DNA of 64,000 bases from a virus: positions 1 to 64,000 of the IMG/VR virus record IMGVR_UViG_3300028837_000875. One strand, given 5' to 3'. The notes beneath the pieces are model-generated. The model had not been told where the DNA came from. It saw only the letters and a list, made by a program, of their open reading frames with translations, and did not search any database. Made by a program: the position numbers and the translations under genes. The first letter of the stretch is position 1; every line of letters begins with the position of its first letter. Positions 1 to 64,000 of this stretch are shown here, piece after piece.

Positions 1-87
1 AAGTTCCGCAAGGGGAAACGGCATACCGCCTGCGCCCTGCGCTCAAGAAGGTGTTGGGGGAATCGAGATGAGAGATAGAATTGATGA

Positions 88-396
88 ATGGATTGCCATG
101 AAGGGGAAATGGTATTTTCATTTCAGGCGACTTGCCCGCTTGTGGCGACATATCGAGAATACTTTATGGAAGCTACTGACTTCTTTGGCTATGGACGCCA
201 GTTCTTGTGGGATGCAGAATCATTCCGTGGAGTCAGTGTTCATATTGGAATGGAACTTTGCAAGCTTGCAGAAGATTGCCTAAAGAGAGCAAGAAGCGGA
301 GCAAAGATAGCTAAGGACGGAGGAGTTGAATCTGCAATATATCTTCTAAGAAAGATTGAAGAACAAGAGCAGAAACTCAAGGAGATAAGAGGCTAA
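88..396 (+). CDS. hypothetical protein
   Basis: 102-aa ORF, stop overlaps next ATG (TAATG). Confidence 0.55.
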   Translation: MDCHEGEMVFSFQATCPLVATYREYFMEATDFFGYGRQFLWDAESFRGVSVHIGMELCKLAEDCLKRARSGAKIAKDGGVESAIYLLRKIEEQEQKLKEIRG

Positions 397-641
397 TGAG
401 TTCAGCTTGCAACACATGTTCTATAAGCGCAGTACATAAGCAGAAGATTTGCCGTCCATGCGAATGTCATTTGTTTGAAGTAGAAAAGAGATTCTACTGG
501 CATGGCTTAGATGCAACATTCAAGTTTATAGAGAATACAAAAATAAGCAATGAGTTCAAAGTTGGTCTTGAAGAAAAGGAACTCAAGACACTTGAAGAAT
601 TAGATGAATATTTTGGTCACTATGAGGAGGAGGAAGAATAG
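396..641 (+). CDS. hypothetical Cys-rich protein
   Basis: 81 aa, CxxC motifs, coupled to neighbours. Confidence 0.6.
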   Translation: MSSACNTCSISAVHKQKICRPCECHLFEVEKRFYWHGLDATFKFIENTKISNEFKVGLEEKELKTLEELDEYFGHYEEEEE

Positions 642-1018
642 TGGCGCGAGTTATCAAGCGCAAAGGTCATAGCTTAAAAGTCACTGGTGATAAATCAATT
701 GTCATTGAGGGCTGGTGGTCTGGCGAATTAAAAGAGATGCATGAGTTTCCTTCTGATAATGACACAAGAGAAATCAATTGTGATGAAGTTTCACTTTGTG
801 CAGATTGCAGACATGACGCATGTATCAGAAAAGGTCAGTGTGACATCATGCACAACGCGGCTTGGCGGTGGGGCACCAACGGAGCAAGAAGTTTTCTTAA
901 ACTAAAAGGACATGGAGATATAACTCCAAAAATGCTCAAGCGAATAAAACGCAAATGTGCTAAGCCGCTCAAAAAGTGCAGACGAATCAAAATTATTGTT
1001 TCTGAGAATGGGAGGTAG
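641..1018 (+). CDS. hypothetical protein
   Basis: 125 aa, GTG start after GAGGAGG. Confidence 0.65.
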   Translation: MARVIKRKGHSLKVTGDKSIVIEGWWSGELKEMHEFPSDNDTREINCDEVSLCADCRHDACIRKGQCDIMHNAAWRWGTNGARSFLKLKGHGDITPKMLKRIKRKCAKPLKKCRRIKIIVSENGR

Positions 1019-1020
1019 GA

Positions 1021-1254
1021 ATGAGAAACGGTCCGCATGATGTTGTGAAGAATGACTGGGACCATCTTACTCAGCGAGAGATTGATTTGGTCTACAAGTT
1101 AGATGACATGGATAAGACTGTAGATTCTCACGAAGCTGAATTTCTCAATCAAGCAATTACTAAGCTGAAAGAGCAAGGCGAAGATGGAGCTAAGTTTTCT
1201 GCTAAGCAAAGAAACTGGATTCATCAAATGGCAGAAAAATATCTTGGAGGTTAG
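1021..1254 (+). CDS. hypothetical protein
   Basis: 77 aa, GGAGGT RBS. Confidence 0.7.
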   Translation: MRNGPHDVVKNDWDHLTQREIDLVYKLDDMDKTVDSHEAEFLNQAITKLKEQGEDGAKFSAKQRNWIHQMAEKYLGG

Positions 1255-1255
1255 T

Positions 1256-1465
1256 ATGGGATTTATGCAGGAAATATTCAGAGAAGTTTTATCAGGTGCA
1301 GTAGGCAATTTACAGAAGTCTTATCTGCAAAGAGTAAAGCCTGCTGAGAAATTCAGTAAAGATTTTAAGGATGGATTTATCTCTGCTGTTGAAACTCTTA
1401 AGTTAATACAAAACGAAATGATTGAGAAAGCAAAGAAGATTGACGAAGAGGAAAAATATCCGTGA
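1256..1465 (+). CDS. hypothetical protein
   Basis: ATG 1256 after GGAGGT; start trimmed relative to ORF track. Confidence 0.65.
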   Translation: MGFMQEIFREVLSGAVGNLQKSYLQRVKPAEKFSKDFKDGFISAVETLKLIQNEMIEKAKKIDEEEKYP

Positions 1466-1668
1466 TAAAGCAGATAGGTCAAAAGAATGAATCTTCTAAG
1501 GTTCGCTGTGATTGCGGCCATGTGTTTTGGTGTGACCCTTTGAGTGAGGATAACTTAGTTAGAATAAAAAGAGAGCAGCATATTATTCTTGTTCCGTGCT
1601 GTCCTAATTGTACTCACATAGATTATGAATGGGCTAAGGCAACTTATGAGAAAGAGAAGCATCAATGA
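1462..1668 (+). CDS. small Zn-ribbon-like protein
   Basis: CDCG...CPNC motifs; GTGA overlap. Confidence 0.6.
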   Translation: MIKQIGQKNESSKVRCDCGHVFWCDPLSEDNLVRIKREQHIILVPCCPNCTHIDYEWAKATYEKEKHQ

Positions 1669-2057
1669 AAATACATGTAGCTTCATTTTTTGAGCCGCAA
1701 AATCATCGAGGCAGGCCGCTCTCGATTGCAATGTGTCAGCCCAAAAAATTCCAGGACATCAAAATCATAACTTGCCTTTTACCAACCTGGAGCTTAGTCA
1801 GCAGATATAGAACCGGAAAGATAACTAAAGAAGAGTACGAACAAATCTACGAGGATAAAATCCTTAAACATCTGACGCCATATATTCTCATATCTCAGAT
1901 ACTTGATGCTGTAGGCAAAAGAATAAAAGAAGCAACATTGCTTTGCTGGGAAAAAGAAGGCGAGTTCTGTCATAGAACTTTAGTATATAAATGGCTCGAA
2001 AAACAGAAAAAAGAAAGGCCAGGTATTTGGGAAGTTGAACTCGGAGAAATGCACTAA
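1665..2057 (+). CDS. DUF488-like protein
   Basis: LLPTWSLV..Y and TLLCWEKEGEFCHR motifs typical of phage DUF488 proteins. Confidence 0.7.
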   Translation: MKIHVASFFEPQNHRGRPLSIAMCQPKKFQDIKIITCLLPTWSLVSRYRTGKITKEEYEQIYEDKILKHLTPYILISQILDAVGKRIKEATLLCWEKEGEFCHRTLVYKWLEKQKKERPGIWEVELGEMH

Positions 2058-2155
2058 TGTTCAAGTATAAACGAAAGATATTGAGAAAAGGCGAGAAGGC
2101 AAAGCGCAAACCGATAGAAAAAAGTTATAGTGAATTGCTTGTTCTTGCAGCATAA
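2057..2155 (+). CDS. small basic peptide (32 aa)
   Basis: TAATG coupling, GGAGA upstream, fills the gap; below ORF-track cutoff. Confidence 0.4.
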   Translation: MFKYKRKILRKGEKAKRKPIEKSYSELLVLAA

Positions 2156-2168
2156 GGAGAGAGATAAC

Positions 2169-2417
2169 ATGGAGCGAAAAGATTATCATTACGTAATTGT
2201 GTACAATCGTTCTGATGCTACTATGTTTCGGCTTAAGTCACTTGGGGCGCTTGGAGAATTTGTCAGAACAAAAGCGGATAACAAAACTGTTAGCATTGTT
2301 CAACCAAATGATAATGTAGTCGAGCTTGCTTATGCAAGAGCCGAAGCAAGAGGATTGAACTGGGATTTAGGAATAAACTTGACAGCTGAGGAAGGATTGA
2401 GAGCTAATGCAGATTAG
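2169..2417 (+). CDS. hypothetical protein
   Basis: AAGGAGA RBS before ATG 2169. Confidence 0.65.
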   Translation: MERKDYHYVIVYNRSDATMFRLKSLGALGEFVRTKADNKTVSIVQPNDNVVELAYARAEARGLNWDLGINLTAEEGLRANAD

Positions 2418-2928
2418 AACTTGTGACATTTGGGATTTGAAAGAGACGCATGCGATTTGTATACCAACAAACTTGGGATGGAAAAATGATGGCTCAAATG
2501 TCATGGGTAGAGGATTGGCTAAGCAAGCAGCAAGAAGATTCCGTAAGCTTCCAAAATTTATTGGCAATTCTTATCGGCAGATACAAACCAAATTTCATAC
2601 TGGAGTTTCTGAAATCTCAATCAATCAATTAGCTCCTATCATTTCTACAATAATGAATGGAACTGAACTCATAATGATTCCATCAAAGAAGTTAGTTAAG
2701 CCCCCATATCTCTCATGGAAACAGAAGTCAGATGCTCGTTTGATTTCAAGAGCGTTGTGGCATCTTCGAGAGGATATACTTGGCGATAAATTTCATCGCA
2801 TGTTTTTTGCCGTGCCTCTAATTGGTGCTGGCAATGGACAGCTTAGCGATGAATTATCTCAGAGCATTGTTGAGTCTGTTCTTGGTAATGTTCCTGGTGT
2901 TGAACTTATAAAATGGAACGGGGGTTAG
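2407..2928 (+). CDS. macrodomain (ADP-ribose binding/hydrolase) protein
   Basis: CDIW..ICIPTN..NVMGRGLAKQAARRF and PLIGAGNGQL motifs. Confidence 0.8.
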   Translation: MQIRTCDIWDLKETHAICIPTNLGWKNDGSNVMGRGLAKQAARRFRKLPKFIGNSYRQIQTKFHTGVSEISINQLAPIISTIMNGTELIMIPSKKLVKPPYLSWKQKSDARLISRALWHLREDILGDKFHRMFFAVPLIGAGNGQLSDELSQSIVESVLGNVPGVELIKWNGG

Positions 2929-2929
2929 A

Positions 2930-3184
2930 GTGAGAATAAAGTTACTTGAAGCATCAGACAAAATGTTGCTGGCTTTGAAGGTAAAAAACATTCCTGATTT
3001 GAAAGAAAGACTTGAAGAATTTGAACTTGCAATCGTTGAAGAGAAAATACATCTTGCTGAGTCCAAACGAGCTGGCTGTAACTCAGAACTTAATAATTTA
3101 GGTAAACGAAAAGTTGAGTTATGCAATATCATTGATGTTCGGCGAACAGAGCAAGAAAAGATTAGAGGTCGAAGTAAAAAATGA
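2930..3184 (+). CDS. hypothetical coiled-coil protein
   Basis: 84-aa ORF in tight operon. Confidence 0.6.
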   Translation: MRIKLLEASDKMLLALKVKNIPDLKERLEEFELAIVEEKIHLAESKRAGCNSELNNLGKRKVELCNIIDVRRTEQEKIRGRSKK

Positions 3185-3600
3185 CAGAGTTCAAATGCAA
3201 CAAATGTCATGGCACAAGTTTTTCTGTCTTGGCAAATCAAGGAGAAATGATTTGCAGGGGTTGTGGAAAGCATTTTGATATTTTCGTAACTCAACTTAAG
3301 ATGCCAGCTGTGACAAAAAAAGAGATACGAGAAAGGCTGGCTGCACTTGAGCACGAACAATGGATACACTGGACTAAGTACATGATAGAAAACTTGACTA
3401 CTGAAAATATTCTTTTGTGGCGTAAAGAGATTGAAGCTGTATACGAAGAATTATCAGAGAAACAAAAAGATTCTGATAGAGAATGGGCAGATAAAGTATT
3501 ATCTATAATTGCTCAATATGTAATTGAACCTGGAGGTGCTGAATGTCATTTGCCAAAGCGCAAGAGCGAAAGCAAAAGCAGATTCAAGCGGAGACGTTGA
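3181..3600 (+). CDS. Zn-ribbon + RyR-domain-like protein
   Basis: N-terminal CxxC..CxxC; LAALEHEQW...YEELSEKQKDSDR resembles RyR domain signature. Confidence 0.55.
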   Translation: MTEFKCNKCHGTSFSVLANQGEMICRGCGKHFDIFVTQLKMPAVTKKEIRERLAALEHEQWIHWTKYMIENLTTENILLWRKEIEAVYEELSEKQKDSDREWADKVLSIIAQYVIEPGGAECHLPKRKSESKSRFKRRR

Positions 3601-3872
3601 AGAGTCTTAAACAGCAAGTAGCAGATTTGAAAGATGAAATTAAAAAGAACAAAACTCCTCTTCGCTTGAAGGCAGAACAGCTCCAAGCAAGAATATTAGA
3701 ACTTGAGAAAGAGAAGCTACACGTTGAATTAAAATTAGGTTCTGTACAGCGTGAGAATGCTGGACTCAAGAAAGAAGTAGAAAAGCAGTGCATGGGATTT
3801 GCAGATATTGAAAGAAAACGTGAAATGCTTAAGGAGAGTAAGGATGCAAGTGACAAACATTCAAGCATCTAA
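3543..3872 (+). CDS. hypothetical coiled-coil protein
   Basis: GGAGGT RBS before ATG 3543. Confidence 0.6.
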   Translation: MSFAKAQERKQKQIQAETLKSLKQQVADLKDEIKKNKTPLRLKAEQLQARILELEKEKLHVELKLGSVQRENAGLKKEVEKQCMGFADIERKREMLKESKDASDKHSSI

Positions 3873-4551
3873 TCTGAGTGATATTTGGTTCAAGCTACTT
3901 GATAAAGTAGTTGATAGCGGAAGAGTCTACGAAGTTGGAGATGGACCATACGCAGGAAAGAAAAGACTTGAACTTGAGTTTGCCGTACTCAATGTCCACT
4001 GTCCATGGCAAAAGCTTTGGCCTGACTTAGAGCCACCACTTTTTTCTATAGAAGATTTTGAAGAATATATTGATTGGCTTTTATCAGGAATGAAGAAAGA
4101 ATTCAAAAGCTATCGGCCAACAAAGGATTACGAGTTGCTGTTTGAATCTATTCCTGAATTCAGTGTAGTAAAAAATTTAGATATAGATTTTTCTCCAATT
4201 GGTTTGCTTATTGCCAAGTATAAACGCGATGGATTCAAAACAAATCGTGCTTGCATTGAGCTTGCAGACAAGTCGGATATTGCCAGGGCATTTCCTATTT
4301 GCATTAGATTGATTGATACAAAGGTATTGTATAACAGACTCCATTTCTTTGTATACTTTCGCTCTTGGGATTTGTGGAATGAATTCTCTTTTGATTTAGC
4401 GGTCCTTGAGCGTATTAAGCTTTACGTAGCTGAGCGTATAGGTGTTGAAAGCGGAGAACTTGTGGCTTGTTCGAAGGGCATCCACTTATACGAAAAGAGT
4501 TGGAAGAAAGCCGAAGAGATAGTTGGACGAGAGATTCAATTCAAACTCTGA
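3844..4551 (+). CDS. thymidylate synthase-family paralog (possible dCMP methylase/hydroxymethylase)
   Basis: PICIRLIDT, LHFFVYFRSWDLW and KGIHLY motifs; colinear with 5281..5991; Asp at the specificity position. Confidence 0.75.
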   Translation: MQVTNIQASNLSDIWFKLLDKVVDSGRVYEVGDGPYAGKKRLELEFAVLNVHCPWQKLWPDLEPPLFSIEDFEEYIDWLLSGMKKEFKSYRPTKDYELLFESIPEFSVVKNLDIDFSPIGLLIAKYKRDGFKTNRACIELADKSDIARAFPICIRLIDTKVLYNRLHFFVYFRSWDLWNEFSFDLAVLERIKLYVAERIGVESGELVACSKGIHLYEKSWKKAEEIVGREIQFKL

Positions 4552-4588
4552 TAGATGGTATGCAAAGCAAGTTCAGGAGGAATTAGAA

Positions 4589-5284
4589 TTGAAATTATAT
4601 CATGGGACAAGTGCCAAGCGAGTTTGGCAAATTACAAAAAAGGGTATACGTCCAAGAAGTCTAACTGGTAAATCTAACTGGAATGAAGTTCCAGAATTCA
4701 AATCAAGAAACGATATGGTATATTTGACTTCTTGCTATCCGCTTTATTTTGCTGTGTGCTGTACAGAAGGAAATAGAATAGGTATAGTTGAAATAGATAC
4801 AGACAAACTTGATGTCAATAAGCTGTTTCCTGACGAAGATGTTATTGCTCAAATTCTTTCGGAGCAAACGGGTGTTTCGTTAAAAGAAACACACTCAAAA
4901 GTTAAAGCAAAACTCTTGTATATGCACGACCAGTGGGAAACTTCGCTGCAAGCCATGGGCACTTGTTGTTATCACGGACTCATTCTTCCTGAAGCATTGA
5001 CGCGCTATGCGTTGATTGACTTGAAAGGCAGAGGACAATTGATGCTCAGCATGTTAGACCCTGCCATTGCTATTCGCAATTATCAAATTAAAGGAGAGTA
5101 TTATAAAGCTTTTGTTGCTTGGGTTTTTGGAGATAGAGAAATTCTGCCTCAGTATGAAGAAACGAAAATGTTTATTGATGCAGGTATTCCAGGATTGGAA
5201 AGGCAATTCAAGTTCTGGGAAGAACAGCAGTCAAATCGTAATGGAATTGTTGTCGTTGAACTCTCGAAAGGAAAGAAGAAATGA
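4589..5284 (+). CDS. ADP-ribosyltransferase-fold (PARP/Tpt1-like) protein
   Basis: LYHGTS...I...GI.P and VYLT....YFA motifs; TTG start after CAGGAGG. Confidence 0.6.
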   Translation: MKLYHGTSAKRVWQITKKGIRPRSLTGKSNWNEVPEFKSRNDMVYLTSCYPLYFAVCCTEGNRIGIVEIDTDKLDVNKLFPDEDVIAQILSEQTGVSLKETHSKVKAKLLYMHDQWETSLQAMGTCCYHGLILPEALTRYALIDLKGRGQLMLSMLDPAIAIRNYQIKGEYYKAFVAWVFGDREILPQYEETKMFIDAGIPGLERQFKFWEEQQSNRNGIVVVELSKGKKK

Positions 5285-5991
5285 AAGTTGTTTCAATCAA
5301 TGCATTCGATTTAGATGACCTTTGGTTTAAGCTGCTTTGCGCTGTCATTGATTTTGGCCACATCTATACAATCACAAGAGGTTCATATGAAGGCCAGAAG
5401 CGACTTGAGTTTGATATGGTATACTTGCAAGTTGAAAAGCCAAGTAGTCAGATTATTCCTATTATTCCAGAAGGTATGAACATTCCGCCGCCGACTGATA
5501 TGGCATACGTAGAAAGATATATGAGTTATATTTTAAGTGGAAAGGAAGTAGAAGGTGAAGATTATACTTATGGAGAACGTTTGACAGAAGCGACTGAAGG
5601 TTCGGATGAAACGTTGAATCAAATACTTGAAGTAATTAGAATGTATAAAGAAGATGGTTTTGGTACAAATCAGGCGTGCATGGAAGTTGCTATGCCTTGG
5701 GATTTAATGATGGAATCTCCTCCTTGTTTGCGCTTGATTGATACTCGAATCAGATATGGCAAACTTCACTTCTTTGTATATTTTCGTTCTTGGGATTTGT
5801 GGGGAGGCCTGCCACCCAATCTTGCTGGCATTCAAAAGCTCAAGGAATTTATGGCCGAAGAAATTGGAGTAGAGGATGGCCAACTCTTTGCAGCATCAAA
5901 AGGATTGCATCTCTATGATTATAATTGGCCTCATGCTGAGCTAAGAACTGGAAAGAAGATTTCACTTGAAGGTAGGACAGAGGTTTCGTGA
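5281..5991 (+). CDS. thyA: thymidylate synthase (ThyA family)
   Basis: YTYGERL, PPCLR (catalytic Cys), FRSWDLWGGLPPN, GLHLY. Confidence 0.85.
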   Translation: MKVVSINAFDLDDLWFKLLCAVIDFGHIYTITRGSYEGQKRLEFDMVYLQVEKPSSQIIPIIPEGMNIPPPTDMAYVERYMSYILSGKEVEGEDYTYGERLTEATEGSDETLNQILEVIRMYKEDGFGTNQACMEVAMPWDLMMESPPCLRLIDTRIRYGKLHFFVYFRSWDLWGGLPPNLAGIQKLKEFMAEEIGVEDGQLFAASKGLHLYDYNWPHAELRTGKKISLEGRTEVS

Positions 5992-6548
5992 TAGAAGCAA
6001 TCAAAACAAAAGAGCAAAGCGTAGAGCTTTTCAGAGCAGGCTACTTTGGCAATCGTGTGCGACAATGGAATACTCTCGAAGAGTTGGATGCGGACCCCTT
6101 TGATGGCTTAGTTGTATTACGGCAAAGAAGCCGCCCTGCTGGCGGTAGAGGCATAACTATCTATGATATTGAGAAGAAACACGCATCAAAGGTCCTAAGC
6201 TCTCAGGCGTGTATAGGACAGCCTATCAGTTCTTTCTATTTCAATGAAGCAATCATTCCATCTGACGTTTTATTTCAAGGCGAGATTTGCAGAACAATCA
6301 AAGGTTTGTACTTGCTTTATTCTACACTTCCAATGCACATGCACGATGCTTTGCTGAAAGAGCCAAAGCACGCCTTTGGATTGAAAGCCAGGTTGTTGAT
6401 GGAGTACTTCCTCGATTCTTCTGGCTTGATTTGTATTTATGAATTTCTTGAGCGATTTGATGACCATGTAGTGGAGTTTACTTGTTGCTCAAAATCGTTT
6501 GGTGATTTGGGCTGGAGAACTATCATTTGGGAATGTAGAGGATTTTGA
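5988..6548 (+). CDS. hypothetical phage protein
   Basis: 186 aa; C-terminal VVEF...IIWECR. Confidence 0.65.
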   Translation: MIEAIKTKEQSVELFRAGYFGNRVRQWNTLEELDADPFDGLVVLRQRSRPAGGRGITIYDIEKKHASKVLSSQACIGQPISSFYFNEAIIPSDVLFQGEICRTIKGLYLLYSTLPMHMHDALLKEPKHAFGLKARLLMEYFLDSSGLICIYEFLERFDDHVVEFTCCSKSFGDLGWRTIIWECRGF

Positions 6549-6549
6549 A

Positions 6550-6783
6550 ATGTTAAAAATCAAAACGCTGAAAAAGAAATTGAAGCCAAAGACGCTCAAG
6601 ATAAAAGAGCTAAAGAAGAAAGAATTGAAAGTCAAGCAGATTGCTGGCACTAAAATATATGCTGGTAAGGGACTCAAAATAATATCTTGCTCAGATTGTG
6701 GCAAAAACATGGAAGTAGGAAGAGAAGCAAAAGCTGGACGTTGCAAAACATGTACTCAGAAAATGCTTTCAGGAGAAGGCTAA
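6550..6783 (+). CDS. Lys-rich Zn-finger protein
   Basis: K-rich N-terminus, CSDC...CKTC. Confidence 0.6.
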   Translation: MLKIKTLKKKLKPKTLKIKELKKKELKVKQIAGTKIYAGKGLKIISCSDCGKNMEVGREAKAGRCKTCTQKMLSGEG

Positions 6784-7007
6784 TGAATGAAAAACTGGAG
6801 TTGCAGATAGCAAAAGGTAAGAGAGTCCTCAAAGATATGAAGGACTCTCTTGAGTTTCTTAAACATCCAGCTCAACTATTAGATGTAGTAGAAGAGCTTG
6901 ACGTTGTGAGAGCTTTTCTAACTTCAACTATTTCTGGTATGGAATTCTGGGTTCAAATGAAAATAGATGAATGGGAGGCTAAGACAGATGAAAAGTGGAG
7001 TGAATGA
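6783..7007 (+). CDS. hypothetical protein
   Basis: TAATG coupling, AGGAGA RBS. Confidence 0.6.
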   Translation: MNEKLELQIAKGKRVLKDMKDSLEFLKHPAQLLDVVEELDVVRAFLTSTISGMEFWVQMKIDEWEAKTDEKWSE

Positions 7008-7518
7008 TATAACGTCAGAAAACTATGTTGAGAATGTTGTTAGAAGTGAGTCAGTTGATTTCCCGAAAATCAGAGAAAGACTGAAAGAGAAAAGACTTAT
7101 TCGATTGCTTCATTGTGCCATGGGACTCTGCACAGAAGCTGGTGAGTTCATGGACCATTTGAAGAAACATATTTTTTATGGAGCAGAATTAGACCCAGTA
7201 AACATGATAGAAGAACTGGGCGACAATCAATGGTATGTTGGTGTTGGCGTTGATGAACTTGAAGCTAAGTTCAATGAAATGTTGCAAAAGAATATTGATA
7301 AGCTTCGAGCAAGGTATCCTGAAAAGTTCGAGCCAGAGCAAGCAATCAATCGTGACTTAAAAAAAGAAAGAAGCATTCTTGAAAAGAGCAAATCAAAGAA
7401 AGGAATTCCATGTCCAGCTTGCGGCTCTCTGATAGCTGAGGATGCTGCTCAATGTTGGAAGTGCAAGATTGAATTTACGGAGGATAATAAAGATGAATCA
7501 GGTAGAGACAAAAACTAA
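6988..7518 (+). CDS. MazG-like nucleotide pyrophosphohydrolase with C-terminal Zn ribbon
   Basis: GLCTEAGEFMDHLKK...EELGD..WY and NIDKLRARYP motifs; CPAC..CWKC. Confidence 0.85.
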   Translation: MKSGVNDITSENYVENVVRSESVDFPKIRERLKEKRLIRLLHCAMGLCTEAGEFMDHLKKHIFYGAELDPVNMIEELGDNQWYVGVGVDELEAKFNEMLQKNIDKLRARYPEKFEPEQAINRDLKKERSILEKSKSKKGIPCPACGSLIAEDAAQCWKCKIEFTEDNKDESGRDKN

Positions 7519-7843
7519 GTTTACGGATAAACTCAAGAAAGTATTCAAACGGTTATATGGAAAGCCTATGGATATTTATGAGGAATGTCTGCTTGATGCT
7601 CTGCCTGATGAATTGACTGAATTCATTTCTCACTCGGCTGATGCTGCCGATAAGATTTGTGACTTGCTTGATTTATTCAGGCAGCGAATGGCTCCGGATA
7701 TTACTCAAAGTGAAGTAGCAGACTTGTCAGACTGGTTGCAAACCCAAGGAACAAAATATTCTGCTCGACTTATGTTATTGATTCGTGGTGTAAATATCAT
7801 TATGGCCGCAATTGCAGATTTAAGATTAAAACTATTGCCTTAG
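7493..7843 (+). CDS. hypothetical protein
   Basis: GGAGG RBS before ATG 7493. Confidence 0.6.
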   Translation: MNQVETKTKFTDKLKKVFKRLYGKPMDIYEECLLDALPDELTEFISHSADAADKICDLLDLFRQRMAPDITQSEVADLSDWLQTQGTKYSARLMLLIRGVNIIMAAIADLRLKLLP

Positions 7844-7913
7844 TCCAAACAATTCTTTTTATCTATTCCTTAAAGAGAAAAGTCTATCAAGACGCTCTTT
7901 AAGAAAATGAACA

Positions 7914-7941
7914 TTGAACTCTATTGAATCGAGCGTATAAT
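7914..7941 (+). promoter_or_regulatory. sigma70-like promoter
   Basis: TTGAAC-N16-TATAAT in intergenic gap upstream of packaging operon. Confidence 0.5.
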
Positions 7942-7959
7942 TCTGCATTGCTTTGAAAC

Positions 7960-8029
7960 AGGAGGACTCATGCGGACTGACTCCGAAAACCATCTCTCGA
8001 ATCGAGGTCTACACGCAATCAGTCCTCCT
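7960..8029 (+). ncRNA. putative structured leader RNA
   Basis: AGGAGGACT (7960-7968) / AGTCCTCCT (8021-8029) closing stem enclosing small internal hairpins. Confidence 0.35.
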
Positions 8030-8068
8030 AAAAAAGAATCCGCTTTTTTGCGGGAAAGGAGAACAGTA

Positions 8069-8386
8069 GTGAAGTCGATGTTGAAGATGGTAGCGATTCT
8101 ACTTTTTGTTATTTTAGCAATCAGCACGTCTGGTTGCTTTTTGACAATCACTCAGAATTTGAAGGACGGCTCCACGCTTCTCGTCTCTTCGTATGATTCG
8201 TTAACTGAGGATTATGACAAGCTAAAATCCACAGTAGACATTTACGTTGCTGAGCCAACGGAAGATAATCTGAAGAAATACAAAGACACAGAGAAAATTT
8301 TTCGTGAAGGTTTCGATGCTGTTGGCATAGCAATAAAAGCAGAGGATGAAGTTATTCAATCGCTTAAATCTAAGAAGGAGAAATAG
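8069..8386 (+). CDS. predicted lipoprotein
   Basis: GTG 8069 after AAAGGAGA; basic N-terminus, hydrophobic stretch, lipobox-like TSG-C. Confidence 0.7.
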   Translation: MKSMLKMVAILLFVILAISTSGCFLTITQNLKDGSTLLVSSYDSLTEDYDKLKSTVDIYVAEPTEDNLKKYKDTEKIFREGFDAVGIAIKAEDEVIQSLKSKKEK

Positions 8387-8388
8387 CC

Positions 8389-8712
8389 ATGGGGCTTGAC
8401 ACACTAAAAGAAGATTTAGCTGACATGGTTAAAAAAGCAGTAGATGAAATTCAGGCAGAGGCTGGAGCAGATTTTGAACTTATCCAGACTGAGACAAAAG
8501 CAACATTGACTCAAATTGCTCAGGAGATTGCAAGCGGCAAATCCATCCAGGAAGTAATCGAGCACTATGATACAAAGACAAAAGCTCTTGCGGCCGCTGC
8601 ATTATTCAAGCTTGCAAAAAATCAGCAGTCGGCGTTGACTCATCTTGAGTCAGTATTGAAAGGAATTACTGGTATTATTTTAAGGACGGTGCTTTTGAAG
8701 CTCACCGGATAG
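8389..8712 (+). CDS. hypothetical helical protein
   Basis: AAGGAGA RBS; 107 aa. Confidence 0.7.
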   Translation: MGLDTLKEDLADMVKKAVDEIQAEAGADFELIQTETKATLTQIAQEIASGKSIQEVIEHYDTKTKALAAAALFKLAKNQQSALTHLESVLKGITGIILRTVLLKLTG

Positions 8713-8720
8713 GTGGGCCC

Positions 8721-8984
8721 ATGACACACTATGCTCTTTCATCAAACAAGCCATGCAAGCTCTGTGGAAAAACCCACGGATACATCACTCATGCACATCG
8801 TATAATAATTGCCGATGATAATTCTAAGTTTTTTATGGAGCAGTTCTGCAAGAAGCATTCTGCTTCTGAAGTAGTAGAAGTTGATTTGCCATTTCTTATC
8901 AAGAAACGAATTCTTCTGATTGATATTCTAAGTGTGTTGAAGAAAATAGTTCCTTTGGAAAACAAAAATGGTTCAAGTGGCTAA
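8721..8984 (+). CDS. hypothetical protein
   Basis: 87 aa, CKLC..H. Confidence 0.55.
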   Translation: MTHYALSSNKPCKLCGKTHGYITHAHRIIIADDNSKFFMEQFCKKHSASEVVEVDLPFLIKKRILLIDILSVLKKIVPLENKNGSSG

Positions 8985-11037
8985 GAAGAAAAAACTTAAA
9001 CTAAAGAAGCTTAAAAAGAAACAAGCTCCTTGGCTTATTAGAAAGGGACAAAATCTTCGTAAGCACTTGACAGATAAGAATCAATGTCACTGGCATAGTG
9101 ATGATGGCGTGCGTTGTAAGAATTTCGCAAAGAAAGGAAAGCAATACTGTCGGCATCACGAGGGAAAAGAGACTTACACAACATTAGTTGATTTTGATTT
9201 ATGGGAAGAGATTCAGAAAGCTGGAATCAAGAAGAATGAAAAGCTTTTCTCACTCAATGAATATCCTCAGCTTATGGCAATATATAGAGATAGACATCCA
9301 GAAAAAGTGATAATGAAAGCGGCTCAGTGCGGAGTCACAGAATACGGAACTTTGTTTGGTGAGTTCTTTTTGAAGTTACATCGCGGTACATCTGTTATCT
9401 ATACTCTGCCTTCCAGAAGTTTGGCCTCTTCAATTTCTAAGCAGCGTATTGATTCAATGCTTAACGAGAATGAGCGAGTTTTTCTCAACGTAAATAAAAA
9501 GGGAAATGTTCAGGTCAAATATGATTCTATCTTTGAGAAGCAAATCAAAAACGGCTATCTTTTCTTGCAAGGAACTTGGAAGGAAGGACAAGCCATATCT
9601 GTTCCAGGCGATGTCTTGATACATGACGAAATAGACTTTTGTAAAGGTGATATTCTCAAGAAGTTTAGAAGCAGAATAGGAAATTCAGATTATAAATGGA
9701 TAGTTCAATTTTCAACTCCTACATATCCTGAGTATGGTATTCACAAAGAATTCCTAATGACTGACCAACATCATTGGTGGTACAAGTGTGAGCACTGTGG
9801 ACATGTATTTATGCTTTGTTGTTCATGGCCTGACATTCTTCATTTTGATGAAGAAACAGGAAAACCGTTTTTCGGTTGCGTAAGTTGTCATAAAGAAATT
9901 GCAAGAAAAGAAGGATGGTGGAAGCCGCAAAATCCTTTAAGTTCTAAGCGTGGTTATCATGTAACTAAACTTGCGTCTCCTCGAGTTAGTGCTTCTCAAT
10001 TAGTTGATGCTCAAGAAGAATACAAAACAGAAAAAGATTTCTGGAATTTTGAATTAGGTCTACCATATGCAGGAAGCGAGGACAGAATAACTATAGCAGA
10101 TTTGGAAGCTTGCGAAGATGGAAGATACCATCTCATGGTTCGTGAGCGTATGACTTGTGCAGGAGTAGACCAAGGTGGCAAAGCGATATACGTTGTAGTA
10201 GTGAAGCCAGGCAGAGACAAAGACAGAATCATTTATGCTGACCACATTACTGGATTAACTTGCTGGGCGGAGTTGGCAGTCATAATAAATCAACTTGGAG
10301 TAATGCGTTGTGTTGTAGACGCTATGCCGGATACATTCAAGGCAGGAGAGTTTCAAAGATTGTTCAAGCGAAAAGTTTATTTGGCTTATTATAATGAACG
10401 TTCAAAGGAAGGTGTGAACTGGCAACCGACCAAAGGAATTGTCACTCTTAATCGAAGTACAACTCTTGATATGACAATGGAAAAAATTCGTAGAAGAAAA
10501 GTTATAATTCCAGTTTCTGATAAATTGATTGCTTTCAAAAAACACATGACGTCTTTTGTCAGAGTGAAAGAAGTTGATGACCAAACAGGTGAAATCAGAT
10601 ATGCTTATAAGAAAGTCAGAGAGGACCATTTCGGCCACGCGTATAACTATGCAAATGTGGCAGCATTGAAAATGGATATATCAAGTTTTCAAGTACACTC
10701 TCCATCAGAAAGAAAAAAGGATGCACGCAGTATAGCTGTTGGAAACTACGGAGATGAAATTATAAATCATCTTGCAGGACTGCTGCTTGATAATATTATC
10801 TCAATAGATATGCTTATGAATTATCGAATGCAAAAGACTAATGGAAAGTTTGTAAGTGAAATGGATTTGAGTTCTGATTTTAAACAGATAATGAGTACAC
10901 TTGAACTTAAGTATACTGTGTCTAATCTTATAACTTCAATTCAGAATCTTGAAATTGTGAAAGATAGAATCAAAATAATTCAGGAAGCAAGACGACAAAA
11001 GGCAATTGAAGGAGAAAGCAATGGAAGGGAAGAATGA
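8968..11037 (+). CDS. terminase large subunit (GpA-like)
   Basis: MKAAQCGVTE Walker A variant, LIHDEID Walker B, STPT, CEHC/CVSC, GVDQG nuclease, DHFGHA. Confidence 0.9.
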   Translation: MVQVAKKKKLKLKKLKKKQAPWLIRKGQNLRKHLTDKNQCHWHSDDGVRCKNFAKKGKQYCRHHEGKETYTTLVDFDLWEEIQKAGIKKNEKLFSLNEYPQLMAIYRDRHPEKVIMKAAQCGVTEYGTLFGEFFLKLHRGTSVIYTLPSRSLASSISKQRIDSMLNENERVFLNVNKKGNVQVKYDSIFEKQIKNGYLFLQGTWKEGQAISVPGDVLIHDEIDFCKGDILKKFRSRIGNSDYKWIVQFSTPTYPEYGIHKEFLMTDQHHWWYKCEHCGHVFMLCCSWPDILHFDEETGKPFFGCVSCHKEIARKEGWWKPQNPLSSKRGYHVTKLASPRVSASQLVDAQEEYKTEKDFWNFELGLPYAGSEDRITIADLEACEDGRYHLMVRERMTCAGVDQGGKAIYVVVVKPGRDKDRIIYADHITGLTCWAELAVIINQLGVMRCVVDAMPDTFKAGEFQRLFKRKVYLAYYNERSKEGVNWQPTKGIVTLNRSTTLDMTMEKIRRRKVIIPVSDKLIAFKKHMTSFVRVKEVDDQTGEIRYAYKKVREDHFGHAYNYANVAALKMDISSFQVHSPSERKKDARSIAVGNYGDEIINHLAGLLLDNIISIDMLMNYRMQKTNGKFVSEMDLSSDFKQIMSTLELKYTVSNLITSIQNLEIVKDRIKIIQEARRQKAIEGESNGREE

Positions 11038-12460
11038 CGCGCCGCGTCAAGCTGGACGGATGGAAATCCAGCTTATATCCCGAGACAGAACTCAACTTCA
11101 GGTGAGTGATTCTCGACGTGAGTATGTAGAGCGGGATTCAAAGAAAGGACTGAGATACCGAAGATACTATTTGGAAACTGAGTGGCAGATTATCCAGACA
11201 AAACTTTTGTTTTACGACATTTGGAAAAAACATCCTTGGATTCGTGCTCTTACAAACAAGATTGCTAATATTGCTATTACTGTTGGATGGTTCATTGACT
11301 ACACTGGAGCTGGCAAAGCTACTCCAGAAGAAAAGAAACGCATTGAAAACTTTTTCATGTATCCAAATTATCAAGAATCATTTTCAGATATACTCTGGAA
11401 AACAATAGTGCAATTGAAAATATTTGCCGAATCGTTTTGGGAAATGGTTAAGAGCCGAAAAGGTTATCCGATAGATTTTTATATTCTTGATGGAGCTGTC
11501 AGAGTTTGTCTTGATGAACACGGCAATCCAGGGAGTCCGGCATACGTTCAGAGAGTATTCAACGACACGGCTGAATTTGAATATGACGAAGTAATTTATT
11601 TTAAGTTTCCTGACCCCATAGGAAAAGTTCATCCATCTTCAGAACTCGAAGCTCTTGAACTTACTGTTCTTACTGACGTTTATGCAATGGCTCTGAACAA
11701 GACTACTTTTACACAAGGTGTCAGAAAAGGGAAAGCGTTTATTTTCCCAGCGGATACTGGCCCTGAACAGATGAAGCGCAACAGGGAGCAAATAGATAAT
11801 CTTCACTCAGGAATAATTGGTTCGTATTCTGCTTTCGTTGCTCTCGAAGGAGAATGTACAGTTCAGGACCTTAAGCTTACTGAAGAGAAAATGGAAGCTA
11901 AAGACCTGCGTGAATATCTCCGCGAAGAAATGGCAGCAGTAGTTGGAACACCACTTTCAAAAGTTGGAGTCAACGCTGTTGATGTAAAGGAATCTCAATA
12001 TGTCGACAAATCATTTTGGCAGGAGGAAGTGCAGCCACTAATTGATTTGGTTGCAAACACAATAAATCGTTATCTTGATTTGCTTGGCATATATGATTAT
12101 AGATTCAAGTTCAAGAAATTTCCGATTAGAGATTTGAAAGAGACGGCAAGATTGATTGACGTGCTCAAGAAGCACGGTGCAATTTCAACGGATGAAGTAA
12201 GAGAAATGGTTGGCTTAGATACTTTGAATACAGCGTCGAGCAAGAAGCCGTTTCTTGTTACGCGTGATGGCACTATTATTTTCATTGATGAAATTGAGAA
12301 AGAGAAAGCAAATATTGATGCTGTAAAGAAAGAAGAAAAAGCAAGTGCGTTTCCATTCCAAATGGGCCGTCGTAGGATTGCACGCAAAGGCGCGACACTT
12401 CCTGCTACTGAAGAGACTGCCGCTGAAGAGGAGGAAGCGGCTCCGGACCCTTTTCTTTAA
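11021..12460 (+). CDS. portal protein
   Basis: follows terminase; ESFWEMV, DEVIYFK, GAISTDEVREMVGL motifs. Confidence 0.9.
   Translation: MEGKNDAPRQAGRMEIQLISRDRTQLQVSDSRREYVERDSKKGLRYRRYYLETEWQIIQTKLLFYDIWKKHPWIRALTNKIANIAITVGWFIDYTGAGKATPEEKKRIENFFMYPNYQESFSDILWKTIVQLKIFAESFWEMVKSRKGYPIDFYILDGAVRVCLDEHGNPGSPAYVQRVFNDTAEFEYDEVIYFKFPDPIGKVHPSSELEALELTVLTDVYAMALNKTTFTQGVRKGKAFIFPADTGPEQMKRNREQIDNLHSGIIGSYSAFVALEGECTVQDLKLTEEKMEAKDLREYLREEMAAVVGTPLSKVGVNAVDVKESQYVDKSFWQEEVQPLIDLVANTINRYLDLLGIYDYRFKFKKFPIRDLKETARLIDVLKKHGAISTDEVREMVGLDTLNTASSKKPFLVTRDGTIIFIDEIEKEKANIDAVKKEEKASAFPFQMGRRRIARKGATLPATEETAAEEEEAAPDPFL
12448..12454 (+). other. candidate -1 ribosomal frameshift site (C CCT TTT) joining portal to MuF frame
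   Basis: X XXY YYZ heptamer in portal frame two codons before its stop; -1 frame is open into 12607..14187. Confidence 0.6.
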
Positions 12461-12606
12461 TCTACTCAATTCTGGCCGAGAGCAGAATTAGTCCTGAGGA
12501 CCTGGCTGATTTTCTCAGTGACGTATACGGCTCAGTCTTAGATGGACAAGCTGCTCTTAAAGATGCTCAATTCAGTTTCACGCGCTCCAACTCTGTAGAT
12601 AAAATA

Positions 12607-14187
12607 ATGATTAAGTCAGATGAAAATCTTGTTGCTGATTTCGATAGAATCAAAAAGAAAACAATCAAGACATGGTTGGAAGTTGCACGAAAGAAGAAAC
12701 TTCAAACTGGTGCGGAGGAAGCTAATATAGTCATTGATACGTCTGTATCTGGAAATGAACTTACAGTTTCGGTTGTCCAAGGACACAAAGCAGGATTTCT
12801 TTATGGCTTTGGTGAAGTAGCATCTGGGCTTGGCTTCAAGCCAGGAGATGAAGGCAGAGTTGGAAAGTTTGATTTTGATTACATGTCTCCTGAGACTTTC
12901 AATCGAGCAAAGCAATCGGCAAGAAGAATTTCAAACAAGACTATTGACGGCATGATGAAAGGCGATGCTAAAAAGTTTGCAAGACGCAATGTGCGTAACA
13001 TTGTCAAGGAAGGAATCAGAACAGGAAAGAGTGATACTGATATTGCAAACGAGATAGGTCAGTTCTTTGATGATTCAAAGTATTGGAAAGCGGCAGAGAT
13101 AACGAGAACTGAAATTCCTCTTGCTTATAACTATGGCCGTATTGATGCTGCTCGAAAAGATGGATTAACTAAAGCACGAATATATCTTGGAGGACGTCCT
13201 TGTAACTGGTGCATTGATAACCATCTTGATGTCAGGACGTTGGACCAAGCCGAAGCATATATGAATGCGCATCATCCAAACAATGATTGCACGGTTGTTC
13301 CACTTATTGACTTTGATTATTATGGCATTGAGCCACCTGAAGGATATTATGAAGGCGATGAAGGTCCGCTTGAGCCTCCAATAGCTAAGCCTGGAAAACC
13401 AAAGGCACCTCCAAAGCTTATACCTCCAGTAATTCCTAAAGTCCCGCCTCCTGCCGTTGCTCCTGCGGTTCCTGCTATGCCTCCTAAAGCTCCACCAGTT
13501 ACTATTGACCCTAAGAAAGTTGGTGACCTTCCAAAAGAAACTTCAGCTAAAAGAGCAGAGCGAAGAATAAAAGAGTTTGAAGAAAAGAGTAAAATTACAG
13601 CTCCTAATAAAAGCTCTCAAGAATTCATCAATGAAACGAAAGAACGTTTTGGGATTCAGTTTAATAGTGGAAAATATTACAAGCAGGATAGAGTTCAAGC
13701 TTTTTTAGATTCGTTGGAAAATTTACACAAAAATCTGGATACGAAAATACGCAAAAGATTGTATAAAGGTAATTTGCTAACAGTACAATCAGCAACACCA
13801 GGCAATGAAATTGGTTCAAGAGTGCTTGGTGATTACTGGGAAAAAGGACGTTTATTAAGAGTCAATGAAAAATGCAGATTGACAAGAGAGATAACTAAAT
13901 GGATGCCTAAAGCTCGTCCAAATCTATTGAGAGAATCTTACGAGTGGGTTTCAACGCATGAATATGGACATCATATTTATCAGACTGGACTAACAAAATC
14001 CATCAAACAAAAATGGTTTGGAATTTGGTCAACTGAACCGAAAAGAATTACTATGTACGCAAGCAAAAATGCGGCAGAAGGATTCTGTGAATCACTTGGA
14101 GCTTATATGCGAAGTCCTAAAGCTCTAAAGCAAACTTCTCCAGAGGCATACGAGTTCATTAAAAAATACATAATGGCAGGAGGATAA
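12607..14187 (+). CDS. MuF/SPP1 gp7 head morphogenesis protein with Pro-rich linker and C-terminal zincin metallopeptidase
   Basis: AAEITRTE..AYNYG, C..C, HHPNNDC (MuF); HEYGHH and YASKNAAEGFCE (zincin); frame open upstream to 12427. Confidence 0.85.
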   Translation: MIKSDENLVADFDRIKKKTIKTWLEVARKKKLQTGAEEANIVIDTSVSGNELTVSVVQGHKAGFLYGFGEVASGLGFKPGDEGRVGKFDFDYMSPETFNRAKQSARRISNKTIDGMMKGDAKKFARRNVRNIVKEGIRTGKSDTDIANEIGQFFDDSKYWKAAEITRTEIPLAYNYGRIDAARKDGLTKARIYLGGRPCNWCIDNHLDVRTLDQAEAYMNAHHPNNDCTVVPLIDFDYYGIEPPEGYYEGDEGPLEPPIAKPGKPKAPPKLIPPVIPKVPPPAVAPAVPAMPPKAPPVTIDPKKVGDLPKETSAKRAERRIKEFEEKSKITAPNKSSQEFINETKERFGIQFNSGKYYKQDRVQAFLDSLENLHKNLDTKIRKRLYKGNLLTVQSATPGNEIGSRVLGDYWEKGRLLRVNEKCRLTREITKWMPKARPNLLRESYEWVSTHEYGHHIYQTGLTKSIKQKWFGIWSTEPKRITMYASKNAAEGFCESLGAYMRSPKALKQTSPEAYEFIKKYIMAGG

Positions 14188-14188
14188 A

Positions 14189-14488
14189 ATGACTCTGTAT
14201 AAAATCAGAGACGTCGAGCAAGAAGATAAGCTTGGAAATAAAGAGGAAGTGATTGCAGCAATTATAGAAGTAGAAGATGAAAAAATTTCGTTGAAGGATG
14301 GATGGCAAGCAATCAAAGATATTCTTGCTGCTCCTGCAATTGCAACGCTTACTGGAGGAGAGCAAGAGGACGGAACATACGAAGAAAGCGGAGAAGTCAA
14401 GCCTGGTGATGAAGGATATTTTCAAGCTTTCAAAGATTTGCTAATAACTCAAGGATTCATTGTTGAAGAAATAAAGAAAGAGGAATGA
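14189..14488 (+). CDS. acidic protein, candidate immunity partner of MuF peptidase
   Basis: AGGAGG RBS, immediately downstream of MuF gene. Confidence 0.6.
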   Translation: MTLYKIRDVEQEDKLGNKEEVIAAIIEVEDEKISLKDGWQAIKDILAAPAIATLTGGEQEDGTYEESGEVKPGDEGYFQAFKDLLITQGFIVEEIKKEE

Positions 14489-14498
14489 GGAGAAAAAC

Positions 14499-14567
14499 AT
14501 GTCCATTTTGCTTGTTAAGGAAACTGAAAAGTATAATCCAGAAAATCTTGATGATGCAAGAGGATAA
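14499..14567 (+). pseudogene. 22-aa ORF, possible displaced N-terminus of the ligase gene
   Basis: GAGGAGA RBS; MSILLVKETEKYNPENLDDARG*. Confidence 0.35.
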
Positions 14568-14572
14568 GTAAT

Positions 14573-15262
14573 ATGCCACCTAAGGGCTATAAACAACATG
14601 AGGAGACAAAAGAAAAAATAGCTGCTTGGAATAGAGGTAAGAAAAGAAGTACTCAGACCAAAGCAAAGCTATCAAAAGCTTTGAAAGAGAAATGGAAGGA
14701 TAAAGTTTATCGAAAGAAGTTGATTAAAAAAGCACAAGGACGGAAGTTGAGTACAGAGCATAAGAAAAAAATTTCTCAGTCTTTGAAAATAACAAGAGCA
14801 GAAAAGAAGTTTAGTTCTGAACGCAACAAGAAAGTTTCTAAAGGCTTGAAGCAATTTTGGGCAAGTCTTACATCTCAAGAAAAAACTGAACGCTTGAAAG
14901 GATTTATACAGGCGGGCGCAAGAGCAAGAGGATTTTTCAATACTAAAATAGAACAAATAACAGAGGCATTTCTTAAACGTATAAAAGTTGAGTATACAAA
15001 GCAGAAGATGTTTTGTTCTGGAAATAGAAGAGCAATTGGTGACTTCTATCTTCCAAAATTCAATTTGGTATTGGAGTGTGATGGAGAATATTGGCATTCA
15101 GTGTTAGAACAAAAACAAAAGGATAAAATGAAAGATAGATTTTATCATAGTCTTGGACTGAAAGTCATAAGACTAAGCGAAAAGGAAATCATTAACAATC
15201 TACGATATTCTTTTTTGAAAAAACTGCGATTGATTCTTGTGAAAAGAAAAGGAGTGGCCTAA
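14573..15262 (+). CDS. homing endonuclease (NUMOD3-like repeats + DUF559/Vsr-like nuclease)
   Basis: HEETKEKI / STEHKKKIS repeats; DFYLP..LVLECDGEYWH...DKMKD. Confidence 0.8.
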   Translation: MPPKGYKQHEETKEKIAAWNRGKKRSTQTKAKLSKALKEKWKDKVYRKKLIKKAQGRKLSTEHKKKISQSLKITRAEKKFSSERNKKVSKGLKQFWASLTSQEKTERLKGFIQAGARARGFFNTKIEQITEAFLKRIKVEYTKQKMFCSGNRRAIGDFYLPKFNLVLECDGEYWHSVLEQKQKDKMKDRFYHSLGLKVIRLSEKEIINNLRYSFLKKLRLILVKRKGVA

Positions 15263-18200
15263 TGGCTGAAGTTCCTAATATTGCTTCAATGGATTTTAAG
15301 AAAGTTGATGATGAAGTTTTATCCAGAAGTTTCAATACTGTCAATGCTTGGTATGCTTCAATCAAGCAAGGTAAAAAACTCAAACATTCTTTAGACACTA
15401 TTATTCGTTTGGGTGTGCAGATAATGACCGAGTTGTTGCGTAGAGGAAAAGTAACTTTTCATCCTGAAGAAATGAAACAGGTATCTCGTGAATTCTCTGC
15501 TAAGGTGCTTGATAAAATAGTAAAGCAGAAAGTAAACGTTGAGCCGCCTTACGGAGATTTGATAGCAGAAGGCAAAGCCAAAGGATTACTTCTTGGCGAG
15601 GATATCCCGCTTGATAAGATATATCTATTTGTGCAAGACGGAAAAGCTTTGGGATATGTTCGCTTTGGTGCAATGCCATCAATCGAGAGCAAGCCAGGTT
15701 CTGGAGCAGCGTTTGGAACTTACCATTATAAAATTGTTGGAGATGATTTTAAGAAGTATCAAAAGATTCATCGCGTATCGGATGAAGAAAAAGAGCAACT
15801 TTGGCCTAAGAATAAAATACTTTGGCTTTATCCGGTACGCGACTTTTTTCCATTAGATAAGCCTATTCAACTTTCAACAAATCTTGATACGACTCTGCCT
15901 GAAGGATTGAAGCCAGAAGATTTGACTCCTGATTATCTAAAGCAAATTAACAGCATGACGCTTGTCAAGATTCACGGCTGGTTGCATTCAGGATTCTTTC
16001 AAGCTCAGAAAAGAAAAGAAGCTATTGAAAGATGGGTAAATGCACATGCGTTTGTAGTAGATGAAATGATAAACAGAAAAATGGAACATCGTCCTTGGTC
16101 AGAGCTTGATGAATTCTCTAAACAATATCAGACTCATAAGTTTGAAAGAGCCATTGATTATCTGCAAGATTTTCTGATTCGTAAGCCTTATGCTTTGGCT
16201 GCTGGCTCTGTCTTTGTCTCAGGTGAAGGAAATGATTTGGATGTGGTAATAAGAGATGAAGAGAATCAGTATTTCAAAGAAGCTGTTCTTCACTTCATGT
16301 CTAAATCTAATCTTAAAGCTGATATGGTTTTTGGTGCTTGGACTTCATCTTTCACAAACAATGTTTCACTATATGATTATGGATTGACTCGAAATCCGAG
16401 AAGTGAAATGTTCCTCTCTAAGATAAAACTTCATGGACTTGATTTACAATTACCTTCGTTTGTAAATTCACAGCCAAGAGTGTTTATCAAACAGCGTGAT
16501 ACAAAGTTGCTTTTCTGGATAAGAGAAGATATAACAAAAGAAAGAGATGGAATTGTAGAGTTTAAAATCAAGCAGATGCTCCCGCTTTATTATGATGCTA
16601 AATTTGATTATGGACTTTATGTTCCATCAGATTATAAGCCGATATACTGGGATGTATATCTTAGAGAGCCAGAGCCTGAGATGATTACTATGTCTATTGT
16701 TCAGAGCAGACATGAAGTTAGACTTGCACGTGGTATAAAGATAATGAGATATTTTCAAACTATGAAGCCTGCAAAAGCAGCAAAGCCAGGAGAGCCGGCT
16801 ACGTTTGATTTCTATCTTGCTGTTTTTAAGTCGAGAGATTTCCCTGTGTTTTTGCAAAAAAAATACGACGGAGCTAATCTTGAAATTCATCGTTCTGGAA
16901 ATGACGTAAAGATATGGACTGAGGACGGAGTTGATGTCACACATCGTTTGCCAGGAACTGTTGAAGAAATAAAGAAACTCAATCATAATAAGTTTGCTGC
17001 TCTTGCTGAGGCAGAATTTTGGAAAGGAAAGTTTCATTATCCGAGAGAAAGAGCCGCTGGTTATCTCATGTCAAAAGATAAGCCAGATGATTCTAATATC
17101 GTTTTGAATTTTTATGATGTAGTTGCTACTGGGTCTCATGGAGACGTATCAGGAAAGAACATGATTGAAAGAGATAAAGTTCTTGATACGTTTGATTTCA
17201 AGCAGTCCACAATTGGTGTGCCTGATTTGAAATATAGATTGAATCGTGCTCCAAGCAAGATGGCAAAGAACGCAAGTGAATTGAAAACAAAATCAGAAGA
17301 GTTGAGATTTGCTGCTGGCTCAGAAGGAATAGTTGCTAAGCCGTTTTGGGGAGTCTATGATTTATCTGGTAGAAGAAAAGAACAAATCAAATTTCATAAC
17401 TCAGTCATCTTTGTTGCAAGAGTGTTGAAGCGAAATCAAACAAAGACGCCCGGAGTGTATACTTATAAATGGGCTATAAAATCTGGACCGCTTAAAGCAC
17501 GAGAGCAACACGCTGTGATGATAAACAATGAAGAATATATTCATGGTGGCAATACTGATTCTACTGATTTCAAATTGAGCAAAGGTGATTTGATTGTCAT
17601 CGAAGCAGAAACATTCAATAAAGTTTATTATGAGAAAGATGATACTGTTAAAGTTTCTGCTTGGGTTCCTCGCGTGCTTGAACAAAAAGCAGATAAGGGA
17701 GTTGATTCAGTAAAGAGTGTGATGAAAGAAGCTCAGAACAATCGTGTATTGACAATCAAGAAAGTTCACAAAGATGGCTCTGAATCTTATCTTCCACAAG
17801 AAGCTTTCAAATTGAATACTGAACATACAGCTTTATTGCGCCTATCTGCTCTTGAGGAAGAACATGGTATATTACCATTGATTGAGAGCTTAGAGGACAT
17901 TAGGACCGAAGAGGAGGCCATTTTACAGAGGTATTCAAGGGATATTCCTGTGCCGTCCGATATCAAAGCAAAAGAGAGCAAGTGGAATTCAATCTCATTA
18001 GATGAACTTGAAAAAATGAATCCAAGTAGTTTGCCGAAAGGATTTTTTGTTATTGTCGACCATTATCGTGGTAAGAGTGTACATGGGGATTTAAGAGGCA
18101 AGGAAAATGGTACGGCAGATGGCTGGACAATATCAAATGCTTGGGCAGGAAAGATAAAAGAGCCAGTTGATTCTTTCAGTGAAGCTCAAGCGATTCAATC

Positions 18201-19269
18201 AGATAAATCTGTTTGGAAATTCAATCCTGATATGCCACCAACTAAACATGTGTTTGCTACTCCAAAGCCTCCGCATCCTTTAGGCTGGTTGACTCAAGTC
18301 AAGAACATTCATAAGGAAGGAGAAGTTGGAGCCACTCGTTTTGAAGAAGGATTGTTTTATGGAAAAGACTGGGGCTTACGCTATCACGGTGCAGGAGGCA
18401 AAGGCTCTCATGGAACTTCAAAGCCTTGGTTCTTTGAGTATTTTCTGCGCGGAAGAAAATTCAATTGCAAGATAGTTTTCAGATTGCTTGAAGCTCCAAA
18501 AGGTGGAGGCAGAAAAGTAGAGAAAGGAATTTTCTGGCAAGCTTGGATTGCTAAAGACCAGTTTCCATATATCCTCACTCGCTCAGCAAGAACAAAAAGA
18601 GATTGGCTACCGCCACATGGGCGTTCTGCTATTCCTCCTGAATTAGAAGTTCTAATTCCAAATGAATTGAAATGGTGGAATCTTCCCAAAGGTCATTCAA
18701 AAGAAAAGATGCTCGACACAATTGACAAAGCTTATAATCACTTAATTGATGAAGGATGGATTGCAGCAAGAAAACTTCCAGTGCGCGAAGAACAAACGCA
18801 ATCTTTGGAAGGAAAGAAAGTTCCTTTCATACTTCAATATGAGTGGTGGAAAGGTCCTGAAGTAATTAGAGGCATGAGGCAGAACAAATTTTTCATCAAG
18901 CTTCAGGACAATTCAAATGTTCAAGCAATATCTTTCCTTGAGAAAAAGCCAGTGTTGACAACAGAAGATGCTGGCATTGCAGCAACAATGCACAAAGTTT
19001 CTCACGGACCAAAACGTGGAATGAAGCCAATAGACTGGATGCGATTTGAAGGAGAGATAGGTCCGGGTGAGCCTGGACATCCTTTAGAAATAAAAAAATT
19101 GCCTCTACATGTAGAAATTATGGACAGAGGTAGTGTTCAAGTTATTGAGGATGGAGAGCTTTTCAAATCACTTCAGTTTGATGGCAAACTCTTAAAGGGA
19201 TATTACGTTATGAGACGTGAAGGTCCAGATTCCAAACTATGGGTTTGGCAGAAGTCAAAGCTTCCATAA
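15262..19269 (+). CDS. 1335-aa multidomain ATP-dependent DNA ligase protein
   Basis: ligase motif I QKKYDG, FYDV, EGIVAK; LigD phosphoesterase-like DHYRGKSVHGDLR and C-terminal MDRG..LKGYYVMRR; NTase-like GS..NDLD. Confidence 0.8.
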   Translation: MAEVPNIASMDFKKVDDEVLSRSFNTVNAWYASIKQGKKLKHSLDTIIRLGVQIMTELLRRGKVTFHPEEMKQVSREFSAKVLDKIVKQKVNVEPPYGDLIAEGKAKGLLLGEDIPLDKIYLFVQDGKALGYVRFGAMPSIESKPGSGAAFGTYHYKIVGDDFKKYQKIHRVSDEEKEQLWPKNKILWLYPVRDFFPLDKPIQLSTNLDTTLPEGLKPEDLTPDYLKQINSMTLVKIHGWLHSGFFQAQKRKEAIERWVNAHAFVVDEMINRKMEHRPWSELDEFSKQYQTHKFERAIDYLQDFLIRKPYALAAGSVFVSGEGNDLDVVIRDEENQYFKEAVLHFMSKSNLKADMVFGAWTSSFTNNVSLYDYGLTRNPRSEMFLSKIKLHGLDLQLPSFVNSQPRVFIKQRDTKLLFWIREDITKERDGIVEFKIKQMLPLYYDAKFDYGLYVPSDYKPIYWDVYLREPEPEMITMSIVQSRHEVRLARGIKIMRYFQTMKPAKAAKPGEPATFDFYLAVFKSRDFPVFLQKKYDGANLEIHRSGNDVKIWTEDGVDVTHRLPGTVEEIKKLNHNKFAALAEAEFWKGKFHYPRERAAGYLMSKDKPDDSNIVLNFYDVVATGSHGDVSGKNMIERDKVLDTFDFKQSTIGVPDLKYRLNRAPSKMAKNASELKTKSEELRFAAGSEGIVAKPFWGVYDLSGRRKEQIKFHNSVIFVARVLKRNQTKTPGVYTYKWAIKSGPLKAREQHAVMINNEEYIHGGNTDSTDFKLSKGDLIVIEAETFNKVYYEKDDTVKVSAWVPRVLEQKADKGVDSVKSVMKEAQNNRVLTIKKVHKDGSESYLPQEAFKLNTEHTALLRLSALEEEHGILPLIESLEDIRTEEEAILQRYSRDIPVPSDIKAKESKWNSISLDELEKMNPSSLPKGFFVIVDHYRGKSVHGDLRGKENGTADGWTISNAWAGKIKEPVDSFSEAQAIQSDKSVWKFNPDMPPTKHVFATPKPPHPLGWLTQVKNIHKEGEVGATRFEEGLFYGKDWGLRYHGAGGKGSHGTSKPWFFEYFLRGRKFNCKIVFRLLEAPKGGGRKVEKGIFWQAWIAKDQFPYILTRSARTKRDWLPPHGRSAIPPELEVLIPNELKWWNLPKGHSKEKMLDTIDKAYNHLIDEGWIAARKLPVREEQTQSLEGKKVPFILQYEWWKGPEVIRGMRQNKFFIKLQDNSNVQAISFLEKKPVLTTEDAGIAATMHKVSHGPKRGMKPIDWMRFEGEIGPGEPGHPLEIKKLPLHVEIMDRGSVQVIEDGELFKSLQFDGKLLKGYYVMRREGPDSKLWVWQKSKLP

Positions 19270-19378
19270 AACCTGCATAAGCCAAAGAGCGGTAGACAAA
19301 TGTGCTGGTAAGAAAAATTTTAATTGCAAAAGCCTTGAAAGGTAGTAATATTCTTAGAGTAGTCAAGAGGAATAAGAG

Positions 19379-19573
19379 TTGACAGAAACAACTAAAGAGA
19401 AAACAGAAATAGAATTTAAAGATGAACAAGGAAAAGTTTGTAAAGTTGAAGTGAAAGAAATTTCAATTCCTGAAAATTTCGATTCTATACTTATCAATTT
19501 TAAGACAAATCAAGGCACTGTGAAGCGTTATCTTCTCAGGCGAACAAAAAGAGACAGATTGGTGCTGACATAA
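19379..19573 (+). CDS. small protein with HemP-like C-terminus
   Basis: ends RYLLRRTKRDRLVLT; TTG start after GAGGA. Confidence 0.5.
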   Translation: MTETTKEKTEIEFKDEQGKVCKVEVKEISIPENFDSILINFKTNQGTVKRYLLRRTKRDRLVLT

Positions 19574-19642
19574 TCTGGTTAGCTCTTTAGCGAATACAAG
19601 TAGTGACGAGCAACCCTAAAGTTTTTGACAAGGAGGTTGCTC

Positions 19643-21034
19643 GTGACCAAGACAGCCGCTAAACCAGCTTTGATTTTAAGACGCAAACTTGCGTTAAAAG
19701 TTGGTGTACACAACGGCATCAATTATTCAGAGGATGAAGTACGCAAGCTTTATCTTCGGTACCAGCAACTCGAGTCCAAGCCTTTTGAGCAACTCTCAAT
19801 GGAGGAAGTACACGCCTTCGATTTATTCAAAGGTGGAGATGAGGACCACAAAGACTCAACTGGGACTTGGGTCGGAAGCGTCAAAGATGTGTACTGGGAT
19901 GATACGTCAAAAGGATTTGGATTTGACAAGTGGAATATCGTAGATGAAGATTTTGCGAGAAAGATTGAATTTCAAAAGTCACGCGGTAAAGCTTCGTTTG
20001 GAGTTTCTCCGCGTTTGAATGTGTTGCGCAAAGGAACAGATGCAACGGATATACTTCCGAAGAATATTGGCATCGTCTTGAATCCAGCAGGAGGCGAGGA
20101 TTTGATGCTGAGCAGAGATTCGGACAATGCTGATTATGAATTAAGGGAAGATATAATTCAAGAGTTGACACTGTCAGAACAAGAGTCCATTCAAAGAGGA
20201 GGAGAATTGAACATGGACGAGAAGCAGATTGCGGAAGCTCTCGGTAAAGTTGGCGAAGCGATTGAAGGAATCAATACTAGGCTTGATAAAGTTGAGAATG
20301 CAAAGAGAGAAGCAGAATTAAAAGCTAAAGAAGATGAAATGAAACTCAAATGCGAGGCTCTTGAAGCCGAAAAAGTAAAGCTTGAAACTGAGCTGGCCAA
20401 GAAGAAAGAGGAAGAGGAAAAGATGCAGGCCGGCAAAGGTAAAGGCAAGGACAAAGAAGATGAAGAAAAAATGAGTGATGAAGAAAAAGCAGCACTCGCC
20501 AAGAAGAAAGAGGAAGAGGAAAAGATGCAGGCAGGTCCAGGCAAAGACAAGAAGTACAAGTATTACGGTGCCGCGTCTGCCAGGGATTCTCTCCTGAAGA
20601 AATTCGCTGTCACTCCGGACCTTCGTCTCATGGACGAGCAGTCCATCAATCGCGTTGCCGAGGACATCGTAAACGCGGCTAAAATTTTCGATGCAACTTT
20701 CACGCTTGAGAAAGCACAGAAAGGCATCGAGGAACTTCAGGCAATTCTTTTGAATCTGCCTTCAAACGCGCAGGAAGAGAAAGCACTCATGGAGCACGTA
20801 GAGGAAACTCTTTCGAGCGTAAGCCAGCAGATTGTAGGCAAACTTGATGATAAATTGAATTCGGGTTCAAGTCAGGGCAGAAGAAAAGGTCTCGTCCTTG
20901 GTGATGAAGAGGGAAGAGCAGACGAAACTCTTTCTGGAAAAGGAAATTCCGGCAATCAGAATCAGCCGGTCACCAAGCAGGATGTATTGAATGACATTTC
21001 TTCGAGCCTTTGCAAAGGACTCGGAATCAAGTAG
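19643..21034 (+). CDS. prohead protease/scaffold protein
   Basis: directly upstream of capsid; N-terminal GVHNG..DH..WVG..GVS protease-like domain, charged coiled-coil C-terminus; AGGAGGT RBS. Confidence 0.75.
   Translation: MTKTAAKPALILRRKLALKVGVHNGINYSEDEVRKLYLRYQQLESKPFEQLSMEEVHAFDLFKGGDEDHKDSTGTWVGSVKDVYWDDTSKGFGFDKWNIVDEDFARKIEFQKSRGKASFGVSPRLNVLRKGTDATDILPKNIGIVLNPAGGEDLMLSRDSDNADYELREDIIQELTLSEQESIQRGGELNMDEKQIAEALGKVGEAIEGINTRLDKVENAKREAELKAKEDEMKLKCEALEAEKVKLETELAKKKEEEEKMQAGKGKGKDKEDEEKMSDEEKAALAKKKEEEEKMQAGPGKDKKYKYYGAASARDSLLKKFAVTPDLRLMDEQSINRVAEDIVNAAKIFDATFTLEKAQKGIEELQAILLNLPSNAQEEKALMEHVEETLSSVSQQIVGKLDDKLNSGSSQGRRKGLVLGDEEGRADETLSGKGNSGNQNQPVTKQDVLNDISSSLCKGLGIK
20213..21034 (+). 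CDS. nested in-frame scaffold protein (internal start)
   Basis: AGAGGAGGAG RBS before in-frame ATG 20213. Confidence 0.6.
   Translation: MDEKQIAEALGKVGEAIEGINTRLDKVENAKREAELKAKEDEMKLKCEALEAEKVKLETELAKKKEEEEKMQAGKGKGKDKEDEEKMSDEEKAALAKKKEEEEKMQAGPGKDKKYKYYGAASARDSLLKKFAVTPDLRLMDEQSINRVAEDIVNAAKIFDATFTLEKAQKGIEELQAILLNLPSNAQEEKALMEHVEETLSSVSQQIVGKLDDKLNSGSSQGRRKGLVLGDEEGRADETLSGKGNSGNQNQPVTKQDVLNDISSSLCKGLGIK
20396..20532 (+). repeat. ~35-bp direct repeat in scaffold gene
   Basis: GCCAAGAAGAAAGAGGAAGAGGAAAAGATGCAGGC twice (AKKKEEEEKMQAG). Confidence 0.8.
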
Positions 21035-21079
21035 GATTAAGGATATTAAGTTTCCAACTTTCAAGAAGGAGAATCAACA

Positions 21080-22414
21080 GTGAACTCGATGTGGGATTTG
21101 ATTCAACAGCGGGCTTCGGCAGAACTTCGCGGAGTTCGGCAGGAGCTTTCACTGGCTCTTGATACGACTACTGGTGGAGCACTTTCGCCAGAGTCTCTTG
21201 AGCCAAAGATTGTTGAGTTAGTCCGCAAGCTATCTCCGCTGGTAGCTGGACTGACAGTTATTCAGGCAGACGGAAAGACTCATGAGTACAATGAGAGAAG
21301 CGCACTTCCGTCCGCTGCATTCGAAGGCGAGAAAGCTGTAACTGGAACTTCGCAGTCTACTTATACACGTAGGCCAACTCCTCTGAAGATAATCAGAGCA
21401 AGGGGTGGAGTCACAGGATTCCAGCAGGCAGCGTCAAGGAAGTTCGTAAATTCTTATGTTAAAGAAATCGCTGGAGCCGCTCAGGCAATGGCGTGGGGAA
21501 TGGAATTTGGCGTAATGTGGGGCAACGCAACTTCGGACCAGTATCAGTACGATGGCCTCGACACGAAGATTATTACAAATAGACTTGAGAGAAATGCAGT
21601 TGTTACTCTCAGGCATCTTGATGAAGTCATTGATGCGATAATTGGAGTGGGTGCTCTCGACCCATCAAATATGGCGTTCTATCTGAGTCCTCAGATGCAC
21701 TCGAAAATTTCCTCGCTTGCTACTGAAGTGAGAAAAAATCTGCCAAGAATCAAGTACCCTGGCGGTCTGGAAATGGAGTCCTATCGAGAGATAGCACTCG
21801 TTGATTCTTCATTCTGCAAGCCCACCTCCCAGATGGGTGTAGTCACTGCTGCGGACGATGCCACGGTGGGTGGCTTAATTGCTGCTACTCAGTATCGTTA
21901 CAAAGTTGCTGCCGTTACTCGCTTCGGTGAACAGTGGGCAGGTGCAGAAGTAACGCACACCACAGGAGGCGGCATCACTTCAATCAAGCTTTCATTTACA
22001 GCTGTAGCCGATGCACAGTTGTACAAAGTGTACAGGACAATCGGAGGTGGCGGAGTAGGAACGGAAGTTCTTGCTGGAATATATGCTGCAAAGACGTACG
22101 ATGGTGATGGAACTATCACAGGTTACGTCGCCAGCATAATCGACATTGTTGCGGATGCTGCTCTGGGAACAGACACTCCGCTGGATTATACAAATCGTGA
22201 AGAGACAGTTTTCCTCGTGAATCGTGACCCTGAAATCTCGACAGAGATTGCGGGACTTATGAATGAGCAAGGAGAGAAAGTACAGAATCTGATTCAGATG
22301 CTTCCTCTTGCCAGGGTTAAGGACCAGGAAGAATTCTTGCTCCTGAGCTATCAGGCACTTATTTATAAGGGCGATATATTCAATGGTTTGCTGAGGCGCC
22401 TACGCACAGCGTAA
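21080..22414 (+). CDS. major capsid protein
   Basis: 444 aa; GGALSPESLE, EFGVMWGN..QYDGL; position after scaffold. Confidence 0.9.
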   Translation: MNSMWDLIQQRASAELRGVRQELSLALDTTTGGALSPESLEPKIVELVRKLSPLVAGLTVIQADGKTHEYNERSALPSAAFEGEKAVTGTSQSTYTRRPTPLKIIRARGGVTGFQQAASRKFVNSYVKEIAGAAQAMAWGMEFGVMWGNATSDQYQYDGLDTKIITNRLERNAVVTLRHLDEVIDAIIGVGALDPSNMAFYLSPQMHSKISSLATEVRKNLPRIKYPGGLEMESYREIALVDSSFCKPTSQMGVVTAADDATVGGLIAATQYRYKVAAVTRFGEQWAGAEVTHTTGGGITSIKLSFTAVADAQLYKVYRTIGGGGVGTEVLAGIYAAKTYDGDGTITGYVASIIDIVADAALGTDTPLDYTNREETVFLVNRDPEISTEIAGLMNEQGEKVQNLIQMLPLARVKDQEEFLLLSYQALIYKGDIFNGLLRRLRTA

Positions 22415-22460
22415 TTTGTTCTTTGAAATTTTTGAAAACTTCAAATTGAAGGAGAAACCT

Positions 22461-22772
22461 ATGGCTCTCTTTTTTGTGAAGGACATCAGGGCTGGTTCTG
22501 TCTTTGGGTATGTGATTAAAAATTACATAGTTGAAGTCAAAGACGAAGAGCACTTGAAAGCACTTAGGAAAGAGCCGGACAGGTTTCAAGAAGTAGTAGA
22601 CAAAAAGGAGGCGGCTAAAATGGCCGCCTCCTTATCTACTTCTGAAGCTGATATAGAGCCGGCAGAAGAAACTGAAGAACTTAAAGATGAAGATAAAGAG
22701 AAAGATGAGGAAGAGGAAGCAACCAAGAAAATTGCTGCTTCAAAGAAGCAAAAGAAGATTAAGAAAAGGTAG
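22461..22772 (+). CDS. charged small head-associated protein
   Basis: AAGGAGA RBS before ATG 22461. Confidence 0.65.
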   Translation: MALFFVKDIRAGSVFGYVIKNYIVEVKDEEHLKALRKEPDRFQEVVDKKEAAKMAASLSTSEADIEPAEETEELKDEDKEKDEEEEATKKIAASKKQKKIKKR

Positions 22773-22796
22773 CTTTAATACAAGTGAGCTGGCATC

Positions 22797-23447
22797 ATGC
22801 TAATATGGATAAGTCACGACTTGTTAGTAGAAGAACTCGAGGATTTGGGTTTAGATACTACTGCATGGACAGATAACAATTATGCCAAGCTCGATGCTGA
22901 AATCCTCAAACAACAAAGAGTATTTGAGCGACTTACAAGAAGGAAGTTTGAGCAAGCCACAATAGTGGAAAAGCTGAACGGGACTGGGAAAGAATCTATA
23001 GTTCTTAGATACTTTCCCATTATCTCTATAAGCTCTATTATTATTGAAGATGTTCCTGGCTACCCATATCTGTTGACACTAAGCGAATTTAGAGTAGATA
23101 AAGAAACTGGAATTGTAGTTCTTGTATCCACATATCCAAAGTTGACATCTTACTTTATCAAAGGAAAGCAGAATGTAACTGCTACATATGTTTATGGATA
23201 TGCAACAGGAACGATTCCAGAAGATATTCAGGACACAATTCTTTACATGACCCTTATTGGAGTTATCATGCGGACTCCAGGAGATTGGGAAAAGCTTGGA
23301 TTAAAAAGCATCCGCATAGCTCAGTATGCTGAGTCATTCGGTAGTAGCAAAAGTAAGTCAGGTGGAATTTATGCTCCACAAAAAGATTACTGGGCAGATA
23401 CAATTAAGTCAACAATTGCAAGATACAAAAGAATGCCGGTGCTCTAA
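22797..23447 (+). CDS. head-tail adaptor/connector
   Basis: NVTATYVYGY..IPEDIQ motif, position. Confidence 0.8.
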   Translation: MLIWISHDLLVEELEDLGLDTTAWTDNNYAKLDAEILKQQRVFERLTRRKFEQATIVEKLNGTGKESIVLRYFPIISISSIIIEDVPGYPYLLTLSEFRVDKETGIVVLVSTYPKLTSYFIKGKQNVTATYVYGYATGTIPEDIQDTILYMTLIGVIMRTPGDWEKLGLKSIRIAQYAESFGSSKSKSGGIYAPQKDYWADTIKSTIARYKRMPVL

Positions 23448-23449
23448 AT

Positions 23450-23800
23450 ATGGCCTGGGAAATTCCATTAAGGTTGCTGCCATTAAGAGCCGCAGTCAAG
23501 CGATTCAATAACGCGACTGGGGAATACGATAATACTGTTTATACAAGTCTGCCTTGCAGAATAGGACTTCACAGAGACAATTATCATACAGACCAAGCGC
23601 ACATTTCTTCTGAAGCTGAATATACAATTCTTATTTTCAATTATCTATTCAAGGCGGCAGTTGTAGACTTGAGATTTGAGGACCAGATTCATATAGGTAC
23701 ACACGTATATAGAGTGCTCAAAGTTTCAAACGCTGAATCTGCTAACCATCATTTTGAGTGCACGGTTGAGCAGACAAAGACTCCAAAGACGCAGGCTTAA
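23450..23800 (+). CDS. head closure protein
   Basis: LPCRI, D.I...YRVLKV, HHFEC motifs. Confidence 0.7.
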   Translation: MAWEIPLRLLPLRAAVKRFNNATGEYDNTVYTSLPCRIGLHRDNYHTDQAHISSEAEYTILIFNYLFKAAVVDLRFEDQIHIGTHVYRVLKVSNAESANHHFECTVEQTKTPKTQA

Positions 23801-23802
23801 TT

Positions 23803-24321
23803 ATGCAAATGACAATAACAATTCCAACAAGAGCTTTGAGAAACATTCAAAGACGTTTTGGTTCTGTTGCCAATCTGCGTTGGTTAAAAAGGCCAATACG
23901 TGATTCGTATTATTTTATGCTGCATTCAGTAGAAAAGAACTTCAGAAGCGAAGGACGTCCTCACAGATGGCGTGAGTGGAGTCCAGCCTATAAAGAAAGA
24001 GTTAGAGACAAGATAGGACCGCCACACCAAATATTACAGCTTTCAGGAAAGATAGATGCAAAGAACGCAGGAGGAACAAGCGAGAGAAGAACATTTGCGT
24101 TAAAGCTCAAGCGTTCAGTTCAAGTTGGAAAAGTAGTTAGAAGAGGATGGATAATTGGTACAAACGTAGTGTATGCAAGACTTCAACAGAAAGGTGGTAC
24201 AGTTGGCAAGTATGGACAGGCTCAAGTTCCAGCCAGACCTTTCTTGGTATTTCAACTTCAGGATATTGTAATTATTCGCGCTATGTTTCAAGCGCATATT
24301 CAAAAGATGCTTTTGATTTAA
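23803..24321 (+). CDS. virion morphogenesis protein (Mu gpG-like)
   Basis: NFRSEGRP..W, IGTNVVYARLQQKGG, VPARPFL. Confidence 0.85.
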   Translation: MQMTITIPTRALRNIQRRFGSVANLRWLKRPIRDSYYFMLHSVEKNFRSEGRPHRWREWSPAYKERVRDKIGPPHQILQLSGKIDAKNAGGTSERRTFALKLKRSVQVGKVVRRGWIIGTNVVYARLQQKGGTVGKYGQAQVPARPFLVFQLQDIVIIRAMFQAHIQKMLLI

Positions 24322-24331
24322 GGATGTTCTA

Positions 24332-24841
24332 ATGGCAGTACAGAAATATGATTATGAAGAAATGATAGATGCTCTCAAGCAATTGCTTGAGGCAAATCTT
24401 CCTGCTGCTATTGTAGAGATAAATACGGCTAAGGGCAATTATCCAATGAACAATCCTTTAGCTTATCATTTTGGTTTTCGTCACGTAGATACTCAGAAAG
24501 ACATTGGCAATGCTGTAGTAGTATTAAACGCTAACAACGTCGAAGGAATGGAATTCAATCCTGGAGTAACTGAAGAGGATTTCAGTATAGATGTGTATGT
24601 TGTTTACTGGGATAGAAAAGCAGAAATAGTAGAACGTAAAGTTCTTCGATATACAAAAGCAATAAGAAAAGTTCTTGATGCTCAATCAATCTTTAAGGAA
24701 GTAACGCCAAGGCCATCTAATGTAGGAGATTCTGTTGTCTCCATGCTTAATTGGGACCCAACGGATTTTGAAGGAGAAGTTTATTTTAAGTCAGGTTTCG
24801 TTAGAGTAAAAATTCGTGACATCTACACTTACGAGGATTAG
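24332..24841 (+). CDS. tail terminator-like protein
   Basis: position and size in neck module. Confidence 0.6.
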   Translation: MAVQKYDYEEMIDALKQLLEANLPAAIVEINTAKGNYPMNNPLAYHFGFRHVDTQKDIGNAVVVLNANNVEGMEFNPGVTEEDFSIDVYVVYWDRKAEIVERKVLRYTKAIRKVLDAQSIFKEVTPRPSNVGDSVVSMLNWDPTDFEGEVYFKSGFVRVKIRDIYTYED

Positions 24842-24849
24842 GAGGAAAA

Positions 24850-25119
24850 GTGGGTAAGATAATTTTTAAAGGTTGTGTTGGTTCCAAAGCTGTTATTGGT
24901 GGAACTGTATTGCAACCAGGAGAAGAAATGAATTTGCCAATTGCAGCTATTCCTGAAGGCTGTATCAATTCGAAGGACTATGAGGTCTTTGATGATGCTG
25001 GTGAACCAGTAAAATGGAAATCAAAATTAAGTAAACCAAAAGTAGGTGAAGCCAGAATCGGAAGTAAAGAGAAAGGCAAAGAAGAGAACAAGAAAGAGAA
25101 GAAAGCTAAGGAAGATTAG
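24850..25119 (+). CDS. hypothetical protein
   Basis: GGAGG RBS, K-rich tail. Confidence 0.6.
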   Translation: MGKIIFKGCVGSKAVIGGTVLQPGEEMNLPIAAIPEGCINSKDYEVFDDAGEPVKWKSKLSKPKVGEARIGSKEKGKEENKKEKKAKED

Positions 25120-25148
25120 GTTAAGAAAGATTGACAGGAGGACAAGGC

Positions 25149-25880
25149 ATGACGATTCTTAAAGCAGACTTCCTGAAGATAGCGGATTCGATGGCCGCTC
25201 AATCTCAGGAGCTTGCGAAAGAGATGGGTACTGGAGTAGAAGCGGGCACGGCTTCACTCGGTGCACAAAATAACATTGGTATAATTATGAGTCCTCTCGC
25301 AGAGGATGTTGTTGAAGATTTACTGGAAGCATTTCGCGACCAGCTCGGAAAAATGACTACGTATCCGAATGCTTATTCAGAACATGAAGTAGGAATGAAG
25401 GCACTTAATCGTCACACTGGGGGCATCAATACTTATTTGACAGCACAGGCTGCGCGAGTAGCTCCTGAGTTCAAATGGGCAATTGAAATGCTGGCAATAG
25501 AATCTTTAGACCCTGCAAATACTTTCTCGCCTGTTGTAGACCCAATGGATACAGTTGAGATAACTGGTCTTGACGCTGCAACTTGGGTTGATATTACAGA
25601 TATTGACTCAGATAATTATTATCAATCGCCTCTTGAATTAGTAAAGACTACTGCGGCTGGAGCAGCGGACCCAATAAACTTTACAATTCGATATACATTT
25701 TTTGATGGAACTACCTCTGACCAAATTACTACAGTTGATGCAAGTGATGCGATTGACACTGTAGATTTGCTTCCTCAGGAAGCTATCGCTGTCACTTTAG
25801 TTTCTGTAACTTGTGGAGCTGGGTCTGCTGGCCAAGCATGGAAAGTTCGTTCAAAACTTGAAAGAGTTGTTGTTCTTTAA
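25149..25880 (+). CDS. putative virion structural protein
   Basis: AGGAGG RBS; acidic, beta-rich C-half; just upstream of tail tube gene. Confidence 0.6.
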   Translation: MTILKADFLKIADSMAAQSQELAKEMGTGVEAGTASLGAQNNIGIIMSPLAEDVVEDLLEAFRDQLGKMTTYPNAYSEHEVGMKALNRHTGGINTYLTAQAARVAPEFKWAIEMLAIESLDPANTFSPVVDPMDTVEITGLDAATWVDITDIDSDNYYQSPLELVKTTAAGAADPINFTIRYTFFDGTTSDQITTVDASDAIDTVDLLPQEAIAVTLVSVTCGAGSAGQAWKVRSKLERVVVL

Positions 25881-25906
25881 TCAAACAACTAAGAGGAGAA
25901 AGTCGT

Positions 25907-26416
25907 ATGAAAGAGTGCAAGAATATCCTTCATGGCATCGCGTCGGTATTCCTTGACGGAGCCGATATAGGATATACCGAAGGCGGTGTTGAAGTTGAAA
26001 AAGGAATGGACACATTTGATAAGCTTGTGGACCAGGAGCTTGATGCTTGCGATATAGCAGTCACACAGTACACGATGATTGTGCGCACATCATTAGCTGA
26101 GACCACGCTTGAGAATATTAAGAGAGCTTGGAATGAAGCTGCTGTAATTACTACAACTCCAGGCCCGCCAAAGTATAGAACATTGACGTTTGGAATTCAG
26201 CAAGAAATTCCTGAGCATACATTGAAGTTTGTAGGATATTCTCCTGAGAAACTTAATCGTGAATATAATTTCAGAAGAGCAAAGCAAATTTCATCTTCGG
26301 CTCACACACTTCAGAAAGGTGACAAGGTTGTAGTGCCGGTAGAATTTCGCTGCTTGCCAGATTTTACCAAGCCCCGTGAAGAGCAGTATGGCTGGGTTGA
26401 CGATTTTGAAAGCTAA
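25907..26416 (+). CDS. major tail (tube) protein
   Basis: NILHG...DIGYTEGGVE, TSLAETTLENIK motifs typical of siphovirus tube proteins. Confidence 0.85.
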   Translation: MKECKNILHGIASVFLDGADIGYTEGGVEVEKGMDTFDKLVDQELDACDIAVTQYTMIVRTSLAETTLENIKRAWNEAAVITTTPGPPKYRTLTFGIQQEIPEHTLKFVGYSPEKLNREYNFRRAKQISSSAHTLQKGDKVVVPVEFRCLPDFTKPREEQYGWVDDFES

Positions 26417-26444
26417 ATAGCTGACTTGCTTTAGGAGGTAAGAG

Positions 26445-26969
26445 ATGTCAGTAGAGGGTGTAGGTACCGATAAAGAAGTTAATGCTGATAAAGCGGAAGA
26501 AATAAAAGAAAAGGTATTGGAAGTCAAAGACGCTTTTTCAGACATTGAAGTTCTTGCAGGACCTTGTAGGGAATACACCATCGGTGATAAGAAGTTTTCA
26601 CAGAAGCCTCTCGTTATGCGTGATTTCGGGAGGCTGTTTGAACATCTTATCGAGATGCTAAGCATAGCTGTAGCAGTGAATCCTGATTTATTAAAGTCAG
26701 GAAAATTTGAAGTTGATACGGATAATCTTTCGCCAGCCTTTTTAATTGGAATGGCTCAAGGCAGTAAAGAAATGATGGAGAAAGTATATGACATCATTAC
26801 TTTGTTGCTAAATGCTGATAGAGATTTCCTGCTTGATAATCTGAACATTTCTCAATTCACTCGAATTTTGGCTGATGTAATAGAGCTTAATGACTTAAGG
26901 GAAATTATCGCAAATTTTTCAAGGATGGGACGTCAGGTACGGGAATATCTTCAGAAGAGCAAGACATAA
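26445..26969 (+). CDS. tail assembly chaperone (G)
   Basis: between tube and tape measure; slippery A AAT TTT at 26912-26918. Confidence 0.8.
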   Translation: MSVEGVGTDKEVNADKAEEIKEKVLEVKDAFSDIEVLAGPCREYTIGDKKFSQKPLVMRDFGRLFEHLIEMLSIAVAVNPDLLKSGKFEVDTDNLSPAFLIGMAQGSKEMMEKVYDIITLLLNADRDFLLDNLNISQFTRILADVIELNDLREIIANFSRMGRQVREYLQKSKT

Positions 26970-27244
26970 CTTGGGGTTCCATTTTTGAATTTTTTGCAGC
27001 GTGCTATACGTGGAAAAAAGAATATATCCTCGATAGCATGACGTTCCCACAAGTGAAGCTTTACTTAAATCGCAATCTTGCAAGGCGAGAAATGGAAGCC
27101 AAAGAAATAGAAAAAATTACAAATGTGACTGGAGCAATGTTTGATAGCAATAGAAGTAAGGAAGTTACTCCAATGACTAATGCTGATTTGCCTTCTTTTG
27201 GTCTTGGACTTAGGAAGAAAAAGAAAGAATCAGAGGCAGAATAA
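26912..27244 (+). CDS. tail assembly chaperone -1 frameshift extension (GT)
   Basis: -1 frame after A AAT TTT is open through 27038..27244. Confidence 0.75.
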   Translation, partial: KFFKDGTSGTGISSEEQDITWGSIFEFFAACYTWKKEYILDSMTFPQVKLYLNRNLARREMEAKEIEKITNVTGAMFDSNRSKEVTPMTNADLPSFGLGLRKKKKESEAE

Positions 27245-30200
27245 ATGGCGTTACTCAGCATAGGACTTGGCGTTATCACTGCTCCTTTTACTGCTGGCCT
27301 TGGATTAGCAGGCACCGCTGTCAAAGGATTTACGAGTATTCTTAGCGGTGCTTACGGTCTACTCAAAAGCTTCTGGATGAAAATCAAAAAGTGGGCGCTA
27401 ATCGCAACAGCAGCACTTGCTGGTACAATTTATATGGCCGCCAAATTCCAGAAGCAAATGGCGTTTGTTGCTACAATGGTGAAGGACACAGACAAGTGGA
27501 TGGGCAAATTTACTGAAAGCGTCAAACAAATGTCTGTTGCTTTCGGTCAATCTACGAACGGCATGACTCAAGCTCTCTATGATATTCTTTCTGCAAGCGT
27601 TCCTCCACAAAAAGCATTGAAGATGTTGGAGACAGCGGCAAAGGCCGCTGTTGCTGGTTTTACTGATGTAGAGCAAGTAGGAAAAACTCTAACTTCAGTG
27701 ATGAATGGAATGGGTATTTCTTTCGAGCAGTCTGGAAAAGTTGCAGACGTGATGTTCAGAATTGTAGAGAAAGGACAATTAACATTTAATCAACTTCAAG
27801 GAAACATGGCTCGTGCCATGGTTGCTGCTCGTGCTGCACGAGTTCCATTTGAACAGCTTGCTGCTTCTTATGCCTTCTTGACTCGTAAAGGTTTTAGTGT
27901 TGCAATGGCTGAGACAGCTATTGCAAGAGCACTTACATCTACGCTTACTCCAAGAAAAGAAGCGAGAAAAGCGGCTGAAAAATACGGAGTTGAACTTGGT
28001 GAAACTGCGCTTGCTACAAAAGGTTTGTTAGGAGTTATAAAGGATTTAGCAAAAGCAGGATTGACTGAAGCTCAACTTCAAGAATTGTTCCCAGCAATCA
28101 GGGCACGTAATGCTATCAGTGCAATGATAAAAGATGTAAAGGGATTTGAAGGCGACGTCATTGCTATGTATCAGGCAGGAGGAGCACAGGGCAGGGCTTT
28201 CGCAAAAGCAACAGAAACGCTTGCGTTCCAATTTTCTAAATTCATTCAAGGCATGAAAGTATTCTTGATTGACTTAGTCACTCCAATGTTGCCAGCTCTG
28301 CAAAAGCTATTCAAGCGACTTTCAATGATTGCAGAATACTTAAGGACAACTTTTGCGGTAGATATTGCTGGAGATATGGCCGCGCTTGCAGACAACATTG
28401 TTAAGAAAATAGAGAGTGTAATTTTTTGGATTATGCAAGAAGTTCCTTATATCTTCCAGAAGATTTGGGGCTATCTTAAGTTTACTATGAAAATCATTTC
28501 TACTGTTCTTGATGTTGGAATTCTCAAGACACTGGTTGGAGCTTATTGGACTTATCTTACAAATTTCTTTGAGAATATAATCAGAGTTGTAACTGGATTA
28601 GCTCGGGCAGTTGGCGAAAGACTTTATCAAATAGCTCGTAAAACCTGGTGGGAAATAAAAAGTTTTATTACTGGTGAAGCGATTCCGGATTACATAAATG
28701 AATTTACTGGTATGCTTGATTACATAGAACTCCAATTGACTAACAGGATGCCAGATGCATTCAAAGAAGGATGGCAAAAGGCAAGTAAATGGTATGAGGA
28801 TTATACAAAAGGAATTGATGCTAAATATGAAGCACGAGCTAAAAAGCTTGCGGCGTTACGAGATAAGATGAATCAAGAAGAACTCAAAGGCGCACAAGAC
28901 AATGCTGAATCTGCAAGCAAGATAGACCATGCTTTTGAAAACGAGAAAATGAATGTAGCAAAAAAAGCTATTAAGGAAATAATAGAGGAAGAGGAAAAGA
29001 AGATAGCACATCTTAAAGCTCTCGGTCAGCTTTCTTTGGATGAGGAAATCAAACGCTATAAGAAACTTCTTTCTATTGCAAAAGCTGATACAGAAGAAAG
29101 AATGAAGCTTGAACAGAAAGTATATGAGCTTGAGAAATCATTACGAGAAAGAAGGAAGAGCGAGGCTTTTGAGCACTTTGGTTATATGGAAAAAACTGAA
29201 CGTGAAGTAACTCAAGCTAAGGTAGGTTATCTTGAAAAGTTTCTCAAGGAAGAAAAAGGAAGTTATCAAGAAAGACGAGCGGCTGCAATAGAACTATTCA
29301 AGCTACGTCAAGAGTTGCGCAAGATGGATATGGAAGAACAAAAGAAACTCAATGAATTTTATATGGATGAAGATTGGAAGCGACTCAAAGCTCAAGAAGA
29401 GATACTTAAGAAACGCAAGTTCATGTTTGCTCGTGATAAATTTGCACATCAGAAAATAGATGCAGCATTGCAAAAAAATCTAAGAAGGCAAGCTGAACAA
29501 AGAGCAGAGTTTATCCGCAAGCTTACAGTTAAGCAGACAAAGACTTGGGACCTTGAAGGACTTAGAAGGCTCAAGATTGCAGAGCGTCACGCAGAGGAAG
29601 CAGTAAAGAAGGACAAGCTCTCGGCAAAAGAGAAGGCAGCTTATGAGAAAGAGCTTGAGAAAATACGAGAGCAGATAACACAAGCTCGTGGCGACGTGAT
29701 GAAAAAAGAGGGAATGAAAACTGAGGACCTGTTAAAGAAAGAACAAGAGTGGCATAAGGCACTTGAAAAAGAAATAGCAAAAGCAACTGGCAAGAGAGTA
29801 GACGAAGTTGCAGATAAAGAAAAATCAACACAAGAAAAACGAGTCCAGCAGGCAGAAGAGACAAAGCAGAAAGTTGGAGAGATAGGAGACAAAGCAAAAG
29901 GAAAGATAAAAGAAATCTCAGAAGCTATGCAAGATTCTATGACAAGTGCAATCAAAGCAATACTTGAAGCATTGAAAAAACTTGAACAACAATTGATAGC
30001 TATCTTCGATAGAATCAGACAGATATGTGCAGCGGCTCAATGTGGCGGTGCTTTGCCGGTACCAGGCTTCGGCAAGGCGGCCGCTGGCAGATTGCTCAAT
30101 GGAAAGAGAGCAGGAGCAGGGACGGCTATTACTAAGCGAGACGTTAAAGTGGGACCAATATACATTGGCAAGATTGATTCAATGGTTGATGTTATTCGAG

Positions 30201-30265
30201 CCGGCGAGAAGATAGGCGAAGAACTTGCAAGCTCGGCAGGAAGAGATTTCAGGGCAGTGCTATAA
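27245..30265 (+). CDS. tape measure protein (TP901-type)
   Basis: 1006 aa, FQKQMAFV, ALYDILSA, AAKAAVAG, KGQLTF; helical. Confidence 0.9.
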   Translation: MALLSIGLGVITAPFTAGLGLAGTAVKGFTSILSGAYGLLKSFWMKIKKWALIATAALAGTIYMAAKFQKQMAFVATMVKDTDKWMGKFTESVKQMSVAFGQSTNGMTQALYDILSASVPPQKALKMLETAAKAAVAGFTDVEQVGKTLTSVMNGMGISFEQSGKVADVMFRIVEKGQLTFNQLQGNMARAMVAARAARVPFEQLAASYAFLTRKGFSVAMAETAIARALTSTLTPRKEARKAAEKYGVELGETALATKGLLGVIKDLAKAGLTEAQLQELFPAIRARNAISAMIKDVKGFEGDVIAMYQAGGAQGRAFAKATETLAFQFSKFIQGMKVFLIDLVTPMLPALQKLFKRLSMIAEYLRTTFAVDIAGDMAALADNIVKKIESVIFWIMQEVPYIFQKIWGYLKFTMKIISTVLDVGILKTLVGAYWTYLTNFFENIIRVVTGLARAVGERLYQIARKTWWEIKSFITGEAIPDYINEFTGMLDYIELQLTNRMPDAFKEGWQKASKWYEDYTKGIDAKYEARAKKLAALRDKMNQEELKGAQDNAESASKIDHAFENEKMNVAKKAIKEIIEEEEKKIAHLKALGQLSLDEEIKRYKKLLSIAKADTEERMKLEQKVYELEKSLRERRKSEAFEHFGYMEKTEREVTQAKVGYLEKFLKEEKGSYQERRAAAIELFKLRQELRKMDMEEQKKLNEFYMDEDWKRLKAQEEILKKRKFMFARDKFAHQKIDAALQKNLRRQAEQRAEFIRKLTVKQTKTWDLEGLRRLKIAERHAEEAVKKDKLSAKEKAAYEKELEKIREQITQARGDVMKKEGMKTEDLLKKEQEWHKALEKEIAKATGKRVDEVADKEKSTQEKRVQQAEETKQKVGEIGDKAKGKIKEISEAMQDSMTSAIKAILEALKKLEQQLIAIFDRIRQICAAAQCGGALPVPGFGKAAAGRLLNGKRAGAGTAITKRDVKVGPIYIGKIDSMVDVIRAGEKIGEELASSAGRDFRAVL

Positions 30266-32137
30266 ATGGGAACACATAGACAATTTGAAGGTGGAGGGGA
30301 CCCACCGCAAAAGCCGATACCTCTTCCTCCAAAGGGAGGCAGAATCGGTGACTCTTGCGATGGCACAAGTAAACTTGCTCTTCAATTTATACTCACGCCA
30401 TCACTGACGCCATCAGGTCCATTTGACTGGGAAGGCAAAAGTCTGGACCAGGAAATTCTTAATAGAATGGTTCCAGGCTTCACCGTCACTGCATATACTT
30501 TTAATGTTTGGGAAGGTAGACCAGTTCTTGCAAATAGAATGAGTCCAGAAGATTTCAGAGAAGCAACAGAGAATCCACCTAAAGGTATAGATGAAACGCC
30601 TAACAAACCAAGAACAACTGGAACCGATAAAGATGAAGAATGGAAAAAGAATCCGCGTACAGTTCCATCTGACCCAGTTAGAAAATTGCAGAAGAGAGAA
30701 GAATACGAAGTAAAGAAAGTCAAGCAGATGCCTGACGGACCGAACAAAATAAAGCTTGAAGTAGAAGCTCAAAACAAGAAAGAAAAACTGCTTGAGAAAA
30801 AGATAAACAAACGCTTTGGGCCAGAATATGGAACGCCAAAAGTCAGCGATGTGGTTAAGTACGTTGCAGAGCAATGTGGCTTTAGTGATGCCCGTGTAGA
30901 TGAAGTTGATATTGTTATGCCTACGTTTGACTGCCGTGAATATTACGCAAGAGAAGTTCTTGATATTTGCTCGAAGATTTCAGGAGGAGCATATACAATC
31001 CTTGAAAATACACTTCATTTCTTTACGCCTGGCTCAAGGCCAAATCCAGTTCCTGCAACTACTGACCCTAACAAAAAGAATTGGGGCACTACTGTAAGAG
31101 ATGATGATGTAATACCAAACGGAATCAGAAAAGGGACTCTTGAGGTTGAAAAGAACTCAGAGAATTTAGTCAACAAAGTGCAAGAAGCAAATTCAGGAGA
31201 GAAAGCAAAGCGCAAAGAAAAGTTAGTCGGTGATGGACAAAAGGATGAATTGCATTGCTCTTATGAGCCGGAAGAAACGTTTGTATTCACGATGCATTCT
31301 GATGGCGAAGGCGAGTCTCTTCCGCGCTTCATTAGACAGGACTGGGGTGATAGAGAAATTGTTCAGCACTATCTTGATGCTGGAGTTGCTTACCCTTCTC
31401 CTGATTATGAAGGAGCAGTAGAGCCATCGAGTATTTGGGGCGTTTATGTAAATACAAAAGAGAAGGCAATTCGTCTTGTCTACGCCGATACAGGCCAACC
31501 ATTTGTCATGCCAGATAACTCTTTGAACCCAGATTACTTTCTTGAGTTTGAATATTATTATCGAGCACCAGTATTCAGAATTCTCAGTGCTGATGCTTCT
31601 GTTGGAAGATGGGGCGAAAGAGAAACAATAATCGTATCTCCTGAGCGTCAGTATGATGAGCTTTATAGACGCCTTGCGGAAGCTGAACTTGCAGACTGGT
31701 GTGAACCAGTAACACAAGTGCGCTGTGAAGTATTTGATGACGTGTATCAGGTAGGAGATACGGTCAGATTCATAGCTCCTGAAATCGGACTTGATAAAGA
31801 GTTTACTATCTTTGAGATAACAAGAGACTTCGATGCAGAAGTAAGACAGCATTATCCTCAAAAAGATTATGGTCAATCAGTACAAATCAAAGCAGGAAAT
31901 AAGCTGCCGCGTGAACTTAGACATATACTTGCTTTTCTGAACAGGAATATCAATAATCTGAATAGAGCTTTTAATCTATCTGACTTGAATTCTGAATCTG
32001 GTAGTTCAGTACCCGTTCAATGGGAAAGATATTATCCAGAAGGAATTGAAGTAAGAGAAACTGTCACATGTGAACTTGGAGTTATGCCATTGGATAGAAA
32101 AGGCGGACGCATAGGACATACGCGGATACAAAGTTAA
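30266..32137 (+). CDS. tail tip/hub protein
   Basis: follows TMP; LHFF, LVNKV, RWGERE, YQVGDTV motifs. Confidence 0.7.
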   Translation: MGTHRQFEGGGDPPQKPIPLPPKGGRIGDSCDGTSKLALQFILTPSLTPSGPFDWEGKSLDQEILNRMVPGFTVTAYTFNVWEGRPVLANRMSPEDFREATENPPKGIDETPNKPRTTGTDKDEEWKKNPRTVPSDPVRKLQKREEYEVKKVKQMPDGPNKIKLEVEAQNKKEKLLEKKINKRFGPEYGTPKVSDVVKYVAEQCGFSDARVDEVDIVMPTFDCREYYAREVLDICSKISGGAYTILENTLHFFTPGSRPNPVPATTDPNKKNWGTTVRDDDVIPNGIRKGTLEVEKNSENLVNKVQEANSGEKAKRKEKLVGDGQKDELHCSYEPEETFVFTMHSDGEGESLPRFIRQDWGDREIVQHYLDAGVAYPSPDYEGAVEPSSIWGVYVNTKEKAIRLVYADTGQPFVMPDNSLNPDYFLEFEYYYRAPVFRILSADASVGRWGERETIIVSPERQYDELYRRLAEAELADWCEPVTQVRCEVFDDVYQVGDTVRFIAPEIGLDKEFTIFEITRDFDAEVRQHYPQKDYGQSVQIKAGNKLPRELRHILAFLNRNINNLNRAFNLSDLNSESGSSVPVQWERYYPEGIEVRETVTCELGVMPLDRKGGRIGHTRIQS

Positions 32138-32149
32138 GCTGAGGAAATA

Positions 32150-32671
32150 ATGGAACTTGAAATAAAAGGCCGAGCAGAAATAACCTTGCTGAGAGATGGC
32201 AAGATTATAGAAATCAGACGGATTGATAACCTCATAACAAATAACGGACTCAATACTATTGCCAAAGCTATCCTTGCTGCGGGCGGATATGCAGGTGCAT
32301 TAGGTGTTCCATATATTGCGGTAGGAGATAATGATGGCGTACCACTTGTTCCTGCACCTTCACCAACTGATACTGTGCTTGCTCACGAGTTACCAGATAT
32401 TGATGTTCCAAGAAAACAAGTGCAAGCTTTGGGCGGCTTAAATCTGGAAAACAATGTAGCAATCTTTGAAGTTATATTTATGCCAGATGAAGCTAATCAC
32501 GCAGTAGGAAAGCAGCTTGTAGACGCTGGGCTTTTTTGGGACGGAGCTACAGTGTTGAGGAATACTGGAGTTCTTGTTTCAAGAGTTTTGATTCTACCGC
32601 CTATGACTAAAAGTCCTGTGTTTAATACTCTGAGAATTAAATGGACGTATGAAATAAATCGCAAAGAATAG
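32150..32671 (+). CDS. tail/baseplate protein
   Basis: NLITNNGL..YIAVGD..DTVLAHE..AGLF motifs. Confidence 0.7.
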   Translation: MELEIKGRAEITLLRDGKIIEIRRIDNLITNNGLNTIAKAILAAGGYAGALGVPYIAVGDNDGVPLVPAPSPTDTVLAHELPDIDVPRKQVQALGGLNLENNVAIFEVIFMPDEANHAVGKQLVDAGLFWDGATVLRNTGVLVSRVLILPPMTKSPVFNTLRIKWTYEINRKE

Positions 32672-32683
32672 AAAGGTTAAAGA

Positions 32684-34381
32684 ATGTCTAATCCAGATGT
32701 ACCGAGAACAAAAGACTGGGAACCGTGGGGTCCTGATGACCTTATATCAGAATGGAGAGAGAACGGGGTTGATGAAGAGGTTCTAAACAACGTGGTTCAA
32801 GGACTTCAGTTCCGTCCTAACGGCAATGGATTGCTCGGGCATAGAATCACCCCAGGCATAGCGTACATAGACGGCTATCGTGTCAAATATGATATAGATG
32901 AAGTATTTGATTTTGTAGCTTCGACTTATTATACTTTCTGGGCTATCTTGAAGTTTACTGCTGACCCTTCAGGAGGAGTGTCAGATGCTTGGATTGAGAT
33001 TAGAGTTCAGAGTAATGCCGGTAGTATTTATGACGGAGACCCACCTACGTTCCCAAAAATACTTCTTGGTTACATTGTTGTTGGCGGTGCTGGTCCGTTT
33101 CTTACAGCAGGTTCGGTAATTTGGAAAGATAACTTAGCCATGTCTCCTGAAGAAATTGACGGCAATTCTGTATCGCTTCTTAACATGTGGTTTTGGGATA
33201 GAACGCCAATAGCTCCTGGAGGTGTAGGAACATTTCTTTCTACTGTTTGGAGTCCTCAGTTCTATTATAAAATGAGCGAGGGAATAACTGCTTCTTTGAA
33301 GAGCGAGACATCCGCGTTGGATGTAATAAATCCTAAAGCAGTGCTGCCGTTTGTTAGACCTGTTAGAGCCAGAAGAGGAAAAGGTCAATTGTTTGATGCA
33401 TATATGGGTGGAGTCAATTCATATCGTTTCTCAACTAATCCTACATATATTAAAGCGGAAGGCTTGCTTCCACTTTATTATACTTACTTTTTCTCAATTT
33501 GGGCTTATCCATTCCGTGATGATGTTGATATGTTTTTGCTCTTCAAGGACCAGGACTTTTATCTCAAATGGAATGCAGCTTCAAAGAAACTTGAGTTTTA
33601 TATAGGAAACGGGGCAGGAGGATTCACTCGCTTTGTTGAGTCTCTTGCAATCACTTCTTTCAAAAATACTTGGTTCCATATTTCTTTTGGCTTCAATAAT
33701 GCTACTAACAAGCATTGGATTGTAGTAAACGATGGAGCAATTCAAATAGAAATTGGAACTGGTGCAAGAGGAGTTGCGGCAACTGATTTTTATATGGGCA
33801 ACAATGATACGCCTGATACTCCATTTTATGGTATTCTTGATGAGTTTTGCAAGTTTACTGTTAATGATTTTTATCACAGATTGTTTATACACGAGCTTTA
33901 TAATCATGGAGTAGGGTTGAGATATATAAGTGAGGGAGAAGGAAATCGAAAATCACTTATCCAATTTGCAACGTATATGAATGCTCCAATAGCAATCGGA
34001 GCTAATGCCGGAATTGTTGCACCATTCAACACTGGGGAAGCTGACCCATATGCTTGGATAAACAAATATTACAATGCAGCTTTGTATAGATTCAACGTAC
34101 CCAGAGCAGGAATATTTGAAGTCCATGCAAGAGTAACTCTGGATAACCCGATAGCTGGAGGTCATTATTATATTGCTACTCGTACAAACATCGGATTAGA
34201 TGATTCAGCGGATTTTCATGCAGTTGATGCGGATGATTTGACGTTACAAATAACAGCAGTAATTTCGTTTCTTGCAGCGGCTGATTTTATTGAAGTTTAT
34301 GTTTACAATGATACTGGTGTTATTGTGAATCTTAAAGGCGGGGCAAGCAACTCGTCATTTATCATAGAACAGATGGCTTAA
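32684..34381 (+). CDS. tail fibre/receptor-binding protein with LamG-like and C1q-like domains
   Basis: PGIAYIDGYRV; WFHI..FYGILDEF..ELYN (LamG); FNVPRAGIFEV..DFIEVYV (C1q-like). Confidence 0.7.
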   Translation: MSNPDVPRTKDWEPWGPDDLISEWRENGVDEEVLNNVVQGLQFRPNGNGLLGHRITPGIAYIDGYRVKYDIDEVFDFVASTYYTFWAILKFTADPSGGVSDAWIEIRVQSNAGSIYDGDPPTFPKILLGYIVVGGAGPFLTAGSVIWKDNLAMSPEEIDGNSVSLLNMWFWDRTPIAPGGVGTFLSTVWSPQFYYKMSEGITASLKSETSALDVINPKAVLPFVRPVRARRGKGQLFDAYMGGVNSYRFSTNPTYIKAEGLLPLYYTYFFSIWAYPFRDDVDMFLLFKDQDFYLKWNAASKKLEFYIGNGAGGFTRFVESLAITSFKNTWFHISFGFNNATNKHWIVVNDGAIQIEIGTGARGVAATDFYMGNNDTPDTPFYGILDEFCKFTVNDFYHRLFIHELYNHGVGLRYISEGEGNRKSLIQFATYMNAPIAIGANAGIVAPFNTGEADPYAWINKYYNAALYRFNVPRAGIFEVHARVTLDNPIAGGHYYIATRTNIGLDDSADFHAVDADDLTLQITAVISFLAAADFIEVYVYNDTGVIVNLKGGASNSSFIIEQMA

Positions 34382-34400
34382 CTTTTCAAAGGAGAAAAAA

Positions 34401-34778
34401 ATGGGACAAGAGAAAGGCTTATACGGCAAGCAAAAATGGTGGAATGAAAAGCCGCTCATACTGCACGGAGCCGCAGCGGAGCCGAATCAGAATCCAATGG
34501 TATTTCCTGAAGGCGAATTCATGCGTGTCGTCGGAGAGATAAAAGGAAATCTTGTTGGATGCGTAGGCAATTTTACAATCACGATTAAAGGCAAGCTTTA
34601 CGGCGAGGAAGTTGTGATTGATACGCTCGTAGTTGTTGCTGCTGGCCTCGCTAAAGTTCTTGGAACTAAGCTTGTAGATATTCGCGGCTTCGATGAAATA
34701 ACTGGTTCAGTAGTTTATGTGGATGGAGCTGGCCTTGGCGTCACGTATCAAGTTTATGTTGGAGTTCCTTACAAATAA
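34401..34778 (+). CDS. putative tail protein
   Basis: AAGGAGA RBS; beta-rich. Confidence 0.6.
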   Translation: MGQEKGLYGKQKWWNEKPLILHGAAAEPNQNPMVFPEGEFMRVVGEIKGNLVGCVGNFTITIKGKLYGEEVVIDTLVVVAAGLAKVLGTKLVDIRGFDEITGSVVYVDGAGLGVTYQVYVGVPYK

Positions 34779-34793
34779 GTAGAGTGAAACAGA

Positions 34794-35393
34794 ATGGGTT
34801 GGCCAGAACTTATTCCAGAAAATTTACGAACCGTCCTCGACACATTGATGTACGAGGCTAATTCTAATACGCTTAGACTTACAGTATATCCTTCCAGTGA
34901 TACAGTTAATTGGTCTCCTCCTCCTCTTGTGTATGTTCCTAATTCTTCAATGCAAGCTTTTGATTTTGGAACAGTAGGAAAGAATGAAGGAATGTCAGGT
35001 CATTGTCAAATTTTTGATTATGACTTTCCTTTTGATAACAAATCAGCATACGGCTTAGGATTTAGAATCAAGTACTCCGCTGAAGGTGATGTTGCAGTAG
35101 ACCAAAATGCTTATATAGATTTGGAATATAAAGTTATAAATCATTTGGGTGATAAGTCAACAGATATTATTACAGCTGCGGATTTTCTGATTCCAGTTCC
35201 GACAGGTTCTGTTGAGCAGACTGAGAGATATTTAGATTATGGGTTTATACCCAGCACAGAGCTTTCGGTAGGAGCCATGGTTATAATGAAAATCTTTGGC
35301 AGAGATGCTACGCACGTAGATGATACTCTGGCAAGTCGTCTATTGATTGAAGAAATAATACCAAAGTTAATGGACGTAGTTATTCCACCATAA
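34794..35393 (+). CDS. putative tail protein
   Basis: 199 aa; GRDATHVDDT motif. Confidence 0.6.
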   Translation: MGWPELIPENLRTVLDTLMYEANSNTLRLTVYPSSDTVNWSPPPLVYVPNSSMQAFDFGTVGKNEGMSGHCQIFDYDFPFDNKSAYGLGFRIKYSAEGDVAVDQNAYIDLEYKVINHLGDKSTDIITAADFLIPVPTGSVEQTERYLDYGFIPSTELSVGAMVIMKIFGRDATHVDDTLASRLLIEEIIPKLMDVVIPP

Positions 35394-35411
35394 TATTGGA
35401 GGTAAATAAAA

Positions 35412-36356
35412 ATGTTTTATGGATGTCCAGATTGTACTTCTGGATATTTTTCGCACGTAAAAGGTTTGGGTGGAGAAGAAGGCAAGGCAGTAGTTTTTTC
35501 TGACAAATATGATGGCGTAGATATGGTAGCAAAGATTATCAATGCTATCACTTCTGTATATGAAGGATATGGCTGTGGATTGGTGGTTGTGCCGCCTGGC
35601 CAGCACTACTCTGCTACTATTTTAACCCCAGTACAAGCCGTTCCAAAAGTCACAGTAATGGGGCTTGGATATTATCTTGGTCAGTATAGTTTACCACCTA
35701 CTCAACTTCTCCAAACAACAGACACATATGTAGTCAGACTTCTCACCCGAGGCAGTATATCTTTTTGTGGTTTAACTTTTATGTATGAACATCCACATAA
35801 AGGTATTGTAATGCATGGATACAATAGCGGTGCTGTCTATCTGCATCAATGTGGTCTGTATGGAGGATACAACGGGCCTGAGACGTTAAGAGTTGAACAA
35901 AATGCTTCTGGTTGGGATATACGAGATTGTCAAATTGGCAGATATAATAATGGCGTAAATGGACATGCTATTGTTTTTGATAATGCATACAATTGTCATT
36001 TGAAACGAGTTCGCGGCACTGTCAACGGGCATGGAGTAAAGATTTCTGGCAATGGTAGTGTGAGCAAGTATAACAAAGACTTCAGTTTTGAAGAGTGCAT
36101 GTTTGGCCCAGCCACGTATCAGGCAAATCAAAGAGACGCATACTACATTGATGCAGTGAATGTTGGACGGGTAGAGTGGCGTGATTGTACTCAGCTATCT
36201 TCACACGCTAACAACGGAGCCAACGCTCGTCATGCAATAAACTTGGTTTCAACTCCAGTTGACAGTCTGAAAATCTTTCATGGTAAGTTCTACGGGCAGA
36301 CGGCGGCATTCAACGACAAGAGCAAGTTTGTGATGGATATGATTGAAATAGAATAG
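35412..36356 (+). CDS. pectin-lyase-like beta-helix protein (tailspike/depolymerase candidate)
   Basis: IINAI..G.VVVPPG.Y start motif; G/N/C-rich repeats. Confidence 0.6.
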   Translation: MFYGCPDCTSGYFSHVKGLGGEEGKAVVFSDKYDGVDMVAKIINAITSVYEGYGCGLVVVPPGQHYSATILTPVQAVPKVTVMGLGYYLGQYSLPPTQLLQTTDTYVVRLLTRGSISFCGLTFMYEHPHKGIVMHGYNSGAVYLHQCGLYGGYNGPETLRVEQNASGWDIRDCQIGRYNNGVNGHAIVFDNAYNCHLKRVRGTVNGHGVKISGNGSVSKYNKDFSFEECMFGPATYQANQRDAYYIDAVNVGRVEWRDCTQLSSHANNGANARHAINLVSTPVDSLKIFHGKFYGQTAAFNDKSKFVMDMIEIE

Positions 36357-36366
36357 GAGAAAAACT

Positions 36367-36600
36367 ATGGGCATGAAATTGGAAACACAGGTAACAGAGA
36401 CGCGGCAGATTGAGGCAGTTACTATTCGGATACTGGAACCTGAGAAGGATGTAACTGTTGAAGTATATTACAGAAACAGAAGCGACATGACGCCATTCTT
36501 TGTAATGAAAGATAGTAAATCTGAAATAGGATTTGAGGCAGTCGAGCAGGCAACAAAAGCAATTCTTAATGCTATAGGAATTACTGTTACGGAGAAGTAG
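36367..36600 (+). CDS. hypothetical protein
   Basis: AGGAGA RBS. Confidence 0.6.
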   Translation: MGMKLETQVTETRQIEAVTIRILEPEKDVTVEVYYRNRSDMTPFFVMKDSKSEIGFEAVEQATKAILNAIGITVTEK

Positions 36601-36601
36601 C

Positions 36602-37129
36602 ATGACGATAGAATCACGAAACTTAGATGTGCTACATTTTGCAGATATAGGAGCAGACCCTACAATTGCTGGTGAAGAAGTTCGGAATGGAGCCAGAAAG
36701 AAATTTCACGATGGTGCGATAGTACAGACAATTGCTTTCTTGAGCGACATTGGCGGTGGCGGTAGCCCAACACGTTTTGTGACGTTCAAAGTAGATGGCG
36801 GGGAAGCCCCACTTCTTCCGGGTTTTCAAGATTTCATTTTTGTCGGTTTTGCAGGTACTATCTCGGCTTGGGTCATTCTCGCAGATGCTCCAGGAGATAT
36901 TAAGATAGACATTTGGAAGTGCGTCTATGCCGATTATCCGCCAAGTGATGAGGACTCTATTTGTGGTGGGCATGAACCAGAGATTGCTGCGGCAGATAAG
37001 GACTTTGATGATGACCTGGAAGATTGGGATGACACTGCCTTAGCAATCGGAGACATCTTGAAATTTAATATTGTTTCCAGCGACTTGATTAAGAAAGTAA
37101 CATTGATGCTCATTTGTGAGCCAACTTAG
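36602..37129 (+). CDS. putative tail fibre-associated protein
   Basis: GTISAW.ILAD..GDIKIDIWK..GDILKFN motif. Confidence 0.6.
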   Translation: MTIESRNLDVLHFADIGADPTIAGEEVRNGARKKFHDGAIVQTIAFLSDIGGGGSPTRFVTFKVDGGEAPLLPGFQDFIFVGFAGTISAWVILADAPGDIKIDIWKCVYADYPPSDEDSICGGHEPEIAAADKDFDDDLEDWDDTALAIGDILKFNIVSSDLIKKVTLMLICEPT

Positions 37130-37140
37130 AGGAGATTCAA

Positions 37141-37920
37141 ATGGGATTTGTCGCCGGTTCTATTGGAGCTACTGCAAGGAATAGTTTTGGTGAAGCAATA
37201 GCGGCATGGTTGATTGCTAACGCTGGTTGGACAAGATGTGAAGTGGGCTACACTGGCGTAGAAAGTCCAGACGGAAACTGGGTTTTACAATATGTAATAA
37301 CAGGAAGCAGTAGCATTGACGAATTGCGTTTCAGCAAAACATGGGACGCAGTTGCACATACACCAACGAGTTATGCTTGTATACAAATTAAATTTTGCTC
37401 TTCGTCATCTTCAAACATGTATGCTCTTCTGATTGCAGCAAGAGATTCGGACTACATTACGTTAAGATTGACGAGTTCTTCTTCTCCATACTATCCAATT
37501 ATCTATGCGTTCAGAAAGAATGGTTACATTGGGGCTGCAACAAATTCGCTGGTTGGTGGTACTTCGTACATAGCAGTGCCAGTTTACACGGCTGCGATTT
37601 GGAGAGAGCTTGATGATGCTAAGCCACGAGGCTATTTCCCGGTGTTAATGCAGCCATGTGCTCTCGGAACAACGTATGGTTATATTTCACATTTCTCGAT
37701 TGTGACTGCTCCGAGTACAAAGACATTGCTCTTTCCGATATACTGTTCTGCAAATGACGGGGTTGAATTATTTGCGCTGGACGACATTTACGGGCCTGGT
37801 GCTGATTTGATTGACGGGGATACTATTCAATATGATGGAAAGACATTCACCGTCTACACTCCTACCAATGTAGCTTGTCAGTCACAACTTTTGAAATGTC
37901 TTGCGTTGAGGACAGCATAA
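37141..37920 (+). CDS. putative virion structural protein
   Basis: GAGGAG RBS; GDTIQYDGKTF near C-terminus. Confidence 0.6.
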   Translation: MGFVAGSIGATARNSFGEAIAAWLIANAGWTRCEVGYTGVESPDGNWVLQYVITGSSSIDELRFSKTWDAVAHTPTSYACIQIKFCSSSSSNMYALLIAARDSDYITLRLTSSSSPYYPIIYAFRKNGYIGAATNSLVGGTSYIAVPVYTAAIWRELDDAKPRGYFPVLMQPCALGTTYGYISHFSIVTAPSTKTLLFPIYCSANDGVELFALDDIYGPGADLIDGDTIQYDGKTFTVYTPTNVACQSQLLKCLALRTA

Positions 37921-38252
37921 TGGCAAACTATCCTGATGGCGAACCATTCGCAGGTGGCAAGACAGATGTTGCTTGGTCTGAAGCATACTATGACCAAGAC
38001 AATGGAGCTAATCCTGCTGACTGGGTTTTAAGAAGTTCACTCGCACTCAGAGGCAGAGGAGTAGAAGGAGCCTTGAAACTTTGTACAGCAACCCCAACAA
38101 ATTTTCTCTTTTGGGGCGCTGGTGAAACAACTCCTGTTGGTGCTAAGATGAAAGGATTGTTTGTTGGTTCTTTCCCGGCAGGAATTTACATGGGGACTCC
38201 TGTCAGTCATAGCTTCCCTTCTTGCATAAGGACTTCAGCAGGAGTAGGATAA
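37920..38252 (+). CDS. hypothetical protein
   Basis: TAATG coupling. Confidence 0.55.
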   Translation: MANYPDGEPFAGGKTDVAWSEAYYDQDNGANPADWVLRSSLALRGRGVEGALKLCTATPTNFLFWGAGETTPVGAKMKGLFVGSFPAGIYMGTPVSHSFPSCIRTSAGVG

Positions 38253-38461
38253 TGAAGATAACTTTCAAAGTCACAGCAACATTCAAGGTTGATGAAGTGG
38301 AGCTGGACGAAACAGAAAATATCAACTTGATTGGTGACACAATCGGTGATGGTATTTCGGAGAGACTCAAAGAAGCATTTGATATTGACATCAACGATGG
38401 GCGGACAGTTCAGGCAAAACTTTTTGAGATGGAAGTTGCTTCAGACGGAATAAATGAATAG
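38252..38461 (+). CDS. hypothetical acidic protein
   Basis: TAATG coupling, AGGAG RBS. Confidence 0.55.
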   Translation: MKITFKVTATFKVDEVELDETENINLIGDTIGDGISERLKEAFDIDINDGRTVQAKLFEMEVASDGINE

Positions 38462-38470
38462 GAAGTTTCG

Positions 38471-39622
38471 ATGATAGAGTATATTGCAGATAAGTTCAAC
38501 GAGACTCCGGCTGACATTGACAACAACAAGAAAGTTGTTGGGGGAGCGCTTCAGCTTTGGCAGGACTTCTTTGGGGTTGCTCTTGACGGCCATTGGGCGA
38601 TAGGAACTCATCCATATTGGACTAACCCAGCAGGAACAAATATCATAGAGATTGGGGGCGACCTTCATTGTGAAACTTATTCTGCGGCGATGGTAGGCAG
38701 AGCTATTTATTCTCCTGCTGTTTTCAATGACTTGACATGCGTGATTGATTGGAATAACTTTGCGTGGGGAAATGCTGACCATGACGCGAGCATGTTCATA
38801 TTCAAAGACATCAACAATTATGTGTGGTTGCGGAGGTATGCCAATCCTTACTGGGCCAGTCTACATTTGATAGTGTGTAACAAATGTGTTGCTGGGGTGC
38901 TAAGCGAAATAGCGCGTATCAACTTCTTCCCCACTGCTCCAAGAAACGGAAAGTTCAAGATTGTACGAGTCGCGGATATATTTGAGTTCTGGTATGATGT
39001 TGGCGCCGGCTGGGTGTTGTTAGCTACTTCTTCCGCTGCCATTGGTGCTGACTGCCAGTTGGTTCTGGCTATTGCTGGAAGCGGATACCCTGCAAACAAC
39101 TGGACTGAGATTGACTACGCATCGTGTGAGCTTTTCGATTCAAATTATTTTTGGGATGACCTGCCTTGGATATATGTCATCGCTTCTGAAGGAGTAGAGC
39201 ATGCGTTTGATGCTGGTGTTGGAGAGACGTGGAAACTTACAGGAGCATCTTGCGTATCTGGGCCGTTAAGCTCCTCTCTCCTCTTTGAACTTGGGGTCTC
39301 AGATTCAGGACTATTCATTGATGTTGATTGGAAAGATATTATCTTCAAACCGATAGCACAGATTGCTGCTAATGCGGCAGCAGGATTGTATGACGACCAC
39401 AGATATATACATGTCAAGGCTCAGTATGTTTCTGACGGAACAGTTCAATCCTTTCTTACAAGTTTTAGTATTTCAGAACTTAGTCCTCCTTCAGTCACTA
39501 TAAAGAGACAGTTGATTGTTCCGTTGATTGATAAACAAATAACAATAGCGAGAGAGAGTAAAAGAATAACTATTCCAAAGAAGCCAAAGAAACAGCTTAC
39601 GTTTCAAGTGCCTATAAACTAA
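38471..39622 (+). CDS. putative lectin-fold tail protein
   Basis: 383 aa, aromatic/beta-rich, KFKIVR..FEFWYD..GWVLL. Confidence 0.6.
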   Translation: MIEYIADKFNETPADIDNNKKVVGGALQLWQDFFGVALDGHWAIGTHPYWTNPAGTNIIEIGGDLHCETYSAAMVGRAIYSPAVFNDLTCVIDWNNFAWGNADHDASMFIFKDINNYVWLRRYANPYWASLHLIVCNKCVAGVLSEIARINFFPTAPRNGKFKIVRVADIFEFWYDVGAGWVLLATSSAAIGADCQLVLAIAGSGYPANNWTEIDYASCELFDSNYFWDDLPWIYVIASEGVEHAFDAGVGETWKLTGASCVSGPLSSSLLFELGVSDSGLFIDVDWKDIIFKPIAQIAANAAAGLYDDHRYIHVKAQYVSDGTVQSFLTSFSISELSPPSVTIKRQLIVPLIDKQITIARESKRITIPKKPKKQLTFQVPIN

Positions 39623-39641
39623 TAGATTTGGAGGAACAACA

Positions 39642-40010
39642 ATGACTGCTGAAGTTGAGCTACAAGAAACTATATTCAAGCAAAAGGAAGCAGGCCCGCT
39701 TGAATTTCTTTACGTTGATGAAAATGGAAGTCCGATTGATGTTTCTACTGGCACTTTCAATTTGTTAGTAAAGGAAAATAAAAGTAAAGATGATGCAGAT
39801 GCTATCATTACCAAAGCCGATGCAGACTTAGATAAAACTCAAGCTGACGTTGGAAAAATAATAGCAACTATTTTAGAAGCTGATACTGACCAGCTTGCAA
39901 AAAAATGGCTTGGTGAAATGAGAGCAGTCTTTGGTCCTGATGATATTGAAAAGAGCGATGACTTTTGGTTTACAATAAGAGAAGCAATTCACAAAGACGA
40001 TGCTCCTTAG
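39642..40010 (+). CDS. BppU-N-like baseplate protein
   Basis: DENGSPIDVS.GTFNLLVK motif; GGAGG RBS. Confidence 0.55.
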   Translation: MTAEVELQETIFKQKEAGPLEFLYVDENGSPIDVSTGTFNLLVKENKSKDDADAIITKADADLDKTQADVGKIIATILEADTDQLAKKWLGEMRAVFGPDDIEKSDDFWFTIREAIHKDDAP

Positions 40011-40018
40011 GAGAAACC

Positions 40019-40222
40019 GTGCAGGATAATTGTCAAGAAGGAATAAAAGCAGCTAACTTTAGAATTGCGTTGAAACATTTGAAGATAGCTTGGGATGCTC
40101 TAATAAAAACTGACAGAGCAGATTTAGGAAAGAGACTCAAGAAGATTGGAAGGCAAATCATAAGTGATGCTTTCAAAACATTGCCAGAAGATTTGGCAAG
40201 AAGGCTTGCAAATTCAGAATAA
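40019..40222 (+). CDS. hypothetical protein
   Basis: GTG after AGGAGA. Confidence 0.55.
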   Translation: MQDNCQEGIKAANFRIALKHLKIAWDALIKTDRADLGKRLKKIGRQIISDAFKTLPEDLARRLANSE

Positions 40223-40271
40223 GAAAAAAGGTACTTTAAATTGAAAGAACAAGCAGCAAAACAAGTCATTC

Positions 40272-40365
40272 ATAAACGCGCCTCTGAGGCTCTCAAATCA
40301 TCTATCTGGTATGAATCATTGTGTTTCTCAACACAATGGCTTAGGCAAGGTCCTAGGACGTCCTA
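40272..40365. repeat. intergenic element related to 58684-58825
   Basis: shares TCTGAGGC..TATCT.GGTATGA and inverted CAATGGC..GTCCTAGGACG; hairpin CATTGTGTT/AACACAATG. Confidence 0.55.
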
Positions 40366-40448
40366 CAGAGTTAATATTCAGCAAAGCGTAGAGAGGATTT
40401 AGACGTGTCAGTTTATCGTATAAGAGCAAAGAGGATAGGAGGTGCTTC

Positions 40449-40658
40449 ATGGATACAGCAATAGTAATAAGCCTCATAGGTATTATCCTAACGCCATTGC
40501 TTACTGCTGCGTTTGTTTTCGGAGTGATGCGCGGAACAATAAACGGATTGAAAGAAAAAGTTGATAAGCTCTGCGGAGCCATCAATATAACGCACAAGCG
40601 TATAGATAATCACTTAGAAGGACATTGTAAATCTTGTCCAGGTACTCGCAAGAAGTAA
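40449..40658 (+). CDS. holin-like membrane protein
   Basis: N-terminal TM helix plus coiled coil; AGGAGGT RBS. Confidence 0.55.
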   Translation: MDTAIVISLIGIILTPLLTAAFVFGVMRGTINGLKEKVDKLCGAINITHKRIDNHLEGHCKSCPGTRKK

Positions 40659-40668
40659 GGAGGAAGAA

Positions 40669-40986
40669 ATGGATATTGGTTTGAATGTCGAGACAATAGC
40701 AATTGTAATTACGCTTGTGAGTATAATTATTACTTTCATCCAAGTCAAGAAAAGAAAAGGCTGGAAGGCCGCTCTGCTTGCAGTGATGAGGACAATTCAA
40801 GGCGCCAAGGTTGATGAAGAAACAAAAGAGAAAGTTGAAGCTGCATTGAAAATTGCAGAAGAAATCAAAAAGCAATGGGACAAAAATTCAAAAGTCAAAG
40901 CCATTGCCAATATTGGCTCATTCATTGATACTGTTTATGATGCTCAAGTTAAAGACATCGAGAAGTGGAAGAATAAAATTCAATAA
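40669..40986 (+). CDS. holin-like membrane protein
   Basis: N-terminal TM helix followed by KKRKGWK; end of late operon. Confidence 0.55.
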   Translation: MDIGLNVETIAIVITLVSIIITFIQVKKRKGWKAALLAVMRTIQGAKVDEETKEKVEAALKIAEEIKKQWDKNSKVKAIANIGSFIDTVYDAQVKDIEKWKNKIQ

Positions 40987-41038
40987 GAGACTTGGTGAAA
41001 TGGCAGTCGGCTAATTGCTGGCTACATTTCTTACCTCC

Positions 41039-41083
41039 AGAGGGGCCGATGGATTCTTATTCCTCGGCCTTCTCTCTTTCTCT
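41039..41083 (+). terminator. putative intrinsic terminator
   Basis: GGGGCCGA/TCGGCCTT stem followed by pyrimidine tract. Confidence 0.5.
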
Positions 41084-41087
41084 AAAG

Positions 41088-41109
41088 AGTCAACCTTACT
41101 CGGATAGAT
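41088..41109 (+). promoter_or_regulatory. conserved motif, candidate phage-specific promoter (copy 1)
   Basis: AGTCAA-N3-TACTCGGATAGAT, 19/22 identical to 56393-56414. Confidence 0.6.
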
Positions 41110-41134
41110 GATGATTGTATGAAGGATTATATCT

Positions 41135-42559
41135 GTGACAAAGCTAATAGTACATTTGAGCGATTCGTATATTATCAAACTGAATCGGCTCTCGAAAGCC
41201 GAACAGCTCAATCTTCGTAACAGTTTTTCTAAGAAGAATCCTCAATATTATAAGCTCAGAGCATTAGGTTATTCAACTCAAGGCATCAAAGCGCACATAA
41301 ATCTTTTCGATATTCGTGGCGACAAAATCTGTCTACCTCGAGGAAATCGAGAGTTAATGGAAAATTTGCTGCCTGGCAAGGAGCTTGAATTTGTTGATGA
41401 ACGAATCACTATTCCTCTTAGTAAAGACATCAAATTTAGAAAAGGATTCAAGTTTTGGACAGAACAAGAGAAAGCAATTGAAAGCGCCATCATTCAAGAA
41501 CAAGGATTGATTCAAGGCGAGTGCGGTTCAGGCAAGACAGAAATATTACTAGGCATATTTGCTGAGCTTGGACAGCGCACGTTGGTGGTTGTTGATAAGC
41601 TTGAACTAATGAAGCAATGGGTAAAGAGAGTCAAGGCAAGATTCGAGAACGTCGAAGTAAAAACAATTGGTGCTGGAAAGTGGGGCGTTGGTGATTTGAC
41701 TATTGGCTCTCAGAAAACACTGTATAAGCACGCAAGCAAATTGCAGAACAAATTCGGAGCTATACTGTGTGATGAAGTACATCACTTTGCCGCGCCCACT
41801 TTCCAGGACCTCATTTCCAAGATGCCGGCAAGATATAGAATTGGAGCTACAGCGACTCTTGCAAGAAAGGACCGAAAGGAATTTTTAGTATACGCTGCAT
41901 TTGGAAATGTTCTGCACACCATAACAGATGCTGATTTGAAAGAAGAGGGAAAGATATTTGAAATTGAAATGATAGTTGTTCCAACTGATTTTGAGTGCTG
42001 TTCTTATATTGAAACTTATACTAACAAGATGACTAACGAAGAAGAAATTGTAAATTACAATTATCATGCTTTGCTTACTGAAATGAAAGTAGATGAACTC
42101 CGTAATCAACTACTTTTAGAGTTCATTGAAAAAGAGGTAAACAAAGGACATAAGTGTCTTGTGATGGCTGACCGCATAGCCCATTGCATTTATATTAGGA
42201 GACTCTTGCAAAAGCGCAATATTTCAACTGGGCTAATGGTTGGAGAAAAAGAATTCGAGCAAGAGCGAGAGCAAGCACCAGAGCAACTCAAAAACGGTAA
42301 GATTTCTTGCATCGTAGTTTCTCCTCTTGTCCAAGAAGGATTTGACTTGCCAGAACTCGATAGAGGATTCATCATAAATCCTTCAGCTAATAATGAAGGC
42401 AAGCTCAAGCAGCAAGCCGGAAGAATCAAGAGGATAGCTAAGGGAAAGAAGTCTGCAAAGGTTTATTATTTCTGGGATAAGAAAGTGCACGGCTTTCAAG
42501 CACACTTGAGGAAGATTCAAAAGCTCTTCCCGAAAACAAAGGTCTATGTTAAGCGATAA
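41135..42559 (+). CDS. superfamily 2 DEAD/DEAH-box helicase
   Basis: GECGSGKT, DEVHH, GATAT, EGFDLPELD, QQAGRI.R. Confidence 0.9.
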   Translation: MTKLIVHLSDSYIIKLNRLSKAEQLNLRNSFSKKNPQYYKLRALGYSTQGIKAHINLFDIRGDKICLPRGNRELMENLLPGKELEFVDERITIPLSKDIKFRKGFKFWTEQEKAIESAIIQEQGLIQGECGSGKTEILLGIFAELGQRTLVVVDKLELMKQWVKRVKARFENVEVKTIGAGKWGVGDLTIGSQKTLYKHASKLQNKFGAILCDEVHHFAAPTFQDLISKMPARYRIGATATLARKDRKEFLVYAAFGNVLHTITDADLKEEGKIFEIEMIVVPTDFECCSYIETYTNKMTNEEEIVNYNYHALLTEMKVDELRNQLLLEFIEKEVNKGHKCLVMADRIAHCIYIRRLLQKRNISTGLMVGEKEFEQEREQAPEQLKNGKISCIVVSPLVQEGFDLPELDRGFIINPSANNEGKLKQQAGRIKRIAKGKKSAKVYYFWDKKVHGFQAHLRKIQKLFPKTKVYVKR

Positions 42560-43619
42560 AGAAAAATCAAGAATAAAAGCGATAGAGGAAATCCTCTACA
42601 GAAATAAAACTGGGAACTATGCTGTAGCTCCTCTGCGGCTTATCGCTTATATCATTGTAGTTTTTGGTGACCAGCGTATAATTCATCTAAGCTACAAAGA
42701 TGAATGGATTAAGTTAAATTTCACACGCATAAGTTATATGCGTAGCGTTTCTTTTCTCAAGCTTAAAGATATACTTCAAAGAAAAGTTTCTGGCAAAGAT
42801 GTCTATAAGGTTAATTTCAAATATCTCAAAAATATAATTGTAGATGCACTTGATATTGAGGCTCTTTTAGAGATTGATAGTTTCTTTAAGTTCAGGAAGA
42901 AAAAGCTTAAAGTCAAACGTCTAAAAGAAAAAAGTAGTCAAACAGATAGTTCGGCTAATTTTAGTCTATATAGATACAATAGGCCAGATGGCACAAAAAG
43001 AAACACATCTAAGTTAGATGTAGATGTAGATGTTAGGAAAGTAGATGTTAAGAAAAAAGAGTCTTTAGACTCTATGATAAAAACAAATGTGCAATCTAAA
43101 TCTGCTTCAATAAAATCTTTGTCTAAATTAAAGTCTCTTATCAGGCAACGTTCTGGAAAGCCTCGCAAATCTCTTCGGAAAGACTCAACAGAACTCTATG
43201 GGCAATTCAAATTCAACCCTTCAGAGAATCCAAAGCTTTGTTCTTGGAAAAGCAGAGAAATTGAAAAGTGGCGTTCTATAGATTTCCTTGGCTATTATAT
43301 CTGTCTTTATAAAGAGGAGACTGAATTAGAAAACATCTCTTTGCAGAATGACCAAGCTTACAGTAAAGTCAAACACATGATTCGTGATATGCTTAAACGT
43401 TGGTTCAATGGCAACAAGAAAATGATGTATGACTATCTCAAATGGTCTGTTCATTATTTCACACATGAAATGGATGGAAGATATTCACCATCAATTGGAA
43501 CACTGCTCAATCCATACAAGCAAACTCATTGGGTGTATGATTTATTTGTGAAGAATAAAAGCAAAAAAGGAAAGAGAAGTAAGGATAACAAGTGGGCATC
43601 AGAAAAAACATGGAGGTAG
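42546..43619 (+). CDS. putative replication initiator
   Basis: upstream of DnaC-like and DnaB genes; central repeat-rich segment. Confidence 0.55.
   Translation: MLSDKEKSRIKAIEEILYRNKTGNYAVAPLRLIAYIIVVFGDQRIIHLSYKDEWIKLNFTRISYMRSVSFLKLKDILQRKVSGKDVYKVNFKYLKNIIVDALDIEALLEIDSFFKFRKKKLKVKRLKEKSSQTDSSANFSLYRYNRPDGTKRNTSKLDVDVDVRKVDVKKKESLDSMIKTNVQSKSASIKSLSKLKSLIRQRSGKPRKSLRKDSTELYGQFKFNPSENPKLCSWKSREIEKWRSIDFLGYYICLYKEETELENISLQNDQAYSKVKHMIRDMLKRWFNGNKKMMYDYLKWSVHYFTHEMDGRYSPSIGTLLNPYKQTHWVYDLFVKNKSKKGKRSKDNKWASEKTWR
43005..43072. repeat. iteron-like repeats, candidate origin
   Basis: TAGATGT x4 plus inverted ACATCTA and GAGTCT-TT-AGACTC palindrome. Confidence 0.5.
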
Positions 43620-43622
43620 AAG

Positions 43623-44300
43623 ATGGCAAAAGATTCATGGCATGAGCGAAGAAAAGTTTTAATGCCGGCGATTGTTGATAGGTTGCAAGAAGGACTTCAT
43701 CCGGATGATATTCTATATCTTGCAGAAAGAGGACTGCCGAGAAAATTCATTAAGTACAATCTTGAGGACTATCTCAGATTTATTAAGAATGAATCTTGGG
43801 AACTAATGAGCTGTTACGTTAGAGAATTTTGGGAGCGATTGAATCAGGGTAAAGGATTGATGTTTGTCGGTCCAGTTGGAACTGGCAAAACTTCAGCGGC
43901 TACAGCTATGCTCAAATATACTTTTGCATTTCTAAAGAACGATGAATTCTTTCAAGCGTTCGCTGATAATTTTCCAGGACGATTGAGTCCAGAATTCATA
44001 GTTTACTTTTGGCCGTCAGCACAAATATTGATGGACTACTTCAGATGCAAGGATGAATTTCAAGGCAAAGTTAATTCAATTGTGTTAGTTATTGATGACG
44101 TTACAAAAGTCTCTCAAGATATTTATAAAGAGGTTCTTGATTATATTGTGCGTTATCGAGACCATAGCGGACTGCCGACAATTATAACTTCTCAATGTCC
44201 ATTGAAGGAACTATTCGATTTATTTGGATTAGCAATTCACGATATACTTAGAGGCAATAACGAGGAGATTAAGCTTATAGGAGAATCTAAGAGGGGATAG
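43623..44300 (+). CDS. DnaC/IstB-like helicase loader ATPase
   Basis: GLMFVGPVGTGKT, LVIDDV, RYR...LPTIITS. Confidence 0.85.
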   Translation: MAKDSWHERRKVLMPAIVDRLQEGLHPDDILYLAERGLPRKFIKYNLEDYLRFIKNESWELMSCYVREFWERLNQGKGLMFVGPVGTGKTSAATAMLKYTFAFLKNDEFFQAFADNFPGRLSPEFIVYFWPSAQILMDYFRCKDEFQGKVNSIVLVIDDVTKVSQDIYKEVLDYIVRYRDHSGLPTIITSQCPLKELFDLFGLAIHDILRGNNEEIKLIGESKRG

Positions 44301-44301
44301 A

Positions 44302-45630
44302 GTGAGCAAAGAACGAAATGTATTTGAGGACTTTGAAATCAACATACACAATGAGCAGTTGATTCTTGCTTCTCTTATACAATCTAAAAAAATGAGAGAA
44401 AGAATCCTGACTCAAGTTGAAGCTTCAGAGTTCATTGGTACAAGGCATCGGAATATTTTTAAAGTGCTGCTCAAAATGGAAAAAGAGCAGTTGGATTTTA
44501 ATGAGGATTCATTTATACAAGTTGCTGGAGAGTCAGATGTTGGAGGCATCAAATATCTACGGAAGCTTCTCCAGGCGTTTGAGAAAAATGCAAACGTTGA
44601 TTATCATATCAAGCAGCTAAAGACGGACCGCTTGAAGTTCTTGCTGTTCAGTGGCCCAGTAAAACAATTGATTGAAGCTCTCACAAGTAAAGATGTGGAA
44701 CGCAGAGAATTGCTTCAGCTGACTAATCGAATCAACGATGAAGTACTAAAGAAAACAGAAGCTGAAAGAATTCACACTGGAGAAGAAACAAGTAGACTAT
44801 ACTTAGAGGATTTCAGCGATAGAATGAGCACGGCTTTTACTGGAACTGGATTGCCAGAGCTTGACGAAAAACTCACTGATGGTTTTCGTCCTGGCACAAT
44901 CTCTGTAATATCCGGAAGGCCACAAATGGGCAAGACACTTTTTATGATAAATGTCGTATCTCACTTAATGAGAAAAAAGAAGATGCTCATTTGTGAAATA
45001 GAGCAAGGAACAATGATGCTAATTGATATGCTTGTTGCTCTGCATACTGGGATTAACCTTAGCAAATTAGTAAAGTTTCCTGAACGGCTAAGTGAGAATG
45101 AACAGAAGCGTATCAAACTCAAAGTTCGACAACTTTTGAGTAATGAAAATCTTTCTTTCCATGATGACCCTGAATTGACTCTTGATAGATTGGAAATGGA
45201 GTTAAAGAATAGACGTTATGATATTTGCTTCATAGATTTGTTTGGCAGATTAGCAGACGTTCAGCCAACTCCAGAAGGATTTACCAAGAAGCTTTATCAA
45301 GTCAAACGTATAGCTCGAATGACAGAAACTCATTTGTGTCTTGTGCATCAAATAAAAAGAGGCAGAGAAAAAGATAAGAAGATGCGGCCAACTCTTGAAG
45401 GACTTAAGGATTCTGGAACTTGGGAGGAAGCCGGAGATTTGATTATCGGATTACATAGAGAAAAATATTACGCTCCAAAACTTACAAGAGATGTGGCAGA
45501 GGTATCTATTCTCAAGCAGAAGCGTGGAGTTTCAAATATAGTACTACCATATTTGTTTGATGGAAGCATCTGCGAGTTTGGAGAATATGTTAGAGATTAT
45601 GTGCATGGGCGAGATTTAAGTTCGTTCTAA
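44302..45630 (+). CDS. dnaB: replicative DNA helicase
   Basis: TGLPELD..GF, SGRPQMGKT, RPTLEGLKDSGTWEEAGD, KQKRG. Confidence 0.9.
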   Translation: MSKERNVFEDFEINIHNEQLILASLIQSKKMRERILTQVEASEFIGTRHRNIFKVLLKMEKEQLDFNEDSFIQVAGESDVGGIKYLRKLLQAFEKNANVDYHIKQLKTDRLKFLLFSGPVKQLIEALTSKDVERRELLQLTNRINDEVLKKTEAERIHTGEETSRLYLEDFSDRMSTAFTGTGLPELDEKLTDGFRPGTISVISGRPQMGKTLFMINVVSHLMRKKKMLICEIEQGTMMLIDMLVALHTGINLSKLVKFPERLSENEQKRIKLKVRQLLSNENLSFHDDPELTLDRLEMELKNRRYDICFIDLFGRLADVQPTPEGFTKKLYQVKRIARMTETHLCLVHQIKRGREKDKKMRPTLEGLKDSGTWEEAGDLIIGLHREKYYAPKLTRDVAEVSILKQKRGVSNIVLPYLFDGSICEFGEYVRDYVHGRDLSSF

Positions 45631-45675
45631 ATTAAAATAGTTTGGAAGTGTAAAAAATGATAGATAGGCTTTAGT

Positions 45676-46272
45676 ATGGATAAGAAGTATTGGTACAATA
45701 CGCCTACAGAGAAGTGGCATACTAAGATTTGTGAATTTTGTGGCAAAGAATTTCAATGTTATGATAAGCGAAGAAAGTTTTGCTCTCACAGATGTAGTGG
45801 TAAGAATTCAGGAAGAAAAAGAATGCTTCCAATTGTAGTTAAGAAATGTCCTGTGTGCGGCAAAAAATTTAGAACTTCAAAGAAAGAAAAGAGGCACGGT
45901 CACAATGCAGAGAAGCGTTGTTGTTCTATTTCATGCGGCACTGTTTTTGGAGCAAGAACGAGAGCACTAAGAAAGGCTAAAAGGAATGGCTGTGAACCAA
46001 AGTTGCCTATTCGTTCTTTTGGCAGAGCAGTTCTTGAACACACTGCTGTTGCTGAAAAGAAATTAGAGCGTAAGCTGAAGCGTTATGAAACAGTGCATCA
46101 TATCAATCATAATCCAAAGGATAATAGCCCTGAAAATTTATGGGTGTATTCAAGTCAGCGTGCGCATCTTAGAAATGGACATTGGAACTTTCAAGCATTG
46201 ATAGCTTCTTGTGTCGGAAAGAAAATTAAGATTGATTTTGTTGATGGCAAGTATATTGTGAAGGAATTCTAA
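45676..46272 (+). CDS. HNH homing endonuclease
   Basis: CEFCGKEF/CPVCGKKF repeats; VHHINHNPKDNSPENL. Confidence 0.85.
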   Translation: MDKKYWYNTPTEKWHTKICEFCGKEFQCYDKRRKFCSHRCSGKNSGRKRMLPIVVKKCPVCGKKFRTSKKEKRHGHNAEKRCCSISCGTVFGARTRALRKAKRNGCEPKLPIRSFGRAVLEHTAVAEKKLERKLKRYETVHHINHNPKDNSPENLWVYSSQRAHLRNGHWNFQALIASCVGKKIKIDFVDGKYIVKEF

Positions 46273-47285
46273 TGCTCGATGAAATAAGATACAAGCGTGC
46301 AGTCAAGAGAGTAGATATACGAGATGTGCTACGGCATCTTGAATTGGATTTTGAGGAGATAGGTTCTGAGCTTCGCTTTCTCTGCATCAATCCTGAGCAC
46401 AAAGAGTCCGTTGCTTCAAGCACGATAAACTTTAATCCTCTCTCGGATAAGTACACTTGGTTTTCATGCTTTGGCTGTGATTATTCTGGGACCTTGCCGA
46501 AGCTTGTCTCAATTGTGGCAGGCATCACTATTGCAGAAGCAAAGAAATTTATCATGGAGTTTGATTCTGGAAAAGTTCCGTTCAAGAAAAAGAATCAATA
46601 TCATATTGAAGGCAAGAAACGAATTATCAGGCGCGTAAAAATAAAGCTGCCAGAAGAATTCAGGCTGATAGATTTGAATGTACACAATTCCTATCTTCGC
46701 TATTTGCAAAGCCGTGGAGTTATTGAAGCTGATATAATCAAATATGGATGGGGCTTTTGCGCCAAAGGTCATTATGCAAAGCGAGTCATCTTGCCAGTAT
46801 ACATGAAAGACAAGCTCGTCAATTTTTTTGCTCGACACATCTCGACAGAGAATAAAAAGCGCAAACATTTTAATGCTTGGTGCGCAGAAGTTGAGCGTGT
46901 GGTTTTTCCTTATGATGAAATTGATTTTGATTTGAAATACATCTGGGTTGTAGAGTCTGCTTTCAATTTGTTCAAAGCTAAAAGACTGAAGCTAAAGAAT
47001 CTGGTATGCACATTTGGAAACAAGTTGACTGAATGGAAAGAGGAATTGTTCAGAAAATTTGAAGAGGTCAGATTTATTCCTGACGGCGATAAGGGTGGCA
47101 GAGAATTTGTGAGGAAAACACGACGGCGATTGCCTGAAGAGATAAGAGTAAAATCAGTACACATGTATGATGGTGAGGACGTAGCTTCAATTTCTTTGAG
47201 GCAATTGAAATTTGTTTTGAGAACGTTGCACGAAGTAAAGCGATTCGGCACATCTGTTCAAGTCGACTACTCAATTAAGAAGTAA
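46272..47285 (+). CDS. dnaG: DNA primase (CHC2 Zn finger + TOPRIM)
   Basis: C.NPEH..CFGC; YLQSRG; VVES; PDGDKGG. Confidence 0.85.
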   Translation: MLDEIRYKRAVKRVDIRDVLRHLELDFEEIGSELRFLCINPEHKESVASSTINFNPLSDKYTWFSCFGCDYSGTLPKLVSIVAGITIAEAKKFIMEFDSGKVPFKKKNQYHIEGKKRIIRRVKIKLPEEFRLIDLNVHNSYLRYLQSRGVIEADIIKYGWGFCAKGHYAKRVILPVYMKDKLVNFFARHISTENKKRKHFNAWCAEVERVVFPYDEIDFDLKYIWVVESAFNLFKAKRLKLKNLVCTFGNKLTEWKEELFRKFEEVRFIPDGDKGGREFVRKTRRRLPEEIRVKSVHMYDGEDVASISLRQLKFVLRTLHEVKRFGTSVQVDYSIKK

Positions 47286-47555
47286 ACAGCACTCAAACTA
47301 TATCAGCACATTCATATTTGTAACATGTACTCAAATGCACCGTCGCTCAAAGTAACGCTACAAAACTGACACTTTGGCTATGCCAAAATGACATATCGTT
47401 TTCGAGTTCAAAACACCCTTCCTGGTAGCCAAACGTGGTTTTCAGCTTTTTTTGCTGATTTTGACTTGAAACAATCTTGAAAATAAATGAAGTTTTTTAA
47501 GTTCAAGTATTATAAGAACTTAGGATAAGTAAGTGATACGCTTGTGCTGCACTTC

Positions 47556-47607
47556 ACTTGAAAAAATAAAAGTTCAAGTTGACGGCCGCATCTTATTGAT
47601 GTATCAT
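47556..47607 (+). promoter_or_regulatory. strong sigma70-type early promoter with UP-like A-tract and inverted repeat
   Basis: TTGACG (47579)-N17-TATCAT (47602); ACTTGAA-N10-TTCAAGT upstream. Confidence 0.75.
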
Positions 47608-47659
47608 TCACTTGGAATGAGAAAGCAAGCGCAAAACTTGGAACAGAAGGAGGTCAGAA

Positions 47660-47734
47660 ATGAAGCTGGTCTTTGTGTTGACTTGGGTGGTTCTGATTAT
47701 CGGAGTGCTGATTCTCGACGGACACATTTTTTGA
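47660..47734 (+). CDS. 24-aa membrane peptide
   Basis: AAGGAGGT RBS; MKLVFVLTWVVLIIGVLILDGHIF. Confidence 0.55.
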   Translation: MKLVFVLTWVVLIIGVLILDGHIF

Positions 47735-47811
47735 AGGAGGACGCTACTGCATCTATTTATATGGAGTCAGGAGTTTTGAAGTCGTATCAATCTATTTTGA
47801 GGAGGTGTACT

Positions 47812-48114
47812 GTGGCCAGAAGTGAGAAGCATTTTTATTGCAAGATTTGGGCGACGGAAGATGATTTTCTTCAGAGCAAGTTTGTGCTCAGAAGTTTTTA
47901 TGCTGAATCTCTCCGCGACATTCGTCAGCGTTTGATTTTTCTGAAAGCCGAGTGTCCATACGTGACGGACGTGAGTACAATTCTCATTCGAGATAGAAAG
48001 AGTACGACCACTCTTCGCGGTGGTACCGTTCAAGCTAATGTTGAAACAATGATGCGGGCAATCAAGACCGGCCAGCTGGCAGTTGCAATCAATCAGCTTG
48101 CACAGCTTGCATAA
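47812..48114 (+). CDS. early hypothetical protein
   Basis: GAGGAGGT RBS before GTG 47812. Confidence 0.65.
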   Translation: MARSEKHFYCKIWATEDDFLQSKFVLRSFYAESLRDIRQRLIFLKAECPYVTDVSTILIRDRKSTTTLRGGTVQANVETMMRAIKTGQLAVAINQLAQLA

Positions 48115-48142
48115 CCCATCTATTATTATCTGGAGGTGAATC

Positions 48143-48628
48143 ATGGAGAGAACAGCAATGGAAGCGAGAGCACAAGCGAAATATCAAGCAAGCGTCAAGA
48201 GAGCAAGAGCATCATACGAAAAAGCTTGCGGCAAAATTCTTTTCAAGAATGCTTCTGATAGTGAGAAACGAAAAGCTTATGACAAAGCACAGGCAAGACT
48301 TGAAAGAGCATACAGTCTTGCTCGTGAAAGATTTGAAAAAGATTCATTTTTGGGAACGTTTGTTTGCAAAGCAGAGAAAAAAGAAAAAAGAGTCGAGCGA
48401 AGATTTCATGCGTGGGTTCAAGCGGACAGAATGTATCGCAGAAGATTCCACGGCAAACACGCTTCCTCAAATGCAAAGAAATGGATGCGAAATAAAACTG
48501 CTCAACTCCAGCGAGACGGAAAGCATCCGAACGATGCTAAGGTATGTTGGGACCGCTACGAAGATGGTGTGTTCATTTGCACAGAAGTTTACACTCGCTT
48601 GGGTGCAGACTTTGATTGGGCTGAATAG
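48143..48628 (+). CDS. early hypothetical protein
   Basis: GGAGGTGA RBS. Confidence 0.7.
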   Translation: MERTAMEARAQAKYQASVKRARASYEKACGKILFKNASDSEKRKAYDKAQARLERAYSLARERFEKDSFLGTFVCKAEKKEKRVERRFHAWVQADRMYRRRFHGKHASSNAKKWMRNKTAQLQRDGKHPNDAKVCWDRYEDGVFICTEVYTRLGADFDWAE

Positions 48629-48645
48629 ATAAAAGAGGTGCTCAA

Positions 48646-48906
48646 ATGAGATGTAAAGAATTTGAAGAACGAGCCAAGCTATCAAGAGCGCTCAAACTTT
48701 CTAATGACGTATGGTCAAGGCCGGCACAGGATATGCTGAGAATTTATGCCTTTGCAGGCTTTGATACAAAGAAGATTGTTCGGAAAGCAGTAGTGCTGGC
48801 ATCGCCGAATGCGCTTAAAATAAATCTGCCTACAGTCGAGAAAGCTTGGGGCAAGTGTTACAGAAATGCTGGTGATGGAAATTACGCAGATATTTCCGAG
48901 TTTTAA
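48646..48906 (+). CDS. early hypothetical protein
   Basis: GAGGTG RBS. Confidence 0.65.
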   Translation: MRCKEFEERAKLSRALKLSNDVWSRPAQDMLRIYAFAGFDTKKIVRKAVVLASPNALKINLPTVEKAWGKCYRNAGDGNYADISEF

Positions 48907-48924
48907 TTTTGAGGAGGTGCTCGA

Positions 48925-49185
48925 ATGTTGAGACCAGAATTTACAGATTGCTATACAACGCCTCCGGGATACCACGAGTACTGCGAGTTGTGTCAGCAGG
49001 CAGTTGAATGGTTCAAGGTACATCTTTATTTTTATTCGAGAGTCACGACGATTGGCTATCTCGTTAAGCTTTTTGGCATTGAGAAGGACGATGCTGCACA
49101 AGTGTATGAAAATGTCTGGAGCATCTTCGGTCCTGAAGGGGAGTTCAGCATCGAAGATGAAAACGAAAACGTAGCGGCCGCTTAA
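48925..49185 (+). CDS. early hypothetical protein
   Basis: GAGGAGGTG RBS. Confidence 0.7.
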   Translation: MLRPEFTDCYTTPPGYHEYCELCQQAVEWFKVHLYFYSRVTTIGYLVKLFGIEKDDAAQVYENVWSIFGPEGEFSIEDENENVAAA

Positions 49186-49204
49186 TTTTTTAAGGAGGTT
49201 TGAT

Positions 49205-49435
49205 ATGGCTGAGAAGAAAGCGAAAAGAGATAAGTGGACTTGCAGAACTTGTGGACACAAGTTCACTGCAAAAGACAAGAGAGATTTTAGTGATGGAATG
49301 AATGGAAGCTATTGCACACTTTGCGATACACTTGTATGTCAAGACTGCCTCGATAAATATCTTGAGTCTTGTGGCGAAGGCAAAGAGGAGCTTTGCGAAT
49401 ATTGCGGCAAGGATGGTTTTCATTCTCCTTGCTAA
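49205..49435 (+). CDS. Cys-rich Zn-finger protein
   Basis: four CxxC motifs; AAGGAGGT RBS. Confidence 0.7.
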   Translation: MAEKKAKRDKWTCRTCGHKFTAKDKRDFSDGMNGSYCTLCDTLVCQDCLDKYLESCGEGKEELCEYCGKDGFHSPC

Positions 49436-49459
49436 TCTTAATTTGAATGGAGGTAAGAA

Positions 49460-49564
49460 ATGAGTGCAGCGGAAAGAAAGCAGAAAGCATTGAACGCATA
49501 CATCGCAGTTCAAGTTGAGAGAATGAGAAAGACAAACGGCAAGAGCAAAAAGGAAGCGAGGTAA
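49460..49564 (+). CDS. small basic peptide (34 aa)
   Basis: GGAGGT RBS; below ORF-track cutoff. Confidence 0.55.
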   Translation: MSAAERKQKALNAYIAVQVERMRKTNGKSKKEAR

Positions 49565-49567
49565 AAT

Positions 49568-49846
49568 TTGAGAAAGTTCAAAACAATTGATGAAGCAAGA
49601 GCCGCAACATTCCTTGAGATAATTGAGGAAGCGCGGGAAGAAATCATCAAGCTCAATGACGAAAAGTTTTATCTTCATGCTGAGCAAATGAAATCTCGGT
49701 ACTTCGTCGTAGAATTGATGCTGGCAAAAATCGAGAAGCTGTTTTCAAAGAAAGAGGAGGAGAGCATAGAAGAAAGTTTTCACAGAGCTGTTATGATTCG
49801 AGACGAGCTGGATAAAATCGTACCAGCTTGCGGTCGTTTGAATTAA
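49568..49846 (+). CDS. hypothetical protein
   Basis: TTG after GAGGT. Confidence 0.6.
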   Translation: MRKFKTIDEARAATFLEIIEEAREEIIKLNDEKFYLHAEQMKSRYFVVELMLAKIEKLFSKKEEESIEESFHRAVMIRDELDKIVPACGRLN

Positions 49847-49858
49847 GGAGGTGCAGGA

Positions 49859-50065
49859 ATGTTGTTCACGACTTTTGCAGAAATGAAGAGCGGACTAATA
49901 AAGAGGGAGCTTCTTTCACTCAAGCGGAATAAGCTTCGTTCGGTTATGCTCAGAGCAACAGGCAAGAGACGCCACAACGAAACGAAGGAGGATATGGCAG
50001 CAATCATATTGAAGAACACAAACGCGCAGACTGTACGCCAGATACTCGCGCACACGACGATATAA
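49859..50065 (+). CDS. hypothetical protein
   Basis: AAGGAGGTG RBS. Confidence 0.65.
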   Translation: MLFTTFAEMKSGLIKRELLSLKRNKLRSVMLRATGKRRHNETKEDMAAIILKNTNAQTVRQILAHTTI

Positions 50066-50130
50066 GAAAAGAGATTCAGAATGTCTGGACCAAATACTTT
50101 GATAGATAGATTAGAAAGGAGGTTTGCATA

Positions 50131-50541
50131 TTGCGTTATGGAATTGCTACATGGCACTACACAAGCAAGCACTGGTACTGCCGCAGCTATACCAAGCGTG
50201 CAACTTGGAAGTTTGAATATTCAAAGCAAAGAGTTCAAGCTCCAGATGGAAAGATGCGCTTCAAAGCAACTCGCTGGAAAGAAACTAATACGCGAGGAAA
50301 TAGAGTTGTGCAAGAACGTTTCTTTCAAGTCAAGTGGCGTGCAAGGGACTGGTGCTATAAGCAGTGGTGCAAGTATGAAGGGGAAACATTTGAGTCCCTT
50401 CATGTTGTTTCAGAAGGAAGGAGAAAAGCAGGACACAAACTTCTCAAAGTCAAGAAGCTTCGTACCGAAGGAATCAAAGCTGGCCTCAAGCCAGTTCGGA
50501 GACGCAAAATTCTCCGCAAGAAAAATCTCAAGGAGGAATAA
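50131..50541 (+). CDS. basic hypothetical protein
   Basis: AAAGGAGGT RBS before TTG 50131; ends just before next ATG. Confidence 0.6.
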   Translation: MRYGIATWHYTSKHWYCRSYTKRATWKFEYSKQRVQAPDGKMRFKATRWKETNTRGNRVVQERFFQVKWRARDWCYKQWCKYEGETFESLHVVSEGRRKAGHKLLKVKKLRTEGIKAGLKPVRRRKILRKKNLKEE

Positions 50542-50543
50542 TA

Positions 50544-51593
50544 ATGGTTAAGTTGAATGCAGCATTGATTGATGAAGTCAATGAGCTTTTTGAAAGAGGC
50601 GTCATCATTGACTTGGATATTTCCTGGTGGTCAGGACAGGCGAAATTGAGAGCAGAAGATTTGGGCATCCCGAAAGATGACATCAATCTTGATTTATTCT
50701 CGCTCGGTAGGAAGCGGTTCATATCTAAGAATTGGATTGGCCGCTTTCGCAAGTATGAGCAGAAGGGACGCGCCCTTGTTGACGAATATTCTTTCAGATT
50801 CAAGAGAGGTGCAAATTCATTTGTCCCGCTCGATGCTCTTCCGGCAATGCTTGAGAGATTGAATGACTGCAAAGAGAATTTCCTCAAGGTCGTCCAAGGC
50901 TTTGCTGAGCAGTATCCAATGATAAAGAGAAAGATGATTGTGGCCTGGGGCGAAGAGGTTCCGAAAATATACAAGCGTCTGAAATCTTTCGGAGCAAAGG
51001 TCCCGAGTGTAGAAACATTCGAGAAACGTTTCATGGAAGCAGTCAAGAACTGGTATCCGAAGGACCCAACTATTTTCTTCAGATACACTTGGTCGTTTCA
51101 TGAACTGACTTTGCCTCGGCAGTTCAAAGAGAAAGAAGTCAAGCTGAAAAGAAAGCTCAAGAAAGCGGACCTTGAAAGAGCAAAGCAAAGAGCATTGATT
51201 CAGAAATATAATGATGGCTTGCAGAATCAAGTCAGCGATTTTCTTGAGTCAGTTGTTCGCCAGCTAAGAAGCTCAACTGTTGAGCTTGCAGAAAGAGTAC
51301 GCAAGCAGATAACAGACGGAAGCGTTACTGATAACAGACTTGATAGGCTCCGTGAGTTCATCGACAAATTCACGAAGCTCAACTTTATGAATGACCGCGA
51401 GGTTGAAGTTTCTCTTCAGGACCTTAAGAAAAATCTTGAGCATACAGCAGAGGAATACAAATCTAATGAGGAGCTTGAGTCTGCTCTTCGCGGTTCGCTC
51501 GGAAAAGTAATCAAGATTGCATCGAAGAATGGCGCGGCTGTTCTTGCTTCTGCTTTCAGCAGGAAGCGCAAAGTCGTCCGTCGCAAAAAGTAA
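50544..51593 (+). CDS. DUF3150-like protein
   Basis: IDLDISWWSGQAKLRAEDLGI..SLGRKR..FVP N-terminal motif. Confidence 0.6.
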   Translation: MVKLNAALIDEVNELFERGVIIDLDISWWSGQAKLRAEDLGIPKDDINLDLFSLGRKRFISKNWIGRFRKYEQKGRALVDEYSFRFKRGANSFVPLDALPAMLERLNDCKENFLKVVQGFAEQYPMIKRKMIVAWGEEVPKIYKRLKSFGAKVPSVETFEKRFMEAVKNWYPKDPTIFFRYTWSFHELTLPRQFKEKEVKLKRKLKKADLERAKQRALIQKYNDGLQNQVSDFLESVVRQLRSSTVELAERVRKQITDGSVTDNRLDRLREFIDKFTKLNFMNDREVEVSLQDLKKNLEHTAEEYKSNEELESALRGSLGKVIKIASKNGAAVLASAFSRKRKVVRRKK

Positions 51594-51616
51594 TAAGAAT
51601 TGAAAGGAGAATAGAG

Positions 51617-53164
51617 ATGGGATTTAAGACAGAAATTACCAGCCACATAGCAGCTGGCTACTCGATTCTATATGTGCAGAGCTATGAAGAACTCAGAGCA
51701 CGCATCGTCCTTCGCGACGTTGCTGAAAAGCTCGAAAAGAAATTCTATCTTTGGTCGTCAACCATCGGCCTTTGCGCTGTAGAAGGCGACGAGCTTACAA
51801 AGATAGAAGAGACGCAAAGCCCAGAAGAATTGCTGAGTCATCTTTTCGAGAGCTTCACTGAAGAGATGGCAGTTATCGTGCTTTGCGATTTCCACGAGTT
51901 CATGGACGACCCAATGGCAAAGAGAGTCATTCGTGAACTTGGCTCTCGCTTCAAAGAGAAAGGAAACAACTTAATTTTTCTCTCGCCAATTATGAAGCTT
52001 CCTCAGGAGTTGAAGAAAGACGTGACGCTCGTTGAGTTTGACTTGCCAAACAAGGAAGAGCTTGCGAAAGTTGTTGAGGAAGTTGGCGAAGAAAACGAAG
52101 TTGAAATAAATAATGGACAGCTTGATAAAGTTCTTGAAGCTGTTCTTGGTTTGACTACGATAGAAGCGGAAAACGCTCTTGCTCTTTCAGTGTACAACCA
52201 TAATGAATTCTCTCCTGCTGAGCTAATGAAAACCAAAGCAGCAACAATCAAGAAGTCAGGAATACTCGAGTACTTCGAGTCTGATTTCACATTGGAAGAT
52301 GTTGGCGGCTTTCCAGTGCTCAAGGAATGGCTGAGACTCAGAGAGCTTGCATTCACAAAGGAAGCAAGAGAATACGGAATAGACCCGCCGAAAGGTGCGT
52401 TGCTTCTTGGCGTACCAGGCTGCGGCAAAACGCTGTTAGCGCGTGCGGTTGCCAATGCCTGGGGTATGCCATTGCTCAAGCTCGACCTTGGCCGTGTATT
52501 CGGTTCGCTGGTAGGTCAGTCAGAAGAAAACATGAGAGCAGCGATTCAACTTGCGGAAGCAGTAGCCCCTTGCATTCTCTTTGTAGACGAAATCGAGAAA
52601 GGACTTGCAGGAGCCGGAGGCGGTGGCAAGCATGATTCAGGAGTCACGGATAGAGTGTTCGGCACATGGCTGTCCTGGATGCAAGATAAGAAGTCTCAAG
52701 TATTCGTCATTGCTACAGCGAATAATATTGAGGCTCTTCCTGCACCGCTGCTCAGAAAAGGAAGATTCGATGAAATGTTTTTCGTCGACCTTCCAACAGA
52801 GGAAGAAAGAAAAGAGATATTCAATATTCATCTGAGCAAGCGCAACCGCAAGCCGAAAAACTTTGACTTAAACGAGCTTGTCAGACAGACGGATAATTTC
52901 ACTGGCTCTGAAATTGAGGAAGCAGTCAAGTCTGGGCTGTTCCATTCTTTCTCGGAAAATCGAGAGCTTGAGACAAAGGATATTGTTCGAGTCATTAGAG
53001 GAACGGTACCGCTAAGCAAAACAATGTCACTTCAGCTTGATGCTATTCGCAAGTGGGCTAAGGACAGAACGGTTAACGTCTCTTGCTCTGGTTCCGAAAA
53101 GAAGCTCTTGAAGAAAAAAGTTATTCGCAAAATCAAAGGCCGCGGTAACAGCTCACTCAATTAA
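51617..53164 (+). CDS. Ycf46-like AAA+ ATPase
   Basis: SYEE.R, DFHEF, DVGG...LKEWL, GVPGCGKT, DEIEKG, LLRKGRFDE, IRKWAK.R. Confidence 0.9.
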   Translation: MGFKTEITSHIAAGYSILYVQSYEELRARIVLRDVAEKLEKKFYLWSSTIGLCAVEGDELTKIEETQSPEELLSHLFESFTEEMAVIVLCDFHEFMDDPMAKRVIRELGSRFKEKGNNLIFLSPIMKLPQELKKDVTLVEFDLPNKEELAKVVEEVGEENEVEINNGQLDKVLEAVLGLTTIEAENALALSVYNHNEFSPAELMKTKAATIKKSGILEYFESDFTLEDVGGFPVLKEWLRLRELAFTKEAREYGIDPPKGALLLGVPGCGKTLLARAVANAWGMPLLKLDLGRVFGSLVGQSEENMRAAIQLAEAVAPCILFVDEIEKGLAGAGGGGKHDSGVTDRVFGTWLSWMQDKKSQVFVIATANNIEALPAPLLRKGRFDEMFFVDLPTEEERKEIFNIHLSKRNRKPKNFDLNELVRQTDNFTGSEIEEAVKSGLFHSFSENRELETKDIVRVIRGTVPLSKTMSLQLDAIRKWAKDRTVNVSCSGSEKKLLKKKVIRKIKGRGNSSLN

Positions 53165-53187
53165 GATAATAGAAAGAGAGGTGACAA

Positions 53188-53583
53188 ATGTCACATTGGT
53201 CAACAGTTGAAACTGAATTCACAAATGAGCAAGGATTGATTGATGCTCTTAAGGAGATGCATCCAGAACATGAAGTAGTCAAAGGTGGCAACGTGCGCGG
53301 CTACCAAGGGACGCAGAAAGCTGATATCGTCCTGAAGGGAAAGAACATGACGCGCAGTTCTGGATTTGATATCGGATTCAAGAAGAATGCCAATGGAATG
53401 TACTCAGAAATTTCCGATTGGTATGGACTTGATTGGCTTGGAGATAAGTCAACGTTCCAAGATAGATTGAAACAGAGCTATGCCAAGGCAGTCGTCAAAA
53501 GGCGTGCGAAGAAATTCGGCTGGACCATCAAAGAAAAGCAGCAAGAAGATGGAACAGTCAAACTCTCTCTGACAAAATTCTAA
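53188..53583 (+). CDS. DUF1257 (Ycf35-like) protein, copy 1
   Basis: MSHWSTVET, VRGYQG, DIGF, LKQSYA. Confidence 0.8.
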   Translation: MSHWSTVETEFTNEQGLIDALKEMHPEHEVVKGGNVRGYQGTQKADIVLKGKNMTRSSGFDIGFKKNANGMYSEISDWYGLDWLGDKSTFQDRLKQSYAKAVVKRRAKKFGWTIKEKQQEDGTVKLSLTKF

Positions 53584-53598
53584 GAAAGGAAGTGAGCT

Positions 53599-53790
53599 GT
53601 GAGAATAAGAAAAGAAATCATCGTCACGATAGGAACAAAAGGCGAGACAAAGATTGAAGCCAAAGGTTTCAAAAACCGAGAGTGCTTGAGAGCGACTCAG
53701 CCGTTTGAGGAAGCTCTCGGTAAAATCTCCAACAGAAAAATGAAGAGACCAGTTGAGACTCAGAAGGAGACGCAGAGCCTTGGAAACTAA
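53599..53790 (+). CDS. DUF2997-like protein
   Basis: I.VTIG.KGE.KIEAKGF...CLRATQPFEEALG. Confidence 0.75.
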   Translation: MRIRKEIIVTIGTKGETKIEAKGFKNRECLRATQPFEEALGKISNRKMKRPVETQKETQSLGN

Positions 53791-53950
53791 AATAGAAATC
53801 ATCATTGAATCAGACGGCAAAATTAAATCTTGGTGGTCACCAGAGTTCGAGGAACTCGTATCAGAAGTGGCTACTGAAAAAATAGAGAATAGAGAAGGGG
53901 GTCCCCAGCCAATCGGGGACCTGCCCTTCCATCCTGAATTTTGCGGATGA
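53780..53950 (+). CDS. small protein with DUF2997-like N-terminus
   Basis: TTG after AAGGAG; IEIIIESDGKI. Confidence 0.5.
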   Translation: METKIEIIIESDGKIKSWWSPEFEELVSEVATEKIENREGGPQPIGDLPFHPEFCG

Positions 53951-54069
53951 AAGCTGGATATAGATAAATGAAGCTTCAAAAGCATTCAAGACACCGCCTC
54001 ATACCCTGTAGGAGGCCGTCTAACGAAGCACCTAATGGTTCTATATGCTGGCTTTCAGGGAGGGAATAG

Positions 54070-54468
54070 ATGTCTCATTATTCAGAAGTAGATACGGCGT
54101 TCAGAGATAGAGACTGTCTCGTTGAATCTCTGCAAGAGATGGGTTATCAAGTAGAGATTCACGAAGGTGAAGGCTCTAATCTTTTTGGTTATCAAGGAGA
54201 CAAGCGAGAGCAGAAAGCAAACGTAATTGTTAGGCGTCAATTTGTTGGACGCTCTTCAAATGATTTGGGCTGGAAGTGGAACGCGAATAGCGGATGCTTC
54301 ACTCAGATTATTTCTGAGTTCGACCAATACACAAGCAAGCTTGACGAAGGCAAGCTAAAACAAATGTATGCTGAGAAGAAAGTGACTAAGAAAGCACGTA
54401 AGCTTGGTTACAGAATCAAGCGCAATGTTGAGGACGGAGCTGTTCAGCTTACGTTGGTGAAATACTAA
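54070..54468 (+). CDS. DUF1257 (Ycf35-like) protein, copy 2
   Basis: MSHYSEVDT, LFGYQGD.R, SSNDLGW, LKQMYA. Confidence 0.85.
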   Translation: MSHYSEVDTAFRDRDCLVESLQEMGYQVEIHEGEGSNLFGYQGDKREQKANVIVRRQFVGRSSNDLGWKWNANSGCFTQIISEFDQYTSKLDEGKLKQMYAEKKVTKKARKLGYRIKRNVEDGAVQLTLVKY

Positions 54469-54686
54469 TGAACAAAAGAGCAGAAAAAGAAAGACGACGA
54501 GAGCGAAAACAAGAACGCAAGTTCAAGCAAGAAGGAAGGAGACGTGAGCGTAGAAAAGAAGAAAGAAAAATTGAAGAGGAATTTGTTAGCAAGCTGACCC
54601 CACAAGAGAAGGCAAGATACAAAGCACGTAAATTTGCCAAAGCTCTTGGCTGGAATGAAGAAGCTCTTGATTCTTTGGACGTTTAG
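54468..54686 (+). CDS. highly charged small protein
   Basis: TAATG coupling. Confidence 0.6.
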   Translation: MNKRAEKERRRERKQERKFKQEGRRRERRKEERKIEEEFVSKLTPQEKARYKARKFAKALGWNEEALDSLDV

Positions 54687-54687
54687 A

Positions 54688-55428
54688 ATGTATCTAACAA
54701 AAGAATTTTCTCAAAGAGAAAAGACATTGAAGAGAGCGAAGCCAAAGAATAGAATGAGCAGCGACACATCACGAGAGAGATGGTTGTTCATAGAAAGGAG
54801 TCGGCTATTGTCAAATCGTTATTCGTATACCTTTGAGGAGGGAATGGAGAGATTAAAATCTTACGTTAGTTTTCATGCCTTCAGGTTTGGTACAATTTCA
54901 AGATTGAATGACAAGGAGGATTTTGAGTCAATCGCACATTCGGTCATCTGGAAATGCATCACAAAATACAAACCTCAATGTCCGCTGTGTAGAAAGAAGT
55001 TCATTTCGTTTAGTGCGTATAAGAAGCACTCGCACAATCGTAGAAGAATACTCAAGCCAGTCTACAGTCTTGATTCATATATCAAGCTCAGAGTTCTTTC
55101 TGCATTTCAGTTGACAATTAAAAAGGAAATAGCTCAGAAAAGACTTCCTGAAGGTGGTGTTGGATTGCTTGAATCCGAACCGGCAAAATTGTATCAGGAG
55201 TTTGATGGCATTGAGTTGAGTGATGCGATTGATGTCATGTTGCGGGAATTTACATCAGTTGAAAGAGCTATTGTCAGAATGCTCTGTGAGAGGTATCAAG
55301 TATCAGATATTATTACCATGCTTGAACCGCATGGAATCAATATGAGTTTTGTCAGACAGACGATTGTAAAGTTCAGGCAATACTTAACTAGTCAAAACTT
55401 TTCAAAAAATATGAGGCATACTGCTTGA
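54688..55428 (+). CDS. sigma-factor-like protein with inserted C2H2-like Zn finger
   Basis: EDFESIA...IWKCITKY (region 2-like), CPLC..HSH, C-terminal HTH-like segment. Confidence 0.55.
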   Translation: MYLTKEFSQREKTLKRAKPKNRMSSDTSRERWLFIERSRLLSNRYSYTFEEGMERLKSYVSFHAFRFGTISRLNDKEDFESIAHSVIWKCITKYKPQCPLCRKKFISFSAYKKHSHNRRRILKPVYSLDSYIKLRVLSAFQLTIKKEIAQKRLPEGGVGLLESEPAKLYQEFDGIELSDAIDVMLREFTSVERAIVRMLCERYQVSDIITMLEPHGINMSFVRQTIVKFRQYLTSQNFSKNMRHTA

Positions 55429-55508
55429 GTTTGGATAGAAAGCTAATGAGAGTCGAAGTAATGTGCTTCAACAATTTGGAAATGCTCGGAAGAGCAAGGA
55501 GGTAAGGA

Positions 55509-56336
55509 ATGAAGTTAGAGGCGATGAAGTCGTTCGCAAAGGACAACGGAATCAAGGTCAGCAAGAAGGAGACGGAGAAATCGCTGGAACTGAAGATACG
55601 CGAGAAGTGGGAAGAGGACGGCATTGAAAACGAATGCCTCTGCCCGTCTTGCAGTGCAGAAATTCCTGACTTGAATAGCTGTCCGTTCTGCGGTTCGGTA
55701 TTTGAGGAAGAGGAGAAAGAGGAGCCTCAGCCTGAGAAGGAAGAGAAGAAAGAAAGCAAAAAGAAAGCAAAGTCAAAAGGTAAAGGGAAGAAAGACAAGC
55801 CCGCAAAGAAAGAGAAGCCGGCCAAGAAAGAGAAGGCGAAGAAAGAAAAGAAGGGACCCAAGGCAGGTGGCTTGAACTTCAAAGACTGCGTCGAGCACAT
55901 TTCTTCTTACGTCGAGAAAGAGGGCTACGAAGTCAGGGTAAGAGGCAACTTTACTTCTTACTTCATCGACGGCCTCCGCGTTTTCCACATCTCAAAAGCT
56001 ACCAGAGCTTACTCGATGGAAATCGGTGCTCCTGGTTTCTCAATGAAGATGAAGCACGGAGAAGTCAAGACTTTCTCTGACGAAGAAAGAGCACGCAAGC
56101 ACATGGCTGGCATGTTCGGCACTCTCAAGACAACCAATCTTGACGAAGCTCTTGCAGCGGTCAAGGAAATGACCAAGTGTGCGAGAGCATATCTGGCGAA
56201 GAACAAGAAAGAGAAGCCGACAAAGAAAGAGAAGGCAGCGAAGAAAGTCAAGAAGCCTGCGAAGAAAGCGGCCAAGAAGCCCGCAAAGAAAGTGCTCAAG
56301 AAGAAAGTCAAGAGCAGCAAGAAGAAAAAGAAGTAA
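55509..56336 (+). CDS. histone H1-like Lys/Ala-rich DNA-binding protein with Zn ribbon
   Basis: CPSC..CPFC; PAKK repeats; AGGAGGT RBS. Confidence 0.7.
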   Translation: MKLEAMKSFAKDNGIKVSKKETEKSLELKIREKWEEDGIENECLCPSCSAEIPDLNSCPFCGSVFEEEEKEEPQPEKEEKKESKKKAKSKGKGKKDKPAKKEKPAKKEKAKKEKKGPKAGGLNFKDCVEHISSYVEKEGYEVRVRGNFTSYFIDGLRVFHISKATRAYSMEIGAPGFSMKMKHGEVKTFSDEERARKHMAGMFGTLKTTNLDEALAAVKEMTKCARAYLAKNKKEKPTKKEKAAKKVKKPAKKAAKKPAKKVLKKKVKSSKKKKK

Positions 56337-56357
56337 CAACCATCTCTCTATTCTCTC

Positions 56358-56386
56358 GGGGAAGCTCTGCGGAGCTTCCTTTTTTT
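56358..56386 (+). terminator. intrinsic terminator
   Basis: GGAAGCTC-TGCG-GAGCTTCC followed by T7. Confidence 0.85.
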
Positions 56387-56392
56387 ATGTTT

Positions 56393-56414
56393 AGTCAATG
56401 CTACTCGGATAGAT
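56393..56414 (+). promoter_or_regulatory. conserved motif, candidate phage-specific promoter (copy 2)
   Basis: AGTCAA-N3-TACTCGGATAGAT. Confidence 0.6.
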
Positions 56415-56450
56415 AGATATAAAGAGAATTCAATTAAGCAGTAGGAGCAG

Positions 56451-57758
56451 TTGATGAAGGACAATCTGGTTATCGGTGGAGGCATATCAGGCCTCATTTT
56501 TTGCTATTACAATCCTGAGTTTTATTTGATTACAGATTCTCTTGGAGGCTTGCTCAAACAAGAGGGTAAATTTGGAGTAATGACTTTATGGGATACTCCA
56601 GAAACTCGAAAGCTCTTAAAAGATTTAGATATTGAAGTCAAGCCGTACAAGGCAGAGATTAGATATTTCTTCAATGGTAAAATTTATGAAGTGGCTCCTG
56701 ACGTTTTGCGTCGTGAATACATTCAAAAAAAGATGGGGCAGCTTGCACACAAAATTGACTTTGCAGATTTGGCTTTGTCTACTGACGAGACGAATTATAT
56801 TCCTGCTCTCAAAGTTGACTTTGATGTGCTCATGGAAAAGTTGCTGCACGAAGTTGAGAGCCGAAAGAATTATATGATAGCTACAATTTCAGAAATTCGA
56901 GATGATTCAATTACTCTTTATGATATGAAGAGTCCTTCAAGAATAATGAAATATAAAACGCTTGTCTCTACTATCCCAGCATTTCTATTTTGGTTGATGT
57001 GGAAAGGACGAGAGTGCAGAGAAGTTTGTGTTCCAGGAGAATTTGCTTTCAGTCCAACTACTACAGTTTCTATGAAAGCTCCTCATAAAAATTTGATTTC
57101 ACTCTTTGATGAAATGAACGGAATGATTCCAGCGTATATCTATTATCTTGATAACTCAAGATTTCATAGATTCTCGCACAGCTCTCAAGGCTGTTACGCT
57201 TTTCAGTTTGCAGGAGAGATTTCAAAGGAAGAGATTGCAATATATCTTGAAGTAGATGAATCTGATTTAGAATATCGAGTCGAGAAGATAGGGCAGTTCG
57301 TTACGCACAAGGGTAACATTCCTCCACGCAATATTATGTTTCTTGGAAGGCATGCGCAATGGGATTATAAAGTTAAGGTCCAGGACATTGTGCGTGTCTC
57401 TCGATTCTCTAAGTTCATGCTTGCTGATATGAGGAGCAGGCAATCAAGATTCAATAAGAACTTTATGGACTTCAATTCGCTGAGCTTTGAAGATAGACAG
57501 CGATTGACTGAGAAGTGGATTCTGTATGTGCAGGCAGAGTTGACCGAACTCTTGGACGAAACAAACTGGAAGTTGCATCGGCCTGGAAAGGAGATTGAAA
57601 AGAGCAAGATATTAAATGAGTGGATTGATTCTTTGAAGTTTTTATTAGGTATTGCAGATATTTGGGGCTTTGACAATGCGGAGATATTCAAGGCGTTCCA
57701 CGATAAGAGCGACTTTGTTGAGAAACGTTTTCAGGAGGAAGAGAAGAATGGGAAATGA
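56451..57758 (+). CDS. FAD-dependent oxidoreductase fused to dimeric dUTPase/MazG-like domain
   Basis: IGGGISG, LVSTIP, FLGRHAQWDY; C-terminal ELTELLDETNWK.H..EWID.LKF. Confidence 0.75.
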   Translation: MMKDNLVIGGGISGLIFCYYNPEFYLITDSLGGLLKQEGKFGVMTLWDTPETRKLLKDLDIEVKPYKAEIRYFFNGKIYEVAPDVLRREYIQKKMGQLAHKIDFADLALSTDETNYIPALKVDFDVLMEKLLHEVESRKNYMIATISEIRDDSITLYDMKSPSRIMKYKTLVSTIPAFLFWLMWKGRECREVCVPGEFAFSPTTTVSMKAPHKNLISLFDEMNGMIPAYIYYLDNSRFHRFSHSSQGCYAFQFAGEISKEEIAIYLEVDESDLEYRVEKIGQFVTHKGNIPPRNIMFLGRHAQWDYKVKVQDIVRVSRFSKFMLADMRSRQSRFNKNFMDFNSLSFEDRQRLTEKWILYVQAELTELLDETNWKLHRPGKEIEKSKILNEWIDSLKFLLGIADIWGFDNAEIFKAFHDKSDFVEKRFQEEEKNGK

Positions 57759-58683
57759 GTTTGAGTCAATCACAGAGTTCCATGGCAAGAAAATGTTGAA
57801 TGCATTTCATAAAGGAGAGAAGCCGAAAACAGATTTCAAAGATTCTTCGGATTCTGTTAGAGTTGCTTTGCTTAATTATTCTCCAAGTGTATACGAGGAC
57901 ATGTTCTGGTTCATCATGGGCTCGTATGGAAACGAAGCCAACAAGAGAAAGCAGTTCACTCCTTCAGAGGAAGATATTGAAAAGGTTATTGAAGCTTGCT
58001 TGAATCGTGAAGCAATGCCGTTAGCTCTTGAAATTCCGAAGTTTACTTTCGTAATATGGGGCATTGATAGAATCATCACTCACCAGATAGTCAGAAACAG
58101 AATTGGTGTTGTGTATTCTCAACACTGTACGGGAGACAATGACATACGTCATGTAGATTTTCTCCTGCCACATCGAATGATAGGAGCAAACACAGAGGAC
58201 GAAGTAGATTTCAGGATGCGAGTGAAGGAATGGCATAGAGTTGGCAAGGCACTCTACGCAGAAGGCATTGACGTCCATGGATATTCCATGCAGGACATGA
58301 GGCACATGATGCCGCAGGACGTGGATACGTACGTAATGATGAGTTGTAATTACATGATGCTTCAGAACTTTGTCGGCCGGCGTCTCTGCTCAAATGAGAC
58401 GATGCAGATTCAGCGAGTAGCAGAATTGATTAAAGAGGAAGTGACAAAGGTCTATCCGTTTCTTGGTCGTCATCTAATGAGCAATTGCGATAGAGCAAAG
58501 AGATGTCACTTCAAGAAGAATGGAACAATCTTTGGAGGTTCTGTTTATTATCCTTGCGGCAAGTATCCATGGAGCAGCAAAGAAGCTCCTGACCCGGAGG
58601 CATTCATTCACCCTATGACTTCAGAAGAAATCAGACAGGTAGAGAATCCGGCTTACAGACATTTAGAATCTGAGCAGGATTAG
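57748..58683 (+). CDS. divergent ThyX-like flavin-dependent enzyme
   Basis: FTFVIWGIDRIITHQIVRNRIG..YSQ, QDMRHMMP, FVGRRLC. Confidence 0.75.
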   Translation: MGNEFESITEFHGKKMLNAFHKGEKPKTDFKDSSDSVRVALLNYSPSVYEDMFWFIMGSYGNEANKRKQFTPSEEDIEKVIEACLNREAMPLALEIPKFTFVIWGIDRIITHQIVRNRIGVVYSQHCTGDNDIRHVDFLLPHRMIGANTEDEVDFRMRVKEWHRVGKALYAEGIDVHGYSMQDMRHMMPQDVDTYVMMSCNYMMLQNFVGRRLCSNETMQIQRVAELIKEEVTKVYPFLGRHLMSNCDRAKRCHFKKNGTIFGGSVYYPCGKYPWSSKEAPDPEAFIHPMTSEEIRQVENPAYRHLESEQD

Positions 58684-58825
58684 CTCTATCAGAATCAGAG
58701 CCTCAAATAGGGCAAGAAGCGTCCTAGGACCCTGTCTGAGGCCATTGAATAGATTATCTTAGGTATGATATAGCTGAGGCATATAGTTCTGAAGGACAGC
58801 GTATTATCAAAAGGCTCTGATAGAG
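58684..58825. repeat. intergenic element with terminal inverted repeats
   Basis: CTCTATCAGA..TCAGAGCCT / AGGCTCTGATAGAG; GTCCTAGGAC palindrome. Confidence 0.55.
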
Positions 58826-58835
58826 GATTCAATCC

Positions 58836-59375
58836 ATGATAATTTCAGTAGAAGGACCTGACGGATGTGGAAAGACAAGCTTTGCAAAAGAGCTTGAAAA
58901 GAAAACAGGCTTGCCAATAATCGAGTACAACTTTCAGATTGTTGGAGGCAATAGAAAAGAAGAACTTGCATATATTCAAATGCTTTCGTTTGTTGCCATC
59001 TCTTTTCATTTTAATTTCATCCGTGATAGGCATCTAATGTCTAATATGGTTTATGCATCTATATTTTCTGATGATTGTTATTGGCGTAAATATCTTGAGC
59101 TAATAGAAAGGACTCAAATACTCATTGCATATATTCACGTTCCAGCAGAAGAATTGATTAAGAGAATCAAGCAGCGTGAAGCAAGTGATGGAATTAAAGA
59201 GCCTGAAGATATACTTCTAAACTTGTTGGTGGCACATGAAAGTTTTGAAACTGCTTATTTTGAAATCAAGAAAAGATTTCCAGAGAAGATAATCAAACTT
59301 GATGGCTTGCTGACAATTGAGGATATGGTCAGTGATTATTTCAAGAAAAGACTCCAGCAAGAAAGGCAAACATGA
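58836..59375 (+). CDS. deoxynucleoside monophosphate (thymidylate-type) kinase
   Basis: ISVEGPDGCGKTS, DRHLMSNMVY, RIKQR. Confidence 0.85.
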   Translation: MIISVEGPDGCGKTSFAKELEKKTGLPIIEYNFQIVGGNRKEELAYIQMLSFVAISFHFNFIRDRHLMSNMVYASIFSDDCYWRKYLELIERTQILIAYIHVPAEELIKRIKQREASDGIKEPEDILLNLLVAHESFETAYFEIKKRFPEKIIKLDGLLTIEDMVSDYFKKRLQQERQT

Positions 59376-60427
59376 AACCTTATACTGAAAAGAAATTCGA
59401 GAAAATCTTTCCTTGGTTTGAAGCAATCAATCTTGATTTGCTGAAGGCACCAGTTGCAGTAAGACTTTTGGTGACAGATAAGTGCGCTTGCAAATGTCAC
59501 ATGTGTACGCACTGGAAGATGAAAAAGTTTTACTCGCTCGATTATAAAACGTTCAGTTCAATTGTGCTTGCTTGTCAGAACAATGGAACTCAATCTATGT
59601 TTCTTTCAGGAGGAGATGTCTTTTCTTGGGAGTGCTGGGAAAGATTTTTGAAAGATGAAGAAATTACAATTGCTGCTCTGACTGTTACGCCATTGATAAT
59701 TCCAAAAAGCTTTGACAAAGATTTGCTCAAGAGACTCAAATGGCTACGAGTTTCTTTTGATGCAATCAAGAGTGAAACGTTCAAAAAAATCAGAGGCGTA
59801 AACGCGTTGTCATCTGTAAAGCATGACTTGTCTTATATCCTCGCTAACAAATTGGTAGAGGATATCGGCATGACAACTGTTTTGCAGAAGGATAATTTTT
59901 CAGAGATTATAGAGATGGGTGAATACTTCGTTAACTTGGGCATCAAGAGATGGATAGTTCAGCCAGTCAATTATAATCCAAGGCTCAGCTTAACTCCTGA
60001 AGCAATACAAATGCTTGGCTATCAGTTGAGCAAGAAGTTTGGTGAAGCCATACCAACAAACAATTTCGATGTCCTTCAAAGCGATTTCAGTCTTTGGAAT
60101 TCTACTCACAATCTGCCTTGCATAATTCCGCGCATGGAAGCATTCATTGATACAAGACTCAGGGTATGGCCTTGCTGCAATCTTGCTCAAGATGCGCACG
60201 GAGATGAAGAAAGAGCAGAGAGATTGAAAATGGGTACGTTTATACAAGGCGCAAGTGCCGGTGAATATTTCCTTGAGCTTTGGCGTGAACGTAGAAATCT
60301 GCTCGATAAATTTACTGACTTCAAAGACATTCATCCTTTATGCAAGCAGACATGTAAGTTCAAATACTTCTACTATAATCTTGGCTTTGATTGGTGCAGA
60401 AAAAACAGAGAAGCTATTTATATTTGA
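59372..60427 (+). CDS. radical SAM protein with SPASM/Twitch-like C-terminus
   Basis: CACKCHMC, LSGGD, VSFDA, PC..WPCC..CKQTC. Confidence 0.9.
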   Translation: MKPYTEKKFEKIFPWFEAINLDLLKAPVAVRLLVTDKCACKCHMCTHWKMKKFYSLDYKTFSSIVLACQNNGTQSMFLSGGDVFSWECWERFLKDEEITIAALTVTPLIIPKSFDKDLLKRLKWLRVSFDAIKSETFKKIRGVNALSSVKHDLSYILANKLVEDIGMTTVLQKDNFSEIIEMGEYFVNLGIKRWIVQPVNYNPRLSLTPEAIQMLGYQLSKKFGEAIPTNNFDVLQSDFSLWNSTHNLPCIIPRMEAFIDTRLRVWPCCNLAQDAHGDEERAERLKMGTFIQGASAGEYFLELWRERRNLLDKFTDFKDIHPLCKQTCKFKYFYYNLGFDWCRKNREAIYI

Positions 60428-60438
60428 TAGGATGTAAT

Positions 60439-61053
60439 GTGCCTCAAATTTCAGAAAGAATGCTGATTAGGAAACACCGATTTCATTTGGAGCGTTCTAT
60501 TCAAGAATGTTCAGAGTGCAGCATACATAGAAACGAAGAGAATATACAATCCAAATCTATGGGTAATGGCAATTGCTATGACCCTGATATTTTTTTCATA
60601 GGCTTAGCTCCTTCTCAGAATAGACGGCCGCTCAAGCAAGATAAGCATGGCAACAAAATTCCTCTAAGAACATTTGAGTATTTAGTAGGTGGAAGATTTA
60701 GAAGATTGCTCAAGAGCTTAGGACTATATGAGAGAAGCTATCTAACAAATCTACTCAAGTGCAGCACTCCTGATAATAGAAAACCAAAACACACAGAAAT
60801 AAAAAATTGCTCAGTATGGTTTCACAAGGAATTCAATATGCTATCTCCCAGAGCCATTGTCCCTTTGGGCAATGTTGCAAGACGTGCTCTCGAAAGAACG
60901 ATGCAAATGACAGATGACAACAGAGGATTTTTATTTGGCGTAGAGGTAATCGTCATCAATTGCTTTCATCCGAATTATTGTTATAGCTATGGTGGAATAA
61001 CTGAGGAACGTTATGCCGAGCTATTATTAAAAGTAGAGAAAGAGTTAGAGTGA
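60439..61053 (+). CDS. uracil-DNA glycosylase superfamily protein (family 4/5, Fe-S type)
   Basis: CSEC, IGLAP, YLTNLLKC..NRKP..EIKNC, LGNVA, HPNY. Confidence 0.85.
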   Translation: MPQISERMLIRKHRFHLERSIQECSECSIHRNEENIQSKSMGNGNCYDPDIFFIGLAPSQNRRPLKQDKHGNKIPLRTFEYLVGGRFRRLLKSLGLYERSYLTNLLKCSTPDNRKPKHTEIKNCSVWFHKEFNMLSPRAIVPLGNVARRALERTMQMTDDNRGFLFGVEVIVINCFHPNYCYSYGGITEERYAELLLKVEKELE

Positions 61054-64000
61054 AAAGATTTCCTAAAAAGTTAGACATGACCATTCCGGAATATGAAGAG
61101 GATAAACATCTGTATACACCCATTCATGTTCATTCTTCGTATTCTCTTTTTGATTCAGTCAGCACAATCATGGAGATTCCAGAAGTTGCCAAGAAGCTTG
61201 GAATGAAAGCTGTCTCTTTATCTGACCATGGAACAATGAGCGGTACGTTTTCTTTTGTCGAGCATTGCAAAAGTAGTGGAGTTAAACCAATTGTAGGCTG
61301 TGAGTTCTATGTCAATCCAAGAAGATTAAAAAAAGATAAAGATGCAAACAACCAACACTTGTGTTTGTTTGCAATGAACATGGAAGGATGGAAGAATCTA
61401 CTCAAGATAACTTATGACGCAGTTACTAATGGATTCTACTTCAGGCCAAGAACAGATTTGGATTTTATAGCTGAGCATTCGGAAGGACTCATTTGCACTA
61501 CTGCTTGCATGGCCTCGCCAATCATCAAGCCGTTTCTCGATGATAATAAAAAGCAAGCTCTAAACAACTTGAAAAAGTTGAAAGAAGTTTTTGGAGATAG
61601 GCTGTACATAGAATTTCAATTCAACGAATTGGATATTCAAAAAAAGATTGTAGACTGGCTTGAATTTATTACCAAACGCTTTGGTCTCAAATCTTTGTAT
61701 GGACTTGATTCTCATTACACGTATCCGAATGATGTGTATCTGCAAGATATTATAAAACTCAATAGAAGAAAGATGACTGTATATGATGCCAATTGGCAGG
61801 AGGCGATTTTTGATATACGTAGACTTTTTATTAAGCCGTTTCAAGTGGCTCTCGACGAACCTGAGGAACTGGGATTCAAAGTAACCAAACAACGAGTTCG
61901 GTCACTTTTAGAAACAACTAATGAGCTTGCAGGTAGAATTCATTTTGAGTTTGAATTAGGATTGCACGCACCTGTTTATGAGCATCGTGGCAAAGCGGTA
62001 GACCAAGCCAAGTTTTTGAAGCTTCAAATTCAACGCGGCTTCTTGAAGAAAATCAAACAAGGTATGATTCCAAAAGGACAAGAGGAAGCTTATAGAAAAA
62101 GAACATGGTATGAATATGAGCAGATACTTAAATGCGGTTATCCAAATTATTTCTTAATGATTTGGGATATGGTTCGCGTTGCTGTAAGGCGTGGAATACA
62201 AAAGGGCATAGGCAGAGGCAGTGCTTCTGGTTCGCTTGTGTCTTTTGTTCTTGATATAAGCGGAGTGGACCCCATCAAACATGGCTTGCTCTTCGAGAGA
62301 TTTCTTGACGTAGAAAGAAAAGACCCACCAGATATAGATTTAGACTGGGAATCAGAACGCAGAAATGAGATTGAAGATTATCTTGTCGAGAAGTATGGAA
62401 AAGAAAAAGTAGCTCATGTTGCAACGTTCAGTTATTGGGGAACAAAGTCTGCTCTCAGTGAAGTATTCAAAACGCTTGGAGAAGATGGAAGTCCTATCTT
62501 CGAGATGTCAAAATGGATTCGTTCTGATGAAAAAGACATTCGATATGCAAAGCATGTTGATGATGCTATTGAATGGCTGAGAAAATATTGTCCGAAAAAT
62601 GAAGTGATAGATTTAGTTGATAGACAAATGGAACTGGGCGTACCGCTTGCAAAGCGGCTGGTTGATAATGTGCGTCATGTAGGTTTGCACGCCGGAGGAA
62701 TTGTCGTCTCTCCTAAGCCGATATGGGAATACATTCCAGTGATTCAGCATAAAGGAAAAATTGTAACTGGTTTTCCTCAGAGTTCAGAAATACGAAGAGG
62801 AGAATGGGGAACGCTTGAGAAAATAGGATTGATAAAGATTGATAATCTTGGAGTCAATTCAGTCTCTACAATTAAAGCAACACTTCTCTTGATAAAAGAG
62901 AGGCATGACTTAGATTTGTTTGAGCATATATGGAAAGTTGAGTTAGATGATTCTGAGGTATATCGTTTTTATGCTGAGTGTTTTACGGAAGGTGTATTTC
63001 AAGTAGAGTCAGATAGCATAAACAATTTTATCAGAAGATTGAAGCCAAGCAATTTCAGTGACATCTGTGCTCTTATGGCTTTGTATAGACCAGGTAGTTT
63101 GCAATCAGGAGAATCAGAACGCTTTATAAAGCGCAAGGCTGGAAAAGAGAAGATTGAATATGTACATCCAAAGCTCAAGAAATATCTTGAGGATACGTAT
63201 GGGTGTTTTGTTTATCAAGAGCAGCTAATGTTTATCATGCAAGAGCTGGCTGGCTTTGGAAAAGGAGAAGTTCTACGCAAGATGAAACTTCTCAAGCAAG
63301 CATATGATGTCAACAATGTAGATGTGCTTGCAATGGTAAAGCGATTGAGAGAGGAATTGATAAGGCTTTCTAACTTTACAGAAAAGCAAGCAGATGAATT
63401 AACTGAAATGATGCGCAAGTGTTATGCGTATATCTTCAACAAATCTCACGCGACTTCTTATGCGTTCTTCTCATACCAAATGATGTGGCTTAAAGTACAT
63501 TATCCTATTGAGTTCTTTTGTGGATTGCTTTCTCGCACGGAGAATCAAATCACAGAATTGAAAGGTGGTGCAATCAAGTTAAAAATTAAGAAGTATATCT
63601 CCGCAGCAAAAAAGCTTGGCATCACAGTTCTTCCTCCAAAGTTTGGAGTATCTGGAAGTGAATTCAAAATTATAGATGACAGCACAATTGTTGCTGGTAC
63701 TCGCATCATAGTTGGCATCGGCAAATCAGCGGCAGAGCTTGACAAGACTGTGGATGATTCCTGCTTTGAGGATTTTGTCTGCAATGAAAATATACAGTGG
63801 CAGAAACTCAACAAAAGTAAAGTTGAGAAGCTAATAAAAATTGGCTACTTTGATGATTCAGTAAAGACAAGAAAGAGCATCACCAAAAAACAATTAGTAC
63901 ATGCATGGAAGCTTTACAACGAGAGAAAGAAAAAGAAATGTGAAAGAGATACGATAGTAGAAGCAATCAAAGAATCAGTCAAGATAGTTGAAGGAGAATA
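61050..64000 (+). CDS. dnaE: DNA polymerase III alpha subunit (3' end beyond window)
   Basis: GTG 61050; PHP HVHSSYSLFDS, SDHG; GRGSASGSLV, FERFL, PPDIDLD, FNKSHA; absent from ORF track, consistent with no stop inside the window. Confidence 0.92.
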   Translation, partial: MKRFPKKLDMTIPEYEEDKHLYTPIHVHSSYSLFDSVSTIMEIPEVAKKLGMKAVSLSDHGTMSGTFSFVEHCKSSGVKPIVGCEFYVNPRRLKKDKDANNQHLCLFAMNMEGWKNLLKITYDAVTNGFYFRPRTDLDFIAEHSEGLICTTACMASPIIKPFLDDNKKQALNNLKKLKEVFGDRLYIEFQFNELDIQKKIVDWLEFITKRFGLKSLYGLDSHYTYPNDVYLQDIIKLNRRKMTVYDANWQEAIFDIRRLFIKPFQVALDEPEELGFKVTKQRVRSLLETTNELAGRIHFEFELGLHAPVYEHRGKAVDQAKFLKLQIQRGFLKKIKQGMIPKGQEEAYRKRTWYEYEQILKCGYPNYFLMIWDMVRVAVRRGIQKGIGRGSASGSLVSFVLDISGVDPIKHGLLFERFLDVERKDPPDIDLDWESERRNEIEDYLVEKYGKEKVAHVATFSYWGTKSALSEVFKTLGEDGSPIFEMSKWIRSDEKDIRYAKHVDDAIEWLRKYCPKNEVIDLVDRQMELGVPLAKRLVDNVRHVGLHAGGIVVSPKPIWEYIPVIQHKGKIVTGFPQSSEIRRGEWGTLEKIGLIKIDNLGVNSVSTIKATLLLIKERHDLDLFEHIWKVELDDSEVYRFYAECFTEGVFQVESDSINNFIRRLKPSNFSDICALMALYRPGSLQSGESERFIKRKAGKEKIEYVHPKLKKYLEDTYGCFVYQEQLMFIMQELAGFGKGEVLRKMKLLKQAYDVNNVDVLAMVKRLREELIRLSNFTEKQADELTEMMRKCYAYIFNKSHATSYAFFSYQMMWLKVHYPIEFFCGLLSRTENQITELKGGAIKLKIKKYISAAKKLGITVLPPKFGVSGSEFKIIDDSTIVAGTRIIVGIGKSAAELDKTVDDSCFEDFVCNENIQWQKLNKSKVEKLIKIGYFDDSVKTRKSITKKQLVHAWKLYNERKKKKCERDTIVEAIKESVKIVEGE

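Follow-up and report, generated by a model that had tools for sequence, protein, structure and literature searches.

A conserved flavoprotein–ThyX cassette in a phage replication module as a candidate for thymidine modification

The thymidine hypermodification pathways of phages M6, ViI, SP10, PhiW-14 and PaMx11 were reported by Lee et al. in 2018 and 2021. They combine a dUMP-directed C5 synthase with a kinase and a pyrophosphatase, and encode flavin or radical SAM enzymes for tailoring in clusters close to replication genes (PMC8989533). The same logic holds for the locus considered here, which lies in the first 64,000 nt (the window) of an 88.5-kb record of an uncultured phage. In these five phages, however, the first enzyme is a dUMP hydroxymethylase of ThyA type, followed by 5-HMUDK and aGPT-Pplase/AADT; none of their pathways uses ThyX or a flavoprotein resembling UDP-galactopyranose mutase (UGM), and the radical SAM protein M6 gp53 and the FAD-containing, MnmC-like PaMx11 gp47 belong to other families than the window enzymes. 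RB69, DLP3 and RL38J1, which make glycosylated 5-hydroxycytosine, likewise repurpose a TS-superfamily enzyme with flavin and have a dNMP kinase; in RL38J1, moreover, a true UGM supplies the furanose donor for DNA glycosylation (PMC13326640), a precedent that counts in favour of modification at the present locus.

In DNA of Pbunavirus F8 and 14-1 about a quarter of T is replaced by sugar-alcohol or pentose derivatives, the modification being partial and TG-context-specific, and no modification genes of a known kind were identified there by the authors (PMC12191111, a 2025 preprint). By our own mass arithmetic, these nucleosides (362 and 390 U) correspond to 5-hmdU (258) to which a tetritol or a pentose is added with loss of water, which counts in favour of modification. 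The window cassette has homologues in Pbunaviruses with modified thymidine and is therefore a candidate genetic source of this sugar-type chemistry in PB1-like Pseudomonas phages.

Composition of the gene run

An earlier note on this DNA had proposed that six genes behind a conserved 22-bp motif form one undescribed modification pathway. All six are present on the + strand (Table 1), and their co-transcription is plausible, given a strong terminator before the run and no convincing one within it. The motif, AGTCAA-N3-TACTCGGATAGAT, is real, as its copies at 41087 and 56392 (≤3 mismatches allowed) compare with 0 expected by chance and both are intergenic and 5' of + strand genes, but there are only these two. 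The genes lie where the note placed them, but they make up a mosaic, best explained as a module of replication and nucleotide genes, rather than a single pathway.

Table 1. Features of the window, all on the + strand
Feature	Position	Remarks
ThyA paralogue, dCMP type (context)	3799..4551	Catalytic Cys, RSWD, Asp at N177 position, Phe at L143 position
ThyA paralogue, dUMP type	5281..5991	PPC, RSWD, Asn at N177, Ser at L143 position
MazG-like dNTP pyrophosphatase, second house-cleaning enzyme	6967..7518	Pfam MazG 26.8 bits; phrog_229 138 bits
Intrinsic terminator closing upstream unit	56358..56381	10-bp stem, 5 GC pairs, then T-run
Promoter-like conserved motif	56392..56415	Second copy 41087-41110
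Flavoprotein–NTP pyrophosphatase fusion gene	56451-57758	
Flavoprotein domain, residues 1-322	56454..57419	UGM/PPOX/amine-oxidase-type fold
All-alpha dNTP pyrophosphatase domain, residues ~323-434	57420..57758	Dimeric dUTPase/MazG type
ThyX-like flavin-dependent C5 transferase	57748..58683	Rebuilt substrate loop
P-loop dNMP kinase	58836..59375	Tmk/dNK-like
Radical SAM enzyme	59372..60427	SPASM/twitch-like C-terminus, undescribed subfamily
Family-4 UDG-like Fe-S protein	60391..61053	Polymerase accessory
DnaE-type replicative polymerase	61050..64000, continuing to 64505 of record	PHP, DNA_pol3_alpha, finger, HHH_6 domains

The Rossmann flavoprotein domain carries VIGGGISGL and has its closest fold in UGM (Glf), which counts towards a modification role; both are three-domain flavoproteins with a C-terminal GRxAxW/Y, and UGM binds a uridine nucleotide and works via reduced flavin N5, as does ThyX. 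The window domain is smaller (~320 aa versus 360-500), Pfam GLF did not match its family (1 of 19 members, E 0.02), and PPOX and amine oxidases score almost as high against the fold. The fused pyrophosphatase domain scores 27.9 bits with Pfam dUTPase_2 (cut-off 22.9), also matches phrog_173, and has acidic ExxE...ExxD motifs that are conserved across alignment A1.

The ThyX-like protein probably starts at ATG 57748, behind AGGAGG and overlapping the upstream stop, giving 311 aa rather than 343. It matches the ThyX fold (target TM-score ~0.8) and Pfam Thy1 (74.7 bits), and shares with the ThyX proteins of T. maritima (TM0449), M. tuberculosis and PBCV-1 (A674R) the residues R78, R80, R147 and R174 and the N163/N169-equivalent Asn; FAD and a pyrimidine dNMP are its probable ligands. 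It differs from them in the replacements H53I, H79N, S88C, R90G and Y91D, by which RHR becomes RNR, EH becomes EI and the substrate loop S88-G-R90-Y91 becomes C-T-G-D with an added xDxRH insertion, and in being extended at both termini, with a CD-x5-C...PCG motif. The G-D pair is a family-wide signature, and with a TIGR02170 score of 44.7 against a cut-off of 87.9 it bears out the earlier description of this ThyX as non-canonical. R90 of ThyX contacts dUMP (PMC3498832), and its loss counts in favour of modification. A conserved RH four residues past GD could stand in for R90, an observation that counts the other way.

The kinase matches Pfam Thymidylate_kin (33.8 bits), dNK (32.7 bits) and phrog_761 (64.7 bits). 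The radical SAM enzyme has CxxxCxxC, GGD and five invariant C-terminal Cys, yet reaches just 20.5 with Pfam Radical_SAM against a cut-off of 29.5, and an NCBIfam search gave no family near its cut-off. Its relatives comprise six clusters among 5.8e9 proteins and six matches at E<=1e-30 among 1.84e9 representatives, and homologues occur in four loci, including L004, L009 (hhalign 98%) and L019; instead of an integral pathway step, it is a rare, lineage-specific add-on.

The UDG-like protein (Pfam UDG 57.6 bits), which may start at ATG 60460, retains the four Fe-S Cys and the motif-B His, and its motif A, GLAPS, resembles that of family 5. SPO1-type phages carry a family-4 UDG fused to their DNA polymerase, and TIGR00758 was first named after this fusion. 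The window resembles the SPO1 type in that a family-4 UDG domain is attached or adjacent to a phage replicative polymerase, but the partner is DnaE (1151 aa at full length) rather than PolA, and motif A is GLAPS rather than GE[AG]PG. Because four related loci (L009, L011, L015, L022) encode UDG and DnaE as one fusion protein, the window protein is an accessory of the DnaE polymerase and not, as had been suggested, an editor in the pathway; it is also absent from L004, the closest relative.

The cassette in other viruses

The conserved core is the all-alpha dNTP pyrophosphatase with the flavoprotein (fused in the window), followed by a ThyX-family enzyme, often with a Tmk-like kinase alongside. 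In most of 22 viral loci the flavoprotein, with or without its NTPase, directly precedes ThyX or a ThyX-like gene, and ThyX is present in 20 of 23 flavoprotein records, including all five complete genomes, which favours modification. Among eight further ThyX-like loci, on the other hand, the flavoprotein domain is missing from seven and the NTPase kept in five, which counts against modification and shows the flavoprotein to be dispensable rather than a required member. The NTPase has a gene of its own in L018, L019 and L020, and in L031, L036, L039, L041 and L042 it is found by itself 5' of the ThyX-like gene. A Tmk-like kinase lies near the module in nine of the 23 flavoprotein-bearing records and three of the eight further loci. 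The core occurs in replication modules with DnaE, PolB or PolA, so the proposed link to DnaE in particular does not hold. Insertions in the module include genes for an epimerase, an SDR, a radical SAM enzyme and a methyltransferase; a nucleotide-sugar epimerase/dehydratase stands between the flavoprotein and ThyX-like genes in L014, L018, L020 and L021, again in favour of modification, and a different rSAM/SPASM gene between flavoprotein and ThyX in L013 and L015.

In cultured phages the flavoprotein is homologous to the unannotated XcP1_050 and PB1-like gp68 (hhalign profile comparison 96.9%, E 1.8e-10), and its family is found in 362 records, roughly the same set as the ThyX matches. The carriers (Pbunavirus with gp68/gp62 of PB1-like phages, Carpasinavirus with XcP1_050/049, Myosmarvirus and Kylevirus) likewise have the unannotated flavoprotein 5' of ThyX in a DnaE module, with a shared synteny of flavoprotein, ThyX, NTP-PPase, PNK/HAD, FabG-like SDR and DnaE; in Kyle an NTP pyrophosphatase lies nearby, as in the window. 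The five of these phages that were checked carry ThyX and lack ThyA, which, like the homology, the matching record sets and the synteny, counts in favour of modification. The window differs in its flavoprotein–NTPase fusion, in the derived CTGD loop of its ThyX, and in having a Tmk-like kinase and radical SAM enzyme instead of PNK/HAD and the SDR.

Thymidine modification and competing readings

Whether the cassette serves to make or decorate a non-canonical thymidine is, in our judgement, an even call, and the proposal that it is the genetic basis of Pbunavirus sugar-type thymidine hypermodification, with the window as a divergent variant, could equally be right or wrong. The link to Pbunavirus modification is circumstantial, being one of co-occurrence. 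In this scheme the pyrophosphatase, judging by its domain and metal-binding motifs, would convert dUTP (and perhaps dTTP) to the monophosphate, and the ThyX-like enzyme, with its fold and phosphate- and base-binding Arg, would use reduced FAD to move a one-carbon unit onto pyrimidine C5. As the R90/Y91 loop is rebuilt, we infer that the product is not, or not only, dTMP; the simplest candidate would be 5-hydroxymethyl-dUMP, arising when the exocyclic methylene captures water. The kinase would feed this product back into the dNDPs on which the phage DnaE draws, the UGM-like flavoprotein might prepare or handle a sugar or polyol carried on a nucleotide, for later attachment to the base, as its fold, its epimerase/SDR neighbours and the Pbunavirus nucleosides suggest, and the radical SAM enzyme may add a lineage-specific tailoring step; the UDG would go with the polymerase. 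What stands of the original pathway is thus the fusion, ThyX and kinase, in a conserved, undescribed cassette whose cultured Pbunavirus homologues coincide with thymidine hypermodification; the UDG, the radical SAM enzyme and the DnaE specificity fall outside it. Nor can the Pbunavirus modification be purely pre-replicative, as was first proposed for the present locus, since its TG-context specificity makes at least part of it post-replicative. Such partial, TG-specific modification needs DNA-level enzymes, which counts against the cassette, and since three quarters of Pbunavirus T stay canonical, the ThyX of these phages may do no more than make dTMP.

The same genes can be read as a plain dTTP supply, with a dUTPase, an ordinary divergent ThyX, a thymidylate kinase and the flavoprotein as a redox helper (e.g. 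an NAD(P)H-driven reductant for the ThyX FAD), while UDG and DnaE would keep uracil out of DNA and nothing non-canonical would be made; we regard this as possible but somewhat doubtful. It agrees with NTPase and ThyX-like enzyme being the tightest pairing, with the dispensable flavoprotein and the four retained arginines, and with two small complete genomes (G002, G004) in which the ThyX-like gene is the sole TS-family gene, a finding that, like the pairing of some flavoproteins with a ThyX retaining the S-x-R motif, counts against modification. S88C occurs in a T. maritima ThyX variant of solved structure (3g4c), viral ThyX proteins keeping the motif are often without H53 and H79, and the eukaryotic UGMs among the top fold matches (5vwt, 5vwu) bind NAD(P)H. 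Neither a trimeric dUTPase nor a dCMP deaminase was found in the record, so a dUMP source is needed. Set against this are the family-wide G-D, a TIGR02170 score of half its cut-off, and complete genome G014, where a canonical ThyX is kept in addition to the ThyX-like gene, in favour of modification. We know of no flavoprotein of this fold class that serves as a ThyX reductase, and NADPH reduces ThyX directly, which speaks against the reductant version. Nor does dTMP synthesis call for any of the genes inserted in the module (for epimerase, SDR, radical SAM enzyme and methyltransferase), and carriers of the homologous cassette have modified T (PMC12191111).

The earlier argument that a canonical ThyA at 5281-5991 makes ThyX redundant for dTMP fails, because this ThyA is itself divergent (Pfam 44 bits; TIGR03283 96.8 versus 174.55; below every NCBIfam cut-off; Ser at the L143 position, E. 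coli numbering), with an Asp-type paralogue nearby that is of dCMP type by the diagnostic rules of PMC13326640, and because ThyA-like genes beside the ThyX-like gene elsewhere are of dCMP type; the latter are therefore not redundant with a dUMP methylase, as plain dTTP supply would have it. The two atypical ThyA paralogues and the MazG in the window nevertheless count towards modification. In line with the earlier note, which saw no glycosyltransferase, the 88.5-kb record gave no Pfam match to GT1, GT2 or epimerase and none to SDR, and this counts against modification.

Cytosine could be the modified base instead, the NTPase being a dCTPase and the UGM-like domain making a sugar donor, with the Asp-type ThyA and the kinase yielding 5-methyl-, 5-hydroxymethyl- or 5-hydroxy-dCMP as in T4, RB69 or RL38J1, and the ThyX-like enzyme merely a neighbouring thymidylate synthase. 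T4 dCTPase is a member of the all-alpha NTP-PPase superfamily, Asp-type mini-ThyA genes adjoin the module in L009-L011, L014, L020 and L021 and one is carried by the window, and in RL38J1 a ThyA-type 5-hydroxy-dCMP synthase is accompanied by a Tmk-like kinase, a UGM and glycosyltransferases (PMC13326640). This is unlikely, however, as flavoprotein and ThyX occur with no ThyA-family gene in G002, in G004 and in all five cultured carriers that were checked, the window's Asp-type ThyA lies 52 kb from the cluster in a record with no detected glycosyltransferase, and the window ThyA keeps D169 and is therefore no 5-hydroxy-dCMP synthase by the published rule (PMC13326640).

It is very improbable that the radical SAM enzyme acts alone on NTPs, viperin- or MoaA-like, in counter-defence or host take-over and unrelated to the cassette. 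Its profile weakly matches MoaA and viperin-like enzymes (substrates GTP and CTP) as well as SkfB, but the best match is the peptide maturase SuiB and every match is limited to the shared radical SAM core. The gene recurs beside the flavoprotein in the distant L009 and other rSAM/SPASM genes occur in L013 and L015, so that a link of the radical SAM enzyme to the module is favoured.

The gene run and its setting

A run of six genes behind a conserved motif had been described from the sequence, and that description was largely right: the fusion protein, the ThyX-family protein, the kinase, the radical SAM enzyme, the UDG and DnaE were all found in tight order after the motif. The record is linear, 88,571 bp long and ~78% complete, with the window covering bases 1-64000, and nearly all genes of the window lie on the + strand. 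Downstream of the run are RecA, Mre11/Rad50-like genes, an MT-A70 methylase, FEN, RuvC and an intein-bearing class II RNR, and the run is therefore part of a replication and nucleotide module. The RNR, of class II type, is split by an intein that carries an HNH endonuclease (locus L002, 13941-17201, equal to record 73941-77201, beyond the window), and the MT-A70 DNA methyltransferase occupies L002:11231-11836. Megablast of the region against phages gave no match.

The sole sizeable gap within the run, between the ThyX-like gene and the kinase, has no called + strand gene or convincing terminator. Just upstream of the run lies a DUF3150, AAA+ ATPase and DUF1257 module (50544-54468), of which the DUF3150 and AAA+ genes are conserved in L004, the closest relative, at 49-60% identity, and the DUF1257 gene had no match there.

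Features of the gene run and of a second pyrimidine cluster in the window
Feature	Position	Remark
Cluster	2407-7518	second pyrimidine cluster
Phosphatase		in cluster; phrog_335
Asp-type ThyA	3799-4551	in cluster
Uncharacterised ORF		in cluster; 253 aa
Asn-type ThyA	5281-5991	in cluster
Uncharacterised ORF		in cluster; 186 aa
MazG	6967-7518	in cluster
Terminator	56358-56381	strong; precedes motif and gene run
Motif AGTCAA-N3-TACTCGGATAGAT	41087 and 56392	only 2 copies in the window vs 0 expected by chance
Fusion protein	56454-57758	434 aa
ThyX-family gene	57748 (likely start, ATG)	start overlaps stop of upstream gene
Gap	58684-58835	152 nt
Tmk/dNK-like kinase	58836-59375
Radical SAM enzyme	59372-60427
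Family-4 UDG	60391-61053
DnaE	61050-64505

The ThyX-like protein, its partners and related loci

The ThyX-like protein has the fold of a true ThyX (predicted structure, pLDDT 84; target TM-score up to 0.80), Foldseek returned the T. maritima and M. tuberculosis enzymes at E ~1e-10, and its Pfam Thy1 (PF02511) score of 74.7 bits lies well over the gathering threshold of 24.8. It falls below the cut-off of the TIGR02170 equivalog (44.7 vs 87.9 bits). Residues were mapped by a profile alignment with the ThyX proteins of M. tuberculosis and T. maritima, and the T. maritima numbering is used here. The family keeps R78, R80, R147 and R174, the last two being neighbouring-subunit residues that correspond to the invariant R185 and R212 of the family alignment, and replaces H53 with I, H79 with N, S88 with C, G89 with T, R90 with G and Y91 with D, which breaks the ThyX motif RHR-x7-S-x-R(Y) at H79, S88, R90 and Y91. 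In ThyX, dUMP is hydrogen-bonded by R78, R80, S88 and R90 (PMC3498832). The sole feature specific to the family is the C-T-G-D loop, after which comes an additional xDxRH stretch. Loss of H53 and H79 was rejected as a sign of new function, being common in viral ThyX with the S-x-R motif, as was the C-terminal Cys motif as a speciality of the family, since it is common to the whole viral clade, including ThyX proteins that keep S-x-R.

In the fusion protein, the flavoprotein is joined to an all-alpha NTP pyrophosphatase (NTPase) domain of the dimeric dUTPase/MazG type that scores 27.9 bits for dUTPase_2 against a cut-off of 22.9, and whose acidic metal-binding motifs ExxE...ExxD, present as AELTE and EWID, are conserved in the family alignment. 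The Pfam family of UDP-galactopyranose mutase (UGM), GLF (PF03275), did not match the window flavoprotein and matched one of 19 relatives (E 0.021). No match to the fusion protein was returned by tblastn against cultured phages or by phmmer against the PDB, single-sequence scans of IMG/VR also gave none, and the cultured-phage link of the flavoprotein is visible only by profiles.

With the flavoprotein family alignment, 22 IMG/VR loci were retrieved, and in most of them a ThyX-family gene comes directly after the flavoprotein, which is fused to or beside an NTPase; ThyX is present in 20 of 23 records, including all five complete genomes, and Tmk-like kinases in nine of the 23 flavoprotein-bearing records. 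A reverse search with the ThyX-like signature added eight loci, five with the NTPase directly upstream and only one with the flavoprotein domain, and the tightest pairing in the module is that of NTPase and ThyX-like protein. The core is made up of the NTPase, the ThyX-family enzyme and the kinase, with the UGM-like flavoprotein as a frequent partner. This core survives from the modification pathway that the earlier note had proposed, but the rest has been redrawn, with the UDG assigned to DnaE and the radical SAM enzyme found to be rare. Nor is the link to DnaE a specific one, since the replication regions that hold the module have DnaE, PolB or PolA as their polymerase.

Between and around these genes the module carries variable inserts. 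A nucleotide-sugar epimerase/dehydratase is found in L014, L018, L020 and L021, where it is NAD-dependent (Pfam Epimerase 173 bits; L014:11116-12024) and sits between the UGM-like flavoprotein and the ThyX-like gene; other inserts are an HD 5'-nucleotidase, a SAM methyltransferase (between flavoprotein and ThyX-like gene in L008 and L012), an unrelated rSAM/SPASM protein in L013 and L015, and small ThyA-like proteins, part of them fused to an HhH-GPD domain. The fusions, of a HhH-GPD glycosylase-like domain and an Asp-type ThyA-like domain, directly follow the ThyX-like gene (L009:12275-13168, also L010 and L011), and mini ThyA-like proteins of ~170 aa with Cys, RSxD and Asp occur in L014 (13044-13562), L020 and L021. 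All of these small ThyA-like neighbours have Asp at the N177 position, i.e. the dCMP type, and are thus not redundant with a dUMP methylase; the argument that ThyA leaves ThyX dispensable for dTMP was rejected on this ground. In L007 (2255-3199), L008 and L012 the gene immediately upstream of the flavoprotein encodes a protein of 314-339 aa that has only a faint glycosyltransferase-like Pfam match (E 0.0096).

The radical SAM enzyme has invariant cluster (C-ACK-C-HM-C, CxxxCxxC) and SAM-binding (LSGGD, the GGD/E motif) sequences, with five invariant C-terminal cysteines against seven in a full SPASM domain. The window protein scores 20.5 against 29.5 for Pfam Radical_SAM and has no SPASM match, and its L009 homologue passes both. 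None of the named NCBIfam subfamilies (MoaA, viperin, PqqE, W-cofactor maturase and others) was reached, the best score being 35 bits against cut-offs of 180-400; among solved structures its closest relatives are SuiB, MoaA, SkfB, viperin-like enzymes and PqqE, and tblastn against cultured phages gave no match. Homologues were found in L004, L009 and L019 (hhalign 98% for L009), with six matches at E<=1e-30 among 1.84 billion representatives and six clusters among 5.8 billion proteins. It is a rare protein and a candidate tailoring enzyme. Its identification with the UDG-linked 'DNA repair rSAM' TIGR03916 was rejected, that family being absent from the NCBIfam scan results, and so was homology to the rSAM/SPASM proteins of L013 and L015 (hhalign 5.7%).

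Cultured phages and Pbunavirus thymidines

In Xanthomonas phage XcP1 the gene immediately upstream of ThyX, with DnaE downstream, encodes a hypothetical protein of 311 aa, and this protein matched the flavoprotein profile at 91.8%. Its relatives are present in 362 cultured phage records, ~290 of them Pbunavirus and the remainder Escherichia, Serratia, Rhizobium, Xanthomonas, Pantoea and Ralstonia phages, a set that all but coincides with that of the ThyX matches. The weak hhalign result between the window family and a single Pbunavirus-type (PB1-like) gp68 sequence (23%) was resolved by a profile built from five of the cultured proteins, which reached 96.9% (E 1.8e-10, 270 columns). The kept gene order is Dda helicase, hypothetical protein, flavoprotein, ThyX, NTP pyrophosphatase (in Kyle), PNK/HAD, FabG-like SDR, exonuclease and DnaE, and in the window, too, the flavoprotein lies upstream of ThyX in a replication module. 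The FabG-like SDR companion was looked for with adh_short, and the 88.5-kb record (78% complete) gave no match. A 355-aa neighbour in XcP1 was considered as a radical SAM enzyme and rejected, as it is a HAD/PNKP phosphatase.

According to a 2025 preprint (PMC12191111), the DNA of Pbunaviruses F8 and 14-1, for years regarded as unmodified, carries novel 362 and 390 U nucleosides in place of about a quarter of its thymidines, in TG context, and these phages have no homologues of known modification genes. No later literature naming genes for this modification was found. The values of 362 and 390 U can be reached arithmetically from 5-hmdU (258) by adding a tetritol or a pentose and subtracting water. 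Known thymidine hypermodifications all begin with 5-hmdU made by a TS-family enzyme (PMC8989533), and in all five cultured carriers checked, which have ThyX and no ThyA, ThyX is the only TS-family enzyme. By analogy, a UGM-like flavoprotein with an adjoining SDR would be as expected for the preparation of a sugar donor; in phage RL38J1 it is a true UGM that prepares the donor for glycosylated 5-hydroxycytosine (PMC13326640).

Competing readings and significance

Beyond folds and motifs, we infer every functional step. We give about even odds to a role of the cassette in making or decorating a non-canonical thymidine. A wider reading joins these lines: the viral ThyX clade beside the UGM-like flavoprotein would not be a plain thymidylate synthase and would release 5-hydroxymethyl-dUMP or a related C5-substituted dUMP, making it the first flavin-dependent (ThyX-type) entry to DNA hypermodification; a sugar or polyol decoration might then be built by the flavoprotein with SDR, epimerase or radical SAM partners; this ThyX and flavoprotein route could account for the orphan Pbunavirus modification; and the CTGD-loop ThyX and radical SAM enzyme of the window may encode a further, still unseen derivative. 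Taken whole, this reading is tentative and on the doubtful side. Ordinary dTTP supply, with the flavoprotein as an accessory, is a substantial possibility that falls well short of an even one. That the fusion protein instead serves a cytosine branch is improbable.

The window also holds the second pyrimidine cluster, in whose Asp-type ThyA position N177 is Asp and position 143 is Phe, and which suggests a separate dCMP modification, of methyl type by published rules, and perhaps 5-hmdUMP synthesis. The Asn-type ThyA had been called canonical. In alignment with L. casei TS it keeps C146, R166/S167/D169 and N177 (as PPC, RSWD and N), but the assignment fails at the E. coli L143 position, where it has Ser, and at TIGR03283 (96.8 vs a cut-off of 174.55): the bulky L143 of ThyA excludes water and so gives a methyl product, and a residue like Ser correlates with hydroxymethyl, not methyl, products (PMC13326640). 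Trimeric dUTPase, dCMP deaminase, epimerase, GT1, GT2 and SDR had no match in the 88.5-kb record, and neither 5-hmdU DNA kinase (5-HMUDK) nor aGPT-Pplase/AADT was annotated on the ORFs scanned with general Pfam and PHROGs.

In Pseudomonas therapy, Pbunaviruses rank with the most widely used phages. The hypermodification of their DNA was found only recently, and the conserved, unannotated flavoprotein and ThyX cassette, common to them and many uncultured phages, offers a concrete gene set. If responsible, it would add a ThyX-based hypermodification route involving new flavin chemistry and possibly radical SAM chemistry, improve prediction of modified-DNA phages and of the defences acting on them (END nucleases, type IV restriction), and correct the routine practice of labelling phage ThyX a simple thymidylate synthase. 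If not, it still defines a widespread ThyX accessory flavoprotein, and family-4 UDG is in either case a recurrent DnaE accessory in phages.

The UDG aligns to T. thermophilus UDG (1ui0) at the four Fe-S cysteines (CSEC, KC, NC) and the motif-B His (FHPNY), its motif A is GLAPS, not the family-4 GE[AG]PG, and it scores 65.2 bits against the TIGR00758 cut-off of 125.3. A role as editor of the pathway had been proposed for it; the domain is fused to DnaE in L009, L011, L015 and L022 and absent from the closest relative, L004, and so belongs with the polymerase. The fusions are N- or C-terminal (L022:6049-11268, L015:15199-19746, L009:4440-8720, L011:23-901), and inteins also occur within the UDG-DnaE proteins of L022 and L015.
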